Below, piece after piece: positions 1-64,000 of a stretch of 64,000 nucleotides of DNA (within the stretch, counting starts at the first letter, position 1; each line of letters opens with the position of its first letter). The stretch comes from a bacterium (GTDB lineage Bacteria; JAHJDO01), in NCBI GenBank assembly GCA_030652805.1, contig JAUSPT010000100.1:8378-72377 (forward strand). Reading direction: 5' to 3'. The notes under the pieces are model-generated. The model had not been told where the DNA came from and did not search any database. It saw nothing but the letters and a program-made list of their open reading frames with translations. The position numbers and the translations under genes are program-made.

Positions 1-1
1 A

Positions 2-457
2 AATGCAATTGTATTAAGTCACGATAACCCGAGAGTTAATCAGTTTTTTATTAAACAAAGAAAACAAAAAAATATGAATATAATTCCTGTGGGGTCTGCG
101 TTTAGAAAGGCTCTCCGTATATTAAGAAAAGGAGAGGCAATAGCTGTTTTGGGAGATAGGGATATATTTAGAAAAGGAATTAAACTGGATTTCTTTGATA
201 AAGAGACAATTGTACCAAAAGGGCCGGCAATGATGGCTGTTGAGACAGGAGCGGCTGTACTGCCTGTTTTTGCTATCAGACAATCAGATGAGACGTATAA
301 ACTAATTTTCGAGAAGCCTTTTTTTGCAAAAAGTGGGAAAAATAGAAATGAAAGCATACAAAAAACAGCTTTACAAATTGCGGGGATTATAGAAGAATAC
401 ATAAGCTTTTATCCTGGACAATGGTTGCTTTTTCATCACATGTGGGAGGGAGAATAA
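2..457 (+). CDS. lysophospholipid / lipid A late acyltransferase (LPLAT, LpxL-HtrB-like), C-terminal part; the 5' end lies outside the window
   Basis: The frame is open from nt 2 with no stop before the listed ATG at 74. Blocks LRKGEAIAVLGDRD and PKGPAMMAVETGAAVLPVF are typical of this acyltransferase family. Confidence 0.6.
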   Translation, partial: NAIVLSHDNPRVNQFFIKQRKQKNMNIIPVGSAFRKALRILRKGEAIAVLGDRDIFRKGIKLDFFDKETIVPKGPAMMAVETGAAVLPVFAIRQSDETYKLIFEKPFFAKSGKNRNESIQKTALQIAGIIEEYISFYPGQWLLFHHMWEGE

Positions 458-502
458 ATTAAACAAATATTAAGTATTAAACCTAGAAGCAATATTTGTG
501 TT

Positions 503-1156
503 TTGGTGCCATGCTTCAATGAGGAAGAACATATCTGCAATTTGATAAAGGATATTAAAAAAATAGTTAAGGATGTCATGGTAGTGGATGATGGGTCAAC
601 AGATGACACCTCTCAAAGAGCACTGGATGGCGGAGCTATAGTTATAAAGCATGTAAGCAATCAAGGTAAAGGAGCAGCTCTAAGAACAGGTTTTTCCTAT
701 ATTGAAAGAAAAAGGTTTAGCGCTTTAATAACTATGGATGCGGACAGACAGCACGATTATACAGAACTTCCAAAGTTTATAGAGGAATTTAAGAAGAATA
801 GCGCTGATATAGTTGTAGGCAACAGGATGAGCGACACAAGAAATATGCCATTTGTACGATTGTGTACAAATAGAATAACATCCTTTTTTACTTCACTATT
901 CCTTTCTTGCAGGATTAGTGATACTCAGTCCGGTTATAGGCTTATTAGAACAGAGGTATTGAAAAATATTAATCTATTAACAAGTAATTTTGAAACAGAA
1001 TCTGAAGTATTGATAAAAGCGGGCAGAAAAGGATTTAGAATAAAAGAGATTCCCATAAAAACAGTATACTTACCAAACGCCCGGAGCAAAATAAGGCCGC
1101 TAAAAGATACTCTGAAATTCATAAGGCTTATACTATCCAGCATATTTTTCAGGTAA
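503..1156 (+). CDS. family 2 glycosyltransferase (DPM1/ArnC-like)
   Basis: VPCFNEEEHI, VVDDGSTDDT and MDADRQHD (DxD) motifs. The TTG start is uncertain because the frame is open from 458. Confidence 0.8.
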   Translation: MVPCFNEEEHICNLIKDIKKIVKDVMVVDDGSTDDTSQRALDGGAIVIKHVSNQGKGAALRTGFSYIERKRFSALITMDADRQHDYTELPKFIEEFKKNSADIVVGNRMSDTRNMPFVRLCTNRITSFFTSLFLSCRISDTQSGYRLIRTEVLKNINLLTSNFETESEVLIKAGRKGFRIKEIPIKTVYLPNARSKIRPLKDTLKFIRLILSSIFFR

Positions 1157-1157
1157 G

Positions 1158-1949
1158 ATGAGAAAAAACAAGTTTATCCGACCATGGGTTTTAATTCTCG
1201 CTGGGGCTATAGTTGTACTGTTTGCAGTCATACCAGCACTAAATACAGTAGCATCTAATCTGATGTGCTCTAAAATTAAAAACATATGTAAAGATAGCTT
1301 TAACTGCAATATAAAACTAGAGAAGCCGCGTGTAAATACAATAAAGAGTATGATCGTCTTTGATAATATATCTATTGATAAATATATTGGTGGCAGGAAA
1401 TTTAACGTTAATGTTGATAAAGTGTTTATCAAAATAAATATGGCTTCAGCAATAAAGAACATTCTTTATCTTTCTAGCCAGCCAACAAAATTTTTCGCAA
1501 GTATTGATTTCAGTTACAAGAAACATATTAAGGTGGATTTGAGGGGAAATGTTGATTTCAGAAGTTCAAAAGGAGATTTCTCTCTGGAAACAAAATGTTC
1601 CAATATAGATATAGCATATATGGGACAGTACTATACTGGTACTCCTATCTATTTTAAAAAAGGCACCGCAGATATTTCATCAATTGGAACATGTAGAAAA
1701 GGCAAGCTTAACTTTTCCCAACGTATATTAATCAAAAACCTATTCTTAAGTACAAAAAAAGACAAGGATTTAGATAGGCAGGTTTTTATTGGACTTGATT
1801 ATGGAGATATCATTAATTATGTAAATGAGAAAAAGGGGAATATTGACCTGAGCTTCATTATAAAGGGAACATTAAAAGAGCCTGAGATAGACTTAAGCCC
1901 AATAATAGAGAATATACTTAGTGATATAGTGGCTTTAAAGATATCATGA
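1158..1949 (+). CDS. hypothetical membrane-anchored protein
   Basis: 263-aa ORF with one N-terminal hydrophobic helix (WVLILAGAIVVLFAVIPAL). It is tightly packed between GT2 and pcm (ATGA overlap with pcm). I recognised no family. Confidence 0.45.
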   Translation: MRKNKFIRPWVLILAGAIVVLFAVIPALNTVASNLMCSKIKNICKDSFNCNIKLEKPRVNTIKSMIVFDNISIDKYIGGRKFNVNVDKVFIKINMASAIKNILYLSSQPTKFFASIDFSYKKHIKVDLRGNVDFRSSKGDFSLETKCSNIDIAYMGQYYTGTPIYFKKGTADISSIGTCRKGKLNFSQRILIKNLFLSTKKDKDLDRQVFIGLDYGDIINYVNEKKGNIDLSFIIKGTLKEPEIDLSPIIENILSDIVALKIS

Positions 1950-2605
1950 AAGATTATACGGACGAACGTCTTAATATGGTAGACATTCAGCTGGCACATA
2001 GGGGAATCAAAGATAAGCGTGTTCTTGATGCTATGAGCAGAGTGCCGAGGCACCTCTTTGTTCCTTCTGATAACATCTCATCTGCATATACTGATCAGCC
2101 GCTTTCTATAGGAGAATCTCAAACTATATCCCAGCCGTATATGGTTGCTTTGATGAGCGAATGTTTAAAACTTAATGGCAAAGAGAAAATTTTAGAACTG
2201 GGCACAGGCTCAGGATATCAGACAGCAATCCTTGCAGAATTAGGTTCTTCTGTTTACACAATAGAGAGAATTAGCCCATTATCCATAAGAGCGCAAAGAA
2301 CACTTAAACATTTAGGGTATGAAAACATAAAATTTAAGGTGGGAGATGGAACTCTTGGTTGGCATGAGAATGCTCCCTATGATGGAATAATGGTAACAGC
2401 TGGAGCTCCTAAAGTTTCGCAAGTTCTTATAGATCAATTATCAGAGGGTGGTAGAATAGTTATTCCTGTAGGTAATTCCTTTTCTCAAGAACTTGTTGTT
2501 ACCTCAAAAATCAATAAAAAAATAAAAACCCAAAATATCTGTGGATGTATGTTTGTCCCCTTGATAGGTAAGTATGGATGGAATAGTGAGCAGAAATATT
2601 ATTAG
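1946..2605 (+). CDS. pcm: protein-L-isoaspartate O-methyltransferase
   Basis: SAM-binding block ELGTGSGYQTAILAELG, TISQPYMVA, and typical length of 219 aa. Confidence 0.9.
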   Translation: MKDYTDERLNMVDIQLAHRGIKDKRVLDAMSRVPRHLFVPSDNISSAYTDQPLSIGESQTISQPYMVALMSECLKLNGKEKILELGTGSGYQTAILAELGSSVYTIERISPLSIRAQRTLKHLGYENIKFKVGDGTLGWHENAPYDGIMVTAGAPKVSQVLIDQLSEGGRIVIPVGNSFSQELVVTSKINKKIKTQNICGCMFVPLIGKYGWNSEQKYY

Positions 2606-3197
2606 AAGATTATATAACTGGGTATTGAGCTGGGCTCATTCAAGGTATTCAATCGCGGCATTATTTACATTAGCTTTTACAGAATCCTCTTGTTTTCCTG
2701 TGCCTCCGGATGTTCTATTAATAGCTCTTTGTGTATCAAAGCCTAAAAGGGCCTTACTGTATAGTCTCATAACAACAATCGGTTCTGTATTAGGCGGAAT
2801 ATGCGGATATTTTATAGGTATGAAGATATGGGAGTATACAAGCAATTTCTTTTTTAAATATATTCCTGGATTTACCCCTGAATCTTTTAGCTATGTAAAA
2901 GATTTATATAACGATAATGCCTTTTTGGCGGTATTTGTCTCAGGTTTCACACCTATTCCGTATAAGGTTTTTACAATTGCTGCAGGCGTTTGCAAAATTA
3001 GTTTTGTTGTTTTTCTTGTATCATCAGTGTTAGGAAGAGGGTTAAGATTTTTTATTGTAGGCGGATTGATAAAGATTTTTGGAGAATCTGTTAAAAATTT
3101 CATAAATAAATATTTTAATCTGTTAACAATTTTGTTTACTATTCTTTTAATAGCCGGATTTTTGATACTTAAATTTGTAATCAAAAATAACCAGTAA
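2574..3197 (+). CDS. DedA/YqaA-family membrane protein
   Basis: [13 protein letters not shown] motif and multiple TM helices. The start may lie a few codons downstream because the 5' end overlaps pcm by 32 nt. Confidence 0.7.
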
Positions 3198-3201
3198 ATA
3201 G

Positions 3202-3275
3202 CGGGGCGTAGCGCAGCTTGGTAGCGCGCCACGTTCGGGACGTGGAGGCCGGTGGTTCGAATCCACTCGCCCCGA
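3202..3275 (+). tRNA. tRNA-Pro (anticodon CGG)
   Basis: Hand-folded cloverleaf. Acceptor is CGGGGCG/CGCCCCG, anticodon stem CCACG/CGTGG with loop TTCGGGA, T-loop TTCGAAT. 74 nt, no encoded CCA. Confidence 0.85.
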
Positions 3276-3308
3276 CTACAAGGTTATCTGAGCATTGCGA
3301 TTTTTTAT

Positions 3309-3338
3309 TTGCATTTTGCAGAAGATTTGAATTATAAT
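3309..3338 (+). promoter_or_regulatory. sigma70-like promoter for the MC1-like gene
   Basis: TTGCAT (3309-3314), 18-nt spacer, TATAAT (3333-3338), followed by SD AAGGAGG 7 nt before the ATG at 3371. Confidence 0.35.
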
Positions 3339-3370
3339 ATAGAAAATGGCAAAAACAAGGAGGTGATACA

Positions 3371-3676
3371 ATGGCAAAGAAAGCAGAAGCAAAGCTCTAT
3401 TCGTTGAGAATAGGCAAAAAGGAAGCGAATGCATTCAAAGGAAAAGGAGCAAGACAGGCTGCTCTAAAGGCTGCTTCCAGAGGATTGAAAGATAGCGATG
3501 GTCTGATCAAACTCAGAGAACATGGGCAGAAGAAAGATGGCAAATGGAGACTGCATATATTTAAAGGTTCAGTACAGAAGGTTGCTAAACCTGCTAATGC
3601 CCCTGATTGGATGCCGGATAAAATTAATAAGCCTACTGTAAAGAAACTTCGTGTTGAGAAATTAGACAAAATATAA
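3371..3676 (+). CDS. MC1-family (archaeal non-histone chromosomal protein MC1-like) small basic DNA-binding protein
   Basis: 101 aa and Lys-rich. Full-length block similarity, from memory, to Methanosarcina MC1: GARQAALKAASRG, IKLREHGQKK, LHIFKG, PDWMPDKINKPTVKKLRVEKL. Confidence 0.75.
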   Translation: MAKKAEAKLYSLRIGKKEANAFKGKGARQAALKAASRGLKDSDGLIKLREHGQKKDGKWRLHIFKGSVQKVAKPANAPDWMPDKINKPTVKKLRVEKLDKI

Positions 3677-3702
3677 TAGGTTGTTTCTTGCAAAGCAGTA
3701 AG

Positions 3703-3736
3703 AAGCCTGCTGTCACTTGGACAGCAGGCTTTTCTG
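3703..3736 (+). terminator. rho-independent terminator after the MC1-like gene
   Basis: 12-bp perfect stem AAGCCTGCTGTC / GACAGCAGGCTT with a 5-nt loop, followed by a T-rich tail (TTCTGTT). Confidence 0.6.
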
Positions 3737-3754
3737 TTAAGGATAAGATGTAAG

Positions 3755-4477
3755 GTGGAGTTCTCTATAAAACAGTTACAAAAACCAGTTAAATTTATTG
3801 TTAATCTTATTTTCCCAATTTATTGCCCAATATGCAAAAAACAGCTTTCATATCAGACTGATACCTATCTTTGTGACGCATGCAAGAAAAACATAATACC
3901 TATTACTGGAAAGGTTTGCAATAAATGTGGTAGGCCTTTTATAAATGGTATTTGTGGAATATGCAGAGAGAAGCAGTTTTGTTTCTCAAAAGCACGCGCT
4001 AGTGGAATATACGATGGCTCAGTAAGGGAGTGTATACATTTTTTTAAATATAAGAAAAAGACGTATCTTTTAAACACGTTGTTTGAGGTGTTTTTATTGC
4101 CAAATAGTCCTGATTTCCTTAGCTGCGATTTAATTGTTCCTGTACCCCTCCATTGGATACGAAAATATTCCAGAGGATTTAATCAGGCTGAACTAATAGG
4201 GAAAAAAATTAGTAAGAGGTTCAATATACCATTGTCAAAAACTAGTTTAAAGAGAACGAAAGCAACTCCTTCACAAACAGGTCTTTCTCTGAAAGAACGT
4301 ACTAAGAATATTAAAGGAGCGTTTTCAGTAAGGAATGAACAAAAGCTAGATGGAAAAAGAATTTTACTTGTTGATGATGTTATGACAACAGGTGCAACTG
4401 TTAATGAATGCTCCAGAGTCTTATTGCAAGCCGGAGCAAGGGAAATTCTTGTATATACCTTAGCAAGAGGGATGTAG
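3755..4477 (+). CDS. comF: ComF-family protein (phosphoribosyltransferase domain with N-terminal zinc ribbon)
   Basis: CPICKK..CDACKK..CNKCG Cys pairs and PRTase motif ILLVDDVMTTGATV. GTG start. Confidence 0.8.
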   Translation: MEFSIKQLQKPVKFIVNLIFPIYCPICKKQLSYQTDTYLCDACKKNIIPITGKVCNKCGRPFINGICGICREKQFCFSKARASGIYDGSVRECIHFFKYKKKTYLLNTLFEVFLLPNSPDFLSCDLIVPVPLHWIRKYSRGFNQAELIGKKISKRFNIPLSKTSLKRTKATPSQTGLSLKERTKNIKGAFSVRNEQKLDGKRILLVDDVMTTGATVNECSRVLLQAGAREILVYTLARGM

Positions 4478-4495
4478 AGAGTTAAGAGTTAAATC

Positions 4496-4523
4496 TTGAC
4501 TTTATACAATGTTTTTTTATAAT
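4496..4523 (+). promoter_or_regulatory. sigma70-like promoter for the tRNA-Gln/tRNA-Glu pair
   Basis: TTGACT (4496-4501), 16-nt spacer, TATAAT (4518-4523), 13 nt before the tRNA-Gln 5' end. Confidence 0.35.
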
Positions 4524-4536
4524 TGTCTCAGTATTT

Positions 4537-4607
4537 TGCCCCGTCGTCTAATGGTAGGACGGATGATTCTGGATCATCTAGTCGAGGTTCGAGTCCTTGC
4601 GGGGCAA
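4537..4607 (+). tRNA. tRNA-Gln (anticodon CTG)
   Basis: Hand-folded. Acceptor is TGCCCCG/CGGGGCA (U1-A72), anticodon stem GATGA/TCATC with loop TTCTGGA, T-loop TTCGAGT. 71 nt. Confidence 0.85.
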
Positions 4608-4611
4608 CTCC

Positions 4612-4687
4612 GGCCCCATCGTCTAGTGGACCAGGACACGTGGTTCTCAGCCATGGAACAGGGGTTCAATTCCCCTTGGGGCTACCA
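4612..4687 (+). tRNA. tRNA-Glu (anticodon CTC), CCA encoded
   Basis: Hand-folded. Starts GGCCCCATCGTCTAGTGG, anticodon stem CGTGG/CCATG with loop TTCTCAG, T-loop TTCAATT, 3' ACCA. 76 nt. Confidence 0.85.
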
Positions 4688-4713
4688 AGGTTACAAAGCG
4701 GAAGCGTTGGCTA

Positions 4714-5673
4714 CTACTTCTCTAAAAACATGCCCATTTTTCTATATTTTTCGTATCTTTGATTACTAATTTCTTCAGGAGAAAGTTTAGCTAGTTCACT
4801 TAAACAGGTTTTTAATGTATTCTTAATATTCTCGGTTACTTCGGCTGGATTTCTATGCACTCCGCCAATTGGTTCAGGTATTATTGCGTCAATAACTTTA
4901 AACTTTTTCAAATCCGATGCTGTTATGCAAAGCGCTTCTGCAGCTTCAGGAGCTTTAGTTCTGTCTTTCCAGAGGATTGCGCCGCATGCTTCAGGAGTAC
5001 ACACAAAGTAGACAGCATTCTCCAGCATAAAAACTTTATTTCCTAATCCAATTGCTAGTGCTCCTCCACTGCCGCCTTCTCCAGTAATTATAACGATCGT
5101 AGGTACTTGAAGATGGGCCATTTCTTTTAAGTTGTGCGCAATTGCCTCTGCCTGTCCTCTTTCTTCTGCTCCAATGCCCGGATAGGCGCCTGGAGTGTCA
5201 ATAAAAGAAATGATTGGAATGGAAAATTTTTCAGCTGTTTTCATTAATCTTAACATTTTTCTATAACCCTCAGGATGAGGCATCCCGAAGTTTCTGTTAA
5301 GGTTTTCTTTTGTATTTCTGCCTTTCTGGTGACCAATCACCATAACCGTTTTATCTTGAAAGCTAGCCAATCCTCCTATTATTGCCTGGTCATCAGCAAA
5401 TGCTCTATCGCCATGAAGCTCAATAAAATTTTTCATAAGGGCATTAATATAGTCCAGAGTATACGGCCTGTCAGGGTGACGGGCAATCTGCATTCTCTGC
5501 CATGCTGTAAGATTCTGGTATATTCTTTTTTTAGTTTCAAGTGTCTTTTTCTCAAGTACTTTTATCTCATCAGAAAAATCTATATTTTCTGTAGAAGCAA
5601 AGGCTTTCAACTCTTCTATCCTTTTCTCCAGCTCTATGATAGGCTTCTCAAATTCAAGACCATTTGTCGTCAC
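4714..5673 (-). CDS. accA: acetyl-CoA carboxylase carboxyltransferase subunit alpha
   Basis: Typical N-terminus [30 protein letters not shown], 319 aa. Confidence 0.9.
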
Positions 5674-6833
5674 TTTTTGTCTCCCTGTGTCTTAATTATA
5701 GTTACAGGTGTTTCAACGGGCACAAGGTCAAACAACTCTTCTACGTCCTTATTATACATTCTTATGCATCCTTCTGTAGATTGTTTTCCGATGCTGTCAG
5801 GCTCTATTGTTCCATGTATCCCATAGCCTTTTTCTGTTATTCCCATCCAGCGGTTGCCAAGTACATTTTTAGGGCTATCTGCTGAAACAATGGCTCCTGC
5901 GGTATACCAAGTAGGATTTTTTAATTTATTTACTATTTTAAAATTCCCCAGAGGTGTGCCGTCATGAGCTCCAGTAGCTACTGTATAGGTTTTTAAAATT
6001 TTCCCATTATTTTTTAGGATAAGCTTATTAGACTTTGTGTATACCTCAATAGAAAAGCCGGATCCGGGAGTTATTTTTAATCTCTTCTCAGGTCTTATTA
6101 CAGTATCTTTCAACTTATTGCTTTTCATAATCAAATCAACAGTAGTATTAAATTGTTTAGCAATTGAGCTGATGCTATCTCCAGCTTCTACTTTGTAAAT
6201 CACACTGTCTTTTGTAGGGATAGGGGAGAAGATAAGTCTTACGTTTATGTCTTCAATCTCTCTGCGCGCTGTATTTTTTAATTCGTCGTCATCTGATTTC
6301 AGCATAATCTTCTCGAACAGAGAGAGAGCATTTAGGAGTTTTCCTTGCAGTTTATAAACGCGAGCTTTGGCATACAGAGCATTAAAAAAGATGTTACTAT
6401 TAGGATATTCGTTTAATATCCTGTCATATAGGGTCTCTGCTTTTTTAAGATCATCTTTTGTCTGTGCCAATTCACCCAGTTCAAGTAATGTTTCGTCGAT
6501 ATATTCTGAATTTTTGAATTGGTCTGTAATTCTGTCGAGAAGAGTCTCAGCATTTTTTAAATTCCCCATTTCTTTGTTGCATATAGCAAGTCTATAAACA
6601 AGTTCTGCCTGTTTTTCTTTGGATGCAAATTTATGCTTTTGACTTTTATTTAACAGATCAGCATAGATAGTCTTTGCTTTTTCAAAATCACCTTTATTAT
6701 AAAACATGTCTGCTTTTTTATACTGATTAGAAATGTCTTTTTGAAGGAACAAAGAATATGCCTGCCATCCAACGTAAATAGCAATTATTAGTATCATAGT
6801 AACTAATATAAATTTCGTATTCTTTTTTTTCAT
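5670..6833 (-). CDS. TPR + LysM + YkuD L,D-transpeptidase, membrane anchored
   Basis: N-terminal TM helix and TPR-like repeats. LysM segment [23 protein letters not shown]. YkuD catalytic block YGIHGT...STEGCIRM. Confidence 0.8.
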
Positions 6834-6847
6834 ATCTGTCTCCCTTT

Positions 6848-7660
6848 CTAGAATTTACTTCTACTAAAGTCCAAGATCATTTCCGACACCGTTCTATGCC
6901 TTTTATTTGGATTCGTTTCTATTGCCTTCATCACGCAATTTTCAATATTTTTTGGTATGCTGGAATCGTAATAAGAGACTAATCTTGGTCGTATATGTAT
7001 ATCGATGTGAGCTCTCATAATTGTGTTTTTATCATTAGCTTGATAGGGAACTTTGCCGGTTAACATTTCATATATGGTGATTCCATAAGAATATATGTCT
7101 GTTCTCTTGTCTGTGTGTCTTTTTCTTATCTGTTCGGGAGACATGTACGTAGGTGTGCCGTCAATAAAGCGGTTACGTGTGAAGATACTTAACCTGTTGT
7201 AACGCGCCAGACCAAAATCTATAATTTTTACTTCATTATTTTTCGAAACCAGAATATTTTCAGGCTTTATGTCACGATGGATTATGTTATTTTCATGGAG
7301 ATAATCTAGCCCCTTTCCTATCTGTAAAATGAGATCATATCTCTGAAGTTTTTCAATTTTTTTATAGAGCAGGAGCCTTTTTAGATCTTCCCCATTAATA
7401 TATTCCATCACCATATAAGGCATTCCATCTTCTTTCCCAAAATCCATTACTCGAATTATATTTGGGTGATTTAGCTTTTTTAGCATCTTAGTTTCTTGGA
7501 TGAATCCTTTTATTGCTCTGCGGCTTGTGCCGGATTTCCTGAGCATCTTAATTGCTACCATATCATTTGTTATAGGATCACTTGCTTTGTATATGTGAGC
7601 AACTCCACCTGACTTAATAATATTCTGAATTATATATTTACCAAATTTTTCTTGTGTCAT
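6848..7660 (-). CDS. Hanks-type serine/threonine protein kinase, catalytic domain only
   Basis: VAIKML, HRDIKPENIL, DFGLAR and YMSPEQ motifs. 270 aa with no TM or sensor extension. Confidence 0.85.
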   Translation of the reverse strand: MTQEKFGKYIIQNIIKSGGVAHIYKASDPITNDMVAIKMLRKSGTSRRAIKGFIQETKMLKKLNHPNIIRVMDFGKEDGMPYMVMEYINGEDLKRLLLYKKIEKLQRYDLILQIGKGLDYLHENNIIHRDIKPENILVSKNNEVKIIDFGLARYNRLSIFTRNRFIDGTPTYMSPEQIRKRHTDKRTDIYSYGITIYEMLTGKVPYQANDKNTIMRAHIDIHIRPRLVSYYDSSIPKNIENCVMKAIETNPNKRHRTVSEMILDFSRSKF

Positions 7661-7674
7661 TTTTCCAACGACCT

Positions 7675-8694
7675 TTACTTAATGGGTATTTTTAAGCTAT
7701 CCCAGTATTTTATCAGATTACTTAATTCAATATCTATATTAAAATTATCTTTAAGATTATAACTTAAATTAATGTTCTTTTGCATACAAATTCTGCTCAG
7801 TAGCTCCGATATAAATTTTATATCGTTTTGCAGTATAATTTTACCATGAGGAGTGATGTCAGAAGATATTAGATTAAAGGAGAGCTTTATTCTGTCCTGA
7901 TCAACAACATCAAACTTTATTTTGAGGTTTTTTATTTTATTTAGATCAGGAGATGTTGCCAAAGAAAATCCAAGGCTGCTGGAGTATTTATTCAATAGAC
8001 GAAGCAATAGATTGTTTTTGTTTTCCAATGTAATATACCCATCAGTTTTATCGTTTAATGTTGCTTGAGTATTTAGATTGTTAAAGTTTCTTTTTGCATA
8101 TTCAACAATATTTAGTGCAGAACCAACGACTACATTATCTTCAATAAAAGTATATGCTGACAACTCTCCTCTTTTCTTTCTGTTTTCATTGTAAACAATA
8201 CCTGTCTTGCTTTTTACTCCATCCGCTCCCTTAATATGTTTGTTTAAAAGACCAGATAAAATTGTCTTTCGCAACATTTTGCTGCTTTTTTTGTCTCCAA
8301 TCCTAAGAGATACTGCTAGATCTCCTATTTTCATAGAGATATCAGAGGCTTCACTTACTATATGCCCTGTAATAAAATATGTGGTTTCTCCTGTGTCGGA
8401 TATATATATATTGCCCCAGATTTTATCAAAAACAGGAAGAGATATATTCGAAATTTTCAGATCTCTGTTCTGAACAATTCTGCTTTGCACAAAGGATTGT
8501 ATTATTAAATCAGCAGCTGATTTCAATCCTTTATCATCATAATCAATTCGCAAGAAAAATCTCAGACAATTATCCGGTTCTGTTAATAGATAGCTTTCGT
8601 TACCTTCCTGGGCATCAGATATGCCAGAATAATATCCCATTAAGATGGCAATGATGAGAATTGGCTTTATGATATATTGAGAAAAAAGGTTCAC
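7675..8694 (-). CDS. hypothetical secreted protein
   Basis: 339-aa ORF with an N-terminal hydrophobic signal-like segment. It shares one nucleotide with the upstream ORF. No family recognised. Confidence 0.4.
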   Translation of the reverse strand: MNLFSQYIIKPILIIAILMGYYSGISDAQEGNESYLLTEPDNCLRFFLRIDYDDKGLKSAADLIIQSFVQSRIVQNRDLKISNISLPVFDKIWGNIYISDTGETTYFITGHIVSEASDISMKIGDLAVSLRIGDKKSSKMLRKTILSGLLNKHIKGADGVKSKTGIVYNENRKKRGELSAYTFIEDNVVVGSALNIVEYAKRNFNNLNTQATLNDKTDGYITLENKNNLLLRLLNKYSSSLGFSLATSPDLNKIKNLKIKFDVVDQDRIKLSFNLISSDITPHGKIILQNDIKFISELLSRICMQKNINLSYNLKDNFNIDIELSNLIKYWDSLKIPIK

Positions 8695-9551
8695 TATTTA
8701 TCCGGCTCCATCAAGTATTTATCGTAGTTTTTGTTTCTTTTGTGCGCCTTAACTCGACCTGCAACATGTCCTCCCAGTATTGCTCCTAAATACACAGGAT
8801 AAAATGGAAGCACAAAAAGATTTGATGCTTCTCGTCCAACATAGGATCCAAAAGCAGGGAAGAGCACTTTATAAGACTCTAGCTCATTGTCTTTCTCTTT
8901 TTTGTAGTATGTATATCTTATAGCATCTTTGGTTGCTCTGTATTCAAATATTTCTGTCCAGATGGGCACCATATACAGGAGGTTGTAGGTCCCTTTTAGC
9001 TTTCGCCGTGAAAAATCCTTTGCATGACCACATTCATGATAGGCAATGGATGATAGATTAGAATATATATTTACTGTGTCTGTATACGGATTGTAAGAAT
9101 CTCCTCCAAATAAAATACCAGGGTATATCATATAATTAATCCATGCTATTATGCCGAAAGTCCATCTGTATCCTGCGCCTACTCTATAGTTTTTTCTTAA
9201 TCGTCTAAACTCTCTCATTGGATTATATTGATTAATTCGAATCTTAACGTCCCATAAATTATTAGTTTTTAGGTATTCTTCAATATCATCAATTACTCTC
9301 TGAGAAATCCAGTGCTTATCAATATTCCAGTTCCATAGAATCAACTTTGAAGGCAAAGAGAAGACATAGTGGCCTAATGCATTTATAATTTTTATTTCTT
9401 TCCCTATTTCTATCCGAGGGTATCTTGAGTCAGAAACAGGCTCATTTCTTTTACCTACATATGGCTTTCCTTTGATATAATGGCCTGGTGGCGTTGCGCA
9501 ACTTGAGCAAAAGAATATTGAAATAAATACTATAATCAGACATCTTTTCAT
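8694..9551 (-). CDS. hypothetical exported protein (possible lipoprotein) with HExxH metallopeptidase-like motif
   Basis: Signal peptide ending FFCSSCA, and a single HECGH motif at YHECGHAKD. No further family recognised. Confidence 0.4.
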   Translation of the reverse strand: MKRCLIIVFISIFFCSSCATPPGHYIKGKPYVGKRNEPVSDSRYPRIEIGKEIKIINALGHYVFSLPSKLILWNWNIDKHWISQRVIDDIEEYLKTNNLWDVKIRINQYNPMREFRRLRKNYRVGAGYRWTFGIIAWINYMIYPGILFGGDSYNPYTDTVNIYSNLSSIAYHECGHAKDFSRRKLKGTYNLLYMVPIWTEIFEYRATKDAIRYTYYKKEKDNELESYKVLFPAFGSYVGREASNLFVLPFYPVYLGAILGGHVAGRVKAHKRNKNYDKYLMEPDK

Positions 9552-9691
9552 TTTGCTTTTTTTGCCAATTCCAAATCACTTAGAATATATCACAACAGGC
9601 TTCAATCGTCAATTCAGGCAAGGATTTTTTTAATTGAATAAATAACTAACCAAGGATAAACTAACAAATAAAAATAAGTTGAAGTAAATAT

Positions 9692-10132
9692 ATGAATCCA
9701 TTAGTAATTAAAAAACACCCTAATAAAATTCTCAGAGAAAAATGCACGCAGGTAGAAAAGATTACGAATAGAGAGAAAAAACTTTTTGACAAGATGTTTC
9801 TTACAATGAAATATTTCTGTGGCATAGGATTAGCTGCGCCTCAAATTGGTATATCTAAAAGATTAATTGTTGCCTGTGTCGAGGAAAGAACTATAAAATT
9901 AGCTAACCCTGAGATTATTGATATAAGAGGCTCGGATAATATGGTGGAGGGTTGTTTAAGCATTCCTGATATTACAGTTGATATAAAAAGACCTTTTGAG
10001 GTTGTTGTAAAAGGATTAAATGAGAAGGGAAAAAATATAGAAATAAAGGCTAAAGGACTTTTAGCAAGAGTCTTGCAGCATGAAATAGACCATTTAAAAG
10101 GCAGATTAATTATTGATTACAGAGTTGAATAG
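9692..10132 (+). CDS. def: peptide deformylase
   Basis: The three canonical motifs GIGLAAPQIG, EGCLS and HEIDH. Confidence 0.9.
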   Translation: MNPLVIKKHPNKILREKCTQVEKITNREKKLFDKMFLTMKYFCGIGLAAPQIGISKRLIVACVEERTIKLANPEIIDIRGSDNMVEGCLSIPDITVDIKRPFEVVVKGLNEKGKNIEIKAKGLLARVLQHEIDHLKGRLIIDYRVE

Positions 10133-10816
10133 ATGCATATAGCAGAAAACTATCAAATAATTAGAGAAGAAATTCCAGACAACGTAACTATAGTTTTAGC
10201 AGGTAAGACAAGGACCAGAGAAGAGATTGAAGAGGTTATAGATGCTGGAGCGACAGACATTGGGGAAAATTATGTGCAGGAAGCTGAAAAAATGTATGAT
10301 TCTTTGGGTGAAAAAGCAAAAAAGATTAGATGGCACATGATAGGATATTTACAAAAAAACAAGATCAACAAAGCGCTTAGAATTTTTGATGTTATACAAA
10401 CAGTTGATTCTTTAGAAAAGGCAGTAGCTATTGATAAAAGAGCACAAGGGATAGGGAAAACAGTTTCCGTATATTTAGAAATAAACATTGGCAGCGAAGT
10501 GACAAAAGCGGGTGTAAAACCGGAGTATGAAGTTATTAAAAATTTAGTTAGAGAAATTGCAAAACTTGAACATTTGAGTTTAGAAGGCCTGATGACAATG
10601 TGCCCTCGATTGGGGGATCCCGAAGATTCGAGACCTTATTTCAGAAAAATAAAAGATGTTTTTGAAAGGGTAAAAATGATTAGTCTACCAAGAGTTAAAA
10701 TGGAGACATTATCTATGGGAATGTCAAATTCTTACAAGATAGCCATAGAAGAAGGAAGTAATATGATTAGATTAGGAACGGTTGTCTTTGGGGAGAGAAA
10801 TAATGCCCACTTATGA
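10133..10816 (+). CDS. yggS: YggS-family pyridoxal-phosphate-binding protein
   Basis: Length of 227 aa. VLAGKTRT (PLP lysine region), SMGMSNSYKIAIEEGSNMIRLGT C-terminal block. Confidence 0.85.
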   Translation: MHIAENYQIIREEIPDNVTIVLAGKTRTREEIEEVIDAGATDIGENYVQEAEKMYDSLGEKAKKIRWHMIGYLQKNKINKALRIFDVIQTVDSLEKAVAIDKRAQGIGKTVSVYLEINIGSEVTKAGVKPEYEVIKNLVREIAKLEHLSLEGLMTMCPRLGDPEDSRPYFRKIKDVFERVKMISLPRVKMETLSMGMSNSYKIAIEEGSNMIRLGTVVFGERNNAHL

Positions 10817-11030
10817 GTATGAGTGTTTAAAGTGTGGTTATGAATTTGAGAAATTTCAAAACATGAGTGACGAACCAGTTAAGAAATGTTCGAAATGTAA
10901 AGGGAATGTTAGAAGACTAATAGGTGCTGGAGCAGGAATTATATCCAAAGGATCATCACAGGATATACCATGTTGCGGAATGAATGCTGCCTGTGCCAAC
11001 GCCAAGTATTGCGAAGGATGCAAAACCTGA
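10803..11030 (+). CDS. FmdB-family zinc-ribbon protein with Cys-rich tail
   Basis: Canonical N-terminus MPTYEYECLKCGYEFE...CSKC. I chose the ATG at 10803 rather than the ORF-track start at 10782. The tail is PCCGMNAACANAKYCEGC. Confidence 0.75.
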   Translation: MPTYEYECLKCGYEFEKFQNMSDEPVKKCSKCKGNVRRLIGAGAGIISKGSSQDIPCCGMNAACANAKYCEGCKT

Positions 11031-11031
11031 T

Positions 11032-11661
11032 ATGTTAAGACAAATTTCTAAGGAATTAAAAAGGCATGTTCCGTTTACTATGTTTGGAGCCGTTACAGGC
11101 ATTATCATCATGGTTATAATGGTTTTTTCCCATGCTTCCAAGGAGGCTTCTAATGCAATTTTTTACACTTTGCATCCCACCCATGTTGTCTTGAGCGCGT
11201 TTGCAACAATATCTATGTATAAACTGCATGGAAAAGGCAAGCTCTGGGTGGCAATTCTTATTGGTTATACAGGCTCCATTGGAATAGCTACATTAAGTGA
11301 TGCTGTAATCCCTTACCTTGGAGGAGGTTTGCTTAATGTTCCAATGGAATTTCATGCGCCATTTATAGAGACTGCAAAGATGCCATTTATTGGAATTGCA
11401 AAATGGAAGATTGTGAACTCTGCAGCAGTACTTGGAATTGTAATCGGTTATTTAAAACCTAAAACTAAATTTCCGCATTTTGGACATGTTTTATTAAGTA
11501 CATGGGCATCCTTATTTGGTTTCACAGCGTTCGGCATAGCAAATTGGATTCCTTTACTTCCTTTTGTTTTTCTGTTTTTATTCCTCGCAGTTTGGCTACC
11601 CTGTTGTGTAAGTGATATTATATTTCCTCTTTTATTTGTAAAAGAAAATCAAGAAGATTAG
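11032..11661 (+). CDS. hypothetical polytopic membrane protein
   Basis: About 6 predicted TM helices. An in-frame ATG at 11032 starts 1 nt after the zinc-ribbon stop. No family name that I can support. Confidence 0.5.
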   Translation: MLRQISKELKRHVPFTMFGAVTGIIIMVIMVFSHASKEASNAIFYTLHPTHVVLSAFATISMYKLHGKGKLWVAILIGYTGSIGIATLSDAVIPYLGGGLLNVPMEFHAPFIETAKMPFIGIAKWKIVNSAAVLGIVIGYLKPKTKFPHFGHVLLSTWASLFGFTAFGIANWIPLLPFVFLFLFLAVWLPCCVSDIIFPLLFVKENQED

Positions 11662-11708
11662 AAAACGGGATGAAAAGCTTAATTGAGATGGCAGGAGGTA
11701 AATAAAAA

Positions 11709-11822
11709 GTGAATTGCGCTAATACAAAGGGAATATTCCGTATCATTCAGTCTATTCCTTCAAAAAAAGGCTGGTTGGAGCGTGATAAAAAGGAGGTGAT
11801 AGACGATGTTAGATCAAAATAA
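11709..11822 (+). pseudogene. possible remnant of a BRO-N/DinD-like gene
   Basis: The 37-codon frame reads NTKGIFRIIQSIPSKKGWL. It resembles the (F)R(L/I)IQSIPSPKAEPFK(L)WL block remembered from BRO-N/DinD-type proteins. It is truncated on both sides and overlaps the rhuM start. Confidence 0.25.
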
Positions 11823-12858
11823 ATCACAGCTTATTATTTACCAGACCGAAACAGGTGAAACTAAGATTGACGTGAGGTTCCAAGATGAAACGGTATGGCT
11901 GTCTCAACAGTTAATGGCAGAACTATTTCGGACAACCAAGCAAAACGTAAGTCTTCATATTAGAAATATTTATGAAGAAGAGGAATTGTCGCCTCAAGCA
12001 ACTGTCAAGGAATTCTTGACAGTTCAAAAAGAAGGCGAACGAAAAGTTAGACGTAAAGTAGAATTTTATAATCTCGATATGATTATATCTGTTGGGTATC
12101 GCATTAAGTCTAGGGTAGCAACTCATTTCAGACAATGGGCAACACGTCATTTAAGGGAATATATAGTTAAAGGGTTTGTTTTAGATGATGAGCGGCTTAA
12201 GAATCCGAATCAGCCGTTTGATTATTATGATGAGTTAATTAGACGTATTCAGGATATACGAACATCCGAACGGCGTTTTTATCAAAAAATCACAGATATT
12301 TATGCCACAAGCGTTGACTATGACCCAACAAATGAAATGAGTATTGATTTTTTTAAGACCGTTCAAAATAAGATGCATTGGGCGATTACAGGGAAAACCG
12401 CTGCAGAAATTATTCATAAAAGAGCAGACAGTAAGAAAGCAAATATGGGATTAACAAGTTGGCGGGGAGTAAAAATTCGCAAAGATGATGTAGAAATTGC
12501 GAAAAACTATTTAGACGAAAAAGAATTGATGGCTTTAAATAATTTAGTTGAACAATATTTGATTTTTGCAGAGGGACAGGCAATGAGACGTATTCCAATG
12601 TATATGAGAGGTTGGATTACTAAGTTGGATTCCTTTCTGCAACTCAACGAAAGAGAAATATTGATGCACGCAGGGAAAATATCGCATCAGATTGCCATGG
12701 AAGCCGCAGAGAAGGAATACGAAAAATATTCTAAAAAAAGACAGATTGCTTATGACAAAAGAGAAAATTCTTTTGATGTATTAGTTAACGAAACGAAGAA
12801 AATAGAAAGTAAAAAAGGGACACATACAATGTTAACATCAAAAATGGTCAGGGGATAG
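11806..12858 (+). CDS. rhuM: RhuM-family virulence/defence-island protein
   Basis: N-terminus LIIYQTETGETKIDVRFQDETVWLSQQLMAELF, and ISVGYRIKSRVATHFRQWAT, typical of RhuM family proteins. Confidence 0.8.
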   Translation: MLDQNKSQLIIYQTETGETKIDVRFQDETVWLSQQLMAELFRTTKQNVSLHIRNIYEEEELSPQATVKEFLTVQKEGERKVRRKVEFYNLDMIISVGYRIKSRVATHFRQWATRHLREYIVKGFVLDDERLKNPNQPFDYYDELIRRIQDIRTSERRFYQKITDIYATSVDYDPTNEMSIDFFKTVQNKMHWAITGKTAAEIIHKRADSKKANMGLTSWRGVKIRKDDVEIAKNYLDEKELMALNNLVEQYLIFAEGQAMRRIPMYMRGWITKLDSFLQLNEREILMHAGKISHQIAMEAAEKEYEKYSKKRQIAYDKRENSFDVLVNETKKIESKKGTHTMLTSKMVRG

Positions 12859-12878
12859 ACGCACCTGTTTGGTAATTG

Positions 12879-12905
12879 TTTGTAGGGGCACAATATCTTG
12901 TGCCC
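12879..12905 (+). repeat. hairpin repeat IR-L (TTTGTAGGGGCACAA-TATC-TTGTGCCC), followed by T7; probably also the rhuM terminator
   Basis: 8-bp stem GGGCACAA/TTGTGCCC. It is the exact reverse complement of 19465-19491. Confidence 0.85.
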
Positions 12906-12914
12906 TTTTTTTAT

Positions 12915-12952
12915 GTCATTGCGAAGAGCGAAGCGATGTGGCAATCTCTTCG
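12915..12952 (+). repeat. GTCATTGCGAAG... repeat module
   Basis: GTCATTGCGAAG is the reverse complement of CTTCGCAATGAC at 19763-19774. It has an internal CGAAGAG/CTCTTCG stem. Confidence 0.6.
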
Positions 12953-12970
12953 TAATTCTCCGATTTTCAT

Positions 12971-13004
12971 ATTGTAGGGGCGGGGCTTGCCCCCGCCCTT
13001 TTTT
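12971..13004 (+). repeat. second TTGTAGGGGC-type GC hairpin plus T6
   Basis: ATTGTAGGGGCGGGGCTTGCCCCCGCCC has a GGGCGGGG/CCCCGCCC stem. Same family as 12879-12905 and the four copies at 19465-19697. Confidence 0.7.
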
Positions 13005-13060
13005 CTTTATGATTTTGGGATGGTGGAGTATAATTGGAGTTTGAAAGAAGAAGAAAGACT

Positions 13061-14869
13061 ATGCCAAGAATAAAAGATATACCAAAAATTGATCGGCCAA
13101 GGGAAAAGTTTCTCAAAAAAGGGCCAGAGGCTCTTTCTAAAAGTGATCTTTTGGCAATCCTTTTAGGTAGTGGGATAAAGGGCAAAAATGTTAAACAGCT
13201 TTCAGAAAATATAATAAAAAAATTCGGTAAAAACTTTTTAAATATAACTGTTGATGATTTATTAAAAATTTCAGGAATTGGTCAGGCCAAAGCTTTGCAA
13301 ATCGCTTCTGCTGTTGCTTTAGTAAAAAGATATTATGACGAAAAAGAGCCAAAAAGAAATCTCGTTTTATCGGTCAATGACGCAATTGCTTTAACCTCTG
13401 ACTTAAAAGAAAAGAAAAAAGAATATTTGATTTGTCTTTACTTGAATGCAAGAAATGCTTTGCTGAAGAAGGATATTATATCAATCGGTACTCTTGATAA
13501 AAGCCTAATTCATCCAAGAGAAATTTTTGGTCCTGCCGTAGAATTGCGATCAGCAGGTATTATATTGGTTCACAACCATCCCTCAGGCGATCCGTCACCA
13601 AGCAAACAGGATATTGATATTTTTAACAAGATTATTGAAGCTGGCAAGATAATGGGAGTCAATATTATTGATATTATCATTATTGGCGACGATAAAATCT
13701 ACAGTTTTTTCAAAGATTTACAGCAGGGTAAAAGCACTGATTATGTTTCAGACGGCATACAGTATTCGCTTTTTGATTTACTAGAAGCAGAAACATCTGC
13801 CTACACTCCCGCAACTACTAAAGTTAATAAAATTTATTTTTCACTAAAAAAAAGAAATATTGTAGGGAAATTTCAAATACAAAATCGACGTTTTCTTGGG
13901 AACAAATATAAACTTCTTGGTTTCATTGAGGATATTGTTAATGAAAAATGCAATGGATTTAATTCCTTTTGCGATATATTTGCTGGTACTGGCGTTGTAG
14001 GCGAGCGGTTTAATGAAAAAGATATAAAAGTTATCAGCAATGATTTATTATTTAGCAATTACTTCCCTCTAAAAACTTTTCTTGGCTCTACACAAATAAA
14101 CTTGGATACTCTCAAAGAAAAAATTGATTTATTGAATGACTTAAAAGTCAATCAAGACAATTATTTTTCTATTCACTACGGTGATACTTATTTTACCTTG
14201 GAGAATGCAAGAAAAATAGGTGTCATTAGAGAAAAGATTGAAGAACTTGCAAGCAATAAAGATGAAAAAGCCGCACTTATAACTGCCTTGCTATACGCTA
14301 CCGATAAAGTTGCAAATACAGTTGGACACTATGACGCATATAGAAAAAAATTAGATACAATACAGCCAATACAGCTTTTAGTGCCTGACATTGCTTTAGA
14401 TAGTAACAGCAATAATGAAGTTCTACGAGAAGATGCGAATTTACTTATTCGAAAAATATCTTGTGATGTTTTATATATGGATCCGCCTTACAATTCGCGC
14501 CAGTATTGTGATGCTTATCATTTGCTAGAGAATCTTGCAACTTGGAAAAAACCGCAGGTGTATGGAAAGGCAAAAAAAATGGATAGGTCTCGTATAAAAA
14601 GCGATTACTGTTTGAAAGCCGCCATGAGAGCATTTAATGATTTAATTAAAAATGCAAACTGTAAACATATTTTAATTTCGTATAATAATACTGGTGAATC
14701 AAAAGACGGAAGATCAAACGCGCGTATAAAGGATGAAGAGATTATAAATATACTCAAAAATAAAGGGGATGTTGAAATTTTCGAAAGAGATTATAAAGCT
14801 TTTACAACAGGCAAAAGTAATGGTAATGGAAACACTGAACGTGTCTTTTACTGTAAAGCAACAAAATAA
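13061..14869 (+). CDS. fusion protein: RadC-like JAB domain (N-terminal) + FokI-type D12-class N6-adenine DNA methyltransferase (C-terminal)
   Basis: RadC part: MPRIKDIPKIDRPREKF, HhH ISGIGQAKALQI, JAB motif HNHPSGDPSPSKQD. MTase part: RRFLGNKYKLL, FAGTGVVG, DPPYNSRQY..YHLLE, ILISYNN. It is one uninterrupted frame. I chose the ATG at 13061. Confidence 0.8.
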   Translation: MPRIKDIPKIDRPREKFLKKGPEALSKSDLLAILLGSGIKGKNVKQLSENIIKKFGKNFLNITVDDLLKISGIGQAKALQIASAVALVKRYYDEKEPKRNLVLSVNDAIALTSDLKEKKKEYLICLYLNARNALLKKDIISIGTLDKSLIHPREIFGPAVELRSAGIILVHNHPSGDPSPSKQDIDIFNKIIEAGKIMGVNIIDIIIIGDDKIYSFFKDLQQGKSTDYVSDGIQYSLFDLLEAETSAYTPATTKVNKIYFSLKKRNIVGKFQIQNRRFLGNKYKLLGFIEDIVNEKCNGFNSFCDIFAGTGVVGERFNEKDIKVISNDLLFSNYFPLKTFLGSTQINLDTLKEKIDLLNDLKVNQDNYFSIHYGDTYFTLENARKIGVIREKIEELASNKDEKAALITALLYATDKVANTVGHYDAYRKKLDTIQPIQLLVPDIALDSNSNNEVLREDANLLIRKISCDVLYMDPPYNSRQYCDAYHLLENLATWKKPQVYGKAKKMDRSRIKSDYCLKAAMRAFNDLIKNANCKHILISYNNTGESKDGRSNARIKDEEIINILKNKGDVEIFERDYKAFTTGKSNGNGNTERVFYCKATK

Positions 14870-14871
14870 CT

Positions 14872-16689
14872 ATGAAAAAACCTTGGTCAATAACAACAAC
14901 ACTTCGGAATCCTGAAAGATTAAGAAATTTCTTAACTGTTTTACAGCAGCTAGAAAATCTTGAATGGAATTTGGAAAATCAAAAGAAATACCAAATTCTC
15001 TTAATCAAAAACAGAATTTATGGATATGGAAGCGTGCAATTTTATAATGGATTATTCCAAGAACAAATTGATTTGATAGATGATCAAACAAAAGAAATCC
15101 CTTTTGGAAAAGCAGAAGAAATTTTTAATACAAAAAACTATGAAGACTCAGCCATGAGAGGAAGGCAGTCAATAAATCCTCTCAAAAAAATTGGGCTAGT
15201 TTCCATAAAAGATAAAAAAATATTCATAACAAGTTTGGGGAAGTCATTTTTAAAAGATGATTTCGATTTTGGAGAAATATTTTTTAGAAGTTTTATAAAA
15301 TGGCAAATCCCGAATCCTGACAGCAGTGATTATAAACTTGAAGATGGATATGATATAAAACCATTTATAGGAGTTTTGCATCTTATTCAAAAAGTTAATG
15401 AAAAGTCTTTAAAGTTAGGGAAAAAAGCAAAAGGTATTAGTAAAGGGGAATTTTCTTTATTTGCCCCAACTCTCGTAACTTTTTCAAATATAGATTGTTA
15501 TGCTAAAAAAATTATTAAATTAAGAAAGAAAATGGAAGAAAAAACCAAACAAGAACAAAAAACGATTTTTAATAATTATAAGAAAGTTTTTGCACAAGAA
15601 TTTTTGGAATCATCAAATGTGGAAGAAACAAACAAACTCTTACAAAATCTAAAAGATTATGGAGATAATGCAATAAGGTATTTTCGTTTAACTCGCTACA
15701 TTTATATTCGTGGTGGCGGATTTTATATTGATTTAGAACCAAGAAGATCAATTGAAATTGAAAATTTACTCAGCTTTGATAATGGACAATCAAAAACCTT
15801 TAAAAATAAAGAAGAATATTTAGACTATATTGCTGACATTTCACAACCAAAACTGTCTTGGGAAACAAAAGAAAAATTTATTGAAATTATTTCTAAACTT
15901 CTAGAAGACATAAAATCTTACGAAGAACAATTAAACATAACCTCAAGAGAAATTTTAGATTTTAAAGATTTGGAAGAAGATTGTCTAAAAAACTATATTA
16001 CAGAACTAAGACAATATAGAAGAGAATTACAAGACAAAGAAAATCACTTAAAATCACAAGATATTGAACAAATTGATGAATATATAAAGAATCTCGAAAA
16101 TATTTTTGATTTTGAAGATAGACCAATTTTACTGGAAAAATTATCTGCCCTTGGATTAAACGCTTTAAACGATGCTTTAAAAATCAAACCAAATTACCCT
16201 GTTGGGGATGACAATGAGCCGACTTTTACAGCGCCAGCCAATACGCCAGATATTGAATGTTTTTATGAGAATTTTAACGCAATTTGTGAGGTAACAATGC
16301 TTACGAGCAAGGATCAGTGGTATAATGAGGGGCAACCAGTAATGAGGCATTTGAGAGATTTTGAAAGCAAACATCAAGACAAAAAATCTTATTGTTTATT
16401 TATAGCTCCAAGACTTCATCGGGATACAATCAATACGTTTTGGACAGCTATAAAATATGAATACGAAGGAAGTCCACAAAAAATAATTCCGTTATCAATA
16501 AATAATTTTGTATTACTCTTAAAAATCTTAGTTCAAATAAAATTAGAGAATAAGTTTTTAAGACACAATGAACTTGCACGTTTGTATGATGAAATACTGG
16601 ATTCCTCAAAATTTTTTAATAACTCTAATAAGTGGTTAAGAAATATTCCCAACGCCATTTCTTCATGGCAAAAAGGCCTTAGTTTTTAA
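14872..16689 (+). CDS. AlwI/BstNBI/PleI/MlyI-family type IIS restriction endonuclease or nicking enzyme
   Basis: 605 aa. Block similarity, from memory, to N.BstNBI: TTLRNPER, IKWQIPNP, RYFRLTRYI, PDIECFYENFNAICEVT, YCLFIAPRL, IIPLSINNF. Separated from both flanking MTases by 2-nt gaps. Confidence 0.65.
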   Translation: MKKPWSITTTLRNPERLRNFLTVLQQLENLEWNLENQKKYQILLIKNRIYGYGSVQFYNGLFQEQIDLIDDQTKEIPFGKAEEIFNTKNYEDSAMRGRQSINPLKKIGLVSIKDKKIFITSLGKSFLKDDFDFGEIFFRSFIKWQIPNPDSSDYKLEDGYDIKPFIGVLHLIQKVNEKSLKLGKKAKGISKGEFSLFAPTLVTFSNIDCYAKKIIKLRKKMEEKTKQEQKTIFNNYKKVFAQEFLESSNVEETNKLLQNLKDYGDNAIRYFRLTRYIYIRGGGFYIDLEPRRSIEIENLLSFDNGQSKTFKNKEEYLDYIADISQPKLSWETKEKFIEIISKLLEDIKSYEEQLNITSREILDFKDLEEDCLKNYITELRQYRRELQDKENHLKSQDIEQIDEYIKNLENIFDFEDRPILLEKLSALGLNALNDALKIKPNYPVGDDNEPTFTAPANTPDIECFYENFNAICEVTMLTSKDQWYNEGQPVMRHLRDFESKHQDKKSYCLFIAPRLHRDTINTFWTAIKYEYEGSPQKIIPLSINNFVLLLKILVQIKLENKFLRHNELARLYDEILDSSKFFNNSNKWLRNIPNAISSWQKGLSF

Positions 16690-16691
16690 CT

Positions 16692-17480
16692 ATGAGTATG
16701 AAAAAAAATATTATTTACAACGATGATTGCATAAAAATACTTAATACAAAAATTGATAAAAAATCAATTGATCTTATTTTTGCTGACCCTCCTTATAATC
16801 TTTCTGGCAATGGGTTGAAGTGGGAAGGAAATAAAACGGGTGGGGACTGGTATATGGTAAATGAAGAATGGGACAAAATGACCGCTCCTGAATATATGCA
16901 ATTTACAAGAAAGTGGATTGGAGCTTGCCATAAAATTTTAAAAGATACTGGTTCAATTTATATTGCTTGTAGTTATCACAATATTGCTGAAGTAATGATT
17001 ATTTTAAAACAGCTGGATTTTAAGATAAATAATATCATTACTTGGTACAAAACAAATGCTATGCCAAATATGACAAGGCGAATCTTTACTCATTCTACAG
17101 AATTTATTGTTTGGGCGGTAAAAGGTAAAAAGTGGATTTTTAATTACGAGGAGCTTAAAAAGATTAATCCGGAAAAACAAAAAGATGGGTCGTTAAAACA
17201 AATGCGAGATGTGTGGTCTTTGCCTTTGGTGCAAGGTAAAGAAAGATTGAGAGGGAAAGATGGTCGAGCTTTGCATCCAACACAAAAACCAGAGGAGGTG
17301 CTTAAACGAATTATTGTTGCCTCTTCTAATAAAGGCGATTTAGTTTTAGATCCATTTTTAGGAAGCGGCACAACTGCGATAATAGCAAAAAAAATGGGAA
17401 GAAATTGGATTGGAATTGAGAGAAGCAAAAAGTATATAGAGATGGCAAAGAAGCGGATTGATGTGAAATTAAAGAAATAA
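16692..17480 (+). CDS. beta-class N6/N4 DNA methyltransferase (DpnA/MboI-type)
   Basis: Motif IV comes first (IFADPPYNL) and motif I last (DPFLGSGTT). Also ITWYKTNAMPN, FTHSTEFIVWA and HPTQKPEE. Confidence 0.85.
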   Translation: MSMKKNIIYNDDCIKILNTKIDKKSIDLIFADPPYNLSGNGLKWEGNKTGGDWYMVNEEWDKMTAPEYMQFTRKWIGACHKILKDTGSIYIACSYHNIAEVMIILKQLDFKINNIITWYKTNAMPNMTRRIFTHSTEFIVWAVKGKKWIFNYEELKKINPEKQKDGSLKQMRDVWSLPLVQGKERLRGKDGRALHPTQKPEEVLKRIIVASSNKGDLVLDPFLGSGTTAIIAKKMGRNWIGIERSKKYIEMAKKRIDVKLKK

Positions 17481-17566
17481 AACATAGGGGCTAATTATGA
17501 ACAAAATAAAACTTGATCTTACATATTGCTATGGAATAAAAATCGTTGAAAGTGGAATAAATTAAC

Positions 17567-19273
17567 ATGAGAATCAAACAATTAATACTTAAAGATTTCG
17601 GCCCTTTCAATCGCTACAAGATATCATTTGTAGAAGAAGATGAAATCTGCATGCTGCTGACAGGAAAGAACAATGAAGGAAAATCTAGCATAATAAATGG
17701 ATTAAAACTCCTTAATGATGCAACAAAGGTCATAAACAAGAAAAAACAGGAAATAAAGATTGACGGAGACTACTATTACAAACTTCTTCAACAAGACACA
17801 GAAAATTTTCTTGTTGGTAGAATGATTCATAACTATAAAGAAAATAGGGCGGAGATTATTGGAATCTTTCAAGGTGGTTTGGAAATTACCGTATACTTAG
17901 ACCCTATCGAAAATATGATATTTGCAAATTTTGAAGGTTGCATCCCTGTTGATGTACATAACATTTTCGGTTTCATACCTCCCCTTGGACCACTGAATGA
18001 GAACGAAGACATAATTACAAAATTATCCTATCTCAAAGCAAGTATTGATACTTCTCTTGCACCTCGACATCTTAGAAACCACTTTTATCAAATTCTCACT
18101 AAAGACGAATTGGCTCTTGTTAGGCAACTTATAAAGAGGTCTTGGGTAGGCATTGAACTACTTGACTATGAGCTTAACTATCAACAAGGGAAAATATATT
18201 GCTATTACAAAGAGGGTGGTATTGGTCGTGAGATTTCTTGGGCAGGTCAAGGGCTTCAAGTTTGGTTCCAAATTATTACTCATGTTGTCAGACTCAGGGA
18301 ATCTTCAATCCTAATACTTGATGAGCCAGAAATTAATCTCCATCCAGAAAAGCAAAACGATATTATAAGAATATTAAAAGATTATTATCATGGAAGTATT
18401 ATAATCGCAACTCATTCCATTGAATTAATGAACAATGTTAGTGTTAGCCATATCATTAATGTCCAAAAAAAACACAACAAGCCAAAAATTAAATCAACAA
18501 AGGATAGGGTTTACTTAAACTTGGTACGGTCTCAAATTGGAAGCAATTTTAATCTAATTGCTTCACAATTCGAAGAGTTTGATATTATTGTTTTCACCGA
18601 AGATACATTTGATTTTGACATACTTCAACAGATAGCATTGGATTATAAAATAAGGAAAAAAGCTTTCAATATTCCAATTTATGGTTTTAGCGAATTTAAT
18701 AAATGTATCTCCTATAAGCACGCATACAAGACACTAATTGGAAAGGACATAGACTATACCCTTGTCCTGGATAGGGACTACTATCCGGAGGAATATCTAA
18801 AAAAAGTTACAGAAATCCTTAAAACCTCAAGCATTAAGGTCGTTTTTACGCCAGGAAAAGAAATTGAGAACTTATTTCTATCACCGGATATTCTAACTGC
18901 GTTAATTCCAGAAACATCTCATAAAAAATTTTCAAAGATTTGGGATGAAATGTTTGAATCACTTCGTCTGGATTGCTATGGAAGTTATCTCACACTTCAT
19001 GGCCAATTCTTAGATCCTAAATTAGACACAAAAACTATTGCAACACGTTACACTCCTGTTTTTGAAAAATGCTGGAGTGATACTAAGAATAGGCACAAGA
19101 TTGTTTCAGGAAAAGAAGCGTTGAAGGTGTTAAGAAAATTTTACAGAGATGAGACTAAAAGTAATCTAAGCCAAAATTTACTTATTGAAAAACTTATTCA
19201 AATAGAAAATGAAAACATCAAGCAATTCATTGAAGAAGTTTACCAATTAAGGAAAACCAGGGGACGTTCATAA
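17567..19273 (+). CDS. ABC-type ATPase fused to a DUF4435/OLD-Toprim-like domain (OLD-family or merged PARIS AriA-AriB-like)
   Basis: Walker A GKNNEGKSS (aa 33-41), signature-like SWAGQGLQ (about aa 224), Walker B ILILDEPE (about aa 248), ATHS. C-terminal half has IIVFTEDTFDFD, LVLDRDYY and GKEIENLFL in the order expected for Toprim/DUF4435. Confidence 0.6.
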   Translation: MRIKQLILKDFGPFNRYKISFVEEDEICMLLTGKNNEGKSSIINGLKLLNDATKVINKKKQEIKIDGDYYYKLLQQDTENFLVGRMIHNYKENRAEIIGIFQGGLEITVYLDPIENMIFANFEGCIPVDVHNIFGFIPPLGPLNENEDIITKLSYLKASIDTSLAPRHLRNHFYQILTKDELALVRQLIKRSWVGIELLDYELNYQQGKIYCYYKEGGIGREISWAGQGLQVWFQIITHVVRLRESSILILDEPEINLHPEKQNDIIRILKDYYHGSIIIATHSIELMNNVSVSHIINVQKKHNKPKIKSTKDRVYLNLVRSQIGSNFNLIASQFEEFDIIVFTEDTFDFDILQQIALDYKIRKKAFNIPIYGFSEFNKCISYKHAYKTLIGKDIDYTLVLDRDYYPEEYLKKVTEILKTSSIKVVFTPGKEIENLFLSPDILTALIPETSHKKFSKIWDEMFESLRLDCYGSYLTLHGQFLDPKLDTKTIATRYTPVFEKCWSDTKNRHKIVSGKEALKVLRKFYRDETKSNLSQNLLIEKLIQIENENIKQFIEEVYQLRKTRGRS

Positions 19274-19464
19274 AAAACATGAAAAACAACCCCAATGCCG
19301 ACACCAGCGCATTGGAGGCAGAAATTGCCCATCCGGGCCTAACCGAGGAAGAGATTGGGGGGTATTAAATGAGCAAAATAATGGCAGAAAAAAGGAAACC
19401 AGGCGACAAGGTAACCGTGACGAAGTAAAAGGACACAGCACCCTTCCTCCAAAATTCATATTAA

Positions 19465-19491
19465 GGGCACAAGATATTGTGCCCCTACAAA
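19465..19491 (-). repeat. hairpin repeat IR-R, exact inverted copy of 12879-12905
   Basis: GGGCACAAGATATTGTGCCCCTACAAA is the reverse complement of TTTGTAGGGGCACAATATCTTGTGCCC, with 27/27 identity. Confidence 0.85.
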
Positions 19492-19529
19492 ACCCCCAAT
19501 CAACCCAAAGAACGACACAACAAAGCAAA

Positions 19530-19554
19530 GGGACAGGCATGCCAGTCCCCTACA
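19530..19554 (-). repeat. GGG..CCCCTACA-type hairpin repeat
   Basis: GGGACAGGCATGCCAGTCCCCTACA. Palindromic stem with one A/A mismatch and the same CTACA tail. Confidence 0.65.
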
Positions 19555-19587
19555 TAAAAATCACAAAAGAAACCAATCTCTTGGAAT

Positions 19588-19615
19588 GGGCGAATACACG
19601 GATTCGCCCCTACAA
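19588..19615 (-). repeat. GGG..CCCCTACAA-type hairpin repeat
   Basis: GGGCGAAT-ACACGG-ATTCGCCC plus CTACAA tail. Confidence 0.7.
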
Positions 19616-19640
19616 TCTGGAAACAGGGATAATTTTATTT

Positions 19641-19783
19641 TTCGTAATGACAGAATGGGGATATTCAAACGGGCAGACGCAAGGGCTGCCCCTACAATAA
19701 CCGCCAGCTAAAGCAGGCGGTTGAGGGGGAGGGGACAAACGAGATTGTTTCGGGATTTCATCCTTCGCAATGACAGAATGGGC
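19641..19783. repeat. two direct copies of TCG(T/C)AATGACAGAATGGG (19641-19660 and 19763-19783)
   Basis: TTCGTAATGACAGAATGGGG and CTTCGCAATGACAGAATGGGC. The second copy is inverted relative to GTCATTGCGAAG at 12915. Confidence 0.6.
19671..19697 (-). repeat. GGG..CCCCTACAA-type hairpin repeat
   Basis: GGGCAG-ACGCAAGGG-CTGCCC plus CTACAA tail. Confidence 0.65.
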
Positions 19784-19879
19784 AAATAGTTTTGAACGAA
19801 TGCAGATAAATTGTTTGTCTAAATATTCTGAGTATTCTATAATGTAAAAAAGTTTCTAAGGCATACGGAAAGAATAACT

Positions 19880-20857
19880 ATGATAAAATCAAAGAAAGAG
19901 ACTCCTGTATCTATATATGATGTAATTATTATAGGAGCTGGGCCGTCCGGTCTGACAGCAGCGATATATACTTCAAGAGCAAGGTTAAAAACTCTATTGC
20001 TTGAGGGTCTTTCTGTGTCCAGTCAAGCTCTTGTGACTGATAAGATAGAAAATTATCCTGGATTTCCCGAAGGAATCAATGGATTTGATCTGATAGATAA
20101 GTTCAAAAAACAGGCAAAACTCTTTGGCGCAGAATTCGCGGCAGAAGATGTGAATAATATCCACGTCTCTAAACAGCAGAATATTAATAATATCTGGCAG
20201 GTTGAGGTAAAGGACAAAACATATCATTCACTATCAGTGATTATCGCTTCTGGTGCCCGGTTCAGAACATTGGGGATAGAGGGAGAGAAAAGGTTGCTTG
20301 GAAAGGGAGTGTCCTATTGCGCTGTGTGTGATGGAGCATTCTTCAAAGACAAGGATGTTGTTGTGGTCGGAGGAGGTGATGCGTCAGCAGAAGAAGCATT
20401 ATTCTTAACCAGATTTGCCAAAAAAATTACCATGGTACACAGAAGAGATAGATTAAGAGCGGCAAAAATTCTGCAAGAAAGGATATTTTCAAATAAGAAG
20501 ATAAGCATAGTCTGGAATTCAGTCATAAATGAGATTCTAGGCGAGACTAAGGTTCGGGGAGTTAGAATAACAGATCTCAAAGCAAAGAAAGAGACAGATA
20601 TTTCTTGCGATGGTGTGTTTATCTTTGTTGGACTTGTACCAAATACAAATTTTGTCAAAGACATAATTAAGCTGGATGAAAATGGGTATGTTATTGTTGA
20701 TAGCAAGATGAGAGCATCACGCGATGGAATATTTGCGTGTGGCGATTGCCGGCAAACCATCTTGCGGCAAGTAGTAACTGCCTGTGGAGATGGCGCATTT
20801 GCCGCATTTTCAGCCCAGCAGTACGTGGAGGACTTAAAAGGTACTGCATACAAATGA
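19880..20857 (+). CDS. trxB: thioredoxin-disulfide reductase
   Basis: GAGPSGLTAAIY FAD motif, redox-active CAVCDG, second Rossmann VVVGGGDSA-like block (VVVGGGDASAEEA). Confidence 0.9.
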   Translation: MIKSKKETPVSIYDVIIIGAGPSGLTAAIYTSRARLKTLLLEGLSVSSQALVTDKIENYPGFPEGINGFDLIDKFKKQAKLFGAEFAAEDVNNIHVSKQQNINNIWQVEVKDKTYHSLSVIIASGARFRTLGIEGEKRLLGKGVSYCAVCDGAFFKDKDVVVVGGGDASAEEALFLTRFAKKITMVHRRDRLRAAKILQERIFSNKKISIVWNSVINEILGETKVRGVRITDLKAKKETDISCDGVFIFVGLVPNTNFVKDIIKLDENGYVIVDSKMRASRDGIFACGDCRQTILRQVVTACGDGAFAAFSAQQYVEDLKGTAYK

Positions 20858-22743
20858 GTTCAATAAAAGCTACTTTCAAACCAGGAAATCGTTCGGTTTA
20901 TGTGCTGTCCAATACTTCAATACTGGAAGCTGCGGGCAGAACGGGTATTGTTATTACTTCTCCATGTGGAGGGCAGGGAACATGTGGAAAATGCAGGGTT
21001 CATATTATTGAAGGTAATGTTCCTCCAACCTCTACAGAAGAAAAAATATTATCTAAAGAAGATATATCAAGCGGCGTGAGGCTTGCATGTCAGAGTAAAA
21101 TAACGTCAAACTGTATTATAGATATTCCTCAGACTTCCATGGAATCCGCTCAGCAGATTCTTACAAAAGGCATACAGAGCAAGAAGGAAATTAAGCCAAG
21201 TGTTTGGAAAAAATATGTAGAGTTACAAAAGCCAACGCTTGCCAGTCCACAAGCCAATCTCAATCTAATAAGGGAAGCCGTTAATACAGATTTTCATGCA
21301 GATATATATGTTATTCGCAACCTTTCAGTAATCTTGAATGAGTCAGATTATAAGGTTACTTGTGTCTTTTCTGATGGAGAATTAATAAGCGTTGAAAAAG
21401 GGGATACAACAGGAACGGATTATGGAGTGGCATTTGATATTGGTACAACAACGCTTGTAGGCACACTTCTTGACCTCAATACAGGAGAGGAACTTGCGCT
21501 TGTCTCAAGAACAAATCCACAGATAATTTATGGAGATGATGTTATCTCCCGGATAAACTTTACAATAACAGATAAGGACGGCTTGGATAAGCTTTTTTAC
21601 AAAATAAGCAGAGAAATGAATGATATGATCTCTCAATTATCAAATGAGTCAGGAATAAATATTCACAACATATACAAGGTTGCAATTGCAGGTAATTCTA
21701 CAATGCAGCACATCTGTCTAAGGGTTACACCAAAAAGTCTTGCTAAAATTCCGTTTAATCTAGTGATTAGAGAACCTGTAGAAGTTAAAGCAAAGAAAAT
21801 AGGCATTGATATAAATCCGGACGCCCTTGTATATGTTTTGCCCAGCATTGCAGGTTTTGTTGGAGGAGACACAGTTGCGTGCATACTGGCAACACAATTA
21901 CACACAAAAAAAGCCCTTAAATTAATTATAGATATAGGTACAAATGGAGAAATAGTACTTGGCAATAATAAGAAAATAATTGCTGCTTCTACAGCTGCAG
22001 GTCCGGCATTTGAAGGAGCGCGCATATCTCAGGGGATGAGAGCAACTATTGGAGCGATAGAAAAGGTAATTATCAATGAGGACGTTGAATACAATGTTAT
22101 TGGAAATGTAGTACCATTTGGAATATGCGGTACCGGTCTAATTGACGGAGTGGCAGAATTATTAAAGGCAGGAGTAATTGATGAGACTGGCAGGATAGTT
22201 TCTCAAATCGAATACAAAGGGAATGAGAATATCCGAAGACGAATCATAGAGACTGAAAAAGGGAATGACTTCCTGCTTGTTGACGGACATGCTGCCAGAA
22301 GCAAGCGCCCTATTTTTATCTCGCAAAAAGATGTGCGCGAACTTCAGCTTGCAAAAGCGGCTATTGCAGCAGGAATAAAAATACTGCAGAAGGAATTGAA
22401 TGTTACAGATAAAGATATCTCTGAAATATATCTTGCGGGAGCGTTTGGCAATTTTATTCGCCGCACAAATGCAAAGAGAATAGGTTTAATCCCAAACATT
22501 CCTTCAGAGAAGATTGCTTTTGTAGGAAATGCGTCATCTTCCGGAGCAAAACTTGTTCTATTATCCTATGATATGGAAAAGGAAGCGGAACATATTTCTA
22601 CACAAACTAATTATATAGAGTTGTCTGCCAGAAGCGATTTTAATGAAAACTTTATGAATGAAATAGTGTTTCCCCTTCTCTGTCAAGAGAAGGGGATAGG
22701 GGATGAGTTAAAAGAAAGGAGAACAAAGTGGAAATCAAAGTAG
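20854..22743 (+). CDS. 2Fe-2S ferredoxin + ASKHA (DUF4445) protein, RACo-like corrinoid reductive activase family
   Basis: N-terminal plant-type ferredoxin block [19 protein letters not shown] phosphate motifs [10 protein letters not shown] and [12 protein letters not shown] chose the ATG at 20854, which overlaps the trxB stop (ATGA). Confidence 0.75.
22669..22710 (+). repeat. REP-like element, copy 1 (TTTCCCCTTCTCTGTCAAGAGAAGGGGATAGGGGATGAGTTA)
   Basis: Contains a CCCCTTCTCT/AGAGAAGGGG palindrome. An inverted near-copy lies at 30859-30899. It lies inside the last 25 codons of the RACo-like ORF. Confidence 0.7.
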
Positions 22744-23045
22744 ATGACACAAATTTTAAGCAGGAAGTATTAGAATCAGATATTCCTGTCCTTGTGGATT
22801 TTTGGGCAGAGTGGTGCGGCCCCTGCCGTATGATTGCTCCGGCAGTTAAAGAGATAGCTGAAGAATATGATGGTAAGTTAAAAGTCTGTAAATTAAATGT
22901 TGATGAAGCGCCAGGAATATCTTCAGAATACGGCATTATGAGCATACCTACTTTAGCTATTTTTAAAGATGGTGCTGTAGTAGACAAGGTTGTAGGTGTA
23001 GCTTCCAAGACAGAACTTGTTTCTAAAATTACGCCTTATGTTTAA
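22728..23045 (+). CDS. trxA: thioredoxin
   Basis: [10 protein letters not shown] active site, 105 aa. GTG start preceded by AAAGGAG. Confidence 0.9.
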
Positions 23046-23961
23046 TACTTCTATTTTTGGACCTGTCCCCTCAAGAAGATTGGGATTTTCACTGGGAGTA
23101 GATCTGGTCCCTTTCAAGGTATGCAGTCTTAATTGTATCTATTGCCAGCTTGGGAAAACAACATGCAAGACAGTTGCAAGAAAAGAATATGTATCCTGTG
23201 ATAAGATCTTAACTGAATTAGAAAAAGTATTAATAAATTCAAAAACCATTGATTATATTACCTTATCTGGCAGTGGGGAGCCTACACTCAACTCAAAGAC
23301 GGGCGAAATTATAAGAAAAATAAAAGAGATGACAACTATCCCTGTAGCAGTTATTACTAATGCTACACTGCTTAGTGATGATGCATTAAAAAAAGACCTG
23401 CTGCCTGCGGATTTGGTGGTGCCTTCTCTTGATGGAGCGACACAAGATGTATTTGAGAAAGTAAATAGGCCCTGTACATCTTTGAAAATAGAAAAGATAA
23501 TCAGAGGAATGATTGATTTTAGTAAAGCGTATGAAGGTAAAATATGGCTTGAAATAATGCTTGTTAAAGGCATAAATGAAAATGAGGATGAATTAAATGC
23601 TTTAAAGGCTGCAGTAGGTCAAATTAAGCCTGATAAAATTCAGCTAAATACTCCTGTTCGTCCTCCGTCCGAAGAATATGTAAGGGTATTAAGCAGCAAA
23701 AAGCTTTTTGAAATAAAAGAATTTTTTGGGAATAAGTGTGAGATTATCGCCAAGTTTACGAAAAAGAGACATAAGGCATATCTCAAGGATGTAGAGGATG
23801 AAATTCTTACTCTGATCAATCGTCGTCCTGTAACGTCTAAGGATATATCGTCTTCCTTGGGTTTGCACATTAATGAGGTTATAAAATATGTAGAAGATTT
23901 GGAAAAGCAAAAGAAAATAAGCTCAAAAATCTATCAGGGAAAGAGATATTTTCAAAAATGA
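23038..23961 (+). CDS. radical SAM protein (COG0731-like) with C-terminal winged-helix-like tail
   Basis: [14 protein letters not shown] followed by CSLNCIYCQ (CxxxCxxC). I chose the ATG at 23038. Confidence 0.7.
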
Positions 23962-24674
23962 ATCTGATAATAAAGGGATTTATTCAAACCTCGCTTCTTG
24001 ACTGGGATGCTAAAATCGTCTCCACACTTTACACGCCGCACTGCAATTTTCGATGTCCTTACTGTCAAAACACTGGGCTTATTATCAATCCCGAAAAGTT
24101 AGAAACCATTTCTTTTAGAGTAATTAAGGAGTATTTGCGCAAAAATAATAGATGGATTGATGGAATATGTTTAACAGGCGGCGAGCCATGTATGTATGAA
24201 GATTTGCCGAAATTTATTCAAAAAATACGAGAGCTTGATATAATGGTGAAGCTTGACACTAATGGGGGATTTCCCGATATGCTTGCAGAGGTAATTGAGA
24301 GAAAATTAGTGAATTACATAGCTATGGATATAAAGGCGGCTCTGGATTTCACGTCATATTCCAAATCTACTGGTATCAAGAATCCCTTGATTTTGGAGAA
24401 AGTTAAGAATAGTATTAGATTAATAATGAAATCTGATATTGATTATGAGTTCAGGACTACTGTAGTGCCGACTTTACATGAAGAAGAAGATATATTGAGA
24501 ATAGCTAAATTTATCAAAGAGGCAAGAAAATATGCTCTGCAAAATTTTTCAGCCCAAGGAGAGATATTAGACCCAAAATTTAAGAAAATTAAACCTTATC
24601 CAATAGAAAAACTGAATAAGATCCAGAAACTGGTTTCTCCTTATGTAGAGAAGTGTGTGGTGAGAGGAAGTTAA
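23958..24674 (+). CDS. radical SAM activating enzyme, NrdG/PflA-like (anaerobic RNR activase family)
   Basis: SLLDWDAKIVSTLYTPHCNFRCPYCQN, then LTGGEP. Confidence 0.7.
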   Translation: MNLIIKGFIQTSLLDWDAKIVSTLYTPHCNFRCPYCQNTGLIINPEKLETISFRVIKEYLRKNNRWIDGICLTGGEPCMYEDLPKFIQKIRELDIMVKLDTNGGFPDMLAEVIERKLVNYIAMDIKAALDFTSYSKSTGIKNPLILEKVKNSIRLIMKSDIDYEFRTTVVPTLHEEEDILRIAKFIKEARKYALQNFSAQGEILDPKFKKIKPYPIEKLNKIQKLVSPYVEKCVVRGS

Positions 24675-24678
24675 AAAT

Positions 24679-25161
24679 ATGAATAAAATAGCGATATATC
24701 CAGGTACTTTTGATCCCATAACTCACGGACATATTGACCTTATCAAAAGAGGTATTAAAACATTTGATAAATTAGTTGTTGCAGTTGCGCATAATCCTGA
24801 CAAAAATCCCCTTTTTACGGTTTCTGAAAGAGTGGACATGTTAAAGGAAATCACAAAGGATATGAAGAATGTGAAAGTTGACGATTTTGGAGGGCTTCTT
24901 ATTGATTATGTACGCATTAAAGGGGCAAATGTTGTTTTAAGAGGCATTCGTGCCTTTTCTGATTTTGAGTATGAATTTCAGATGGCATTGATTAATCGAA
25001 AACTATCTCCGGAAACAGAGACAATATTTATGATGCCAAATGAGTCCTTTTCCTATGTCAGTTCCAAGATAATAAAGCAAATTGCATCCATGAACGGAGA
25101 TATCTCCAAATTTGTTCCAGAAGTTGTAGAAGAATATCTGAAGAAGAAATTAAATTCCTAA
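24679..25161 (+). CDS. coaD: pantetheine-phosphate adenylyltransferase
   Basis: IAIYPGTFDPITHGHIDL, 160 aa. Confidence 0.9.
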   Translation: MNKIAIYPGTFDPITHGHIDLIKRGIKTFDKLVVAVAHNPDKNPLFTVSERVDMLKEITKDMKNVKVDDFGGLLIDYVRIKGANVVLRGIRAFSDFEYEFQMALINRKLSPETETIFMMPNESFSYVSSKIIKQIASMNGDISKFVPEVVEEYLKKKLNS

Positions 25162-26481
25162 CCCATTGCTGGGCAGGCGGTTTATAATATCTTTCAGGGT
25201 TAACTTATCAAGGATCTCTGTTTCAGCTTTCCTTGCATCAGAAAGAATATCTTTTAGATATTTTGTGGTGTTATCCTCTGTAATTTTAGGTATGTTTTCT
25301 CCATATCCTCTAAATACATCCAAAACTTTTCCGGCAGTAATTGCTTCTATAGAGAATGAGGGTTGATATGAAGACTCTCTGCCGCTAACCTCGTTAATCA
25401 ACCCGCCTTCCGCAAGCTGGAAAAGGATCTGATTTACAAGTCTTATTGATACATCAAGCTTTTTGGAGAGTTGAGCAGCTGTTAGTGGCTGTTTCGCTTT
25501 ATAAAAGTTACTGGCTATACTTATCATAATTCTTAGTCCAAGAAGTTCTTTGCATTTTGGACTTATAGATAATGATTTTCCTTCTCTTGTGTATGTTCTC
25601 ACATTTTGATGCGCAAAGGATATTTCTGCACCAAATAGGACTATTAGCCAGCTAATGTAAAGCCAGATAAGAAAAACCGGAATAGAAGCAAATGTCCCAT
25701 AGATTGCACTATACCTTGAAACACCTATCTGAAAGTGAATGTGTCCCCATTGAGCAAACTGCCACAAAGTTCCTCCAATAATCCCTGCTGTTAAGGCAGA
25801 CGAGAATTTCACTTTTGTATTAGGCATAAACATGTAGATAAAAGTGAACACAAGCCACATAGATAAATATGGAGTCATTCTTAACAGTTGATGCATGAGA
25901 ACTCCGATGAATTCCATACCAAGTATTTTGTTGACCAGACTACTATTTGATAGAAAGGCATTTACGCCTGTTGTACAAAGCGCGAGAATCGGACAGATTA
26001 AAATTACGCTCAGATAGTCAGTAAATTTTCTGAATATATTTCTGGATTTTTTAATTCCCCAGATATCGTTAAAGGATCTCTCAATGGTCCCCAACACAAT
26101 AATTAATGTCCATATTAAAAAGACGAGTCCTACTATACCCAGAGTTTTTAGACTAGTTTTACTGGCAAGATCAATAATTTTCGTTACAATCTCTTGTGTT
26201 ACTGCAGCCTTCTCAAGCACTATGCTTTTCACTGCATCAAATGCGCCAAAGGCTTTTGATATAGAAAAGATGAAGGCTAAAAAAGGGATTATAGTCAGAA
26301 GCGTTACATAAGTTAGTCCAAAAGCCCTGAGCTGACATTTATCTGTAATAAATCCTCTTGCAACCATATATCCCATTTTTAGAATATTATATGCCCATTT
26401 TTTAAGATAGGACAGGCCTGAGAGCTCCCTCTCCCACAGATCCTTTAAAATAAAGTTTGTTATTCTTTTTATTATGCTCAT
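25150..26481 (-). CDS. YihY/BrkB-family membrane protein with C-terminal winged-helix extension
   Basis: Polytopic membrane core with a typical YihY layout. The C-terminal ~120 aa are soluble and contain LTAAQLSKKLDVSIRLVNQILFQLAEGGLI. Confidence 0.7.
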   Translation of the reverse strand: MSIIKRITNFILKDLWERELSGLSYLKKWAYNILKMGYMVARGFITDKCQLRAFGLTYVTLLTIIPFLAFIFSISKAFGAFDAVKSIVLEKAAVTQEIVTKIIDLASKTSLKTLGIVGLVFLIWTLIIVLGTIERSFNDIWGIKKSRNIFRKFTDYLSVILICPILALCTTGVNAFLSNSSLVNKILGMEFIGVLMHQLLRMTPYLSMWLVFTFIYMFMPNTKVKFSSALTAGIIGGTLWQFAQWGHIHFQIGVSRYSAIYGTFASIPVFLIWLYISWLIVLFGAEISFAHQNVRTYTREGKSLSISPKCKELLGLRIMISIASNFYKAKQPLTAAQLSKKLDVSIRLVNQILFQLAEGGLINEVSGRESSYQPSFSIEAITAGKVLDVFRGYGENIPKITEDNTTKYLKDILSDARKAETEILDKLTLKDIINRLPSNGLGI

Positions 26482-26566
26482 AGCTCTACCATCTACTTAT
26501 TAATATATGTTATTATAACAAGTTATGCAATAATTTGTTATAATATAGTGGCTTTTTTAAAATTGA

Positions 26567-27247
26567 ATGGGAGAAGCAAAGATGAATCCTCTTTATCCTA
26601 TGAAGAAGGAAAAGGAATTAGTCGCAAGGATTAAACTTGGTGATAACACTGGAGCAAAAACCATTCTTAATAAACTAGTTGGAGAGATACTTTTTGCAAA
26701 TTCAGGGAAAGGAGATGTGCGTAAAGCACGGATTCTGGAGCTTATTGTTGTAATTTCAAGAGCCGCAGTTGAAGCTGGAGCTAATATGGAGAAGTTATTG
26801 GGGCTTAATTATACGTATATAGGTGAATTATCTGAAATAAATGAAGAAGAAGCATTGTATAAATGGATGATAAAGGTGTTCTCTTCTTTTATGGAGGAAG
26901 TGTCCAGATCAAGCAATAAAAAGAATATGGCGATTGTAGAGCGCGCAATGAAATGCATGAGAACTAATTACAATAAGAATCTGACATTAAGCAAGATAGC
27001 AAAGGCAGCGTGTGTTAATACGTATTATCTGAGCCATCTTTTCAAGAAAGAGCTAGGTATGACTGTTGTTGACTATCTTACTAAGGTTAGGATTGAAGAG
27101 GCAAAGAGCCTTTTGCAGAATGATAAAATGAGTATTATTGAAATTGCCTTAGAAGTTGGATATGAAGACCAGAGTTATTTTAGTAAGGTATTTAAGAAGA
27201 ATGAGCATACAACCCCAATGGTCTATCGTAAGAGAAATCTGATATAA
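26567..27247 (+). CDS. AraC-family transcriptional regulator
   Basis: C-terminal double HTH: LSKIAKAACVNTYYLSHLFKKELG ... IIEIALEVGYEDQSYFSKVFKK. Confidence 0.75.
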   Translation: MGEAKMNPLYPMKKEKELVARIKLGDNTGAKTILNKLVGEILFANSGKGDVRKARILELIVVISRAAVEAGANMEKLLGLNYTYIGELSEINEEEALYKWMIKVFSSFMEEVSRSSNKKNMAIVERAMKCMRTNYNKNLTLSKIAKAACVNTYYLSHLFKKELGMTVVDYLTKVRIEEAKSLLQNDKMSIIEIALEVGYEDQSYFSKVFKKNEHTTPMVYRKRNLI

Positions 27248-27349
27248 AAAACAATATATTCCCAAAAAAGACAATATATGTCGAGACTTAATTAGTGTTA
27301 TGTGTATAATTTTAAAATACAATAAAAACTTTTGAAAGGAGAACTGGTT

Positions 27350-27982
27350 ATGGCGGATTTACAGGCAATAGCAGACAGCTTAATTAAAGGACAGGCGCAA
27401 GCGGTTTCAGATTTGGTTAAAAAGGCTGTGGATGAAGGTGTTGGTCCTGAAGAAATTCTAACTAAAGGTCTCATTGCAGGTATGAATATAATAGGAGCAA
27501 GATTTAAGAAGAACGAGGTCTATGTTCCTGAGGTTCTTATAGCTGCCAGAGCAATGCATGCAGGGATGAGTATTTTGGAACCACTGCTTGCAGAAGCTGG
27601 AGTAAAGCCTCTTGGTAGGATAGCAGTAGGAACTGTTAAAGGCGACCTTCACGATATTGGCAAGAATCTGGTAGCTATGATGCTTAAAGGAGCAGGGTTC
27701 AATGTGGAAGACCTTGGTGTTGATTGCGATGCTCAAAAATTTATTGATTCTGCAAAGGGTGGAGCACAGATAATAGCTATGTCAGCGCTACTAACAACAA
27801 CAATGCCTTCAATGAAGACTGTGATAGATACTCTGAAATCCGCAGGAGTTAATGTTAAAACAATGATTGGAGGAGCGCCTATTACACAGGGATATGCTGA
27901 TGAGATTAAGGCAGACGGCTACGCTCCGGACGCTGCCTCAGCAGTTGATACAGCAAAAGAGCTTATAGCAGCGATTAGCTAG
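27350..27982 (+). CDS. corrinoid (B12-binding) protein of the MtaC/MtbC/MetH-cap type
   Basis: B12-binding DxHxxG motif in GDLHDIGKNLV, then SALLTTT and GGAP. The ATG at 27350 is preceded by AAAGGAG. Confidence 0.8.
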   Translation: MADLQAIADSLIKGQAQAVSDLVKKAVDEGVGPEEILTKGLIAGMNIIGARFKKNEVYVPEVLIAARAMHAGMSILEPLLAEAGVKPLGRIAVGTVKGDLHDIGKNLVAMMLKGAGFNVEDLGVDCDAQKFIDSAKGGAQIIAMSALLTTTMPSMKTVIDTLKSAGVNVKTMIGGAPITQGYADEIKADGYAPDAASAVDTAKELIAAIS

Positions 27983-28199
27983 AAGGTATTTCAACAACCT
28001 TTTCTCTTGATTTTGTACCTCTGATTATTCTGATATTGTTTTTCTTTATCTTGAAATATTCTGCCAGAACTTTAATCAGAGCTTTATTTGCCTTGCCGTC
28101 TACAGCCGGAGCGCTTATGTGCACCTTAAGCTTTCCCTGCTGTTCAGAAACATTATTTTTTTTAGCATTTGGAATTACTCTTATATTTATCAGTTTCAT
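27975..28199 (-). CDS. DUF167 (YggU) family protein
   Basis: 74 aa. IRVIPNAKKN...ISAPAVDGKANKALIKVLAEYF...IIRGTKSREKVVEI. Confidence 0.75.
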   Translation of the reverse strand: MKLINIRVIPNAKKNNVSEQQGKLKVHISAPAVDGKANKALIKVLAEYFKIKKNNIRIIRGTKSREKVVEIPSS

Positions 28200-28249
28200 T
28201 TTGTCTCCAACTCATCCCCTAGTTAATTTAATAAAAACTACTTGCAGTA

Positions 28250-28288
28250 TAGCAAAATTGGGTTATCATGCAACAAATGAATAAGAAA
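28250..28288 (+). promoter_or_regulatory. 39-nt shared 5' module, copy 1 (includes ATG AAT AAG AAA of typA)
   Basis: TAGCAAAATTGGGTTATCATGCAACAAATGAATAAGAAA is 35/39 identical, without indels, to 31503-31541. Confidence 0.6.
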
Positions 28289-30112
28289 ATGGAAATTCGA
28301 AATATTGCTATTATCGCCCATGTTGATCATGGAAAAACAACTTTGGTGGATTTTTTACTGAAGGCAGGAGGGGCATTCAGCTCTCATGAAACAGTTGATG
28401 AGCGCGTGATGGACAGTAATGATCAGGAAAAGGAGCGTGGGATTACGATTTATGCCAAAAATGCAGCAATCCATTATAAGGGGACGAAGATTAACATTGT
28501 AGACACACCAGGTCATGCTGATTTTGGTTCAGAGGTAGAACGTGTTTTGCAAACAGTGGATGCGACCGTTCTTTTGGTGGATGCCTGTGAGGGCCCTATG
28601 CCACAGACTAAGTTTGTTCTTTCTAAGTCATTAGATCTTGGTTTGCCTGTTCTTGTTGTGATCAATAAAATCGATAGGCCCGCTGCAAGGCCGGACAAGG
28701 TGGTTGATTTAACCTTTGATTTATTTGGCAGACTTGGGGCGTCTGATGAACAAATGGATTTTCCTTATATGTATACAATTGCCCGTAAGGGAATTGCTAT
28801 TCGAAATTTAAAGGACGAACATAAAGATATTACTCCTCTTCTGGATTTTATTCTGGAGAATGTTCCGGCTGCGAAAGCAGATACCGAAAAAGATTTTAGA
28901 ATGCAGCCAGCCACCTTGGCTTACGATAACTTTTTAGGCAGAATAGCGGTTGGCCGTGTTTATGAGGGTAAGGTTACCTCAGGTCAAATGGTGACTGTAC
29001 TGAATTCTGACGGCGAAAGTCGTTCAGCACGATTAACAAAGATTTTTACATTTCAGGGGCTGAAGAAAGTTGAGGTTTCAGAGGTAGAAGCGGGGGACAT
29101 TGTTGCAATAGCAGGTATTTCTGATATTTATGTAGGGGAAACTATTACAGATAACCCCGATGTTGAGCCGCTTCCTGCTATTCGGGTTGATCCGCCTGCG
29201 CTTGCAATGGATTTCATGGTTAATACTTCTCCTTTTGCAGGGCGAGAGGGGAAGATATTAACAAGCCGCAATATTCGGGAGCGTCTTTTAAAAGAGCTGG
29301 AGACCAATGTTGGATTGTCTGTTGAAATGACTAATAATACGGATACGTTCAAGGTTTATGGTCGTGGAGAAATGCACCTTTCGGTTTTAATTGAAAGTAT
29401 GCGTCGGGAAGGTTTTGAGCTTCAGGTTTCTCAACCGCAGGTGGTGTTACAGGAAATTGATGGCGTTTCTTCTGAGCCGATTGAGTCGGTAATAGTGAAT
29501 GTACCAAAAAATATGGCTGGAAAAATCATTGAGATATTGTCCTCTCGAAAAGGGATAATGAAAAACATGTCGAATGAAACTGGCAACACGATTATGGAAT
29601 TTGAAATTCCGACACGAGGACTGCTCGGCTTCCGTTCAACCTTTGTTACTTTAACCAGAGGAGAGGGGACTTTATATCACGCTTTTAGTCATTTTGCTCC
29701 TCATTGCGGAAAGATTGAAAAGCGTAAAGTTGGATCAATGGTTTCGGGAGCGACCGGGACAGCAACTGCTTATGCATTATGGAACCTTCAGGAGCGAGGC
29801 CCTATCTTTATTCATCCGGTAACGGAGGTGTACGAAGGTATGATTATTGGAGAGCATAATCAGGGGACTGATTTAGCGGTCAATCCTGTTAAGGGTAAGA
29901 GCCTTACAAATGTTCGCGCTTCTGGTGCTGATGATGCAATTAACCTGACTCCACCGGTGGAGGTTGAGCTTGAAAAGGCGCTTGAATACATTCAGGATGA
30001 TGAATATGTGGAGGTAACTCCTAAGAACATTCGCCTGCGTAAGAAGTATTTAACAGAGAACGACAGACGCCGCCACAAAAGAGCATCTGCATCTCGAAAG
30101 AAAGTTAAGTAA
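28277..30112 (+). CDS. typA: translational GTPase TypA/BipA
   Basis: AHVDHGKTT, DTPGHADF and NKID motifs. The start is placed at the MNKK ATG inside the shared module; in-frame ATGs at 28268 and 28289 are alternatives. Confidence 0.9.
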   Translation: MNKKMEIRNIAIIAHVDHGKTTLVDFLLKAGGAFSSHETVDERVMDSNDQEKERGITIYAKNAAIHYKGTKINIVDTPGHADFGSEVERVLQTVDATVLLVDACEGPMPQTKFVLSKSLDLGLPVLVVINKIDRPAARPDKVVDLTFDLFGRLGASDEQMDFPYMYTIARKGIAIRNLKDEHKDITPLLDFILENVPAAKADTEKDFRMQPATLAYDNFLGRIAVGRVYEGKVTSGQMVTVLNSDGESRSARLTKIFTFQGLKKVEVSEVEAGDIVAIAGISDIYVGETITDNPDVEPLPAIRVDPPALAMDFMVNTSPFAGREGKILTSRNIRERLLKELETNVGLSVEMTNNTDTFKVYGRGEMHLSVLIESMRREGFELQVSQPQVVLQEIDGVSSEPIESVIVNVPKNMAGKIIEILSSRKGIMKNMSNETGNTIMEFEIPTRGLLGFRSTFVTLTRGEGTLYHAFSHFAPHCGKIEKRKVGSMVSGATGTATAYALWNLQERGPIFIHPVTEVYEGMIIGEHNQGTDLAVNPVKGKSLTNVRASGADDAINLTPPVEVELEKALEYIQDDEYVEVTPKNIRLRKKYLTENDRRRHKRASASRKKVK

Positions 30113-30117
30113 GAATC

Positions 30118-30549
30118 TCAGGTTCCTAATCTAGTAGTATCAATCGTATATAATGTCAAGAACGTTTCTATTGCCTTTACAGTTTCTTCTTTGAGTTTTG
30201 GAGGGCTGGAAGCTATCCATACAGTAAAGTTATAAAGTTCTTGAGTATCAACCCTCAGCCACTTTCCTTCTTTGTCGAGAAAAACCAGTAATGTCGTTAT
30301 TGCAATTCTTTTGTTTCCATTCTGGAATGGATGATTTTTAATCATGAGATAAAAAAGAATACTTGCTTTTGATATAAGCGTTGGATAAAAGGACTTCTTT
30401 GAGAAACTTTGAAATGGAGTAGCCAGGCAACTTTCTAAAGCATTAGGAAAGCGTGTGGAAAAATCAGGTATTGGTTCATTAAACGACATCATTTCTTTTG
30501 CCACTCTAAAAGCAATATATTCTACTTCTTTTACAGTAATTGTCTGCAT
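30118..30549 (-). CDS. doc: Doc (death-on-curing, Fic-fold) toxin
   Basis: Fic/Doc motif HPFQNGNKRIA, 143 aa. Overlaps the upstream small HTH gene by 1 nt. Confidence 0.8.
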   Translation of the reverse strand: MQTITVKEVEYIAFRVAKEMMSFNEPIPDFSTRFPNALESCLATPFQSFSKKSFYPTLISKASILFYLMIKNHPFQNGNKRIAITTLLVFLDKEGKWLRVDTQELYNFTVWIASSPPKLKEETVKAIETFLTLYTIDTTRLGT

Positions 30550-30806
30550 TATTCTCTACCAAGAAGTTTGAGAACTTCACCGTATTCTTTCACCGTCTTT
30601 TTTACGGCTTTATCAATCTCCGCTTTGGCTTCCGGGCCTAAGGCAGTTCCCAATATATTATCAACATATTTCCTTGATATAGCGTAATTCCTTCCAATTT
30701 TAACAGCTTTTATCTGGCCTTTTTTGACTTTTGTATAAACCGCAATACGTGTTATGCCTAAAATTTTAGCTAACTCGGGAATAGTAATATATTCACTTTG
30801 TTTCAT
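30549..30806 (-). CDS. excisionase/MerR-type HTH protein, putative antitoxin of Doc
   Basis: ITIPELAKILGITRIAVYTKVKKGQIKAVKIG helix-turn-helix, 85 aa. Its position is immediately upstream of doc. Confidence 0.65.
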   Translation of the reverse strand: MKQSEYITIPELAKILGITRIAVYTKVKKGQIKAVKIGRNYAISRKYVDNILGTALGPEAKAEIDKAVKKTVKEYGEVLKLLGRE

Positions 30807-30858
30807 AGCAACCGTCCTTTTTTATTCCTCTCTTTTTAAGAGAGGGTTAGGGTGAGTT

Positions 30859-30899
30859 AACTCATCCCCTGGCCCTTCTCTTGCAAGAGAAGGGGAAAT
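30859..30899 (-). repeat. REP-like element, copy 2 (inverted relative to 22669-22710)
   Basis: TAACTCATCCCCTGGCCCTTCTCTTGCAAGAGAAGGGGAAA. Its reverse complement matches copy 1 apart from a handful of substitutions and one indel. A further hairpin, CCTCTCT-TTTTA-AGAGAGG, lies at 30828-30846. Confidence 0.7.
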
Positions 30900-31019
30900 A
30901 TTAAACACTTGGATTTGATTAACCTATGTTAACCATGTGCAGGCAGGTTAACATAGAGGTTGTGAGAAGTCAATAGGGAAGCACATATACTGTGTTAGGG
31001 GTCGTGTTTTAGTAGTTAA

Positions 31020-31469
31020 TTATTTTTTCAATTCATCTATTAGACGTTTCGCTAGTTTTCTGCTTAATTTAGTCGTTTCCTTTAATAAATCCTCATCTAT
31101 TACATCAAGTGAAATATCTTTCCCAGTGTCTTTTATTGTAGATGGTCTTATTGTCCTATCGTCTGAATCCATATCCATAATCATAATAAAACCATGATGA
31201 GCAAGAATTCGGCGATATTTTTCGTTAAATTTGTTTAAATCGCCTTCTAAGGAAGGATGTATTAGAAATTTATTTTCTTGTATTTTTTGCCCCAATGTTT
31301 GTCCTTGGCATGATTTTTTAAAAACCTTTTGTCTCTTTTTTGAACAATCAATGAGAACTCCAAGCAAGTAATCGACTTGGTTGATCCATGCATGAGCTCT
31401 ACCGTATTCCAATAATAATAGAGGATTGTCTTCTAGCGGTATTTTTATTTTACAAGTCATTTCACGCAC
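31020..31469 (-). CDS. hypothetical protein (contains an Rx4H-like motif RRILAH)
   Basis: 149-aa ORF with no recognisable family. KYRRILAHHG is the only motif noted. Confidence 0.4.
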   Translation of the reverse strand: MREMTCKIKIPLEDNPLLLLEYGRAHAWINQVDYLLGVLIDCSKKRQKVFKKSCQGQTLGQKIQENKFLIHPSLEGDLNKFNEKYRRILAHHGFIMIMDMDSDDRTIRPSTIKDTGKDISLDVIDEDLLKETTKLSRKLAKRLIDELKK

Positions 31470-31502
31470 ACTAAAGAAAACACATATAAGCTATTTATAG
31501 TG

Positions 31503-31541
31503 TAGCAAAATTAGGTTATTATACAATAAATGAATAAGAAA
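31503..31541 (+). promoter_or_regulatory. 39-nt shared 5' module, copy 2 (includes ATG AAT AAG AAA of priA)
   Basis: TAGCAAAATTAGGTTATTATACAATAAATGAATAAGAAA. TATTAT lies 7 nt upstream of the ATG. Confidence 0.6.
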
Positions 31542-33770
31542 TTTGCAAATGTTGTATTTCCAATAGCGGTTGATAAGGAATTTCAGTATGAAATACCTGA
31601 GAGCATTGGATATAGGATTGAGGTTGGCATGCGGGTGTCTGTGCCGTTCGGCAGACGTAAGAGCATTGGGTATGTTGTAGGTATTACGGATAAGCCCGTT
31701 TATAAGAATCTAAAAGCTATAAGCAGATTGCTGGATAATTTTGCAGTGTTTGATGAAAACATGCTTGAGTTCACAAAGTGGATAAGCAGGTATTATTTTT
31801 GCAGCTGGGGAATGGTGCTTGAGACAGCTTTGCCGCCAGGTATGAAAAAAGAAGTCATCTCACGTAAAAAGCAGAGAATTGTATCTGTAGCAAAACCTCA
31901 AAAGACAATCTGTTCTGACATTGATTCCAAAAAGATAAAATCTGCTAAACAGATAAAAGTCCTGAAGATATTATTATCTGCTAAAGGGCTTTGTATGGAA
32001 TGTAAGGCGTTATGTAATATCGCAGGCGTAACAGAAGCTGTTGTGAAATCATTGAAGAAGAATGAATATGTTAGTGTAAGTCATAAGATTTTTTACAGAG
32101 ACCCGTTTGCTAGAGAGACTGTTATGAACACTCAACATCTTTCTCTGACCAGTGAGCAGGGCAGAGTTTTTAACAAGGTGATAAGTTCTATTAAAAAAGG
32201 AGGGTTCAATACCTTTTTGCTGCATGGTATTACAGGCAGTGGAAAAACAGAGATTTATCTTCAGGCAATTGATTTTTGCATAAAAAACAAAAAACAGGCA
32301 ATTGTACTTGTTCCTGAAATATCTTTGGCTTCCCAGATTATTCAAATATTCAAATCGCGCTTTGGAGACAGAGTTGCCATATTGCATAGCCGATTATCCA
32401 AAGGGGAGAGATATGATGAATGGGAGAAAATCAAAAGGGGAAAAGTAGATATTGTTGTTGGTGCAAGGTCAGCAATATTTGCACCGTTTGCCAATCCCGG
32501 ACTGATAATAGTGGATGAATCACATGAACCTGCATATAAACAAGGAGAGGCGCCCAGATATAATGGCAGGGATGTGGCTATAACGCGCGGAAAGCTCGCT
32601 AATATAACGGTTTTGCTTGGAACAGCCACTCCTTCCCTTGAGACATATTATAATATAGAAGTAGGGAAGTATGAACTTATTGAGTTGAAAGAGCGAATAG
32701 ATAAAAGAAAGCTGCCTGATGTCAGGATTGTTGATATGCAGGATCGCAATGTGAAGATTCCTGAGTCTCAGGTTTTCTCAAAGCCACTGCTACTGGCTAT
32801 CAAGGATAAACTTTCAAAGAAAGAGCAAATAATATTGTTTTTAAACAGGCGGGGTTTTTCAACATACATTATGTGCTATAAATGCGGCTATGTTGCAAGA
32901 TGTCCGGAATGTAACGTGTCGCTGGTTTATCATTCACAACAGGATAAAGTGAGATGCCATTATTGCAATTTTGAGGATAAACCTCCAAATATATGTCCTG
33001 AGTGCCAGGCCTTCTATGTGAAATACAGTGGTTATGGAACAGAGAAGGTAGAGGAAGAAATATCAAACTTATTTCCTCATGCGAAATATCAGAGAATGGA
33101 TACGGATACTACAACCCGAAAGAATTCTCATCAGGGAATATTAAGGGGATTCAAGCATCATGAATTTGATATACTTATAGGAACGCAGATGATAGCAAAA
33201 GGACTGGATTTCCCAAAAGTTACATTGGTAGGTGTTATTTCTGCCGATACAAGTCTTTTTTTCCCGGACTTCCGCTCAGGAGAAAGAACATTCCAGCTTT
33301 TAACGCAGATTGCAGGTCGTTCAGGCAGAGGGCCCGTCCCAGGCGAGGTTATTATTCAAACTTATAATCCAAATCATTTTAGTATTATTGCTTCAAGCAC
33401 CTATAATTATAATGATTTCTACAAAAAGGAAATGCTTTTCAGAAAAGGTCTTAACTACCCGCCTTTCAGACACATAGTTCTAATAACCGTCAAAGGACAT
33501 GACAGCGCAAAGGTTGTAAGAGTGTCTAATGGTTTGGTTTTCCTGCTGAAGAAAGAATTGAGCGGTCAGGATTGTAAGCTTCTTGGCCCTGCGCCAGCTC
33601 CTATGGCAAAAATAAAGAATCAGTATCGCTGGCATATTCTTATAAAGCATAAGATGCCGGGAAAAATAAACATGTTTATTGAAAGGTCTATGAAGGGACT
33701 AAAAAACAGCAAGTTGCAAATGGGCAAAACTAATATAATAGTGGATATTGATCCGATGAATACGCTATAA
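31530..33770 (+). CDS. priA: primosomal protein N' (replication restart helicase)
   Basis: Walker A GITGSGKTE, DESHE box, Cys-rich zinc module CYKCGY..CPEC..CHYC..CPEC. 746 aa. Confidence 0.9.
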   Translation: MNKKFANVVFPIAVDKEFQYEIPESIGYRIEVGMRVSVPFGRRKSIGYVVGITDKPVYKNLKAISRLLDNFAVFDENMLEFTKWISRYYFCSWGMVLETALPPGMKKEVISRKKQRIVSVAKPQKTICSDIDSKKIKSAKQIKVLKILLSAKGLCMECKALCNIAGVTEAVVKSLKKNEYVSVSHKIFYRDPFARETVMNTQHLSLTSEQGRVFNKVISSIKKGGFNTFLLHGITGSGKTEIYLQAIDFCIKNKKQAIVLVPEISLASQIIQIFKSRFGDRVAILHSRLSKGERYDEWEKIKRGKVDIVVGARSAIFAPFANPGLIIVDESHEPAYKQGEAPRYNGRDVAITRGKLANITVLLGTATPSLETYYNIEVGKYELIELKERIDKRKLPDVRIVDMQDRNVKIPESQVFSKPLLLAIKDKLSKKEQIILFLNRRGFSTYIMCYKCGYVARCPECNVSLVYHSQQDKVRCHYCNFEDKPPNICPECQAFYVKYSGYGTEKVEEEISNLFPHAKYQRMDTDTTTRKNSHQGILRGFKHHEFDILIGTQMIAKGLDFPKVTLVGVISADTSLFFPDFRSGERTFQLLTQIAGRSGRGPVPGEVIIQTYNPNHFSIIASSTYNYNDFYKKEMLFRKGLNYPPFRHIVLITVKGHDSAKVVRVSNGLVFLLKKELSGQDCKLLGPAPAPMAKIKNQYRWHILIKHKMPGKINMFIERSMKGLKNSKLQMGKTNIIVDIDPMNTL

Positions 33771-34843
33771 TGAAAACCCCGTTATATGAGTGGCATGTTG
33801 CTAATAAAGCGAGAATGGTTGAATTTGGCGGATGGGAAATGCCTGTTTATTATACTACTGTTTCAGATGAACACAATTGTGTCAGAAAAAATGTCGGGCT
33901 TTTTGACCTGTGTCATATGGGGCAGATTAGTGTTTCAGGAGATAATGCATTAGAATTTCTGCAACAGATAGCAACTAACAATATTTCTAAAATTACAATC
34001 GGACAGGTTCAGTATTCTCTGGTTTGTAATGATTTAGGCGGGGTTGTCGATGATATTCTTGTCTATAGAAAGAGCGATAGCTATCTTGTTGTAGTAAACG
34101 CGTCTAACACCCGTAAGGATTTTGAATGGTTTAACGCGCATAAAATTAGAGATGTAGAGATTAGTAATGTATCAAAGAATATTTTAATGTTAGCAGTACA
34201 GGGTCCAAGTGCTGAGACGTGTCTTCAGAAGATCGCAAGTATAGATTTAAAGGAAATAAAGTATTATTATTTCAAAATGGGGGAGATAAACGGGACGAAG
34301 TCCCTGATATCACGAACAGGTTATACAGGGGAAGACGGGTTTGAAATATATGCAGAATGCGACACGAAGACATGGGAAGCTATACTTGATGCAGGAAGAG
34401 AATATGCAATTAAACCAATAGGGCTTGGAGCACGGGATACTTTGCGTTTAGAAGCAGCAATGCCTCTTTATGGACATGAATTAGATATAGATACTAATCC
34501 ATTGGAAGCCGGATTAGGACATTTTGTAGACAGCAATAAAAAAGAGTTCATAGGAAAAGATGCGATTGAAAGGGTAAAGAAAGAAGGAATAAGGAAAAAA
34601 CTAGTTGCGTTTCGTATGCTCGAGAGAAGCATACCAAGGCATGGATACAAAATAGTTAAGAATGGTAAAATAGTTGGAAAGGTAACAAGCGGCACAATGT
34701 CTCCGACTTTGAAAGAATCAATAGGATTGGGATATATAGAGAAAGAGTACTCGGATTTAAACACAAAGATAGATATTGTTATAAGAGATAAAGGTTATGA
34801 AGCAATTATTATAAAAAAGCCATTTTATAAAAGGAAGGAATAG
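33770..34843 (+). CDS. gcvT: glycine cleavage system aminomethyltransferase
   Basis: TPLYEWHVANKARMVEFGGWEMPVYY N-terminus and ISRTGYTGEDGFEI. Confidence 0.9.
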   Translation: MKTPLYEWHVANKARMVEFGGWEMPVYYTTVSDEHNCVRKNVGLFDLCHMGQISVSGDNALEFLQQIATNNISKITIGQVQYSLVCNDLGGVVDDILVYRKSDSYLVVVNASNTRKDFEWFNAHKIRDVEISNVSKNILMLAVQGPSAETCLQKIASIDLKEIKYYYFKMGEINGTKSLISRTGYTGEDGFEIYAECDTKTWEAILDAGREYAIKPIGLGARDTLRLEAAMPLYGHELDIDTNPLEAGLGHFVDSNKKEFIGKDAIERVKKEGIRKKLVAFRMLERSIPRHGYKIVKNGKIVGKVTSGTMSPTLKESIGLGYIEKEYSDLNTKIDIVIRDKGYEAIIIKKPFYKRKE

Positions 34844-34845
34844 TA

Positions 34846-35226
34846 ATGGGAATAGAGAAAAAGGGATTTAAATTCTTAGAAACACATGAATGGATTAATG
34901 TCTCAGGAAATATCGGCAGAGTAGGTCTCTCGAAGCATGCAGTAAAAGAATTAAATGAGGTGATTTTTATTGAACTCCCTGAAGTTGGAGTACAAGTTAG
35001 CCAAGGCAAACCATTTGGAACAGTTGAATCCGTTAAAGCTGTTTTTGATTTGAATTCACCGGTAACAGGGAAGGTTATAAATGTAAATCAATCAATAAAA
35101 GACAGTCCTGAAAAGGTTACCTCAGATCCCTATGAAGAAGGATGGATGATAGAAATAGAATTATCCGATATTTCTGAGCTCAATTCATTAATGGATTATG
35201 AAGAATACAATGGTATATATACCTAA
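34846..35226 (+). CDS. gcvH: glycine cleavage system H protein
   Basis: Lipoyl-lysine context GTVESVKAV, 126 aa. Confidence 0.9.
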   Translation: MGIEKKGFKFLETHEWINVSGNIGRVGLSKHAVKELNEVIFIELPEVGVQVSQGKPFGTVESVKAVFDLNSPVTGKVINVNQSIKDSPEKVTSDPYEEGWMIEIELSDISELNSLMDYEEYNGIYT

Positions 35227-36550
35227 TACTTCCAGAGATAAGAAAGAAATGTTTGAGGCTATAGGATGTAAATCTATAGATGATTTATTTATGGAAATAG
35301 ATCAGAGAGTTAAGTTAAAGGGCAAATTAAAGCTGCCGAAATCCATGTCTGAAATGGAAGTTGCAGCCCTTATAAAAGAGATAGGGAAGAAAAATGCTAA
35401 TTTAGAAGATTACATATCGTTTCTTGGGGGGGGAGCGTATGAACATTTTATTCCGAGTGTCGTAAAGCATATTATAGGCAGGTCAGAGTTTTATACCGCT
35501 TATACTCCATATCAGGCTGAAGCAAGTCAGGGGACATTGCAGGCAATATATGAATATCAGTCTCTTATATGTGAACTTACTGGAATGGATGTTTCAAATG
35601 CATCCATGTATGATGGAGCATCAGCAGTGTCTGAAGCAGCTTTTATGGCATCAAGAATTACAGGACTAAAGAAGATTATTGTCTCAGAAACAGCTCATCC
35701 ACATTATCTGCAGGTTTTGAAGACATATACTAGAGCAGCAGGGTTAGAGTTGTATGAGCTGCAGTCTAAAGAGGGGATAGTGGACATAGATATGCTCAAA
35801 GGATTAATAGATGATAATACAGCGTGTGTAATAATTCAGAATCCAAACTTTTTTGGATGTCTTGAACATGTGGATACTATTGAGCATATTGTCCATTCTA
35901 AGAAATCGCTGTTTATTATGTGTATTGATCCTTTATCTCTCGGTATTTTAGCTCCACCCGGAGAATATGGAGCGGATATTGTTGTTGGGGAGGGGCAGTC
36001 TCTTGGTAATAACCTTGCTTTTGGAGGTCCTTATTTAGGGCTTTTTTCCTGCAGGAAGGATTTTCTTCGACAGCTGCCTGGAAGAATTGTGGGGAGGACG
36101 AAGGATAAAAACGGGAAGACTGGATATGTTCTCACTCTGCAAACACGTGAACAGCATATAAGAAGAGCAAGAGCAACCTCGAATATCTGTTCTAACCAGG
36201 CTTTAAATGCTCTTGCTTGTACTGTATATCTTTCGTGTATGGGGAAACAGGGCATTACCGGTGTAGGCAATTTATGTTTGCAGAAAGCTCATTATGCTCA
36301 ACTACAGATTGAGAAGATAGATGGATACGAGCTGAAATTCAAGCAGCCGTTCTTTAAGGAATTTCTTATACAATGTCCCGAAAATCCTGAAGAAATTAAT
36401 AAGAGGTTATTAGAGCACAAGATCATTGGCGGTCTCTCAGTTGACAAATTTTATCCTGAATTAAAAGATTGCATGCTTGTGTGTATAACTGAGATGAGAA
36501 CAAAAGAACAGATTGACAGATTTGTTAATGTACTGGCTAAGATAAGTTAA
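35210..36550 (+). CDS. gcvPA: glycine dehydrogenase (aminomethyl-transferring) subunit 1
   Basis: MVYIPNTSRDKKEMFEAIG N-terminus and TPYQAEASQGTLQAIYEYQ. I chose the ATG at 35210; 35198 is also possible. Confidence 0.85.
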   Translation: MVYIPNTSRDKKEMFEAIGCKSIDDLFMEIDQRVKLKGKLKLPKSMSEMEVAALIKEIGKKNANLEDYISFLGGGAYEHFIPSVVKHIIGRSEFYTAYTPYQAEASQGTLQAIYEYQSLICELTGMDVSNASMYDGASAVSEAAFMASRITGLKKIIVSETAHPHYLQVLKTYTRAAGLELYELQSKEGIVDIDMLKGLIDDNTACVIIQNPNFFGCLEHVDTIEHIVHSKKSLFIMCIDPLSLGILAPPGEYGADIVVGEGQSLGNNLAFGGPYLGLFSCRKDFLRQLPGRIVGRTKDKNGKTGYVLTLQTREQHIRRARATSNICSNQALNALACTVYLSCMGKQGITGVGNLCLQKAHYAQLQIEKIDGYELKFKQPFFKEFLIQCPENPEEINKRLLEHKIIGGLSVDKFYPELKDCMLVCITEMRTKEQIDRFVNVLAKIS

Positions 36551-36553
36551 AGC

Positions 36554-37588
36554 TTAAAAAGAGATAAATGCCTTAATCACACCATCTTTGTAATTTGAAA
36601 CAAGTTCAAAAGCTTCAGCAGCCTGTTCTGGTTTAAATCTATGCGTTATGAAAGGATCTAATTTTATTCTGTTTTGAGCAATATCTTCTACAACTTCAGG
36701 AAGTTCTCTGCGCTGGCGGCGGATATTTATAAGTGTTAATTCTTTTCTGCGCATTTTATCAGGGACAAATGATACGGTTTCTGTTTGGGGAATTCCTATC
36801 ATTATTAATTTTCCGCCAGGTCTTAATATATCTATTGCCTGATCAAGTGTTTCCTGTTCTCCTGCACATTCAAACACAATATCAATGCCGTCTTGACAGA
36901 TGCTTTTTATTTTCTCAATAATATTTTCTTTGTTTGGATTAAATCCATAGTTTATATTGAGCTTTCTTGCAACATCTAATCTTTCATTAATTAGATCAGT
37001 TCCAAATATATTTTCCGGATTTTTTAATTTTGAAAAGATCAGCACAGATAGCCCTATTGGCCCCATGCCAAGTATTGCGATATTCTGATGTGTTTTTTGT
37101 TTACTAATCTTTACAGCATATGAACCAATACATAATGGCTCTGTTAGGACTGCTTGTTCAAAGCTCATAGTATCAGGAACTTTACATAGACTAGCCTCAG
37201 GCATTAAAATATATTCTGATAGACAGCCCTCTGCCTGTCCTGGGCATCCGAGAAATTTGAGGCTTCTGCAGGTGTTTTCTCTGCCTATAAGACACTGGTC
37301 ACACTTTCCACAGGTAATTGCCGGGTCTATAGCCACCTTATCTTCAATTTTTATCTTTTTAACTTCAGATCCTATATCTTCAACCATGCCTGAGCATTCA
37401 TGTCCTAATGTAAAGGGATATTTAACGACTTGTGAGCCAATTCTTCCAGTCTTATAATAGTGAACATCTGAGCCACAAATGCCTACGGATTTTATTTTAA
37501 TCAATACATCGTCTGAGTTAACTATTTTTGATTTGGGAATATCCAGCACTTCAAGTTTTCTCAAATCTACAAGTTTGATCGCCTTCAT
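36554..37588 (-). CDS. zinc-dependent medium-chain polyol/alcohol dehydrogenase (sorbitol/L-iditol dehydrogenase-like)
   Basis: GICGSDVHY, GHECSG, structural-zinc Cys cluster CGKCDQC, and Rossmann GMGPIG. Confidence 0.8.
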   Translation of the reverse strand: MKAIKLVDLRKLEVLDIPKSKIVNSDDVLIKIKSVGICGSDVHYYKTGRIGSQVVKYPFTLGHECSGMVEDIGSEVKKIKIEDKVAIDPAITCGKCDQCLIGRENTCRSLKFLGCPGQAEGCLSEYILMPEASLCKVPDTMSFEQAVLTEPLCIGSYAVKISKQKTHQNIAILGMGPIGLSVLIFSKLKNPENIFGTDLINERLDVARKLNINYGFNPNKENIIEKIKSICQDGIDIVFECAGEQETLDQAIDILRPGGKLIMIGIPQTETVSFVPDKMRRKELTLINIRRQRRELPEVVEDIAQNRIKLDPFITHRFKPEQAAEAFELVSNYKDGVIKAFISF

Positions 37589-37589
37589 T

Positions 37590-38711
37590 CTAGGTTAGTA
37601 TCCTTTTTACCACATCTATTGTTTTCCCTGCATCACCTGTTGCCTGAGCTTTCTTTAACTCATCTCGTCTGTCATAAATCATAAGAGCCTTTTTCATTAC
37701 ATTGGCAAACAGCTCTCTGGAAAGAGACATTGCTTTTACAGGGTCCATCCTATAAGTAAACTGATCTTCACCGAACCATCCCTGATATCCTGTATCAATT
37801 GCTGCGTAACAGAAATCTGCAAGCCTCCAGTTATCTCCCGTTCCGGCAACTCTGTCCTCATCATTGGAATGCAATTTTGCGTTATTAACATGAAAATTGA
37901 CAACAGGTATGCCAAATTTCTTAGCTGTGTATAAATTATCTGCCGGCTCATTTCCATACATCTGCTCATGTCCGTAATCTATTGCAACACCCATGTTTTT
38001 CCCTCCGCAGGCAGAGTTGACACAGTCTGCAACAAGCATTGCCTTTGGAGTTGTTGATATGATCATATTGCCTTCTCTTGGCTCGTGCAGCTTTGCTTCA
38101 ATTCCGAATTTTAAGCCGAGCTTTTTAGCTTTTTTATTTATCTCAATACATCCTTGTACAAATCTGTCAAGAAGTACGCCATAGTTGGCCTGAAAGTTAT
38201 AGTCCCAACCATCAGAACCAGGCCATAGGGCAACGCTTGCGCATCCAAGCTCCTTTGCTATCTCAATCCCCTGAAGCGCTATCTCAAGTGCGTCTTTTCT
38301 TACTGCAGGATTTGCATTTGTTATCCCGCCGAGCTTCCACTTTGGATCAGTCCACAGGTTTGTATTCATATTTGTTGGCGTAATTTTATACTTCTTAAGC
38401 GCTTTTTTTACTTCATCTATGAGCTTTTTGTTCTTTCTGTAATTTTTGTCTATAAAAACAGCCTCATGAAATTCTATTCCAGCTATTCCTGCTTCTGCTA
38501 CTCTTTGTATTTGTGAAACGATATCACTTTTGAAATTTTCCTTATTACTGTTATATCCAAGAGGTGCAAACCTGTCGCAGAAGTCCCCTGCGCACCAATG
38601 TCCCGCAGCAAACTTTATTTCGTATGTTTCAAAAAACGCATCAAGCTTTTTCCCTTCAAGATATCCTTGAAATTTTGGGAGTTGACTCAGGGTATTTTTG
38701 TCCGCTTTCAT
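37590..38711 (-). CDS. xylose-isomerase-like TIM-barrel sugar isomerase (distant XylA/RhaI-type)
   Basis: Blocks parallel class I xylose isomerase from memory: FAAGHWC..GDFCDRF, EAKLHEPREG (EPKPNEPRG), GHEQMYG (GHEQMAG), HVNNAK..DEDRVAG. Confidence 0.6.
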   Translation of the reverse strand: MKADKNTLSQLPKFQGYLEGKKLDAFFETYEIKFAAGHWCAGDFCDRFAPLGYNSNKENFKSDIVSQIQRVAEAGIAGIEFHEAVFIDKNYRKNKKLIDEVKKALKKYKITPTNMNTNLWTDPKWKLGGITNANPAVRKDALEIALQGIEIAKELGCASVALWPGSDGWDYNFQANYGVLLDRFVQGCIEINKKAKKLGLKFGIEAKLHEPREGNMIISTTPKAMLVADCVNSACGGKNMGVAIDYGHEQMYGNEPADNLYTAKKFGIPVVNFHVNNAKLHSNDEDRVAGTGDNWRLADFCYAAIDTGYQGWFGEDQFTYRMDPVKAMSLSRELFANVMKKALMIYDRRDELKKAQATGDAGKTIDVVKRILT

Positions 38712-38715
38712 TCTT

Positions 38716-41637
38716 TCAATCTCCTGTTTTGTTATATTCGAGAATTTCTACTTTACCAAATATTCCATAAGATACAAACTTATATTTATCTGTCCATTTT
38801 TCTTCCTTGCAAAAATGTCCGGGACCTACTGATTTTAATTTACCTTTGTAGTGGAGCGGACCCAGCATATTTCTCAGGCTTCCAACAAGCTCAAGACTGA
38901 TTTTGTTAGTGCCTCTCTTTAGAAGTTTTGTAATATCCAGTTCATATGGCTCCCAGCACAAAAGACCGGCTTGCCTGTTGTTTATCTTTATATTTATTAT
39001 CGCTGCCTTATGCTTATTAATCTTGAGTATATATTTCCTGTTTTTCTTCTTATCGACGGACATATCCTGTTTATACGTTATTGAACCCGGATAAAATGGA
39101 AAACCCTGTCCTACCCAATTACCTGTTTTAAGTTTGTCTTTTGCCTTCTCAAGTACAAGATTATCCTTGTTGACAGTGAAGTCTCCGAGTATATAACAGT
39201 TTTCCAGCTCAACATCCTGCTGGTATTTCTTTGTCACAAGCAGAACTTCATTTTTCCCATTTTTCAGATATTTGGCTATATGAATTAATTTGAAACTTAT
39301 ATCAATGTACCACTCAGGGTTTTTATACATAACTTTTTTGTTATTAATAAAAATATCAAAGTTTTGCGGCTCTTCAATCAACAAATTAATATTATTAGCA
39401 GAATCCAGATTTGATAAGAATTCAAATTTCAGAGAGACTTTTGCATTGTCTAAGTCTTTCATATTCTTGTATGCTTTCCAGAATTGAACGCCACTGTTAC
39501 TCTTTATCTCAGGCAATCCGAAGTGTTCTCTGATCTGTTCCTGAGCTTTCCATACAGGGAGGAGCATTCTGCTCTCTTCTTTATCCTGTATTCTGTATTT
39601 ACAGAAATCAAGTGTCAGAGCATTCATATGAGACAAATCAATATCCCATTTGTCCTCTGAAACTGCTGCTTTTTGTGTCTCCATTTTCTTTCTTTTCACA
39701 GCTTTTGGTTTCTTCTCTGGATTTAATGACAGAAGCAATGAACCTGTCGGATATATATGCTGTTGTGTTTCAGCATATCCTGCTGTGTTTGTAGTTTCAA
39801 TTTCACATACATCTCCAGCTTCAGAATCCCATTTTTCAAAAACACCTTTCCCCTTCATCTTTATCGTAAGATCAAGCCCCATTTTTCTGTTCGTATTAAC
39901 TAAAAACAGAAACTTGTTTCCATCTATTTCTCTGAGCTGATAGATAATATCTTTTGTATCATCTTTCTTCTCACCTGAAATTTGGACTTCTTTTTTCAAG
40001 ACTTTATTGAGTGTTTTTTCTATTTTATGCTTATCGTTCTCTATAACAATTGCGTCTTTATCTAAAAACTTGTTTATCTCATTATTCAGGCTTCCGTCTA
40101 TTCTATTGGGCAGTTTACCTATGGTTAGAATTTTTCCACCTTGTGCAGTAAAATCCCTTAGTAGCTTAAATGTATTGCTATTCCAGGTGATAGAGTAGGG
40201 GATAATTACTAATTTGTATCCAGCTTTTCCAATTACAAATTCCCCGTCTTTTATTTTACCGTACTTCTCGATTACCATCTCATCCCCATAATCAAAATCC
40301 CTGTGAATCTCAAGAAGATTCTTGGAAAGCTTCAGGAATTCATCATCCAGTTTGCTCAGCGCTTCCGTTCCTTTTGGATGATATACACTCCATGCGCTTC
40401 CTATTGGATGAAGAACCAGAATATCTCTTATAGCTTTTCCCTGAGACAGAATAAAACTCAGTCTGCCATAATAATCCTCTACTTTCTTATAATACTTCCA
40501 CCATGGAGATTGATAATGGATTGAGGCAGGATAATCCCTCTTTCTGCAGCCTTTTAGAGAGTATAAAGATAGGTGCTGGCATCTGAAGTTTACACCAAGC
40601 GCATACTGCCAGTCTCCAACCCATTTCTGCCCCTCAAAACTGAAATCCCAGCCTGTGCATCCATAAAGTTCTGACAGGACTCTTTTACGCCCAAGTTGAT
40701 TTGCGACAGAAGAACACTGTTTTACTGTAAAAATTTCCGATATTCTTTCACAGAGAATATCTATCCCCGGCTGATGCATATACATATAATGAGGCATTGC
40801 TGCTCCAATAACGCGAATTTGGGATTCCAAAGTTTGTTCTGCAAGGTAATGTCCTGTTTGCTGAAGATTGTGTTTTTCGCACCAGCTATAAATATTCTCG
40901 GAAAAGTTCTTGAGGAATAGTTCTGTTACGCATTTCCAGTAATTATATCTATGTTTTTTAAAATTGCCCGTTTCATATATTAAAGAGGGAAGTTTATCAA
41001 TAATACTGTAATTGCATCTTGAGTTAAAATGTTCCGGAAGTTTATCTGTCCACGGCAATACAGCCTTTACTTCTTTGGGTTTGACTTTAGTGAAACTGGC
41101 CCAGTGATGATAATTGGGCTCATCAGTAAAAATACCAGGTATTGTTTTACCGAAATCTCCGCCAGCTTCTTTCAAATAAGCTTCATGTGTGCTTTTTATA
41201 AAAGCATCAACTGCTTCTTTACTCATTGTGTCAAGATATGAAGCTCCGTTATACCACGGGCTGTCAGGAGCATACTCAAAGGTTATTGTTTTTTCTCTAA
41301 AGACAATTCCTTTATTTCTGTATTTCTTATTCTTTGATGTAACAATTCCCCCTGCTGCTCCGCTTGGCCAGCGGTCTTCATCATAGAGCCATGCGTTCAT
41401 TCCTGTTTTTTTAGCCTCATCAACACATGCCTTTATCATCTTCATCCATTCCCGAGACAGGTATTCTGTAATAAGACCAACCCTGGAATGCATGAAAAAA
41501 CCACCCATGCCGGCTTTTTTCATCTCCCTTATCTGTCTTCTAAGTTCAGCTTGTTCCAGCTTATCATTCCAGCTCCAGAACGGTGCTCCTCGCCAATCTT
41601 CACCTGGATTTTTAAATGTTTTTTGTATCTGGTTCAT
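38716..41637 (-). CDS. large cytoplasmic glycoside-hydrolase-like protein
   Basis: 973 aa with no signal peptide. N-terminal block GAPFWSWNDKL...GMGGFFMHSRVGLITEYLSREW is recalled from uncharacterised glycosyl-hydrolase-like proteins. CAZy family not assignable by eye. Confidence 0.5.
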   Translation of the reverse strand: MNQIQKTFKNPGEDWRGAPFWSWNDKLEQAELRRQIREMKKAGMGGFFMHSRVGLITEYLSREWMKMIKACVDEAKKTGMNAWLYDEDRWPSGAAGGIVTSKNKKYRNKGIVFREKTITFEYAPDSPWYNGASYLDTMSKEAVDAFIKSTHEAYLKEAGGDFGKTIPGIFTDEPNYHHWASFTKVKPKEVKAVLPWTDKLPEHFNSRCNYSIIDKLPSLIYETGNFKKHRYNYWKCVTELFLKNFSENIYSWCEKHNLQQTGHYLAEQTLESQIRVIGAAMPHYMYMHQPGIDILCERISEIFTVKQCSSVANQLGRKRVLSELYGCTGWDFSFEGQKWVGDWQYALGVNFRCQHLSLYSLKGCRKRDYPASIHYQSPWWKYYKKVEDYYGRLSFILSQGKAIRDILVLHPIGSAWSVYHPKGTEALSKLDDEFLKLSKNLLEIHRDFDYGDEMVIEKYGKIKDGEFVIGKAGYKLVIIPYSITWNSNTFKLLRDFTAQGGKILTIGKLPNRIDGSLNNEINKFLDKDAIVIENDKHKIEKTLNKVLKKEVQISGEKKDDTKDIIYQLREIDGNKFLFLVNTNRKMGLDLTIKMKGKGVFEKWDSEAGDVCEIETTNTAGYAETQQHIYPTGSLLLSLNPEKKPKAVKRKKMETQKAAVSEDKWDIDLSHMNALTLDFCKYRIQDKEESRMLLPVWKAQEQIREHFGLPEIKSNSGVQFWKAYKNMKDLDNAKVSLKFEFLSNLDSANNINLLIEEPQNFDIFINNKKVMYKNPEWYIDISFKLIHIAKYLKNGKNEVLLVTKKYQQDVELENCYILGDFTVNKDNLVLEKAKDKLKTGNWVGQGFPFYPGSITYKQDMSVDKKKNRKYILKINKHKAAIINIKINNRQAGLLCWEPYELDITKLLKRGTNKISLELVGSLRNMLGPLHYKGKLKSVGPGHFCKEEKWTDKYKFVSYGIFGKVEILEYNKTGD

Positions 41638-41746
41638 GATTGCTCCTCTTCTTGGTTATTTGTTATTCTTTGTGCCTCTGCGCCTTTGTTACTTTGTGCC
41701 TTATTTGTTCTAATTATGATTTATATTAGAAAGATAAGCTATAACA

Positions 41747-41774
41747 ATTTTAAGAAAAGCTAGGAGGATTTTAG
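41747..41774 (-). promoter_or_regulatory. 28-nt conserved motif, copy A (minus strand CTAAAATCCTCCTAGCTTTTCTTAAAAT)
   Basis: Identical to copy C and 27/28 identical to copy B. It lies about 110 nt upstream of the 973-aa gene start, and a TTGTTA-16-TATAAA promoter-like pair abuts it. Confidence 0.6.
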
Positions 41775-41821
41775 GGCTTGTCAGATAATACTTGTTCTAT
41801 TTGTTGAATTGGTTGTCCTAT

Positions 41822-43882
41822 TCATTTTACTTGAAGAACAATCACAAAATACCTTTTTATGCCTTCCATGGAGAAACTTATTTTGCCATTATTAATTTGT
41901 CCTTCTCGTGACTCAATTATGTCGGGTAAATATAGTAATGCTTTTTGTACAGGAGCAGTAATATTAACATTTCTGTCACCTGTTTTATATCTAATATGTC
42001 TTATCAACGGTTGATTATTCATTCTATTTACATAAACTTTATCTGGGATAATCTCGAAATCATTAGAAAGTCCGTGAACAATAATCTTATTATGCTTTCT
42101 GTATATGCGATATAACCAGCCCTCTGGAACTTCCACAGATATTGCATTATCAGGAATTTGTTCTTTTACCTTATTAATTACACCATTAACAATATTTTTA
42201 TCCAGACATCTACCTGAAGTCCAGTAAAATGAGCCTTTGCCTCTTTTTATTTCTATCCACCTAGAGATTATTCTTTTACCTTTGTATTCACCATGGCAGG
42301 ATAAGGATATATCCCTTTTCGGACATTTACGAAGCTCAAAAAAAGCATCTATATCAACATCTCTTTCAGGTTCCTTGATATCTACATTGATACCAAAAGA
42401 CGAAAGAAAAGTTGTTTTCTCAGTATGTCCCCTTTCATCTCTTAAGCCTAATGGTCCTGAGCCTATAACTTTCCCGCCTTGCTCAATATATCCGATGATC
42501 TTTTCCCGAATATTGTCAGAAATGCAGTTAATATCACATAGTATCAAAACAGGATAATCCTTAACTGAAGGGATATCTTCCACTACATCAAATTGCATAT
42601 TTTTTTCAAAAAGAGTTATAGCAACGCTTCTGTAGGAAGTAACATAATCATCTTCAGTGTCCCCATAAAAAACCTGCGTTTCAAAAGAAAAATAAAGAGC
42701 AATGTTTGCCATGCTTTCTCCATTGAATAATTCAGGATATTTTTCTTCAAAAAGATATCCTTCTTTTACAATATCCGATTCATCAGGAAGCAATTTTAAG
42801 TTCTTTTCAGGAATACCTAATCTCCCCTTCAGAGTAGATATCCATGAACTTGTTCCAACTAGTTTGTTAAATGCCCAGATGAGAAACGCAGCATCAGGAA
42901 AATGTGCATAGCCCAATCCAATATTGGGAAGATTCTTTTTAGATGAAATTGCCTGATGAAGCATAATATCTGGTATTCTTTCTAAATAACCCTTATTAGA
43001 CGAAACAAACTCTTTGCACATCTCCAGCATAAGATGATTTACTGATTTTGACAGAGTTTGAGAGCTTAATCCACTTGCATTCAGGCACTTTCCTGCACTT
43101 TTAGAACAACAGGTCATCAATGGAAAGTCACTTCCTAATTCATCTCTTACTATGGCAAGGAAATCGGCTGAATCATTGTAGCGCATCTCAACCCAGTCTT
43201 TGAACGCATCAGACTCATAATTCCCCCAAAAAGTTTTATCAGCAGCATCAGGAAGTTCTTTTCTATAAAGCGTTTTGTATTTTTCCCGGCAATATGGACA
43301 ACGACATCCTTCCCATCTAGGATAATAAATCACATCATCGCACATAAGCCCATCTATTTTTGTCTCAGCCATTAACTTTTTCAAATATAGTTTATATGCC
43401 TCCCTGAATTTTTTATTATTCATGCAAAATATCTCTGCCTCATAATCAGGTAAATAGCAGGGTTTTCCTGTTCTTACACTTATCATCCGAAAATCATTTA
43501 ACTTAGTTCCATTACATATAAGTGAGTTTGCCATTTCTTTTGAAGGATAAAAAGGCACATGATGCCTGTTTTTGTAGTAAATATTCCATTTCTGCTCCTT
43601 GTTTTTTGGCCTATGTACAAGGTTTGCAGAGTGATGATCAAAAAGCTTTATTCCTTGTTCATGCAGTGTATTTGCAATGAAGTTTAGAAGTTCATGAAGT
43701 CTGTCCCAGATATATATATAGTCCCATCTAAAATGAGCACCAAAAATGATAGCTGTATCGATCCCGGCTGCTTTGAATCGCTCAGCTTTTTTTATAATCT
43801 TTTCTTCAATCCCTTTATCAGGATATATCAAATCTTCCCATAAGATCCACCAGCTAGCCATTCTGTAAGTATTTTTATTCAT
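41822..43882 (-). CDS. hypothetical glycoside-hydrolase-like protein
   Basis: 686 aa with no signal peptide. TIM-barrel-like N-terminal half (AAGIDTAIIFGAHFRW...) and Cys cluster CRCPYC. Assignment is tentative. Confidence 0.35.
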   Translation of the reverse strand: MNKNTYRMASWWILWEDLIYPDKGIEEKIIKKAERFKAAGIDTAIIFGAHFRWDYIYIWDRLHELLNFIANTLHEQGIKLFDHHSANLVHRPKNKEQKWNIYYKNRHHVPFYPSKEMANSLICNGTKLNDFRMISVRTGKPCYLPDYEAEIFCMNNKKFREAYKLYLKKLMAETKIDGLMCDDVIYYPRWEGCRCPYCREKYKTLYRKELPDAADKTFWGNYESDAFKDWVEMRYNDSADFLAIVRDELGSDFPLMTCCSKSAGKCLNASGLSSQTLSKSVNHLMLEMCKEFVSSNKGYLERIPDIMLHQAISSKKNLPNIGLGYAHFPDAAFLIWAFNKLVGTSSWISTLKGRLGIPEKNLKLLPDESDIVKEGYLFEEKYPELFNGESMANIALYFSFETQVFYGDTEDDYVTSYRSVAITLFEKNMQFDVVEDIPSVKDYPVLILCDINCISDNIREKIIGYIEQGGKVIGSGPLGLRDERGHTEKTTFLSSFGINVDIKEPERDVDIDAFFELRKCPKRDISLSCHGEYKGKRIISRWIEIKRGKGSFYWTSGRCLDKNIVNGVINKVKEQIPDNAISVEVPEGWLYRIYRKHNKIIVHGLSNDFEIIPDKVYVNRMNNQPLIRHIRYKTGDRNVNITAPVQKALLYLPDIIESREGQINNGKISFSMEGIKRYFVIVLQVK

Positions 43883-43906
43883 AATATCAAATCGAATAAC
43901 GAATTC

Positions 43907-46900
43907 TTAGTTCGTAAGTTTCTTATAATCCATAAAGTTTAAAAACTTAGCGCTATCTCCCACAAAAAAGACCTTTGTTCTTTCTTTTGGTATTTCAAAT
44001 GAAAAGGTGTCAACGTTTTTAAATAAAACCTCTCCTTCAAAAATATCTACCACATCGCTTTTTTTATTTAAGCTTATAGTCTTTTGTCCCCCTTGAGCAG
44101 AATGGAACATCAAAAATTCTTCATTGGCATCAATGAAATCCAAAGAATCGCTGTAAATATGCACTCCCGCCCCTTTCGCTATACTCAATAACAAATCTGG
44201 CGATATCTTATTTGAACCACAAAAGATAGAATTGCTTTTATTGACATTTTTAACAGCAAATGATGGTCTTTTATTCTCTCTGTAAACACCCAATACTTCT
44301 GCTTCATTATCACAAACATAAAAGAGTGGCGCAAAGCTGTATTTCGCACCATATGAAGTATTATTAAAGTTTCCGCTTGTAAACTCATTTGTAAAGTTAA
44401 CTATATCTGTTAATGGAGAGCTTTTATCTTTTATCATTCCAAACTCTATGCCAGTCAGATTTTTCATATTATTAAGATCCGCTTTCATGTCATGAATAAA
44501 ACCAGGCGCATAACACCACATCATAGTAACATCTTTTGATTGAATTTTTCTTATAGCATTTAATGTTTTATTATCATACTGAAAACAGTTTAAGAATATG
44601 TATAATTTATAATCATAGTCTTTTTTCAAAAGATCACTGAAAAGGATATAATCAACCGGCGCGCCAACTTGTGCAATTCTGCTTCTTTGATAATAAATAA
44701 GGTCTCCTGTTAAAGTATTCACTTTCCTTTCCGGATAGGTAATACTCCCGTTCCAACAAACATATTTTATTATCTCTCCCGATGGTATTTGTTCTTTATC
44801 AAAAGATAGATACTTTACTGAATCTTCATCAACTACTACTGCAATCTCTACATTACGCTTGCTCTTATTAAGATTTATATATTCTCCCGCTTTCTTGCTT
44901 ATCTTCAGGTCTTTTATTGTGCATGGATCACTAAAATCAAGTCCACTGATAAGAGGTATAATGCATATGGGACTCTGTCGGCAAAGAGATCTGCCAAAAT
45001 TCCTTTTTAAAACAGCTGTTGTTTGAGAAGGATTTATTGTTGGACAATGGCCCGCAGGGCCGGACATATGTGTTCTGGTATCATCATCAACGAATACTAA
45101 TTTACCTGCGTTTTGAATTGATTTAAACGCCCACATCCACTCTCCTGAGTCACCAATTGCTCTTACACCATAAGTAGGGGGAGCAGATATAAAATCAATA
45201 TCTTTTGAATCTAACACTTTTCTAAAAGCATTGTGTCCGCTCATATGATAAGCCCAATTCATATTTGCATATTCAAGGGTATACCCTCCATAGATTCCAA
45301 CAATTTTTTTTCTATTAACCGAATTCTTAATGACTCCTGCGAAATACACAATTGTATCTGAAACACTTTCTGAATAATATTGGTCATAATCTATTGCCAG
45401 AGAGGCTTGCTTCGGATCCCGGAATAAACCTATCTCCGATTTTAGCCGGTCCTCTTTGGTCGGTATATTTATCCCACTAAATTTCTGTTTTTCTGTCGAA
45501 TATTTTGATTTCAAAAATTCACAAAATCCATTTATAGAAGCATTGCTATAATCCATAAGTTTGTCAGTTCTATGGCATTCATGACATCCCCACCCTTGCC
45601 ATTCGGCAGAGACCCCTCCTGTAAACCAATAACCAATTATCTTATCTCTATATGGTGAAGTTTCAAGATGCCCAACAAATTTTTCTATTGCTTTAGAAGC
45701 ATCTTTCTTCCATTTTTCTGAGGAAAATGATGCTGTAGCTCTGTAGTAGGGCCAGAAACTTTTGTCATCAAATAATGAAATTTCTGACAGATTATTAGTT
45801 TGCCACCATGTCGGAGGCGCAACCCAAAACAAAGGCATAATTAAAACTTCCGGATTGTCTTCAATCATCTCATTAATATATTTATCTACTTCAATAAAAT
45901 TATATCTATTGGGCCCAAGCCACCACTCTTTTGCATCCATCATTCCACCAATCCAAAGTGTTTGTATATTAACTTTAGCCTCTTTCATGGCTGGGGCACT
46001 ATTTTTATGAATCATATTTCCTATCAACGGATAGATAACTTTCCCGTTTACATATAACTGCGGAAAGCCATTATCAGATTTGACCTCACTTACCAGATTT
46101 TCTGTATCTGATCTATTATTTTTATAAACAAAATTTCTTTGAATATTGTCCGGCATAGAAATTTCTCTGCCGTAAATTCCAAAAATAAGTTCAATATTCA
46201 TATCAGGATAGTATTTATAAAAAGGTTTTGTGCTCACACTGATATCAAAAGTATTATCGTCTTGTTTTTGACAAATATTTTTTGTTAAATCAAATTCAAA
46301 TTTTTCAAAGATTACATCGTCATGTTTAAATCTTAAATAAAGAACTTCATCTTGACCTACAGGTTTTTGTGATTTAAGCTTGATTTTTAAAACCTGTGCT
46401 TCTGCACCGCTAATTACTTCTTTATATTCGCATGATAGGCATTCTGTCGGCACCTGATATCTTTTGTCAAAATAAGGTGAAATTTTTGTCCATGGAGCAG
46501 CGGGTGGAGGAGACATTTTCTTTGGTTTGACCCAACTACCGTCATCAAAACTTATTTTTGTCCACCCTTCCTCTAATCTATTAGTACAAACAAAACTACT
46601 ATCTGATACTACCTTCAGATAAGATAAGTCCGTTGAATTAATTGTTAAGTCGAAAAGTAAACCTCCCGGCCCGCCGGCATTTACACTTTCAACAGCAATG
46701 ACATTCATGCCTTTCTTTAATCTTGATGATATATTAATAAGTGCCGGGTCAAGCCATGAGTTAGGAGTAAAATTTTCTGCGATTTTATTACCATTAAGAT
46801 AGAGCTTATAATAATCGTCAACAGTTATTTGAACCCATGCTGTTTCAAAATTATCCGGCACAGTAAAAACTCTTCTAAAATAATAGCTGCTATCATCGGT

Positions 46901-48400
46901 GTTTATAGGCTTATTCATTGCATCGGATGAATGGGCAATCATATATCCTGTCCAATAAGGAGCCTTGCCGCGTTTTATAATATTCTTTTTTATATCTGCT
47001 GAAACGGTACTTTTCTCGGCTGGTTCTATTATTGCTTTTTTATCTTTTGGAGATACTTTACCTGTGCAAATTAATAGTGAGTCTAGAGCTATTGATAGTG
47101 ACTGGGAAAGAACCATTGAGATATTTCCTCCTGATGTTTTTCCTATAAGAAACCATTTAAATTCTCCTGTATTACTAAAGGGGGGATTTTTTTTAACCGC
47201 TCCTAAAAAAGAAATCTTTTCAGCGGCGGTTTTTCCTGAGATATCATCCAATGCCCTTGCCCAGATAGAAAAATCACCTTCAGGCAAGACTATATTTCTT
47301 TTATATTTCTTCCCATCCAACGAAGTAAATGAATCTAATGAAATAAAATATCTTTTTACGGAATTAATATCAATTTTTGAAACAGAGTCCAATTTTAATT
47401 TTTCCATGGGTGGATACATCCTTATATATTCAATTTGTATTTTACCGGGATATTGGTCAACTATATCAAGCCTTAGGCTGTTTATTTTCCCTGAAAGCCA
47501 GTCTTTAAAGTTACCGTGAAAATCCTTTTCTCTATTTAAAAAAACTTCATGCCAGTTGTTGTCGCTTACTAGCGAAGGAATCTTCCAGTAAAATTTATCG
47601 CTAAAGCCATGTTTATTATTTGCGTAGAATATCTGGCCGGTAGTTTTATCAGGCAGTCCGGAAGCTTTATATTTTATTACTATACCCTGCGCCCTTAAAG
47701 GGTCTATGTTTACATCATTGTTGGCCAGATGAGAATCTGATTTTTGAATATTAAGGCAGAGCAGGCCATTATTTATTTCCCACTCCAGACCTTTCGGGTC
47801 ATCCCATCCCTGGGCATCATTTGTTTTGAAGTTCCATGTGTATTTCTCAAGACTACTGCGCTGAAAAAATGGCTGATTACTAAGTTGCACCCAATCAATC
47901 TTTATTCCTCTATTTTCTCCATCGCCAGGGTCTATCCTAAGAACAGAAACCACACCACTTATCCCGCCCCACTTGACTGCGCCTGACCCGGAAGACTCTC
48001 TCGCTGACCATCTCACTTTATTAAGATCTATATGATAAGTCTTCCATCCAGTTTCTATTTTTTGAGAATACCCTAAACACCAGTCTTTATTGGGTGAAGA
48101 GTAAAAAATTTGCAATGCGGTATCTTTTTCTGAGGAATATAATCGTATGGAAAGAAACGAAACTTCCTTAGCCGTTATTCCTTCATCAGGCAGTTTTAAA
48201 TACAACCGCGGATCAATCTTTGTCTTTCCTTCAAATAAACCTTTCTCAACTATATGGTGCTGAAAATTCTCAACCTTACTTATTTCTGATGAACTGTTGA
48301 AATTCCATGTAAGTTGTTCCTGCGAGACAGCATGACACAACACCCCTATCCTGCCGAACAAACAAATACTTAACATAAACAAAATCAACTTTCTAACCAT
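43907..48400 (-). CDS. giant secreted carbohydrate-active-like protein
   Basis: 1497 aa with signal peptide MVRKLILFMLSICLFGRIGVLCHA. The central segment FRRVFTVPDNFETAWVQITVDDYYKLYLNG resembles galactose-binding-like domains of GH2/rhamnosidases. SD AAGGAGG precedes the start. Confidence 0.45.
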   Translation of the reverse strand: MVRKLILFMLSICLFGRIGVLCHAVSQEQLTWNFNSSSEISKVENFQHHIVEKGLFEGKTKIDPRLYLKLPDEGITAKEVSFLSIRLYSSEKDTALQIFYSSPNKDWCLGYSQKIETGWKTYHIDLNKVRWSARESSGSGAVKWGGISGVVSVLRIDPGDGENRGIKIDWVQLSNQPFFQRSSLEKYTWNFKTNDAQGWDDPKGLEWEINNGLLCLNIQKSDSHLANNDVNIDPLRAQGIVIKYKASGLPDKTTGQIFYANNKHGFSDKFYWKIPSLVSDNNWHEVFLNREKDFHGNFKDWLSGKINSLRLDIVDQYPGKIQIEYIRMYPPMEKLKLDSVSKIDINSVKRYFISLDSFTSLDGKKYKRNIVLPEGDFSIWARALDDISGKTAAEKISFLGAVKKNPPFSNTGEFKWFLIGKTSGGNISMVLSQSLSIALDSLLICTGKVSPKDKKAIIEPAEKSTVSADIKKNIIKRGKAPYWTGYMIAHSSDAMNKPINTDDSSYYFRRVFTVPDNFETAWVQITVDDYYKLYLNGNKIAENFTPNSWLDPALINISSRLKKGMNVIAVESVNAGGPGGLLFDLTINSTDLSYLKVVSDSSFVCTNRLEEGWTKISFDDGSWVKPKKMSPPPAAPWTKISPYFDKRYQVPTECLSCEYKEVISGAEAQVLKIKLKSQKPVGQDEVLYLRFKHDDVIFEKFEFDLTKNICQKQDDNTFDISVSTKPFYKYYPDMNIELIFGIYGREISMPDNIQRNFVYKNNRSDTENLVSEVKSDNGFPQLYVNGKVIYPLIGNMIHKNSAPAMKEAKVNIQTLWIGGMMDAKEWWLGPNRYNFIEVDKYINEMIEDNPEVLIMPLFWVAPPTWWQTNNLSEISLFDDKSFWPYYRATASFSSEKWKKDASKAIEKFVGHLETSPYRDKIIGYWFTGGVSAEWQGWGCHECHRTDKLMDYSNASINGFCEFLKSKYSTEKQKFSGINIPTKEDRLKSEIGLFRDPKQASLAIDYDQYYSESVSDTIVYFAGVIKNSVNRKKIVGIYGGYTLEYANMNWAYHMSGHNAFRKVLDSKDIDFISAPPTYGVRAIGDSGEWMWAFKSIQNAGKLVFVDDDTRTHMSGPAGHCPTINPSQTTAVLKRNFGRSLCRQSPICIIPLISGLDFSDPCTIKDLKISKKAGEYINLNKSKRNVEIAVVVDEDSVKYLSFDKEQIPSGEIIKYVCWNGSITYPERKVNTLTGDLIYYQRSRIAQVGAPVDYILFSDLLKKDYDYKLYIFLNCFQYDNKTLNAIRKIQSKDVTMMWCYAPGFIHDMKADLNNMKNLTGIEFGMIKDKSSPLTDIVNFTNEFTSGNFNNTSYGAKYSFAPLFYVCDNEAEVLGVYRENKRPSFAVKNVNKSNSIFCGSNKISPDLLLSIAKGAGVHIYSDSLDFIDANEEFLMFHSAQGGQKTISLNKKSDVVDIFEGEVLFKNVDTFSFEIPKERTKVFFVGDSAKFLNFMDYKKLTN

Positions 48401-48513
48401 AACAGCACCTCCTTATCTTGTTTAGACTTTCGCAACTGACACAACTTGTAGCGACAAGCTGTAGTCTGTTAATTACAACTTTTTTAAGGTATTACCCGAC
48501 TCTCACGTCTTAA

Positions 48514-49230
48514 TTAATCAGCAGCAGGCTTCCAATATTTATCAAGACCCTTATAAGTTTCATATGCATTCTTAACATGGCTTACATGCCAATCAGCCCA
48601 CAAAATATTAACTCCCCCTTGATGTCGATCGTCGTCCATTTTATAAGCAGAACTAGATGAATTAGTAATTAGATAGTAGGTAATATTTAGGCTTGCATAG
48701 TAAGCATCTGCTAAAACGATCAATTCTGCAGGATACTTTATTTTAGAAGTTTTTGTTGGAGTATGAGCTACACCAAGAGTTGCCCCTACACCTGTTTCAT
48801 TATACCCATAACTTGCTCTTGAATACATTCCATCATTGGCAGTGGTGGTTCCAACAAAGCTCTCTGTATCTTTGCGTAGTTTCACAGCAGTTGGACAAAC
48901 AAACAGCATATCATTAGCTACATAGCCATCTTTTCTTAGGGCATAAGGCCAATGGTAACTTGTAGTAGGGGGGAAATAACCATCATAATCCTCTGTATAC
49001 ATAGAAAAGGCAAGCCCTAGTTGTCTTAGATTAGAGATACATTTTATTCGTCTTCCCATCTCTCTTGCCTGTGATAACGCAGGCAAGAGCAGCGAAGCCA
49101 GCAAAGCAATAATAGCTATTACGACCAAAAGCTCAATAAGCGTAAAACCTCTGAATAAGCGCAAAGGGCGAAGCGTAGAGGGCAAAGAAGATTTTTTTGA
49201 CCCCCAAATTTTTCTTATCTTACTCATCAT
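48514..49230 (-). CDS. prepilin-type N-terminal cleavage/methylation protein, DUF1559 (H-X9-DG) family
   Basis: [25 protein letters not shown] and C-terminal [15 protein letters not shown] chose the ATG at 49230, which is preceded by TTGGAGGG; the ORF track begins at 49260 with TTG. Confidence 0.8.
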
Positions 49231-49298
49231 AATTTGTTCCCTCCAATCTTTTAGAGACAATTATAGCATATAACAAATAGTTTTAACAAACTATAAGG

Positions 49299-49326
49299 AT
49301 TTTAAGAAAAACTAGGAGGATTTTAG
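49299..49326 (-). promoter_or_regulatory. 28-nt conserved motif, copy B
   Basis: ATTTTAAGAAAAACTAGGAGGATTTTAG on the plus strand. It overlaps the stop codon of the 49323-49874 gene. A TTGTTA-18-TATAAT pair lies 9 nt downstream on the minus strand. Confidence 0.6.
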
Positions 49327-49874
49327 GAATTTTTATGGGTTTTTAATAAATTTTCAAATTCAGCAAATTTCATTTCCATCATTTCCTTTTTTGACCATCG
49401 TTCAATCTCGCCTAAATTTATTTTCTGATCTCTTGCAACAAGGATTGCCTGCTCCAATGACTGAGTATCATTCCAGTGGTAATAGGCTGCCAGTCTGTCC
49501 TTTATACATTCTGTTGGTGAAATAATCTTAAGTTTTAATACCCCTGACTTCAACTCCGATATTTCCTTTATAGGTTCATCTCCTATCGCTAGTGGTCCCG
49601 GAGGAAATTCAATAAAATAGTCAGTACCTTTATGATAGAAACTCTGTCCTTTTTCCAAAAATCCAATTTTTGCTAATATTTTCTCCACATTTACCTTGTT
49701 TCTGAAATGTTGAATAATAAAATCCAGATCGTAAGACAGATATTTATTGTCAGAATATATTGAAACGCACGCACCGCCTGTTAAAACTGCTTCTATTCCG
49801 TTTTTACAAAGGTAGTCTGAAATATAAAAAGCTAATTCTTTCAATGACATATCCTTAATCGGTTTATTTCTCAC
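49323..49874 (-). CDS. minimal nucleotidyltransferase-fold protein (AbiEii/DUF6036-like), tentative
   Basis: LTGGACVSIYSDNKYLSYDLDFI matches the GG..x..(S/T).D.D pattern of pol-beta-fold NTases. 4-nt overlap with the upstream wHTH gene. Confidence 0.45.
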   Translation of the reverse strand: MRNKPIKDMSLKELAFYISDYLCKNGIEAVLTGGACVSIYSDNKYLSYDLDFIIQHFRNKVNVEKILAKIGFLEKGQSFYHKGTDYFIEFPPGPLAIGDEPIKEISELKSGVLKLKIISPTECIKDRLAAYYHWNDTQSLEQAILVARDQKINLGEIERWSKKEMMEMKFAEFENLLKTHKNS

Positions 49875-50260
49875 AAGGGTTTTCCTGTTCTTCTTGGTCT
49901 GAGTCGCGGAGTATAAAGTCGTCTTTTTTCATCTTCAGGAACAAAAATCAGAGACTTTTTTAATAATTCTTCCATCTCTTTTTTAAATGGATATCTCGGG
50001 TTAATTCCAAAAAGTCTGACTTTTCCCCTTAGCTTACTGTACAAGATACCGCCTCTTTCAAGATTTAACAATTGATTCTGAACAGTATTGAGATTAAAAT
50101 TGAAAGTTCTTGCAATTTCTCTTGCATAAGATTCAACATGAGTGAATATAAAAAGCAATATTTTCTCCTTTTTTTCAGATCCTAATAATGACTCTAACAT
50201 TTCACGTCTCCTTCTTAAATTACCAACAATATCAGTCATATGACCATGTTTATTGGTCAT
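49871..50260 (-). CDS. winged-helix (ArsR/MarR-like) DNA-binding protein
   Basis: ILLFIFTHVESYAREIARTFNFNLNTVQNQLLNLERGGIL. The start is uncertain, with an in-frame ATG at 50239. Confidence 0.5.
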   Translation of the reverse strand: MTNKHGHMTDIVGNLRRRREMLESLLGSEKKEKILLFIFTHVESYAREIARTFNFNLNTVQNQLLNLERGGILYSKLRGKVRLFGINPRYPFKKEMEELLKKSLIFVPEDEKRRLYTPRLRPRRTGKPL

Positions 50261-50293
50261 TATAGTAAATTGTATTCCTTGAAGTCAAATCAA

Positions 50294-50321
50294 ATTTTAA
50301 GAAAAGCTAGGAGGATTTTAG
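50294..50321 (-). promoter_or_regulatory. 28-nt conserved motif, copy C
   Basis: Identical to copy A. It overlaps the stop codon of the AraC gene (50318-50320). A TTGACT-18-TATAAT pair follows on the minus strand. Confidence 0.6.
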
Positions 50322-51226
50322 AATTTTCTGTATTCGCTGGGGGAGGTTTTGATAAGCTCTTTGAACATCCTGGCAAAATAACTTGCATCGTGAAAGCCTA
50401 CTTCAAAACATACATCCGTGACGGATTTATCGGTATTTGAAAGTAAGTCACACGCTTTTTGTATGCGGTAATTTGTTACATATTCCATTGGTGTCATGCC
50501 GCTTATGTCTTTAAATACTTTACAGAAATAGTTTGTCTGCAAATAACCAATGTCAGCCAGGTCCTTTAGTCGAATATCCTTATCGTAATTGTCTTCAACA
50601 TATCTTATAACCCTGAAACAAGTTTCTCTTTTTGTGGATATATCGTTATAGATATCTTTCTGTCTCTGATACTCTGAATAAAATCTGCAGACATTTACTA
50701 CAAGTTCAAAAATATATCCCTTAACTAAAAGATTATATCCTTCTGATTCTTTTTCTATTTCATTTATAGCTTTATTCAATATAGTCTCTATAAACCTAGA
50801 TTGTTCGCCGGTAAGATGAAGTTTATATTTGAAGTTCATTTCTTTTCTATAGAAAGGTTCTATATAAAAAAGGTCGTTAAAGCTGTCTATATCTTTAAGT
50901 TTACTTCCAATTTCGTTTTTAAATACAGATGAGTCTATCAGGATATTCGCTAATTCTAAATCATCCGCATTTTTATAACCATGCGCTTGTTCTGGAGTAA
51001 CTACAAAAAAATCACCCATTGCCACAGAAAATTCTACATTTTGAGATTCTTTATTTTTGCCTTGCATCTGAATAACATTAATCCCTTTCCCTTTTAATAT
51101 GTAAACTAACTCCACAAAGTCATGTGCATGTAATCTGAGATATGACTGTTTCTGTTTGAAAACATATATATCCAAACATTTTTTAAAATGTTTTCTGGAT
51201 AATTTCATGATAGGTTTTTCATTCAT
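50318..51226 (-). CDS. AraC-family transcriptional regulator (cupin sensor + double HTH)
   Basis: N-terminal cupin-like HAHDFVELVYILKG. C-terminal LKDLADIGYLQTNYFCKVFKD...VTDVCFEVGFHDASYFARMFK. Confidence 0.8.
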   Translation of the reverse strand: MNEKPIMKLSRKHFKKCLDIYVFKQKQSYLRLHAHDFVELVYILKGKGINVIQMQGKNKESQNVEFSVAMGDFFVVTPEQAHGYKNADDLELANILIDSSVFKNEIGSKLKDIDSFNDLFYIEPFYRKEMNFKYKLHLTGEQSRFIETILNKAINEIEKESEGYNLLVKGYIFELVVNVCRFYSEYQRQKDIYNDISTKRETCFRVIRYVEDNYDKDIRLKDLADIGYLQTNYFCKVFKDISGMTPMEYVTNYRIQKACDLLSNTDKSVTDVCFEVGFHDASYFARMFKELIKTSPSEYRKF

Positions 51227-51288
51227 ACAATATAAATACTAACACATTTTTAACAAATTTAAAATTTTTTACCCAGTGCTTCCTATTA

Positions 51289-51317
51289 TTGACATTTATT
51301 TTGCTAGTTGCTAATCT
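51289..51317 (+). promoter_or_regulatory. sigma70-like promoter for the DUF47-PiT operon
   Basis: TTGACA (51289-51294), 17-nt spacer, TAATCT (51312-51317). SD GGGGGG lies before the ATG at 51355. Confidence 0.35.
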
Positions 51318-51354
51318 CCATGTCTATCAAAACTATTCTATAAGGGGGGGGTAA

Positions 51355-52002
51355 ATGGCTTTATTCTTTTCAAAAACTAATAAGCTTTTAGAAATGATTG
51401 AAGAATATTTAGAAAAGGTTACAGAGTGTATGGAACAGGCAAGAAAAACGCTTTTTCTCTATATTGAGAAAGGTTCCTGTGAGGAATTTGATGGGCTTGT
51501 GACTAAAACTCACATGGCTGAATCATGCAGTGATGATTTAAGAAGGGAAATTGAAATTTCGCTGTATGAAAAGGCGTTAATACCAGAATCAAGAGGTGAT
51601 ATCCTTGGCTTGTTGGAGACTGTTGATAAGATCCCGAACAAGGCTGAATCTGTTGCATTTCAAATACAAATAGAGGCAATAAGAATTCCCGATGAGTTCA
51701 AATCGGAATTACGTAAAATAATCAATATAAATTTTGGTATTTTTGAGGACATTAAACGGGCAATTAGAGCTGTATTTAAGAATATTAAAGAGGTAAGGCG
51801 CATTACAAATGAGATAGATAAAAAAGAGAGCAGTTCTGATTCTATGGAAAGGGATTTAATTAGAAAATTGTTCGGCTCAGATATTGACATTGGAGAGAAA
51901 ATTCTCCTGAAAGAATTAATAATTGAGATCGGCAGTATATCAGACAGAGCTGAAGACACTGCAGATCGATTAAACATAATGGCAGTGAAAAGGCTAATTT
52001 AA
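51355..52002 (+). CDS. DUF47 (PhoU-like, PiT-associated) protein
   Basis: 215-aa helical protein immediately upstream of, and overlapping, a PiT transporter gene, which is the classical pairing. Confidence 0.7.
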   Translation: MALFFSKTNKLLEMIEEYLEKVTECMEQARKTLFLYIEKGSCEEFDGLVTKTHMAESCSDDLRREIEISLYEKALIPESRGDILGLLETVDKIPNKAESVAFQIQIEAIRIPDEFKSELRKIININFGIFEDIKRAIRAVFKNIKEVRRITNEIDKKESSSDSMERDLIRKLFGSDIDIGEKILLKELIIEIGSISDRAEDTADRLNIMAVKRLI

Positions 52003-52949
52003 TGTTTCTCTTCAGCCTTAGTTATTTAAAATTACTTGGTGGTATTTATCTTGGCTGGTCACTGGGTGCCAATAACACTGCAAATGTTTTTGGCACTGCA
52101 GTTTCTTCGGGGATGGTTAAATTCCGGACAGCGACAGTTTTTTTTGCAGTGTTTGTAATACTTGGCGCAGTAATTGGAGGTGCGCCAGGGATTAAAACAC
52201 TTGGAGGACTTACAAGTCAAAATATAAATACAGCTTTTGTTATTTCAGTGGCGTCAGCTGTTGCAGTAACCTTATTAACAATGTTAAAACTTCCTGCTTC
52301 TGTCTCTCAGGCAGTTGTGGGAGCAATACTCGGTATTGGAATTTTACAAAAACAGATCAATTTTGCTGGATTACAGAAGGTTGTAATCTGCTGGATATGC
52401 ACACCTGTTGGCGCTGCTGTTATATCAGTTTTTCTGTATTTAATTTTGAGCCGGATACTAAGAAGAATAACAATACACTTTCTCGATTTTGACCGCATTG
52501 TGCGCATTTTACTAATAATATCAGGCGCGTATGGGGCTTATGCTCTTGGAGCGAACAATGTTGCAAATATAACAGGTGTTTATTATCAAGCTGGAATACT
52601 TACGCCATTTTTGGCTTCATTAATAGGAAGTATTAGTATAGCGCTTGGCGCAGTTACATATAGCAGAAATGTTATGATGACAGTAGGTAAAAGTGTGATA
52701 CCTCTAAATTCTTTTTGCGCCCTGGTTGTAGTGCTTTCAGAAGCTATAACAGTTGATATATTTGCGCATATTGGAGTTCCTGTTTCCACAGGTCAAGCTG
52801 TAATAGGCGGAGTCATTGGGGTAGGAATTATAAGGAATGTTAACGCGATCAACTTTAAAGCGCTTTATAAAATTTTCTCAGGATGGGTAGTCACTCCTGT
52901 TATCAGCTGCGTTCTTTCTTATATGCTGTACAAAATATTTTATATGTAA
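52002..52949 (+). CDS. inorganic phosphate transporter, PiT family
   Basis: Duplicated GANNTANVFGTAV and GANNVANITGVY signatures. Polytopic membrane protein. Confidence 0.85.
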   Translation: MFLFSLSYLKLLGGIYLGWSLGANNTANVFGTAVSSGMVKFRTATVFFAVFVILGAVIGGAPGIKTLGGLTSQNINTAFVISVASAVAVTLLTMLKLPASVSQAVVGAILGIGILQKQINFAGLQKVVICWICTPVGAAVISVFLYLILSRILRRITIHFLDFDRIVRILLIISGAYGAYALGANNVANITGVYYQAGILTPFLASLIGSISIALGAVTYSRNVMMTVGKSVIPLNSFCALVVVLSEAITVDIFAHIGVPVSTGQAVIGGVIGVGIIRNVNAINFKALYKIFSGWVVTPVISCVLSYMLYKIFYM

Positions 52950-54043
52950 TTTCTTATTATCTCAAAGATTTTCTCTGTAGAATTGATATGAAGCCTGCCA
53001 AGTTTCCTGCTGCTCAAAGCCATTTGCTCCAGCTTGTATTCGTTTTTAATTAAATCTAGTATTCTTTCACTTAGTGTTACTACACAGAGGTTTTTTTCTT
53101 CTATGATTATTCCAGCTCCATTATCAGAGAGAAGTTTTCCGTTGTAAAATTGATGATTAGCTGCAGCATGAGGATAGGGGATTAAGATAGCAGGAATACC
53201 AAATAAACTAATTTCAGTAATTGTCATAGCTCCTGCCCTTGATATTACAAGATCAGAGATTGTGTAAATATCTCCGATATGTTCTGTAAAGGGCATTACC
53301 TTTACGTCTAAATCAGCTTTTTTATATTTGTCCAGAACTAGTTTGTAATCTTTTTCTCCTGTAATGTGTATTATGTGCCAGTGTTTAAGATGTTCTTTTA
53401 TATTGATGAATGTATCTTGAGAAACAATATTGATTTGATGTGCTCCCTGACTGCCTCCAAATACAAGGATTGTTTTCTTTTTTTTTGAAACCAAATTATG
53501 CCTTTTGTCAACGGCTTTTAAAATATCATTTCTTATAGGATTGCCAACTGCTACAATCCTTCTTTTGCAAGACAGATATTTTTTTGTCTCATCAAATGCC
53601 ACATCAACCTCTGTAGCTATATTTGCCAATAATTTATTTGTAGAGCCTGGAACAATATTCTGTTCATGAATTAAGGTAGGGATCCTCATCAGGTATGCAG
53701 CTATAACGGGGGAAATGCTCAGATAACTACCCATGCCGACAACTAGATCAGGCTTGAATTTTAATATAATAATAAAAGATTGGATTAAGCCCAGAAATGC
53801 TTCAGCAAAGCATGGAATAATACTGAATGGTTTGTTTCTATTCCATCCTATGCCAAAAATAGCAGCTGTTTGAAAACCAGTTTTTTTAATTTTATCTGAA
53901 GAACAGTGTCTTGAAATTAAGAATAATATCTCAGGATTTTTGACTCTTATCTTTATACAATCTGCAACTGCAAGTGCGGGATATAAATGCCCTCCTGTCG
54001 TTCCTGCGGCAAATATGATCTTTATACGCTTCATCATTCCCAT
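52940..54043 (-). CDS. murG: UDP-N-acetylglucosamine--N-acetylmuramyl-(pentapeptide) pyrophosphoryl-undecaprenol GlcNAc transferase
   Basis: AAGTTGGHLYPALAVAD N-terminal G-loop, GGSQGA, position after ftsW. Confidence 0.9.
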   Translation of the reverse strand: MGMMKRIKIIFAAGTTGGHLYPALAVADCIKIRVKNPEILFLISRHCSSDKIKKTGFQTAAIFGIGWNRNKPFSIIPCFAEAFLGLIQSFIIILKFKPDLVVGMGSYLSISPVIAAYLMRIPTLIHEQNIVPGSTNKLLANIATEVDVAFDETKKYLSCKRRIVAVGNPIRNDILKAVDKRHNLVSKKKKTILVFGGSQGAHQINIVSQDTFINIKEHLKHWHIIHITGEKDYKLVLDKYKKADLDVKVMPFTEHIGDIYTISDLVISRAGAMTITEISLFGIPAILIPYPHAAANHQFYNGKLLSDNGAGIIIEEKNLCVVTLSERILDLIKNEYKLEQMALSSRKLGRLHINSTEKIFEIIRNYI

Positions 54044-55116
54044 TCCTTACTGACATTAAGTAATAAGCCGATAGCAGTCATGTTAACAATTAGGGAAGAG
54101 CCGCCAAAACTAATAAAGGGAAGGGTTGTTCCCTTTGTCGGAAGAAGTCCTGTAACAACACCAATGTTTATTATAACCTGGTATGCAATCATTACAGTAA
54201 TCCCAATTGCTAGCAAGTGTCCGTATAAGTCAGGGGCGTGATATGCTATAATAATACCTCTCCATATTATGTATGTAAATGACAGAATTATTAGCAAAGT
54301 TCCTATGAATCCAAGTTCTTCGCCAATTATTGAAAATATAAAGTCTGTATGTGCCTCCGGCAGGTAGAATAATTTCTGAATCCCTTTGCCAAGTCCTTTT
54401 CCCCACCAGCCTCCTGATCCTAATGCATAAAAGGATTGGATGATTTGATATCCTTTTCCCAGAGGATCATCCCATGGATTAAGAAAAACCATTATCCTTT
54501 TCATACGATAAGGAAAGGTGCGAATTGCGATGTAGATAGCTGGTAAGGATGAGAGAAAGAAGATTGCCAGATGCTTCATATTAGCTCCTGATATGAACAT
54601 CATTGTCAAAACAATTCCTGCAATAAGCACACATGATCCAAGATCGTTTTTTATTATTAGAGCTAATACTAAACCCAATACCAGCATTTGAGGGAGAAAA
54701 CCTTTTATGAATTCTTTAATATTATGCTGTTTTCTGGTTAAGAAATTAGAGACATATATAATCATAACAAGTTTCGCAAGCTCTGAAGGCTGCATACTTA
54801 ACGGTCCGATTCTAATCCATCTTCTGGCTCCTCCTGCAGCTCTGCCAATGTAGGGAAAATACACAAGGATTAATAGAATAATTGTTAGAACTAAAAGAGG
54901 TTTTCCAAGTTTTTTAAGCATTTCGTAGCGGATATTCATACTTGTAAACATAAATATAAGCCCTATAAAAGCCATGATTAAATGGCGGGCAAGGAAATGA
55001 AAGGGATTATTGAATTTCAATATAGAAACCATAGCTGCTGTATTGAATACCATTATTATTCCAATACCAATCAGGATGAATATAACAGATAGCAATGCAA
55101 TATTCTGTTTATGCAT
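54034..55116 (-). CDS. ftsW: SEDS-family peptidoglycan glycosyltransferase FtsW
   Basis: SEDS blocks IGPLSMQPSELAKL, LPEAHTDFIF and PTKGTTLPFISFGGSS. Located between murD and murG. Confidence 0.85.
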   Translation of the reverse strand: MHKQNIALLSVIFILIGIGIIMVFNTAAMVSILKFNNPFHFLARHLIMAFIGLIFMFTSMNIRYEMLKKLGKPLLVLTIILLILVYFPYIGRAAGGARRWIRIGPLSMQPSELAKLVMIIYVSNFLTRKQHNIKEFIKGFLPQMLVLGLVLALIIKNDLGSCVLIAGIVLTMMFISGANMKHLAIFFLSSLPAIYIAIRTFPYRMKRIMVFLNPWDDPLGKGYQIIQSFYALGSGGWWGKGLGKGIQKLFYLPEAHTDFIFSIIGEELGFIGTLLIILSFTYIIWRGIIIAYHAPDLYGHLLAIGITVMIAYQVIINIGVVTGLLPTKGTTLPFISFGGSSLIVNMTAIGLLLNVSKEWE

Positions 55117-56473
55117 GCTCGATTCTTGATTTTAGCGTATTAACAGCATTTTTGAAGAGATTGCCTCGTTCTATGTAGTTTTGAAACATATCAAAACTGC
55201 TGCATGCAGGGGAAAGTAAGATTGTATCATTTTGGACAGCTAATGAAAAAGCTTCCTCTACTGCGTCATCCATTGAATAAACGTATGTTAGGGGAACCAG
55301 TTCTCCAATGTCCTTTTTTATTATATCTTTAGCTTCACCAATTAGAATAAGATGTTTGACTTTATTTCTGATAGCTTGTTCCAAATAGGTGTAGCTGCTC
55401 CCCTTATGTTTACCTCCCATAATAAGAATAATTGGAGAGAGGGTATTTTCAATTGCTGTTTTAGTAGCGTCGACATTTGTGGCCTTGGAGTCATTAATAA
55501 ATGCAACATTATTTATCTTATTAACAAATTCTGTTTTATGAGGCAATCCAATGAACTTAGCTAAAGTGGTTTTCATTATTCTCGGATCAATTTTGAATAT
55601 AGATGCTACACATATAGCCGCAAGCATATTTTCCAGATTGTGTGTGCTTTTTATCCTTAATTCATTAAGTCTGCATATCTCCTTCTCCTCCGCATCAGGC
55701 CTCATTGAGATTTTTTCATCTTTAACAAAAGCGTTACATGTTTGAATTTTTCTACTAAAAAACAAAGTATGTGCCTTTATTGTATTCTCAAATTTTCTCA
55801 CTATAGGATCATCATAGTTTAGAATAGTGAAGTTCCTGGCAGTTTGGTTCTTGAAAATCATTGATTTTGCATGTATGTAATTCGTCATGTTTTTGTATCT
55901 GTCAAGATGGTCAGGTGTAATATTTAAAACTAAAGAAATAAAGGGACAAAATTTGTGAATAGTTTCCAGTTGGAAGCTGCTGATTTCAGCAACAATGATG
56001 TCGGATTTTGATAAGGATTCAACCTTTTCAGATAGGGCAGTTCCTATATTCCCAGCGACAATGGCATTGTAGCCTGCTTCTTTAAGCATATTCTTTATAA
56101 GGATAGTTGTTGTTGTTTTTCCGTTTGTACCCGTTATGGCAATGATTTTCGCAAGAGAGAACCACGATGCAAACTCTATTTCACTCACTATTTCAATATT
56201 CTCTTCCTTTGCCTTGCGAAGAATGGGAATATCCGGAGAAATACCAGGGCTTAGTATTATAAGATGCTTATTTTTGTAAACATTATCTGAATGCCTGCCT
56301 ATTTCTACTTCAATGCCTATGCTAGTAAGAATATCTTTGTTTTTTTTAATATCCTCAGATGCAGAACTGTCACTCACAAAAACGGTCGCACCCATTTTTC
56401 TAGCCAGTTTTGCAGCAGCAATACCGCTTTTTCCAAGGCCGAGAACAGTAATGGATTTATTTTTTATGTTCAC
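55109..56473 (-). CDS. murD: UDP-N-acetylmuramoylalanine--D-glutamate ligase
   Basis: GLGKSGIAAAKL and GTNGKTTT P-loop, 454 aa. Confidence 0.9.
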   Translation of the reverse strand: MNIKNKSITVLGLGKSGIAAAKLARKMGATVFVSDSSASEDIKKNKDILTSIGIEVEIGRHSDNVYKNKHLIILSPGISPDIPILRKAKEENIEIVSEIEFASWFSLAKIIAITGTNGKTTTTILIKNMLKEAGYNAIVAGNIGTALSEKVESLSKSDIIVAEISSFQLETIHKFCPFISLVLNITPDHLDRYKNMTNYIHAKSMIFKNQTARNFTILNYDDPIVRKFENTIKAHTLFFSRKIQTCNAFVKDEKISMRPDAEEKEICRLNELRIKSTHNLENMLAAICVASIFKIDPRIMKTTLAKFIGLPHKTEFVNKINNVAFINDSKATNVDATKTAIENTLSPIILIMGGKHKGSSYTYLEQAIRNKVKHLILIGEAKDIIKKDIGELVPLTYVYSMDDAVEEAFSLAVQNDTILLSPACSSFDMFQNYIERGNLFKNAVNTLKSRIEHA

Positions 56474-56503
56474 AGCCTTTTTTTATCTCATTTTCAATTC
56501 GGA

Positions 56504-56698
56504 TTAGTTTCTTTGAAATATCATTAATTCTATATTCAGAAGCACGATAATTGCAGTAATAAAGGATATATTCAGAATCCTATCCTGCCTTGCTGAAGTC
56601 TTTGCGCCAATTGCGCCGATAATATTTTTAATTTTCTCTTTTTCTTTACGGAATTGTTCCAGCTCTTCCTGTAGTTCTTTAACTCCGGGTCTGGTCAT
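56504..56698 (-). CDS. small membrane protein (N-terminal coiled coil, C-terminal TM helix)
   Basis: 64 aa. KELQEELEQFRKEKEKIK, then ILNISFITAIIVLLNIELMIF. Whether it codes for protein is not proven. Confidence 0.35.
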   Translation of the reverse strand: MTRPGVKELQEELEQFRKEKEKIKNIIGAIGAKTSARQDRILNISFITAIIVLLNIELMIFQRN

Positions 56699-56719
56699 GT
56701 CAGTTTCCTTTGTTTTTCA

Positions 56720-57163
56720 TTATGGCTTTAGCAGTTCAAATCCTGTAACTGGATCTAAAACGCGCATGGCTGTTGTATCAAGCAATTCAAATAAGATAAT
56801 TTCCAGTACATGCCATGTCTTTACACCTTTGCGAATGCATCCGGTTACTGTTTGGGATTTTCTTCCGCAGGCTATATGCATATGCAAAATAGGTTTGCCT
56901 TTTTCATCAGGGAAAACAGTCCCAGTTCCTGCTATCTCATTCACATTATCAAGAATATGCTCCATAGGGACGATCAGCTTTTTACGTCCGTGTTCGGGAC
57001 CAACTACAAGCTTGCTGTTCTTATCGGCTCCTCCGAGGATGATTAAGGCTGCGGCTTTAATGGACTTTTCGCGAGAAAATTTTTCAATCTCCTCATGGAT
57101 AACATCTCCGTCCTCAAGACGAATAACAAATATTCTTCCTTGTTTGGCTTGTGAATATTTCAT
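56720..57163 (-). CDS. PPC/DUF296 domain DNA-binding protein
   Basis: GRIFVIRLEDGDVIHEEIEKF...AAALIILGG...HMHIACG pattern of DUF296. 147 aa. Confidence 0.7.
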   Translation of the reverse strand: MKYSQAKQGRIFVIRLEDGDVIHEEIEKFSREKSIKAAALIILGGADKNSKLVVGPEHGRKKLIVPMEHILDNVNEIAGTGTVFPDEKGKPILHMHIACGRKSQTVTGCIRKGVKTWHVLEIILFELLDTTAMRVLDPVTGFELLKP

Positions 57164-57173
57164 TAGATTTTTT

Positions 57174-58340
57174 TTACTTCAGCGCATTCTTAATTCTTTG
57201 CATAGCTTCTCGAAGCCGCTTGTCAGATACTGTCAAGGAAATTCTTATGTAGCCTTCACCGTGCTTTCCATAAGAGGAGCCTGCAGCAACAACAACCGAA
57301 GCCTTCTCAAAAAGCATTGTGGCAAAATCAATTGAACTTTCTCCATGAAGTGTGGGTATCCATAAGTAAAACGTCCCATCAGGAGGGGTGTAAATCCAGC
57401 CTATTGAATTTAAAGTGTTAACAACAAATCTACGTCTTTTTTCGTAGATATCCAATATTTTATCTATGTTTTGTGTTTCACTTTCCAATGCCTTTATTCC
57501 TGCGTATTGAATAGCATTAAAAACACCTGAATCCACATTTTCTTTAACCTTTGATATTGCTGCTATTATATCCGGATTTCCCATAGCCATACCTATACGC
57601 CAACCTGTCATATTGTATGGCTTTGATAGAGAGTTAAGCTCAATTCCGACATCCTTAGCGCCTTCAACAGAAAGAAAACTGAGTCTTTCCTGTTTATTAA
57701 ACACAATCTCGCTGTATGGATTGTCATGGCATATTGCAATGTCATAGGCCTTTGCGAATTCTACTAATTCAGCAAAGAATTTTTTGCTGGCAACTGCTCC
57801 TGTAGGGTTATTTGGGTAGTTAAGATAAAAAGCCTTTGCCTTTCTTGCAACATCAGAGGATATATCTGAAAGAACCGGAAGAAAATTATTTTGTTCCAGT
57901 ATTGGGATGTTATAAGGTTTTGCTCCAGCCAGAAAGATATTGGCTCTATAGGCAGGATATCCTGGGTCTGTCATGAGCACAGTATCCTGTGGATCTACAA
58001 TAGCCATAGCAAAATGATGCACACCTTCCTTTGAGCCTATTAAAGCTATAATTTCTGTGGCAGGGTCAAGCTTAACTTCGTATCTTTCTCCATACCATTC
58101 AGTTACAAACTCTCTGAATTTAAGCATCCCCTTTTCCTCATCTGTGGGATATTGGTGATTTTCCTGGTTATAGGCAGTTTTGCACAGTTCATCAATTATG
58201 GATTTGGGAGTTGCCTCAACAGGGTCCCCAATTGCAAGACTTATAACATCTATTCCATCAGCCTTTGCCTTTGCAATCTTATTGCGCAGTTCCATAAATA
58301 GATATGGAGAAATATTGTCTAATCTTTTAGCTGTTTTCAT
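57174..58340 (-). CDS. dapL: LL-diaminopimelate aminotransferase (class I aminotransferase)
   Basis: RLDNISPYLFMELRNKIAKAKADGIDVISLAIGDP, NYPNNPTG and SLSKPYNMTGWRIG (PLP lysine). Adjacent to dapF. Confidence 0.75.
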   Translation of the reverse strand: MKTAKRLDNISPYLFMELRNKIAKAKADGIDVISLAIGDPVEATPKSIIDELCKTAYNQENHQYPTDEEKGMLKFREFVTEWYGERYEVKLDPATEIIALIGSKEGVHHFAMAIVDPQDTVLMTDPGYPAYRANIFLAGAKPYNIPILEQNNFLPVLSDISSDVARKAKAFYLNYPNNPTGAVASKKFFAELVEFAKAYDIAICHDNPYSEIVFNKQERLSFLSVEGAKDVGIELNSLSKPYNMTGWRIGMAMGNPDIIAAISKVKENVDSGVFNAIQYAGIKALESETQNIDKILDIYEKRRRFVVNTLNSIGWIYTPPDGTFYLWIPTLHGESSIDFATMLFEKASVVVAAGSSYGKHGEGYIRISLTVSDKRLREAMQRIKNALK

Positions 58341-59145
58341 AAACTAGTTCTCCCTTGTATATTATTTGAGCATCTCCTTCCAAAAAAACATCTAAAAAAA
58401 CACCTTTATTATAATACAGATTAACCTTTAAGCTGCCGCCTTTAACTTTAATGGAGATAGGCATTCTATTCACCTTGCCAAGTGCGTAGGAAATCGCTCC
58501 AGATGCAACTGCGCCTGTTCCGCAAGCATAGGTTTCTCCTTCAACGCCCCTTTCATAGGTTCTCATATTTAAAGAATCATCATTATTAATAGAGACAAAG
58601 TCAACATTTGTGCCCCTTGGAGAGAAATGCTTATGATAGCGTATAAGAGAACCTATGGTCATAACGTCAACATTCTCAATATTATCAAAGTACAAAATTG
58701 CATGAGGCACGCCGGTATCTATGTAATGAACAGTTTGTCTCTCCCCATTAACCTCAAGCTGTATATTAAGCTTCATATCACAGGGATTACTCATTCTTAA
58801 ACGGATATTGTTGTTAGCAGCTTCTGCCTCAATTATTCCCGCAATTGTTTCAAAGCGTGTTCTTTTGGGAACTATTTTCAGTTGCTGCGCAAATCTGACA
58901 ACACATCGTGCGCCATTACCGCACATTTCAGCCTCAGTGCCGTCAGCGTTTATTATCCGCATTTTGAAATCAGCCTTTTCAGGATTTTCTAAAAGCAAAA
59001 CCCCATCTGCACCGATTCCAAACCGTCTTGAGCAAACATGTTTTGAAAAAGCATGCACATCTTCAATAATTTTATCTCGATTATCAATCACAATAAAATC
59101 ATTGCCTGTTGCACACATTTTAGCAAATTTAATAATATTCATCAC
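58327..59145 (-). CDS. dapF: diaminopimelate epimerase
   Basis: KMCATGNDFIVID, and the catalytic Cys pair in MCGNGARC and ACGTGAVA. Confidence 0.9.
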   Translation of the reverse strand: MMNIIKFAKMCATGNDFIVIDNRDKIIEDVHAFSKHVCSRRFGIGADGVLLLENPEKADFKMRIINADGTEAEMCGNGARCVVRFAQQLKIVPKRTRFETIAGIIEAEAANNNIRLRMSNPCDMKLNIQLEVNGERQTVHYIDTGVPHAILYFDNIENVDVMTIGSLIRYHKHFSPRGTNVDFVSINNDDSLNMRTYERGVEGETYACGTGAVASGAISYALGKVNRMPISIKVKGGSLKVNLYYNKGVFLDVFLEGDAQIIYKGELVYENS

Positions 59146-59261
59146 GCTCCTGTTTAATACTTTTGAATCTACCTTTCTTTATATCAAAAAATCTTATTAA
59201 ACACAATTTCTTTCCACTTTTCTTGACAGTACTGTCAGCAGTGTGCTAGTTTACTGCTATT

Positions 59262-59972
59262 ATGAAAATCAGGTTGCAGAAGGTTCTCGCAGATGCTGGT
59301 GTTGCATCAAGAAGGGCATGTGATAAACTGATTGATGAAGGGCTTGTAAAGGTAAATAATCAGATTGTTACAACTCCAGGTCTAAGGGTTAGTCCGGAAA
59401 AGGATAGAATTACTTATAAGGGAAAATCTCTTAAACCAGAGAAAAAATTCTATGTTATTGTAAATAAGCCTAAAGGGTATGTTTGTACCAACTGTGATGA
59501 AAAAGGAAGGCGAAGGACAATAGATATTGTCAAAGATATACCTGCAAGGCTTTATACAGTTGGCAGGCTTGACTGGGATGTAGAGGGATTGATAATCCTG
59601 ACAAATGACGGAGATTTTGCATATAAGCTGACGCATCCGAAACATCATGTTCCAAAAACATATGTTGTAAAGATCAAAGGCGCTATAGAATCAAAACATG
59701 TTGCAAAGATTTTTTCAGGTATTTATGTAGATGGAAGAAGAACACAACCTGCAAAAGCAGAAATATTAAAAACTTCCAGGCAGATATCACATGTAAGGCT
59801 CACATTATTTGAAGGCAAGAAAAGAGAAATAAAACGTATGTTCTTTCAGCTGGGATATAGAGTTTATCATATTAAGAGAATTTCTATAAACGGACTTAAG
59901 CTTGGAAATCTACAGTCTGGAAGATATAGAAATTTAAGAGATTATGAGATAAAAAGACTTATGCGCCTGTAG
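59262..59972 (+). CDS. rluB: S4-domain pseudouridine synthase (RluB/RsuA family)
   Basis: S4 N-terminus RLQKVLADAGVASRRACDKLI and catalytic GRLDWDVEGLIILTNDG. Confidence 0.85.
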   Translation: MKIRLQKVLADAGVASRRACDKLIDEGLVKVNNQIVTTPGLRVSPEKDRITYKGKSLKPEKKFYVIVNKPKGYVCTNCDEKGRRRTIDIVKDIPARLYTVGRLDWDVEGLIILTNDGDFAYKLTHPKHHVPKTYVVKIKGAIESKHVAKIFSGIYVDGRRTQPAKAEILKTSRQISHVRLTLFEGKKREIKRMFFQLGYRVYHIKRISINGLKLGNLQSGRYRNLRDYEIKRLMRL

Positions 59973-60036
59973 TTCAGCTGGATAGAACGACAGATTCCGG
60001 ATCTGTAGGTCGGGGGTTCGAATCCCTTCAGGCGTA
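59963..60036 (+). tRNA. tRNA-Arg (anticodon CCG)
   Basis: Hand-folded. Starts GCGCCTGTAGTTCAGCTGGATAGAAC, anticodon stem ACAGA/TCTGT with loop TTCCGGA, T-loop TTCGAAT, G1-U72 wobble. The first 10 nt overlap the rluB 3' end. Confidence 0.8.
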
Positions 60037-60069
60037 CTATATTAATAAAAATCAGAAAGGAGTATTGTT

Positions 60070-60975
60070 ATGAAAATTGAGAAAGCCGTTATTCCGGTTG
60101 CAGGATTGGGAACAAGACTTCTTCCCGCTACAAAATCGCAGCCTAAAGAGATGCTGCCTGTGGGCAGAAAACCTGTTGTGCAGTATGTTGTGGAAGAGAT
60201 AATTAATGCTGATATTCCTCAAATACTTTTTGTTACAGGCAGAAAGAAAACAGCTATTGAAGACCATTTTGACCCGGATCCTGAACTTATAAAAAAACTT
60301 AAGGAATCAGGCAAATTCAGTCTTTTGAAGGATCTTGAATATGAGAAGGATGTGTCTGATTTTTACTACATTCGCCAGAGTGTACAGGCAGGGCTCGCAG
60401 ACGCAATAAGATTGGGCAGAAATTTTGTTGGTCAGGAGCCTTTTATTGTTGCGCTGGGTGATTCTATAATAAGAAGTTCTGATAATAGTAATTTACTAAA
60501 AAGAATGATTGATGTTCACCTTAAAACAAATTCTGCGTGCACGATTGCTGTTGAAGAAGTTCCAGATAATGAGGTGTATAAGTATGGGATTATTGAGTCT
60601 AAGGACAAGAAAACCAGTCATACAGGCGAGGTTAAAGATTTGATTGAAAAGCCGGAAATCAGCAGGGCAAAAAGCAATCTTGCAATAGCAGCAAGATATG
60701 TGTTCAATCCTGTTGTGTTTGACTTTATTGATAAGACAATGCCTGACGATGGGGGAGAGCTTCAAATTACTGACTCAATCAGGCTAATAATTAAGAATGG
60801 ACACAAGGTTAGCTATGTAAAACTTGATGAGGGAGAAAAAAGATACGATATAGGTAATTTTGAGAGCTACTTCAAGGCATTTATAGATTTTGCATTATTA
60901 GATGATAAATATGGATATCTTCTTAGACAGCATTTAATTAAAAAAATGCATACGGGTGAGCTTCAACATGATTAA
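60070..60975 (+). CDS. galU: UTP--glucose-1-phosphate uridylyltransferase
   Basis: KAVIPVAGLGTRLLPATKSQPKEMLPV and VALGDSI. Confidence 0.85.
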   Translation: MKIEKAVIPVAGLGTRLLPATKSQPKEMLPVGRKPVVQYVVEEIINADIPQILFVTGRKKTAIEDHFDPDPELIKKLKESGKFSLLKDLEYEKDVSDFYYIRQSVQAGLADAIRLGRNFVGQEPFIVALGDSIIRSSDNSNLLKRMIDVHLKTNSACTIAVEEVPDNEVYKYGIIESKDKKTSHTGEVKDLIEKPEISRAKSNLAIAARYVFNPVVFDFIDKTMPDDGGELQITDSIRLIIKNGHKVSYVKLDEGEKRYDIGNFESYFKAFIDFALLDDKYGYLLRQHLIKKMHTGELQHD

Positions 60976-61960
60976 AGCTTCTGCTCCTGGTAGAGCAGGT
61001 ATTATAGGAAATCCCACAGACGGTTATGGCGGTAGTGTTATATCATGCTCTATTGCAGAGCAGGCATATGTTACTATTGAGAAATGCGACAAACTAGTTC
61101 TTGAAATAGGGAATGAAAAGTTCGTAACAGACGGCAAAGTGGAATTTAATATTAAAAGTGAGCATTTCCTGATACCAGAAGCTATACTTAATTACTTAAA
61201 TATTTGGGAAATCAAGATGCATCTGAAAGCATGGAGCGATGTTCCTTTTCAGGCTGGTCTTGCCGGCTCTACTGCAATGCTTGTTGCATCATTGAATGCT
61301 ATTCTGAAATTCCTGAATACAAGCACTGATTGCGAAGATAAATATCATATGGCTGAAATGGCAAGAACTATTGAATTGAATTATATGAAAATTCAATGCG
61401 GATATCAGGATCAATATATGGCAACATTCGGAGGTCTTAATTATATTGATTTTCGGGATAAAGAGCATTATAGACAATTAAAGCATGAGGTTTATGCTAC
61501 AGTGGAGCCGCTTCATTTTTATGTTAAAGAGCTCCCATTTGTGCTTGCGCATACCGGAGTTAGAAGAGTATCGGGTTCTGTTCTTAAGCCAATACGCGAC
61601 AGATGGATGGACGGTGATATGAAGGTTATATCAGCATATGAAAAGATTGCACATATTTGCAGGCAAGGGAAAAAGGCACTACTTAATAAAGACTGGGTCA
61701 AGTTAGGTAATCTTATGAATCAGAATCATAGAATACAGCAGGATATTGGAGCATCAGGCAAAGAGAACGACCGTTTAATTGAGATAGCTCTGAAAAATGG
61801 TGCTTTAGGAGCAAAGCTTGCCGGCGCTGGAGGAGGAGGAACAATAATTGCATTACATCCAAAACCTGATAAAATGGTCAAAGAACTTAAACGTGCTGGG
61901 GCAGATAGAATTCTTTTTTTGGACCCCAGTAAAAAAGCGGGAGTAGTAGATACAGAATAA
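60968..61960 (+). CDS. GHMP-family sugar kinase
   Basis: MIKASAPGRAGIIGNPTD, GHMP motif PFQAGLAGSTAM, and GAKLAGAGGGGT. I chose the ATG at 60968. Confidence 0.7.
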   Translation: MIKASAPGRAGIIGNPTDGYGGSVISCSIAEQAYVTIEKCDKLVLEIGNEKFVTDGKVEFNIKSEHFLIPEAILNYLNIWEIKMHLKAWSDVPFQAGLAGSTAMLVASLNAILKFLNTSTDCEDKYHMAEMARTIELNYMKIQCGYQDQYMATFGGLNYIDFRDKEHYRQLKHEVYATVEPLHFYVKELPFVLAHTGVRRVSGSVLKPIRDRWMDGDMKVISAYEKIAHICRQGKKALLNKDWVKLGNLMNQNHRIQQDIGASGKENDRLIEIALKNGALGAKLAGAGGGGTIIALHPKPDKMVKELKRAGADRILFLDPSKKAGVVDTE

Positions 61961-61977
61961 GGGAGGAGGTGATAAGA

Positions 61978-62082
61978 ATGGCGCATGAAAAAAACAAAGG
62001 ACAAAAGAAGGATAAGAAAGAGGCTAAGCTCTCATTAAAGGAAAAGAGAAAGCAGAAGAAGCAGAAGAAGAATGAAAGTTGA
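61978..62082 (+). CDS. 34-codon lysine-rich small ORF overlapping the larB start (not in the ORF track)
   Basis: SD GGGAGGAGG lies 7 nt before the ATG. The ORF reads MAHEKNKGQKKDKKEAKLSLKEKRKQKKQKKNES. Its stop TGA lies 8 nt inside larB. Confidence 0.3.
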   Translation: MAHEKNKGQKKDKKEAKLSLKEKRKQKKQKKNES

Positions 62083-62767
62083 TAAGAAATCCACAGAAAA
62101 AATTTGCGGCTTTCAATATCATGAACTTGGTTTTGCGAAAGTAGATACACATAGAAGTCTTCGCATGGGAACTGATGAGGTTATTTTCTGTATTGGGAAA
62201 ACTCTCTCTCAGATAGTAAAGATTGCGCAAGTTATTTTGGAAAGCAATAATAGGCTCATTGCTACAAAGGCGAATCGCGAAGTTTTTAAGGCAATAAAGT
62301 CGAGATGGAGTAAGGCAGTATTTCATGAGAAAGCCTCTATAATTACAGTTAATAAATTCCCTAAGAAGAAGACAAATAAGAATATTCTTATACTTACAGC
62401 TGGTACCGCTGATATCCCTGTTGCAGAGGAGGCCTCAGTTACTGCGGAATTTCTTGGAAATAATGTAAAAAAGATCTATGACGTTGGTGTTGCAGGAATA
62501 CACAGGCTGTTTAAGAATCTAGGGGAAATTCAGTCTGCAAACGTTATTATTGTAGTTGCCGGAATGGAGGGAGCTCTTGCCAGCGTTGTGGGAGGCATTA
62601 CTCCAAAACCTGTTATTGGGGTGCCGACAAGTGTTGGATATGGTGCTAGTTTTTCTGGCATTACACCTCTTCTTACAATGCTCAATAGCTGTGCTGAAGG
62701 TGTTGTAGTTGTAAATATAGATAACGGGTTTGGTGCTGGTTATTTTGCAAGTCTTATAAATAAATAA
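62072..62767 (+). CDS. larB: nickel-pincer cofactor biosynthesis protein LarB (PurE-like carboxylase/hydrolase)
   Basis: ILILTAGTADIPVAEEA, IIVVAGMEGALASVVGG and PVIGVPTSVGYG. Confidence 0.8.
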   Translation: MKVDKKSTEKICGFQYHELGFAKVDTHRSLRMGTDEVIFCIGKTLSQIVKIAQVILESNNRLIATKANREVFKAIKSRWSKAVFHEKASIITVNKFPKKKTNKNILILTAGTADIPVAEEASVTAEFLGNNVKKIYDVGVAGIHRLFKNLGEIQSANVIIVVAGMEGALASVVGGITPKPVIGVPTSVGYGASFSGITPLLTMLNSCAEGVVVVNIDNGFGAGYFASLINK

Positions 62768-63722
62768 TACTATCCTTTGCCAGCATTGCTGAGCCTATTA
62801 TACCTGCTTCCTCACCAAGCTGGGTGTGAACGATCTGGATTTTTTCTGCAAGGAAGGGAAAAACTCGTTCTTTAATCATATCTCTAAGTGGGTCAAAGAG
62901 ATATTTGCCAGCATTAGCTATCCCGCCACCAATTACTATTATCTCAGGGTCCAGAAAATTTATAATGCCAGTAAGTGCAGTTGCCAGATATTGGGCAGTT
63001 TCTTTCCATATTTCAATTGCGAGCATATCTCCCACTGCTGCAGCTTCATAAACAATCTTGGGTGTTACTTTCTTCATATCTCCCTCAACTAGTTTTGGAA
63101 TTATGCTTTCTTTTCTCTGCATGAGTTTTTCAATGGTTCTTTTTATGATTCTATCTCTGCCAATATAACTTTCAAGGCATGCAATGCCGCCACACATACA
63201 TCCTGGGCCATCCACATTTACTGGTATATGTCCGATTTCTCCTGCACTGAGTGAGCTGCCGCGATAAATTCCACCATTTATTATTATTCCTCCACCAACA
63301 CCTGTTCCCAGAGTCAGGCATATGACATTTTTTGCCCCTCTTGCTGCTCCACATTTTAACTCGCCATAGGCCATGGCATTAACATCATTATCAATAAATG
63401 TTGGAATATCTAAAGCAACCTCAACATATTCCTTCATATGCACATTCTCAAATCCTTCAATATTTGTTACTCCACGGACTATTCCTTTTTCGCTATCTAC
63501 AAGGCCTGGTGTTCCTATTCCAATGCCCATAATTTCTGAGTTTGTTTTATTTGCTTTTTTTATAACGTCCTCAATACATTTGACTATCTGTTTCAGAACA
63601 ACATCTTTGTTTTCTCCCGTAGAGATACTCAATTTGTCAATGATTTTTCCATTTGCATTTAATATAGCTGTATTGAGATTTGTTCCTCCAAGGTCTACGC
63701 CAATTAAAAAAGGTTTGTTCAT
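62754..63722 (-). CDS. ROK-family sugar kinase (glucokinase-like)
   Basis: IGVDLGGTN, GTGVGGG, ROK zinc motif CMCGGIACLE. Confidence 0.8.
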   Translation of the reverse strand: MNKPFLIGVDLGGTNLNTAILNANGKIIDKLSISTGENKDVVLKQIVKCIEDVIKKANKTNSEIMGIGIGTPGLVDSEKGIVRGVTNIEGFENVHMKEYVEVALDIPTFIDNDVNAMAYGELKCGAARGAKNVICLTLGTGVGGGIIINGGIYRGSSLSAGEIGHIPVNVDGPGCMCGGIACLESYIGRDRIIKRTIEKLMQRKESIIPKLVEGDMKKVTPKIVYEAAAVGDMLAIEIWKETAQYLATALTGIINFLDPEIIVIGGGIANAGKYLFDPLRDMIKERVFPFLAEKIQIVHTQLGEEAGIIGSAMLAKDSIIYL

Positions 63723-64000
63723 ATTTTCTTATATCTAAAGTGAACGGCAAACTGGATAATAATACAAATAATCATAAAAATTACACACATGGAATATGCT
63801 CCGGATGCAGAGAATATTTTTGCTATAATTCCGCCCAGAAATGTTCCCAGCAAGCTTCCACTGGCTAATATCGCTTCATGAAAACCTGTTTTTTCGCTTT
63901 TTTCGCTTCGCGCTTGTGAACTGTAAAATAAACTTGAAGAATATAAAAAGCCAACAGTTACTCCTATTAGAGAGAAAGCTAATGTCCACAAGATAATATT
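63719..64000 (-). CDS. membrane transporter fragment (MFS-like C-terminus); the 5' end lies outside the window
   Basis: A hydrophobic ORF runs to the window edge, and its stop overlaps the ROK start by 4 nt. Confidence 0.4.
   Translation of the reverse strand, partial: NIILWTLAFSLIGVTVGFLYSSSLFYSSQARSEKSEKTGFHEAILASGSLLGTFLGGIIAKIFSASGAYSMCVIFMIICIIIQFAVHFRYKKI

Follow-up and report, generated by a model that had tools for sequence, protein, structure and literature searches.

The gene at 17567-19273 in the 64,000-nucleotide stretch of bacterial DNA analyzed here (the window) encodes, with moderate confidence, a stand-alone OLD-family enzyme of class 1 architecture, in which an ABC ATPase switch or sensor is fused in cis to a Toprim nuclease. 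It is a divergent branch of the known OLD/PARIS anti-phage nuclease family, and the closest solved relative of its C-terminal Toprim is the PARIS effector AriB. The open reading frame lies on the forward strand, starts with ATG and gives a product of 568 aa. An initial annotation had proposed an ABC ATPase followed by an OLD/DUF4435-type Toprim in one polypeptide; this layout is borne out by AAA_21/AAA_15 matches, structural models, Foldseek and profile searches, and the open reading frame and all listed motifs were located at their places in the translation. Between the two identities it had offered, that of a solitary OLD-like gene agrees with the lack of a conserved neighbor in 23 loci and with the class 1 OLD of Thermus scotoductus (TsOLD) as the best whole-protein match, while that of a merged PARIS (AriA-AriB)-like gene is not supported, as set out below. 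The features of the gene are the following.

17567-19273, forward strand: whole gene, single-polypeptide ABC ATPase and Toprim nuclease, OLD family, probable class 1-type architecture
17567-18526, forward strand: compact ABC ATPase domain, aa 1-320 (Pfam, PADLOC and PDB profile matches)
17663-17686, forward strand: Walker A/P-loop GKNNEGKS, aa 33-40, with K39 (located in the translation)
18059-18082, forward strand: APRHLRNH (aa 165-172), a conserved motif of the ATPase helical lobe
18236-18259, forward strand: ABC-signature-like motif SWAGQGLQ, aa 224-231
18308-18355, forward strand: Walker B (D252, E253) and D-loop LHP (H259), segment ILILDEPEINLHPEKQ, aa 248-263
18407-18418, forward strand: H-loop ATHS, aa 281-284, with H283
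18578-18886, forward strand: core of the Toprim (aa 338-440) with four parallel strands, ordered β-α-β-α-β-α-β (DSSP of the models)
18599-18601, forward strand: E345, the catalytic Glu of the Toprim, where strand 1 ends (FTED)
18770-18778, forward strand: D402-R403-D404, the DxD of the Toprim, where strand 3 ends, within LVLDRDYY, aa 399-406
18857-18871, forward strand: K431-E432-I-E434-N435, third acidic motif after strand 4, within GKEIENLFLS, aa 430-439
18911-19240, forward strand: C-terminal helical bundle, aa 449-558, with the invariant K516 (helices in the models)

The ATPase half (the first ~320 aa) matches the Pfam families AAA_21 (E = 2e-17) and AAA_15 (E = 2e-11), both beyond the Pfam cut-offs, and AAA_27 (2e-6), as well as the PADLOC ATPase models AriA, NsnB, AbiLi, and PtuA; its PDB profile matches are UvrA, PtuA, Rad50, and AriA. 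Source annotation names such as EcfA2 were rejected as misannotation because NCBIfam gives only sub-threshold ABC transporter/ABC-F matches, on the Walker B region. Residues G33, N35, G38, and K39 of Walker A and D252 and E253 of Walker B are invariant in 55 relatives (22-68% identity), and the same holds for H283 of the H-loop, which is also invariant in the close family. The Walker B/D-loop segment aligns with "IIEEPEMYLHP" of TsOLD and the H-loop with its "STHS", so that the D-loop and H-loop histidines are present here as in TsOLD, where E276 and H283 are catalytic and ATPase activity requires H310 (PMC7049728). In the signature-like motif, the family shows no variation at W225, A226, G227, Q228, G229, and Q231, nor does the superfamily at G227 and G229. 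In APRHLRNH, every member of the close family has R167, H168, R170, and N171, and across the superfamily R170 and N171 still reach at least 90% conservation. From K39 of Walker A to D252 of Walker B we counted about 213-214 residues; the short spacing noted in the initial annotation stands, although its figure of ~205 is replaced by 213. In the full-length AF2 model (pLDDT 88), only three short helices lie between the two motifs, and neither a coiled coil nor an AriA-type insertion was found in the ATPase domain (aa 1-320).

The C-terminal half is a Toprim nuclease of OLD/DUF4435 type, as shown by its fold, Foldseek and profile matches, and invariant residues. Both the full-length model and that of the C-domain alone (pLDDT 91) contain a four-stranded core of alternating strands and helices followed by a helical bundle, and in the C-domain model the four Toprim strands are contiguous, with the bundle coming afterwards. 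The three acidic motifs pointed out earlier correspond to the Toprim Glu, DxD, and E-x-E-N, in register with both AriB and TsOLD. E345, in the acidic-strand segment IIVFTEDTFDFD (aa 340-351, located in the translation), aligns with AriB E26 ("LLVEGRHD"), for which E26A is the published dead mutant, and with TsOLD "LLVEGYGD"; the DRD motif aligns with "DRE" of AriB and "DED" of TsOLD; and E434-N435, with N435 at least 90% conserved, aligns with AriB "LENYFFNP" (EN(L/Y) against ENY). Invariant in the 55 relatives are E345, D402, D404, K431, E432, E434, and K516, of which K431 and K516 may provide the catalytic Arg/Lys that in class 1 OLDs comes from the loop preceding the last Toprim helix. Both catalytic sets are intact and invariant, that of the ATPase comprising K39, D252/E253, H259, H283, and WAGQG. 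Judging from their positions at the strand ends, the acidic residues probably cluster in three dimensions. Conservation is weakest in the C-terminal bundle, whose mean column identity is 0.54 vs 0.69 (ATPase) and 0.68 (Toprim).

The structure comparison proposed in the initial annotation returned TsOLD (6p74, E = 8.6e-14) as the top Foldseek match of the whole protein in PDB, with GajA chains also among the top matches, and AriB followed by the Burkholderia pseudomallei OLD (BpOLD) for the C-domain, whose top three are AriB 8v46_D (7.8e-3, prob 0.99), the BpOLD Toprim 6nk8, and AriB 8ux9_A. These C-domain matches are weak (E 8e-3, TM 0.43, rmsd 10 Å); the alignment to AriB has 298 columns and extends over nearly the whole of AriB including its helical part. 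Against viral structures the C-domain gave nothing significant, the best being an RloB-like protein (3.8e-2). At the sequence level, the superfamily profile A4 matches TsOLD at 1.8e-20 in a single alignment that takes in Walker B, the Toprim Glu, and DxD, and GajA at 3e-17, in alignments that end shortly after the Toprim Glu. A C-domain-only profile (A5) has as its best PDB match AriB residues 18-142 (E 0.0047), with the catalytic residues in register. The broader superfamily profile was needed to recover the Toprim match in PDB; the close-family C-domain profile gave only chance matches against PDB sequences (Csm2, cellobiose epimerase) and no Toprim.

Among the family profiles named in the initial annotation, AAA_15 and AAA_21 are above cut-off as given above, whereas Pfam OLD-like_TOPRIM (PF20469) and DUF4435 (PF14491) do not match the window protein. 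The C-terminal 241 aa taken alone likewise give no Toprim or DUF4435 match in Pfam and PADLOC, only a spurious CARF_HEPN. The Toprim assignment made earlier is upheld by the modeled fold, Foldseek, the superfamily profile, and the invariant residues, not by a Pfam or PADLOC match of the C-domain itself. Distant fused relatives reach 17-21 bits with OLD-like_TOPRIM, just below the cut-off of 23.2, and match PADLOC Old (to 3.5e-31) and AriAB (to 4.8e-28) via the Toprim. DUF4435 is weak and sub-threshold in 6 of 23 homologue C-domains (best E 0.0028).

The assignment to the class 1, single-gene OLD architecture follows from the absence of a conserved neighbor gene. When a conserved partner was sought in 23 loci, only the gene itself was common to them; among 105 neighbor proteins no Pfam family is present in more than two, and neither a GajB helicase nor a recurrent helicase nor a reverse transcriptase (RT) occurs among the neighbors of the other loci. 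TsOLD is the best full-length match by fold as well as by superfamily profile, and its dimensions are comparable, with 528 aa vs 568 aa here and 242 vs about 213-214 residues between Walker A and Walker B. The shortness of the protein, initially thought unusual, is normal for a class 1 OLD, and the idea of an unusually compact protein was dropped after this comparison. A class 1 OLD, Vc OLD of Vibrio cholerae, has been reported to defend alone (PMC12392090). The Toprim here may also lack, as in class 1, the internal helical insertion carried by class 2 OLD. There are also differences from class 1: WAGQG is strictly conserved in this family, whereas a degenerate ABC signature is reported for class 1 OLDs (PMC7049728); a 110-residue helical bundle follows the Toprim here; and the C-domain alone is closer to AriB than to any OLD Toprim.

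Clustered at 90% identity, the homologues number at least 460, the best 120 of which share 51-74% identity (E below 1e-195), and the wider C-domain superfamily holds 787 representatives at 50% identity. Full-length or nearly full-length matches occur at 21 loci among 185,579 species representatives, scattered over more than 12 phyla and including one archaeon, a patchy distribution which points to horizontal transfer rather than vertical inheritance. All members found come from MAGs or metagenomes of uncultured lineages. The family is well separated within the OLD family and mixed in its bacterial and archaeal membership, as are several of the OLD clades U1-U10 (PMC12796447); that analysis was based on RefSeq (Yang et al. 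2025, PMC12796447), while the members here are all from MAGs or metagenomes. The family has probably been missed by RefSeq-based surveys.

The conservation of the close family (mean column identity 59%, more than 100 invariant residues) is high across phyla for a defense gene, and together with the high cross-phylum identity of the best 120 homologues it raises an alternative, that the protein has a cellular role outside defense, for example in DNA repair or in chromosome or cell-cycle maintenance. OLD-family proteins with non-defense or atypical roles are known, namely the archaeal ATPase Cran1 (PMC12796447) and YbjD (PMC13261556), and most family members sit amid housekeeping genes rather than in defense islands, with one copy adjoining a PolX gene. 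We nevertheless regard this role as unlikely. The gene is confined to the few species representatives mentioned above, its neighbors vary at every locus, and three copies appear disrupted (some frameshifted or truncated); Cran1, a class 5 OLD, in contrast lies in a conserved operon with a membrane protein and is inherited vertically in one order, neither of which applies here. Moreover, the window copy and the three closest relatives with sufficient flanking DNA lie in R-M-, toxin-antitoxin- or defense-rich surroundings: an EVE protein and a type IIG R-M gene lie near one of them, three HicAB pairs and an MNT/HEPN pair near another, and SIR2-TPR and PIN near the third. Homology and context thus suggest a role in defense, and as a divergent OLD/PARIS-family branch the gene is a reasonable but unsurprising defense candidate.

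A true merged PARIS (AriAB), in which the ATPase would sense anti-restriction proteins such as Ocr attacking the adjacent R-M system and free the AriB-like half to cut tRNA, much as PARIS responds to Ocr-like proteins by cleaving tRNA-Lys, appears improbable to us. It would account for AriB topping the structural and sequence matches of the C-domain and for the R-M cassette 86 bp upstream on the same strand; merged ariAB clades with ATPase and Toprim in one chain exist, and the PADLOC AriAB model spans aa 245-558 of the window protein. However, this last match (E 9.9e-10, 35.7 bits) corresponds to positions 330-633 of 694, 44% of the model, and the PADLOC Old, GajA and retron ATPase-Toprim models score equally or better; with DUF4435 absent from the window protein and sub-threshold in its relatives, both PARIS models remain far below family level. 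In AriA, Walker A and Walker B are ~350 residues apart (K39 to ~388), about 130 more than in the window ATPase, which indicates that the insertions forming the AriA hexamer and sensing pore are missing; the coiled coil and the IS1/IS2 insertions of the hexameric sensor are not seen here. The whole protein is closest to TsOLD, family members are generally not found beside R-M systems, and no sign of the hexameric scaffold logic of PARIS is seen, a fused nuclease being unable to be released. On these grounds a bona fide merged PARIS is not supported. Two further systems were rejected: Gabija, whose GajA is likewise an ATPase-Toprim fusion and ranks among the top matches by fold and profile, but whose GajB helicase neighbor is found at none of the loci examined; and the retron-associated class 3 OLD, whose adjacent RT and msr/msd ncRNA are both missing from the window locus, with no Rfam ncRNA nearby.

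For the stand-alone OLD-family enzyme that we favor, a working model can be drawn from the better known members. The N-terminal ABC ATPase would serve as an ATP-dependent switch or sensor, its two heads closing on ATP while the signature motif works in trans; an infection cue would alter ATP binding or hydrolysis and thereby license the Toprim, which would cut nucleic acid by two-metal catalysis, leading to growth arrest or a block of phage replication. The gene would work alone, without a conserved partner. As to the substrate, the tRNA anticodon stem is slightly favored, given that AriB is the best match of the C-domain, with DNA nicking nearly as probable; tRNA is cut by the class 1 enzyme P2 Old and by AriB (PMC12445682, PMC11464382), and DNA nicking is the activity of TsOLD, Vc OLD, and GajA.

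More speculatively, the family could stand between class 1 OLD and PARIS in evolution. Its Toprim would be of AriB type, perhaps directed at tRNA, and controlled in cis by a minimal ABC ATPase that retains a canonical signature, and the single gene would spread among uncultured bacteria and archaea. Were this doubtful reading true, the family would form an OLD class of its own with a distinct mode of activation, and its high conservation would reflect surveillance of a conserved host component or nucleotide state instead of binding to fast-evolving phage proteins. Within this widespread immune family, the single-gene OLD nucleases are the branch understood least: clear defense phenotypes are available only for P2 Old and Vc OLD, and YbjD has only an overexpression phenotype, for which its Toprim is dispensable. 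With an AriB-like Toprim on a class 1-like ATPase, this clade would offer a compact and highly conserved test case for the choice between DNA and tRNA and for the gating of a nuclease by an ATPase, and labels such as "AAA family ATPase" or "EcfA2" conceal the nuclease domain in these proteins.

The surroundings of the gene in the window contain the following features.

12879-13002, reverse strand: REP-like hairpin elements, left cluster (hairpin plus CTAC)
13034-17480, forward strand: upstream R-M cassette, a neighbor only (Pfam)
13034-14869, forward strand: RadC-JAB/Dam-type methyltransferase fusion (RadC 6e-36, MethyltransfD12 3e-31)
14872-16689, forward strand: AlwI-family endonuclease (RE_AlwI 8e-83)
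16692-17480, forward strand: N6/N4 methyltransferase (N6_N4_Mtase 1e-64)
19463-19699, forward strand: right cluster of REP-like hairpin elements, inverted relative to the left

The gene does lie directly downstream of an R-M cassette, as first described, with an AlwI-type endonuclease and two methyltransferases; its immediate neighbors are the second methyltransferase and a thioredoxin-reductase-like gene. The absence of a GajB-like helicase partner was also correctly recognized, as neither a helicase nor a reverse transcriptase lies near the gene in the window. Within the flanks examined of 29 other distinct loci (22 genome, 7 metagenome), only the metagenome locus L085 has an R-M gene, which is of another type than that in the window and lies four genes off, and the related Omnitrophica copy (80% identity) has no neighbor in common with the window. 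The adjacency is specific to this genome and not a family trait. That the gene is an accessory of the AlwI-type R-M system, forming with it one four-gene system in this genome, is very unlikely since no R-M family recurs in the 22 genome loci, even though the gap is short and the four genes share a strand and a low-GC block bracketed by inverted REP-like repeats; the OLD-like gene and the R-M genes were probably acquired together as this one block.

Promoter and terminator predictions near the gene did not exceed those obtained on shuffled sequence. Rfam gave no match at gathering level and no retron-type ncRNA within 9000-28000; its two sub-threshold matches both fall on the REP-like hairpins. 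The REP-like motif is absent from every other family locus searched and therefore characterizes this genome rather than the gene family. Here the sequence GCCCCTACAA occurs 5 times vs 0.05 expected, the left cluster and 19463-19491 share a perfect inverted repeat of 29 nt, a further inverted pair of 33 nt matches at 79%, and a 33-nt direct repeat is found at 19632 and 19755.

The open reading frame at 17567-19273 on the + strand, which starts with ATG and encodes 568 residues, was recovered by ORF calling and translation, and every motif named in the initial annotation was located in its place in the protein:

aa 33-40, Walker A, GKNNEGKS
aa 224-231, SWAGQGLQ
aa 248-263, Walker B/D-loop, ILILDEPEINLHPEKQ
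aa 281-284, ATHS
aa 340-351, IIVFTEDTFDFD
aa 399-406, LVLDRDYY
aa 430-439, GKEIENLFLS

By sequence, the N-terminal half belongs to the ABC ATPases. The two ATPase profiles proposed for checking, AAA_21 (2e-17) and AAA_15 (2e-11), both pass the Pfam cut-offs, and the PADLOC models matching this half are AriA, NsnB, AbiLi, mad3, PtuA, Old, and GajA. A search of the protein against NCBIfam gave ABC-transporter matches only, far below threshold, so that names such as "EcfA2", which some sources give to homologues, are misannotations. A basic motif, APRHLRNH (aa 165-172, window 18059-18082), is also strictly conserved. It lies in the ATPase's short helical lobe, at the site of the dimerisation or coiled-coil insertions of other OLD, Rad50, and AriA proteins. 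Conservation of its R170 and N171 is at least 90% over the whole superfamily, and the motif may have a role in nucleic-acid binding or sensing.

The C-terminal half (hereafter the C-domain, a Toprim core plus a helical bundle) alone has no Pfam match and no relevant PADLOC match, and a close-family profile of it found no Toprim in the PDB. The anticipated hits to DUF4435 and OLD-like_TOPRIM did not materialise, the window protein falling below the Pfam family-level thresholds for both. The expectation of a Toprim or DUF4435 profile or fold was borne out in the models, which have a Toprim-like fold, and not by a Pfam match of the domain's own. AlphaFold models of the full-length protein (pLDDT 88) and of the C-domain (pLDDT 91, pTM 0.87) both have four parallel strands alternating with helices at aa 340-427 and continue into a helical bundle at aa 449-558. 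In these predicted structures the conserved acids lie at strand ends, strand 1 being followed by E345, strand 3 by D402/D404, and strand 4 by E432/E434, which is the Toprim arrangement.

With Foldseek against the PDB, the closest match of the whole protein is the class 1 OLD of Thermus scotoductus (TsOLD, 6p74; 8.6e-14), the remaining top matches being PtuA, Rad50, and GajA, and that of the C-domain alone is AriB, the DUF4435 effector of PARIS (8v46_D; E 7.8e-3, prob 0.99, TM 0.43), followed by the Toprim of Burkholderia pseudomallei OLD (6nk8) and by AriB again. A C-domain HMM run against 1.84 billion representatives matched 787 proteins, and its remoter matches (E 1e-13 to 1e-28) are likewise ATPase-plus-C-domain fusions, of 575-608 aa; through the Toprim region these match PADLOC Old (to 3.5e-31), AriAB (to 4.8e-28), and GajA, and, slightly below threshold, Pfam OLD-like_TOPRIM and DUF3226. 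A superfamily profile built from 55 such fusions found TsOLD in the PDB at 1.8e-20, in a single alignment running from Walker B through "LFVEG" (TsOLD LLVEGYGD) to "LDRD" (TsOLD VVHDED). Restricted to the C-domain, the superfamily profile has AriB as its best PDB match (E 0.0047), and the alignment keeps the motifs in register, pairing E345 with AriB E26, a published catalytic mutant site, DRD with DRE, and KEIEN(L/Y) with HSLENY. Weak Pfam matches occur among homologue C-domains (DUF4435 in 6 of 23, DUF3226 in 4 of 23), and K39, D252, E253, H283, E345, D402, D404, K431, E432, E434, and K516 are invariant in the 55 sequences, at 22-68% identity. Each single C-domain match is weak; with all lines of sequence and model evidence combined, the predicted Toprim identity is secure.

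The protein is therefore an ATPase-Toprim fusion of the OLD family, as first proposed, the ATPase being identified by Pfam and the Toprim by several layers of evidence. It has the architecture that defines that family, and as a single gene without a partner it falls in class 1. Its genomic context fits neither Gabija, a retron, nor Cran1; no helicase (hence no GajB-like partner, in agreement with the initial annotation) and no reverse transcriptase lie near the gene in the window. The merged-PARIS reading has an AriB-like C-domain on its side, but the AriA insertions are missing, Walker A and Walker B are 213 residues apart against about 350 in AriA, and the PADLOC AriAB model gives only 35.7 bits; on sequence grounds the protein does not appear to be a true merged PARIS. 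Of the original proposal, the OLD-like part stands, and a defence function is plausible. The description "far shorter" holds against AriA plus AriB but not against class 1 OLD, for which the size is ordinary (TsOLD is 528 aa long, and its K34 and E276 lie 242 residues apart). Three features set this family apart from described class 1 OLDs: the signature-like motif is strictly conserved, the C-domain resembles AriB, and conservation is high across phyla. A recent RefSeq-based survey reports at least 11 uncharacterised OLD clades (PMC12796447), whereas all members seen here are from MAGs or metagenomes; the family, which may be one of those clades, is a distinct clade within the known OLD kind.

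Both predicted catalytic centers are intact and strongly constrained. By the known biochemistry of ABC ATPases and OLD proteins (PMC7049728, PMC10568477), two ATPase heads would close on ATP, with the conserved WAGQG acting in trans and H259 and H283 serving as putative D-loop and H-loop residues; the nucleotide state would gate the Toprim, which would cut by two-metal catalysis. DNA is nicked or cut by TsOLD, Vc OLD, GajA, and Cran1. The anticodon stems of tRNA are cut by P2 Old and AriB (PMC12445682, PMC11464382), and we lean slightly toward tRNA as the candidate substrate because the C-domain is most like AriB. The release-of-effector logic of PARIS cannot apply as such, since ATPase and nuclease are fused here.

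The family comprises at least 460 protein clusters at 90% identity, the best 120 homologues being 51-74% identical and 507-655 aa long, mostly 560-571 aa. In a set of 40 diverse members the mean column identity is 59% with more than 100 invariant positions. The C-terminal helical bundle is the least conserved part (0.54 vs 0.69 for the ATPase and 0.68 for the Toprim). In one-genome-per-species data just 21 loci match over the full length or nearly so, all of them from MAGs or uncultured isolates. Among their sources are a Woesearchaeota archaeon and Bacteroidota, Planctomycetota, Verrucomicrobiota, Acidobacteriota, KSB1, Lentisphaerae, Latescibacterota, Gemmatimonadetes, Bacillota, Gamma- and Deltaproteobacteria, Ignavibacteria, and Omnitrophica, the last at 80% identity, which makes Omnitrophota the probable origin of the window. 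Three homologue loci appear disrupted, as pseudogenes or through MAG assembly errors: the Omnitrophica copy (L028 8001-9700), 80% identical to the window protein, has a frameshift near residue 358; the match in L021 (4538-6301) is interrupted and divided between ORFs 4538-5617 and 5672-6301; and that in L026 (8001-9254) covers residues 1-378 only.

In the window, the gene lies downstream of an R-M cassette, as originally described, with these features around it:

11806-12858, RhuM-family gene, farther upstream, just outside the left repeat cluster
12879-13002, REP-like elements, left border of the R-M and OLD-like block
13034-14869, RadC-JAB/Dam-type methyltransferase fusion, upstream
upstream, AlwI-family endonuclease
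16692-17480, N6/N4 methyltransferase, second methyltransferase of the AlwI-type cassette
19463-19699, REP-like elements, right border, inverted relative to the left
downstream, thioredoxin-reductase-like gene

The first gene of the cassette encodes a 611-aa protein in which a RadC-like JAB domain (with the UPF0758 N-terminal domain) is fused to a D12-class N6-adenine methyltransferase, a combination that looks unusual. GC is 0.27-0.33 over 13000-19300, spanning the R-M genes and the OLD-like gene, vs 0.36-0.41 outside. At the borders, 12879-12907 and 19463-19491 form a perfect inverted repeat of 29 nt, with CTAC following the hairpin in each arm; a second pair measures 33 nt. The REP-like hairpins, of the form GGGCACAA-GATA-TTGTGCCC or GGGCGGGG..CCCCGCCC followed by CTACAA, are confined to the two borders, as are the 5 occurrences of GCCCCTACAA in 64 kb (0.05 expected). 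GTAG together with a palindromic sequence is the signature of REP/RAYT elements; the window showed no transposase gene beside the repeats, and the REP-like motif is absent from the other family loci. Given the low GC and the inverted brackets, the OLD-like gene was probably acquired or rearranged jointly with the R-M cassette in this genome.

A second motif, TTCG(T/C)AATGACAGAATGGG, recurs at 19632-19664 and 19755-19787 in the 600 bp of non-coding DNA that follow the gene, with a related cttcgcaatgaca at the left border (about 12917-12930, - strand), and may belong to the same composite repeat unit. An Rfam search around the gene found no RNA at threshold; sub-threshold matches to SorX (26 bits) and Termite-leu (25 bits) at 12944-13040 overlap the REP-like hairpins, and most likely they are spurious. 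Two short ORFs in the repeat-rich spacer, 19268-19540 (-, 90 aa, no Pfam match) and 19479-19700 (+, 73 aa), are probably not genes.

The R-M association is not a family property. When the ORFs within 8 kb at 23 loci were all compared with one another, nothing was in common except the OLD-like gene itself. Among 105 flanking proteins, most of which are housekeeping, each Pfam family turns up at most twice, and PADLOC matches are scattered and mostly generic. Of the relatives with enough flanking DNA, the three closest have defence-like surroundings (a type IIG R-M gene and an EVE protein; three HicAB pairs and an MNT/HEPN pair; SIR2-TPR and PIN genes), and those of further homologue loci are mixed. 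At locus L086 (contig k141_1071840), a 73%-identical homologue is followed downstream, at 4886-9890, by a dense toxin-antitoxin island of three HicA/HicB pairs together with an MNT/HEPN pair.
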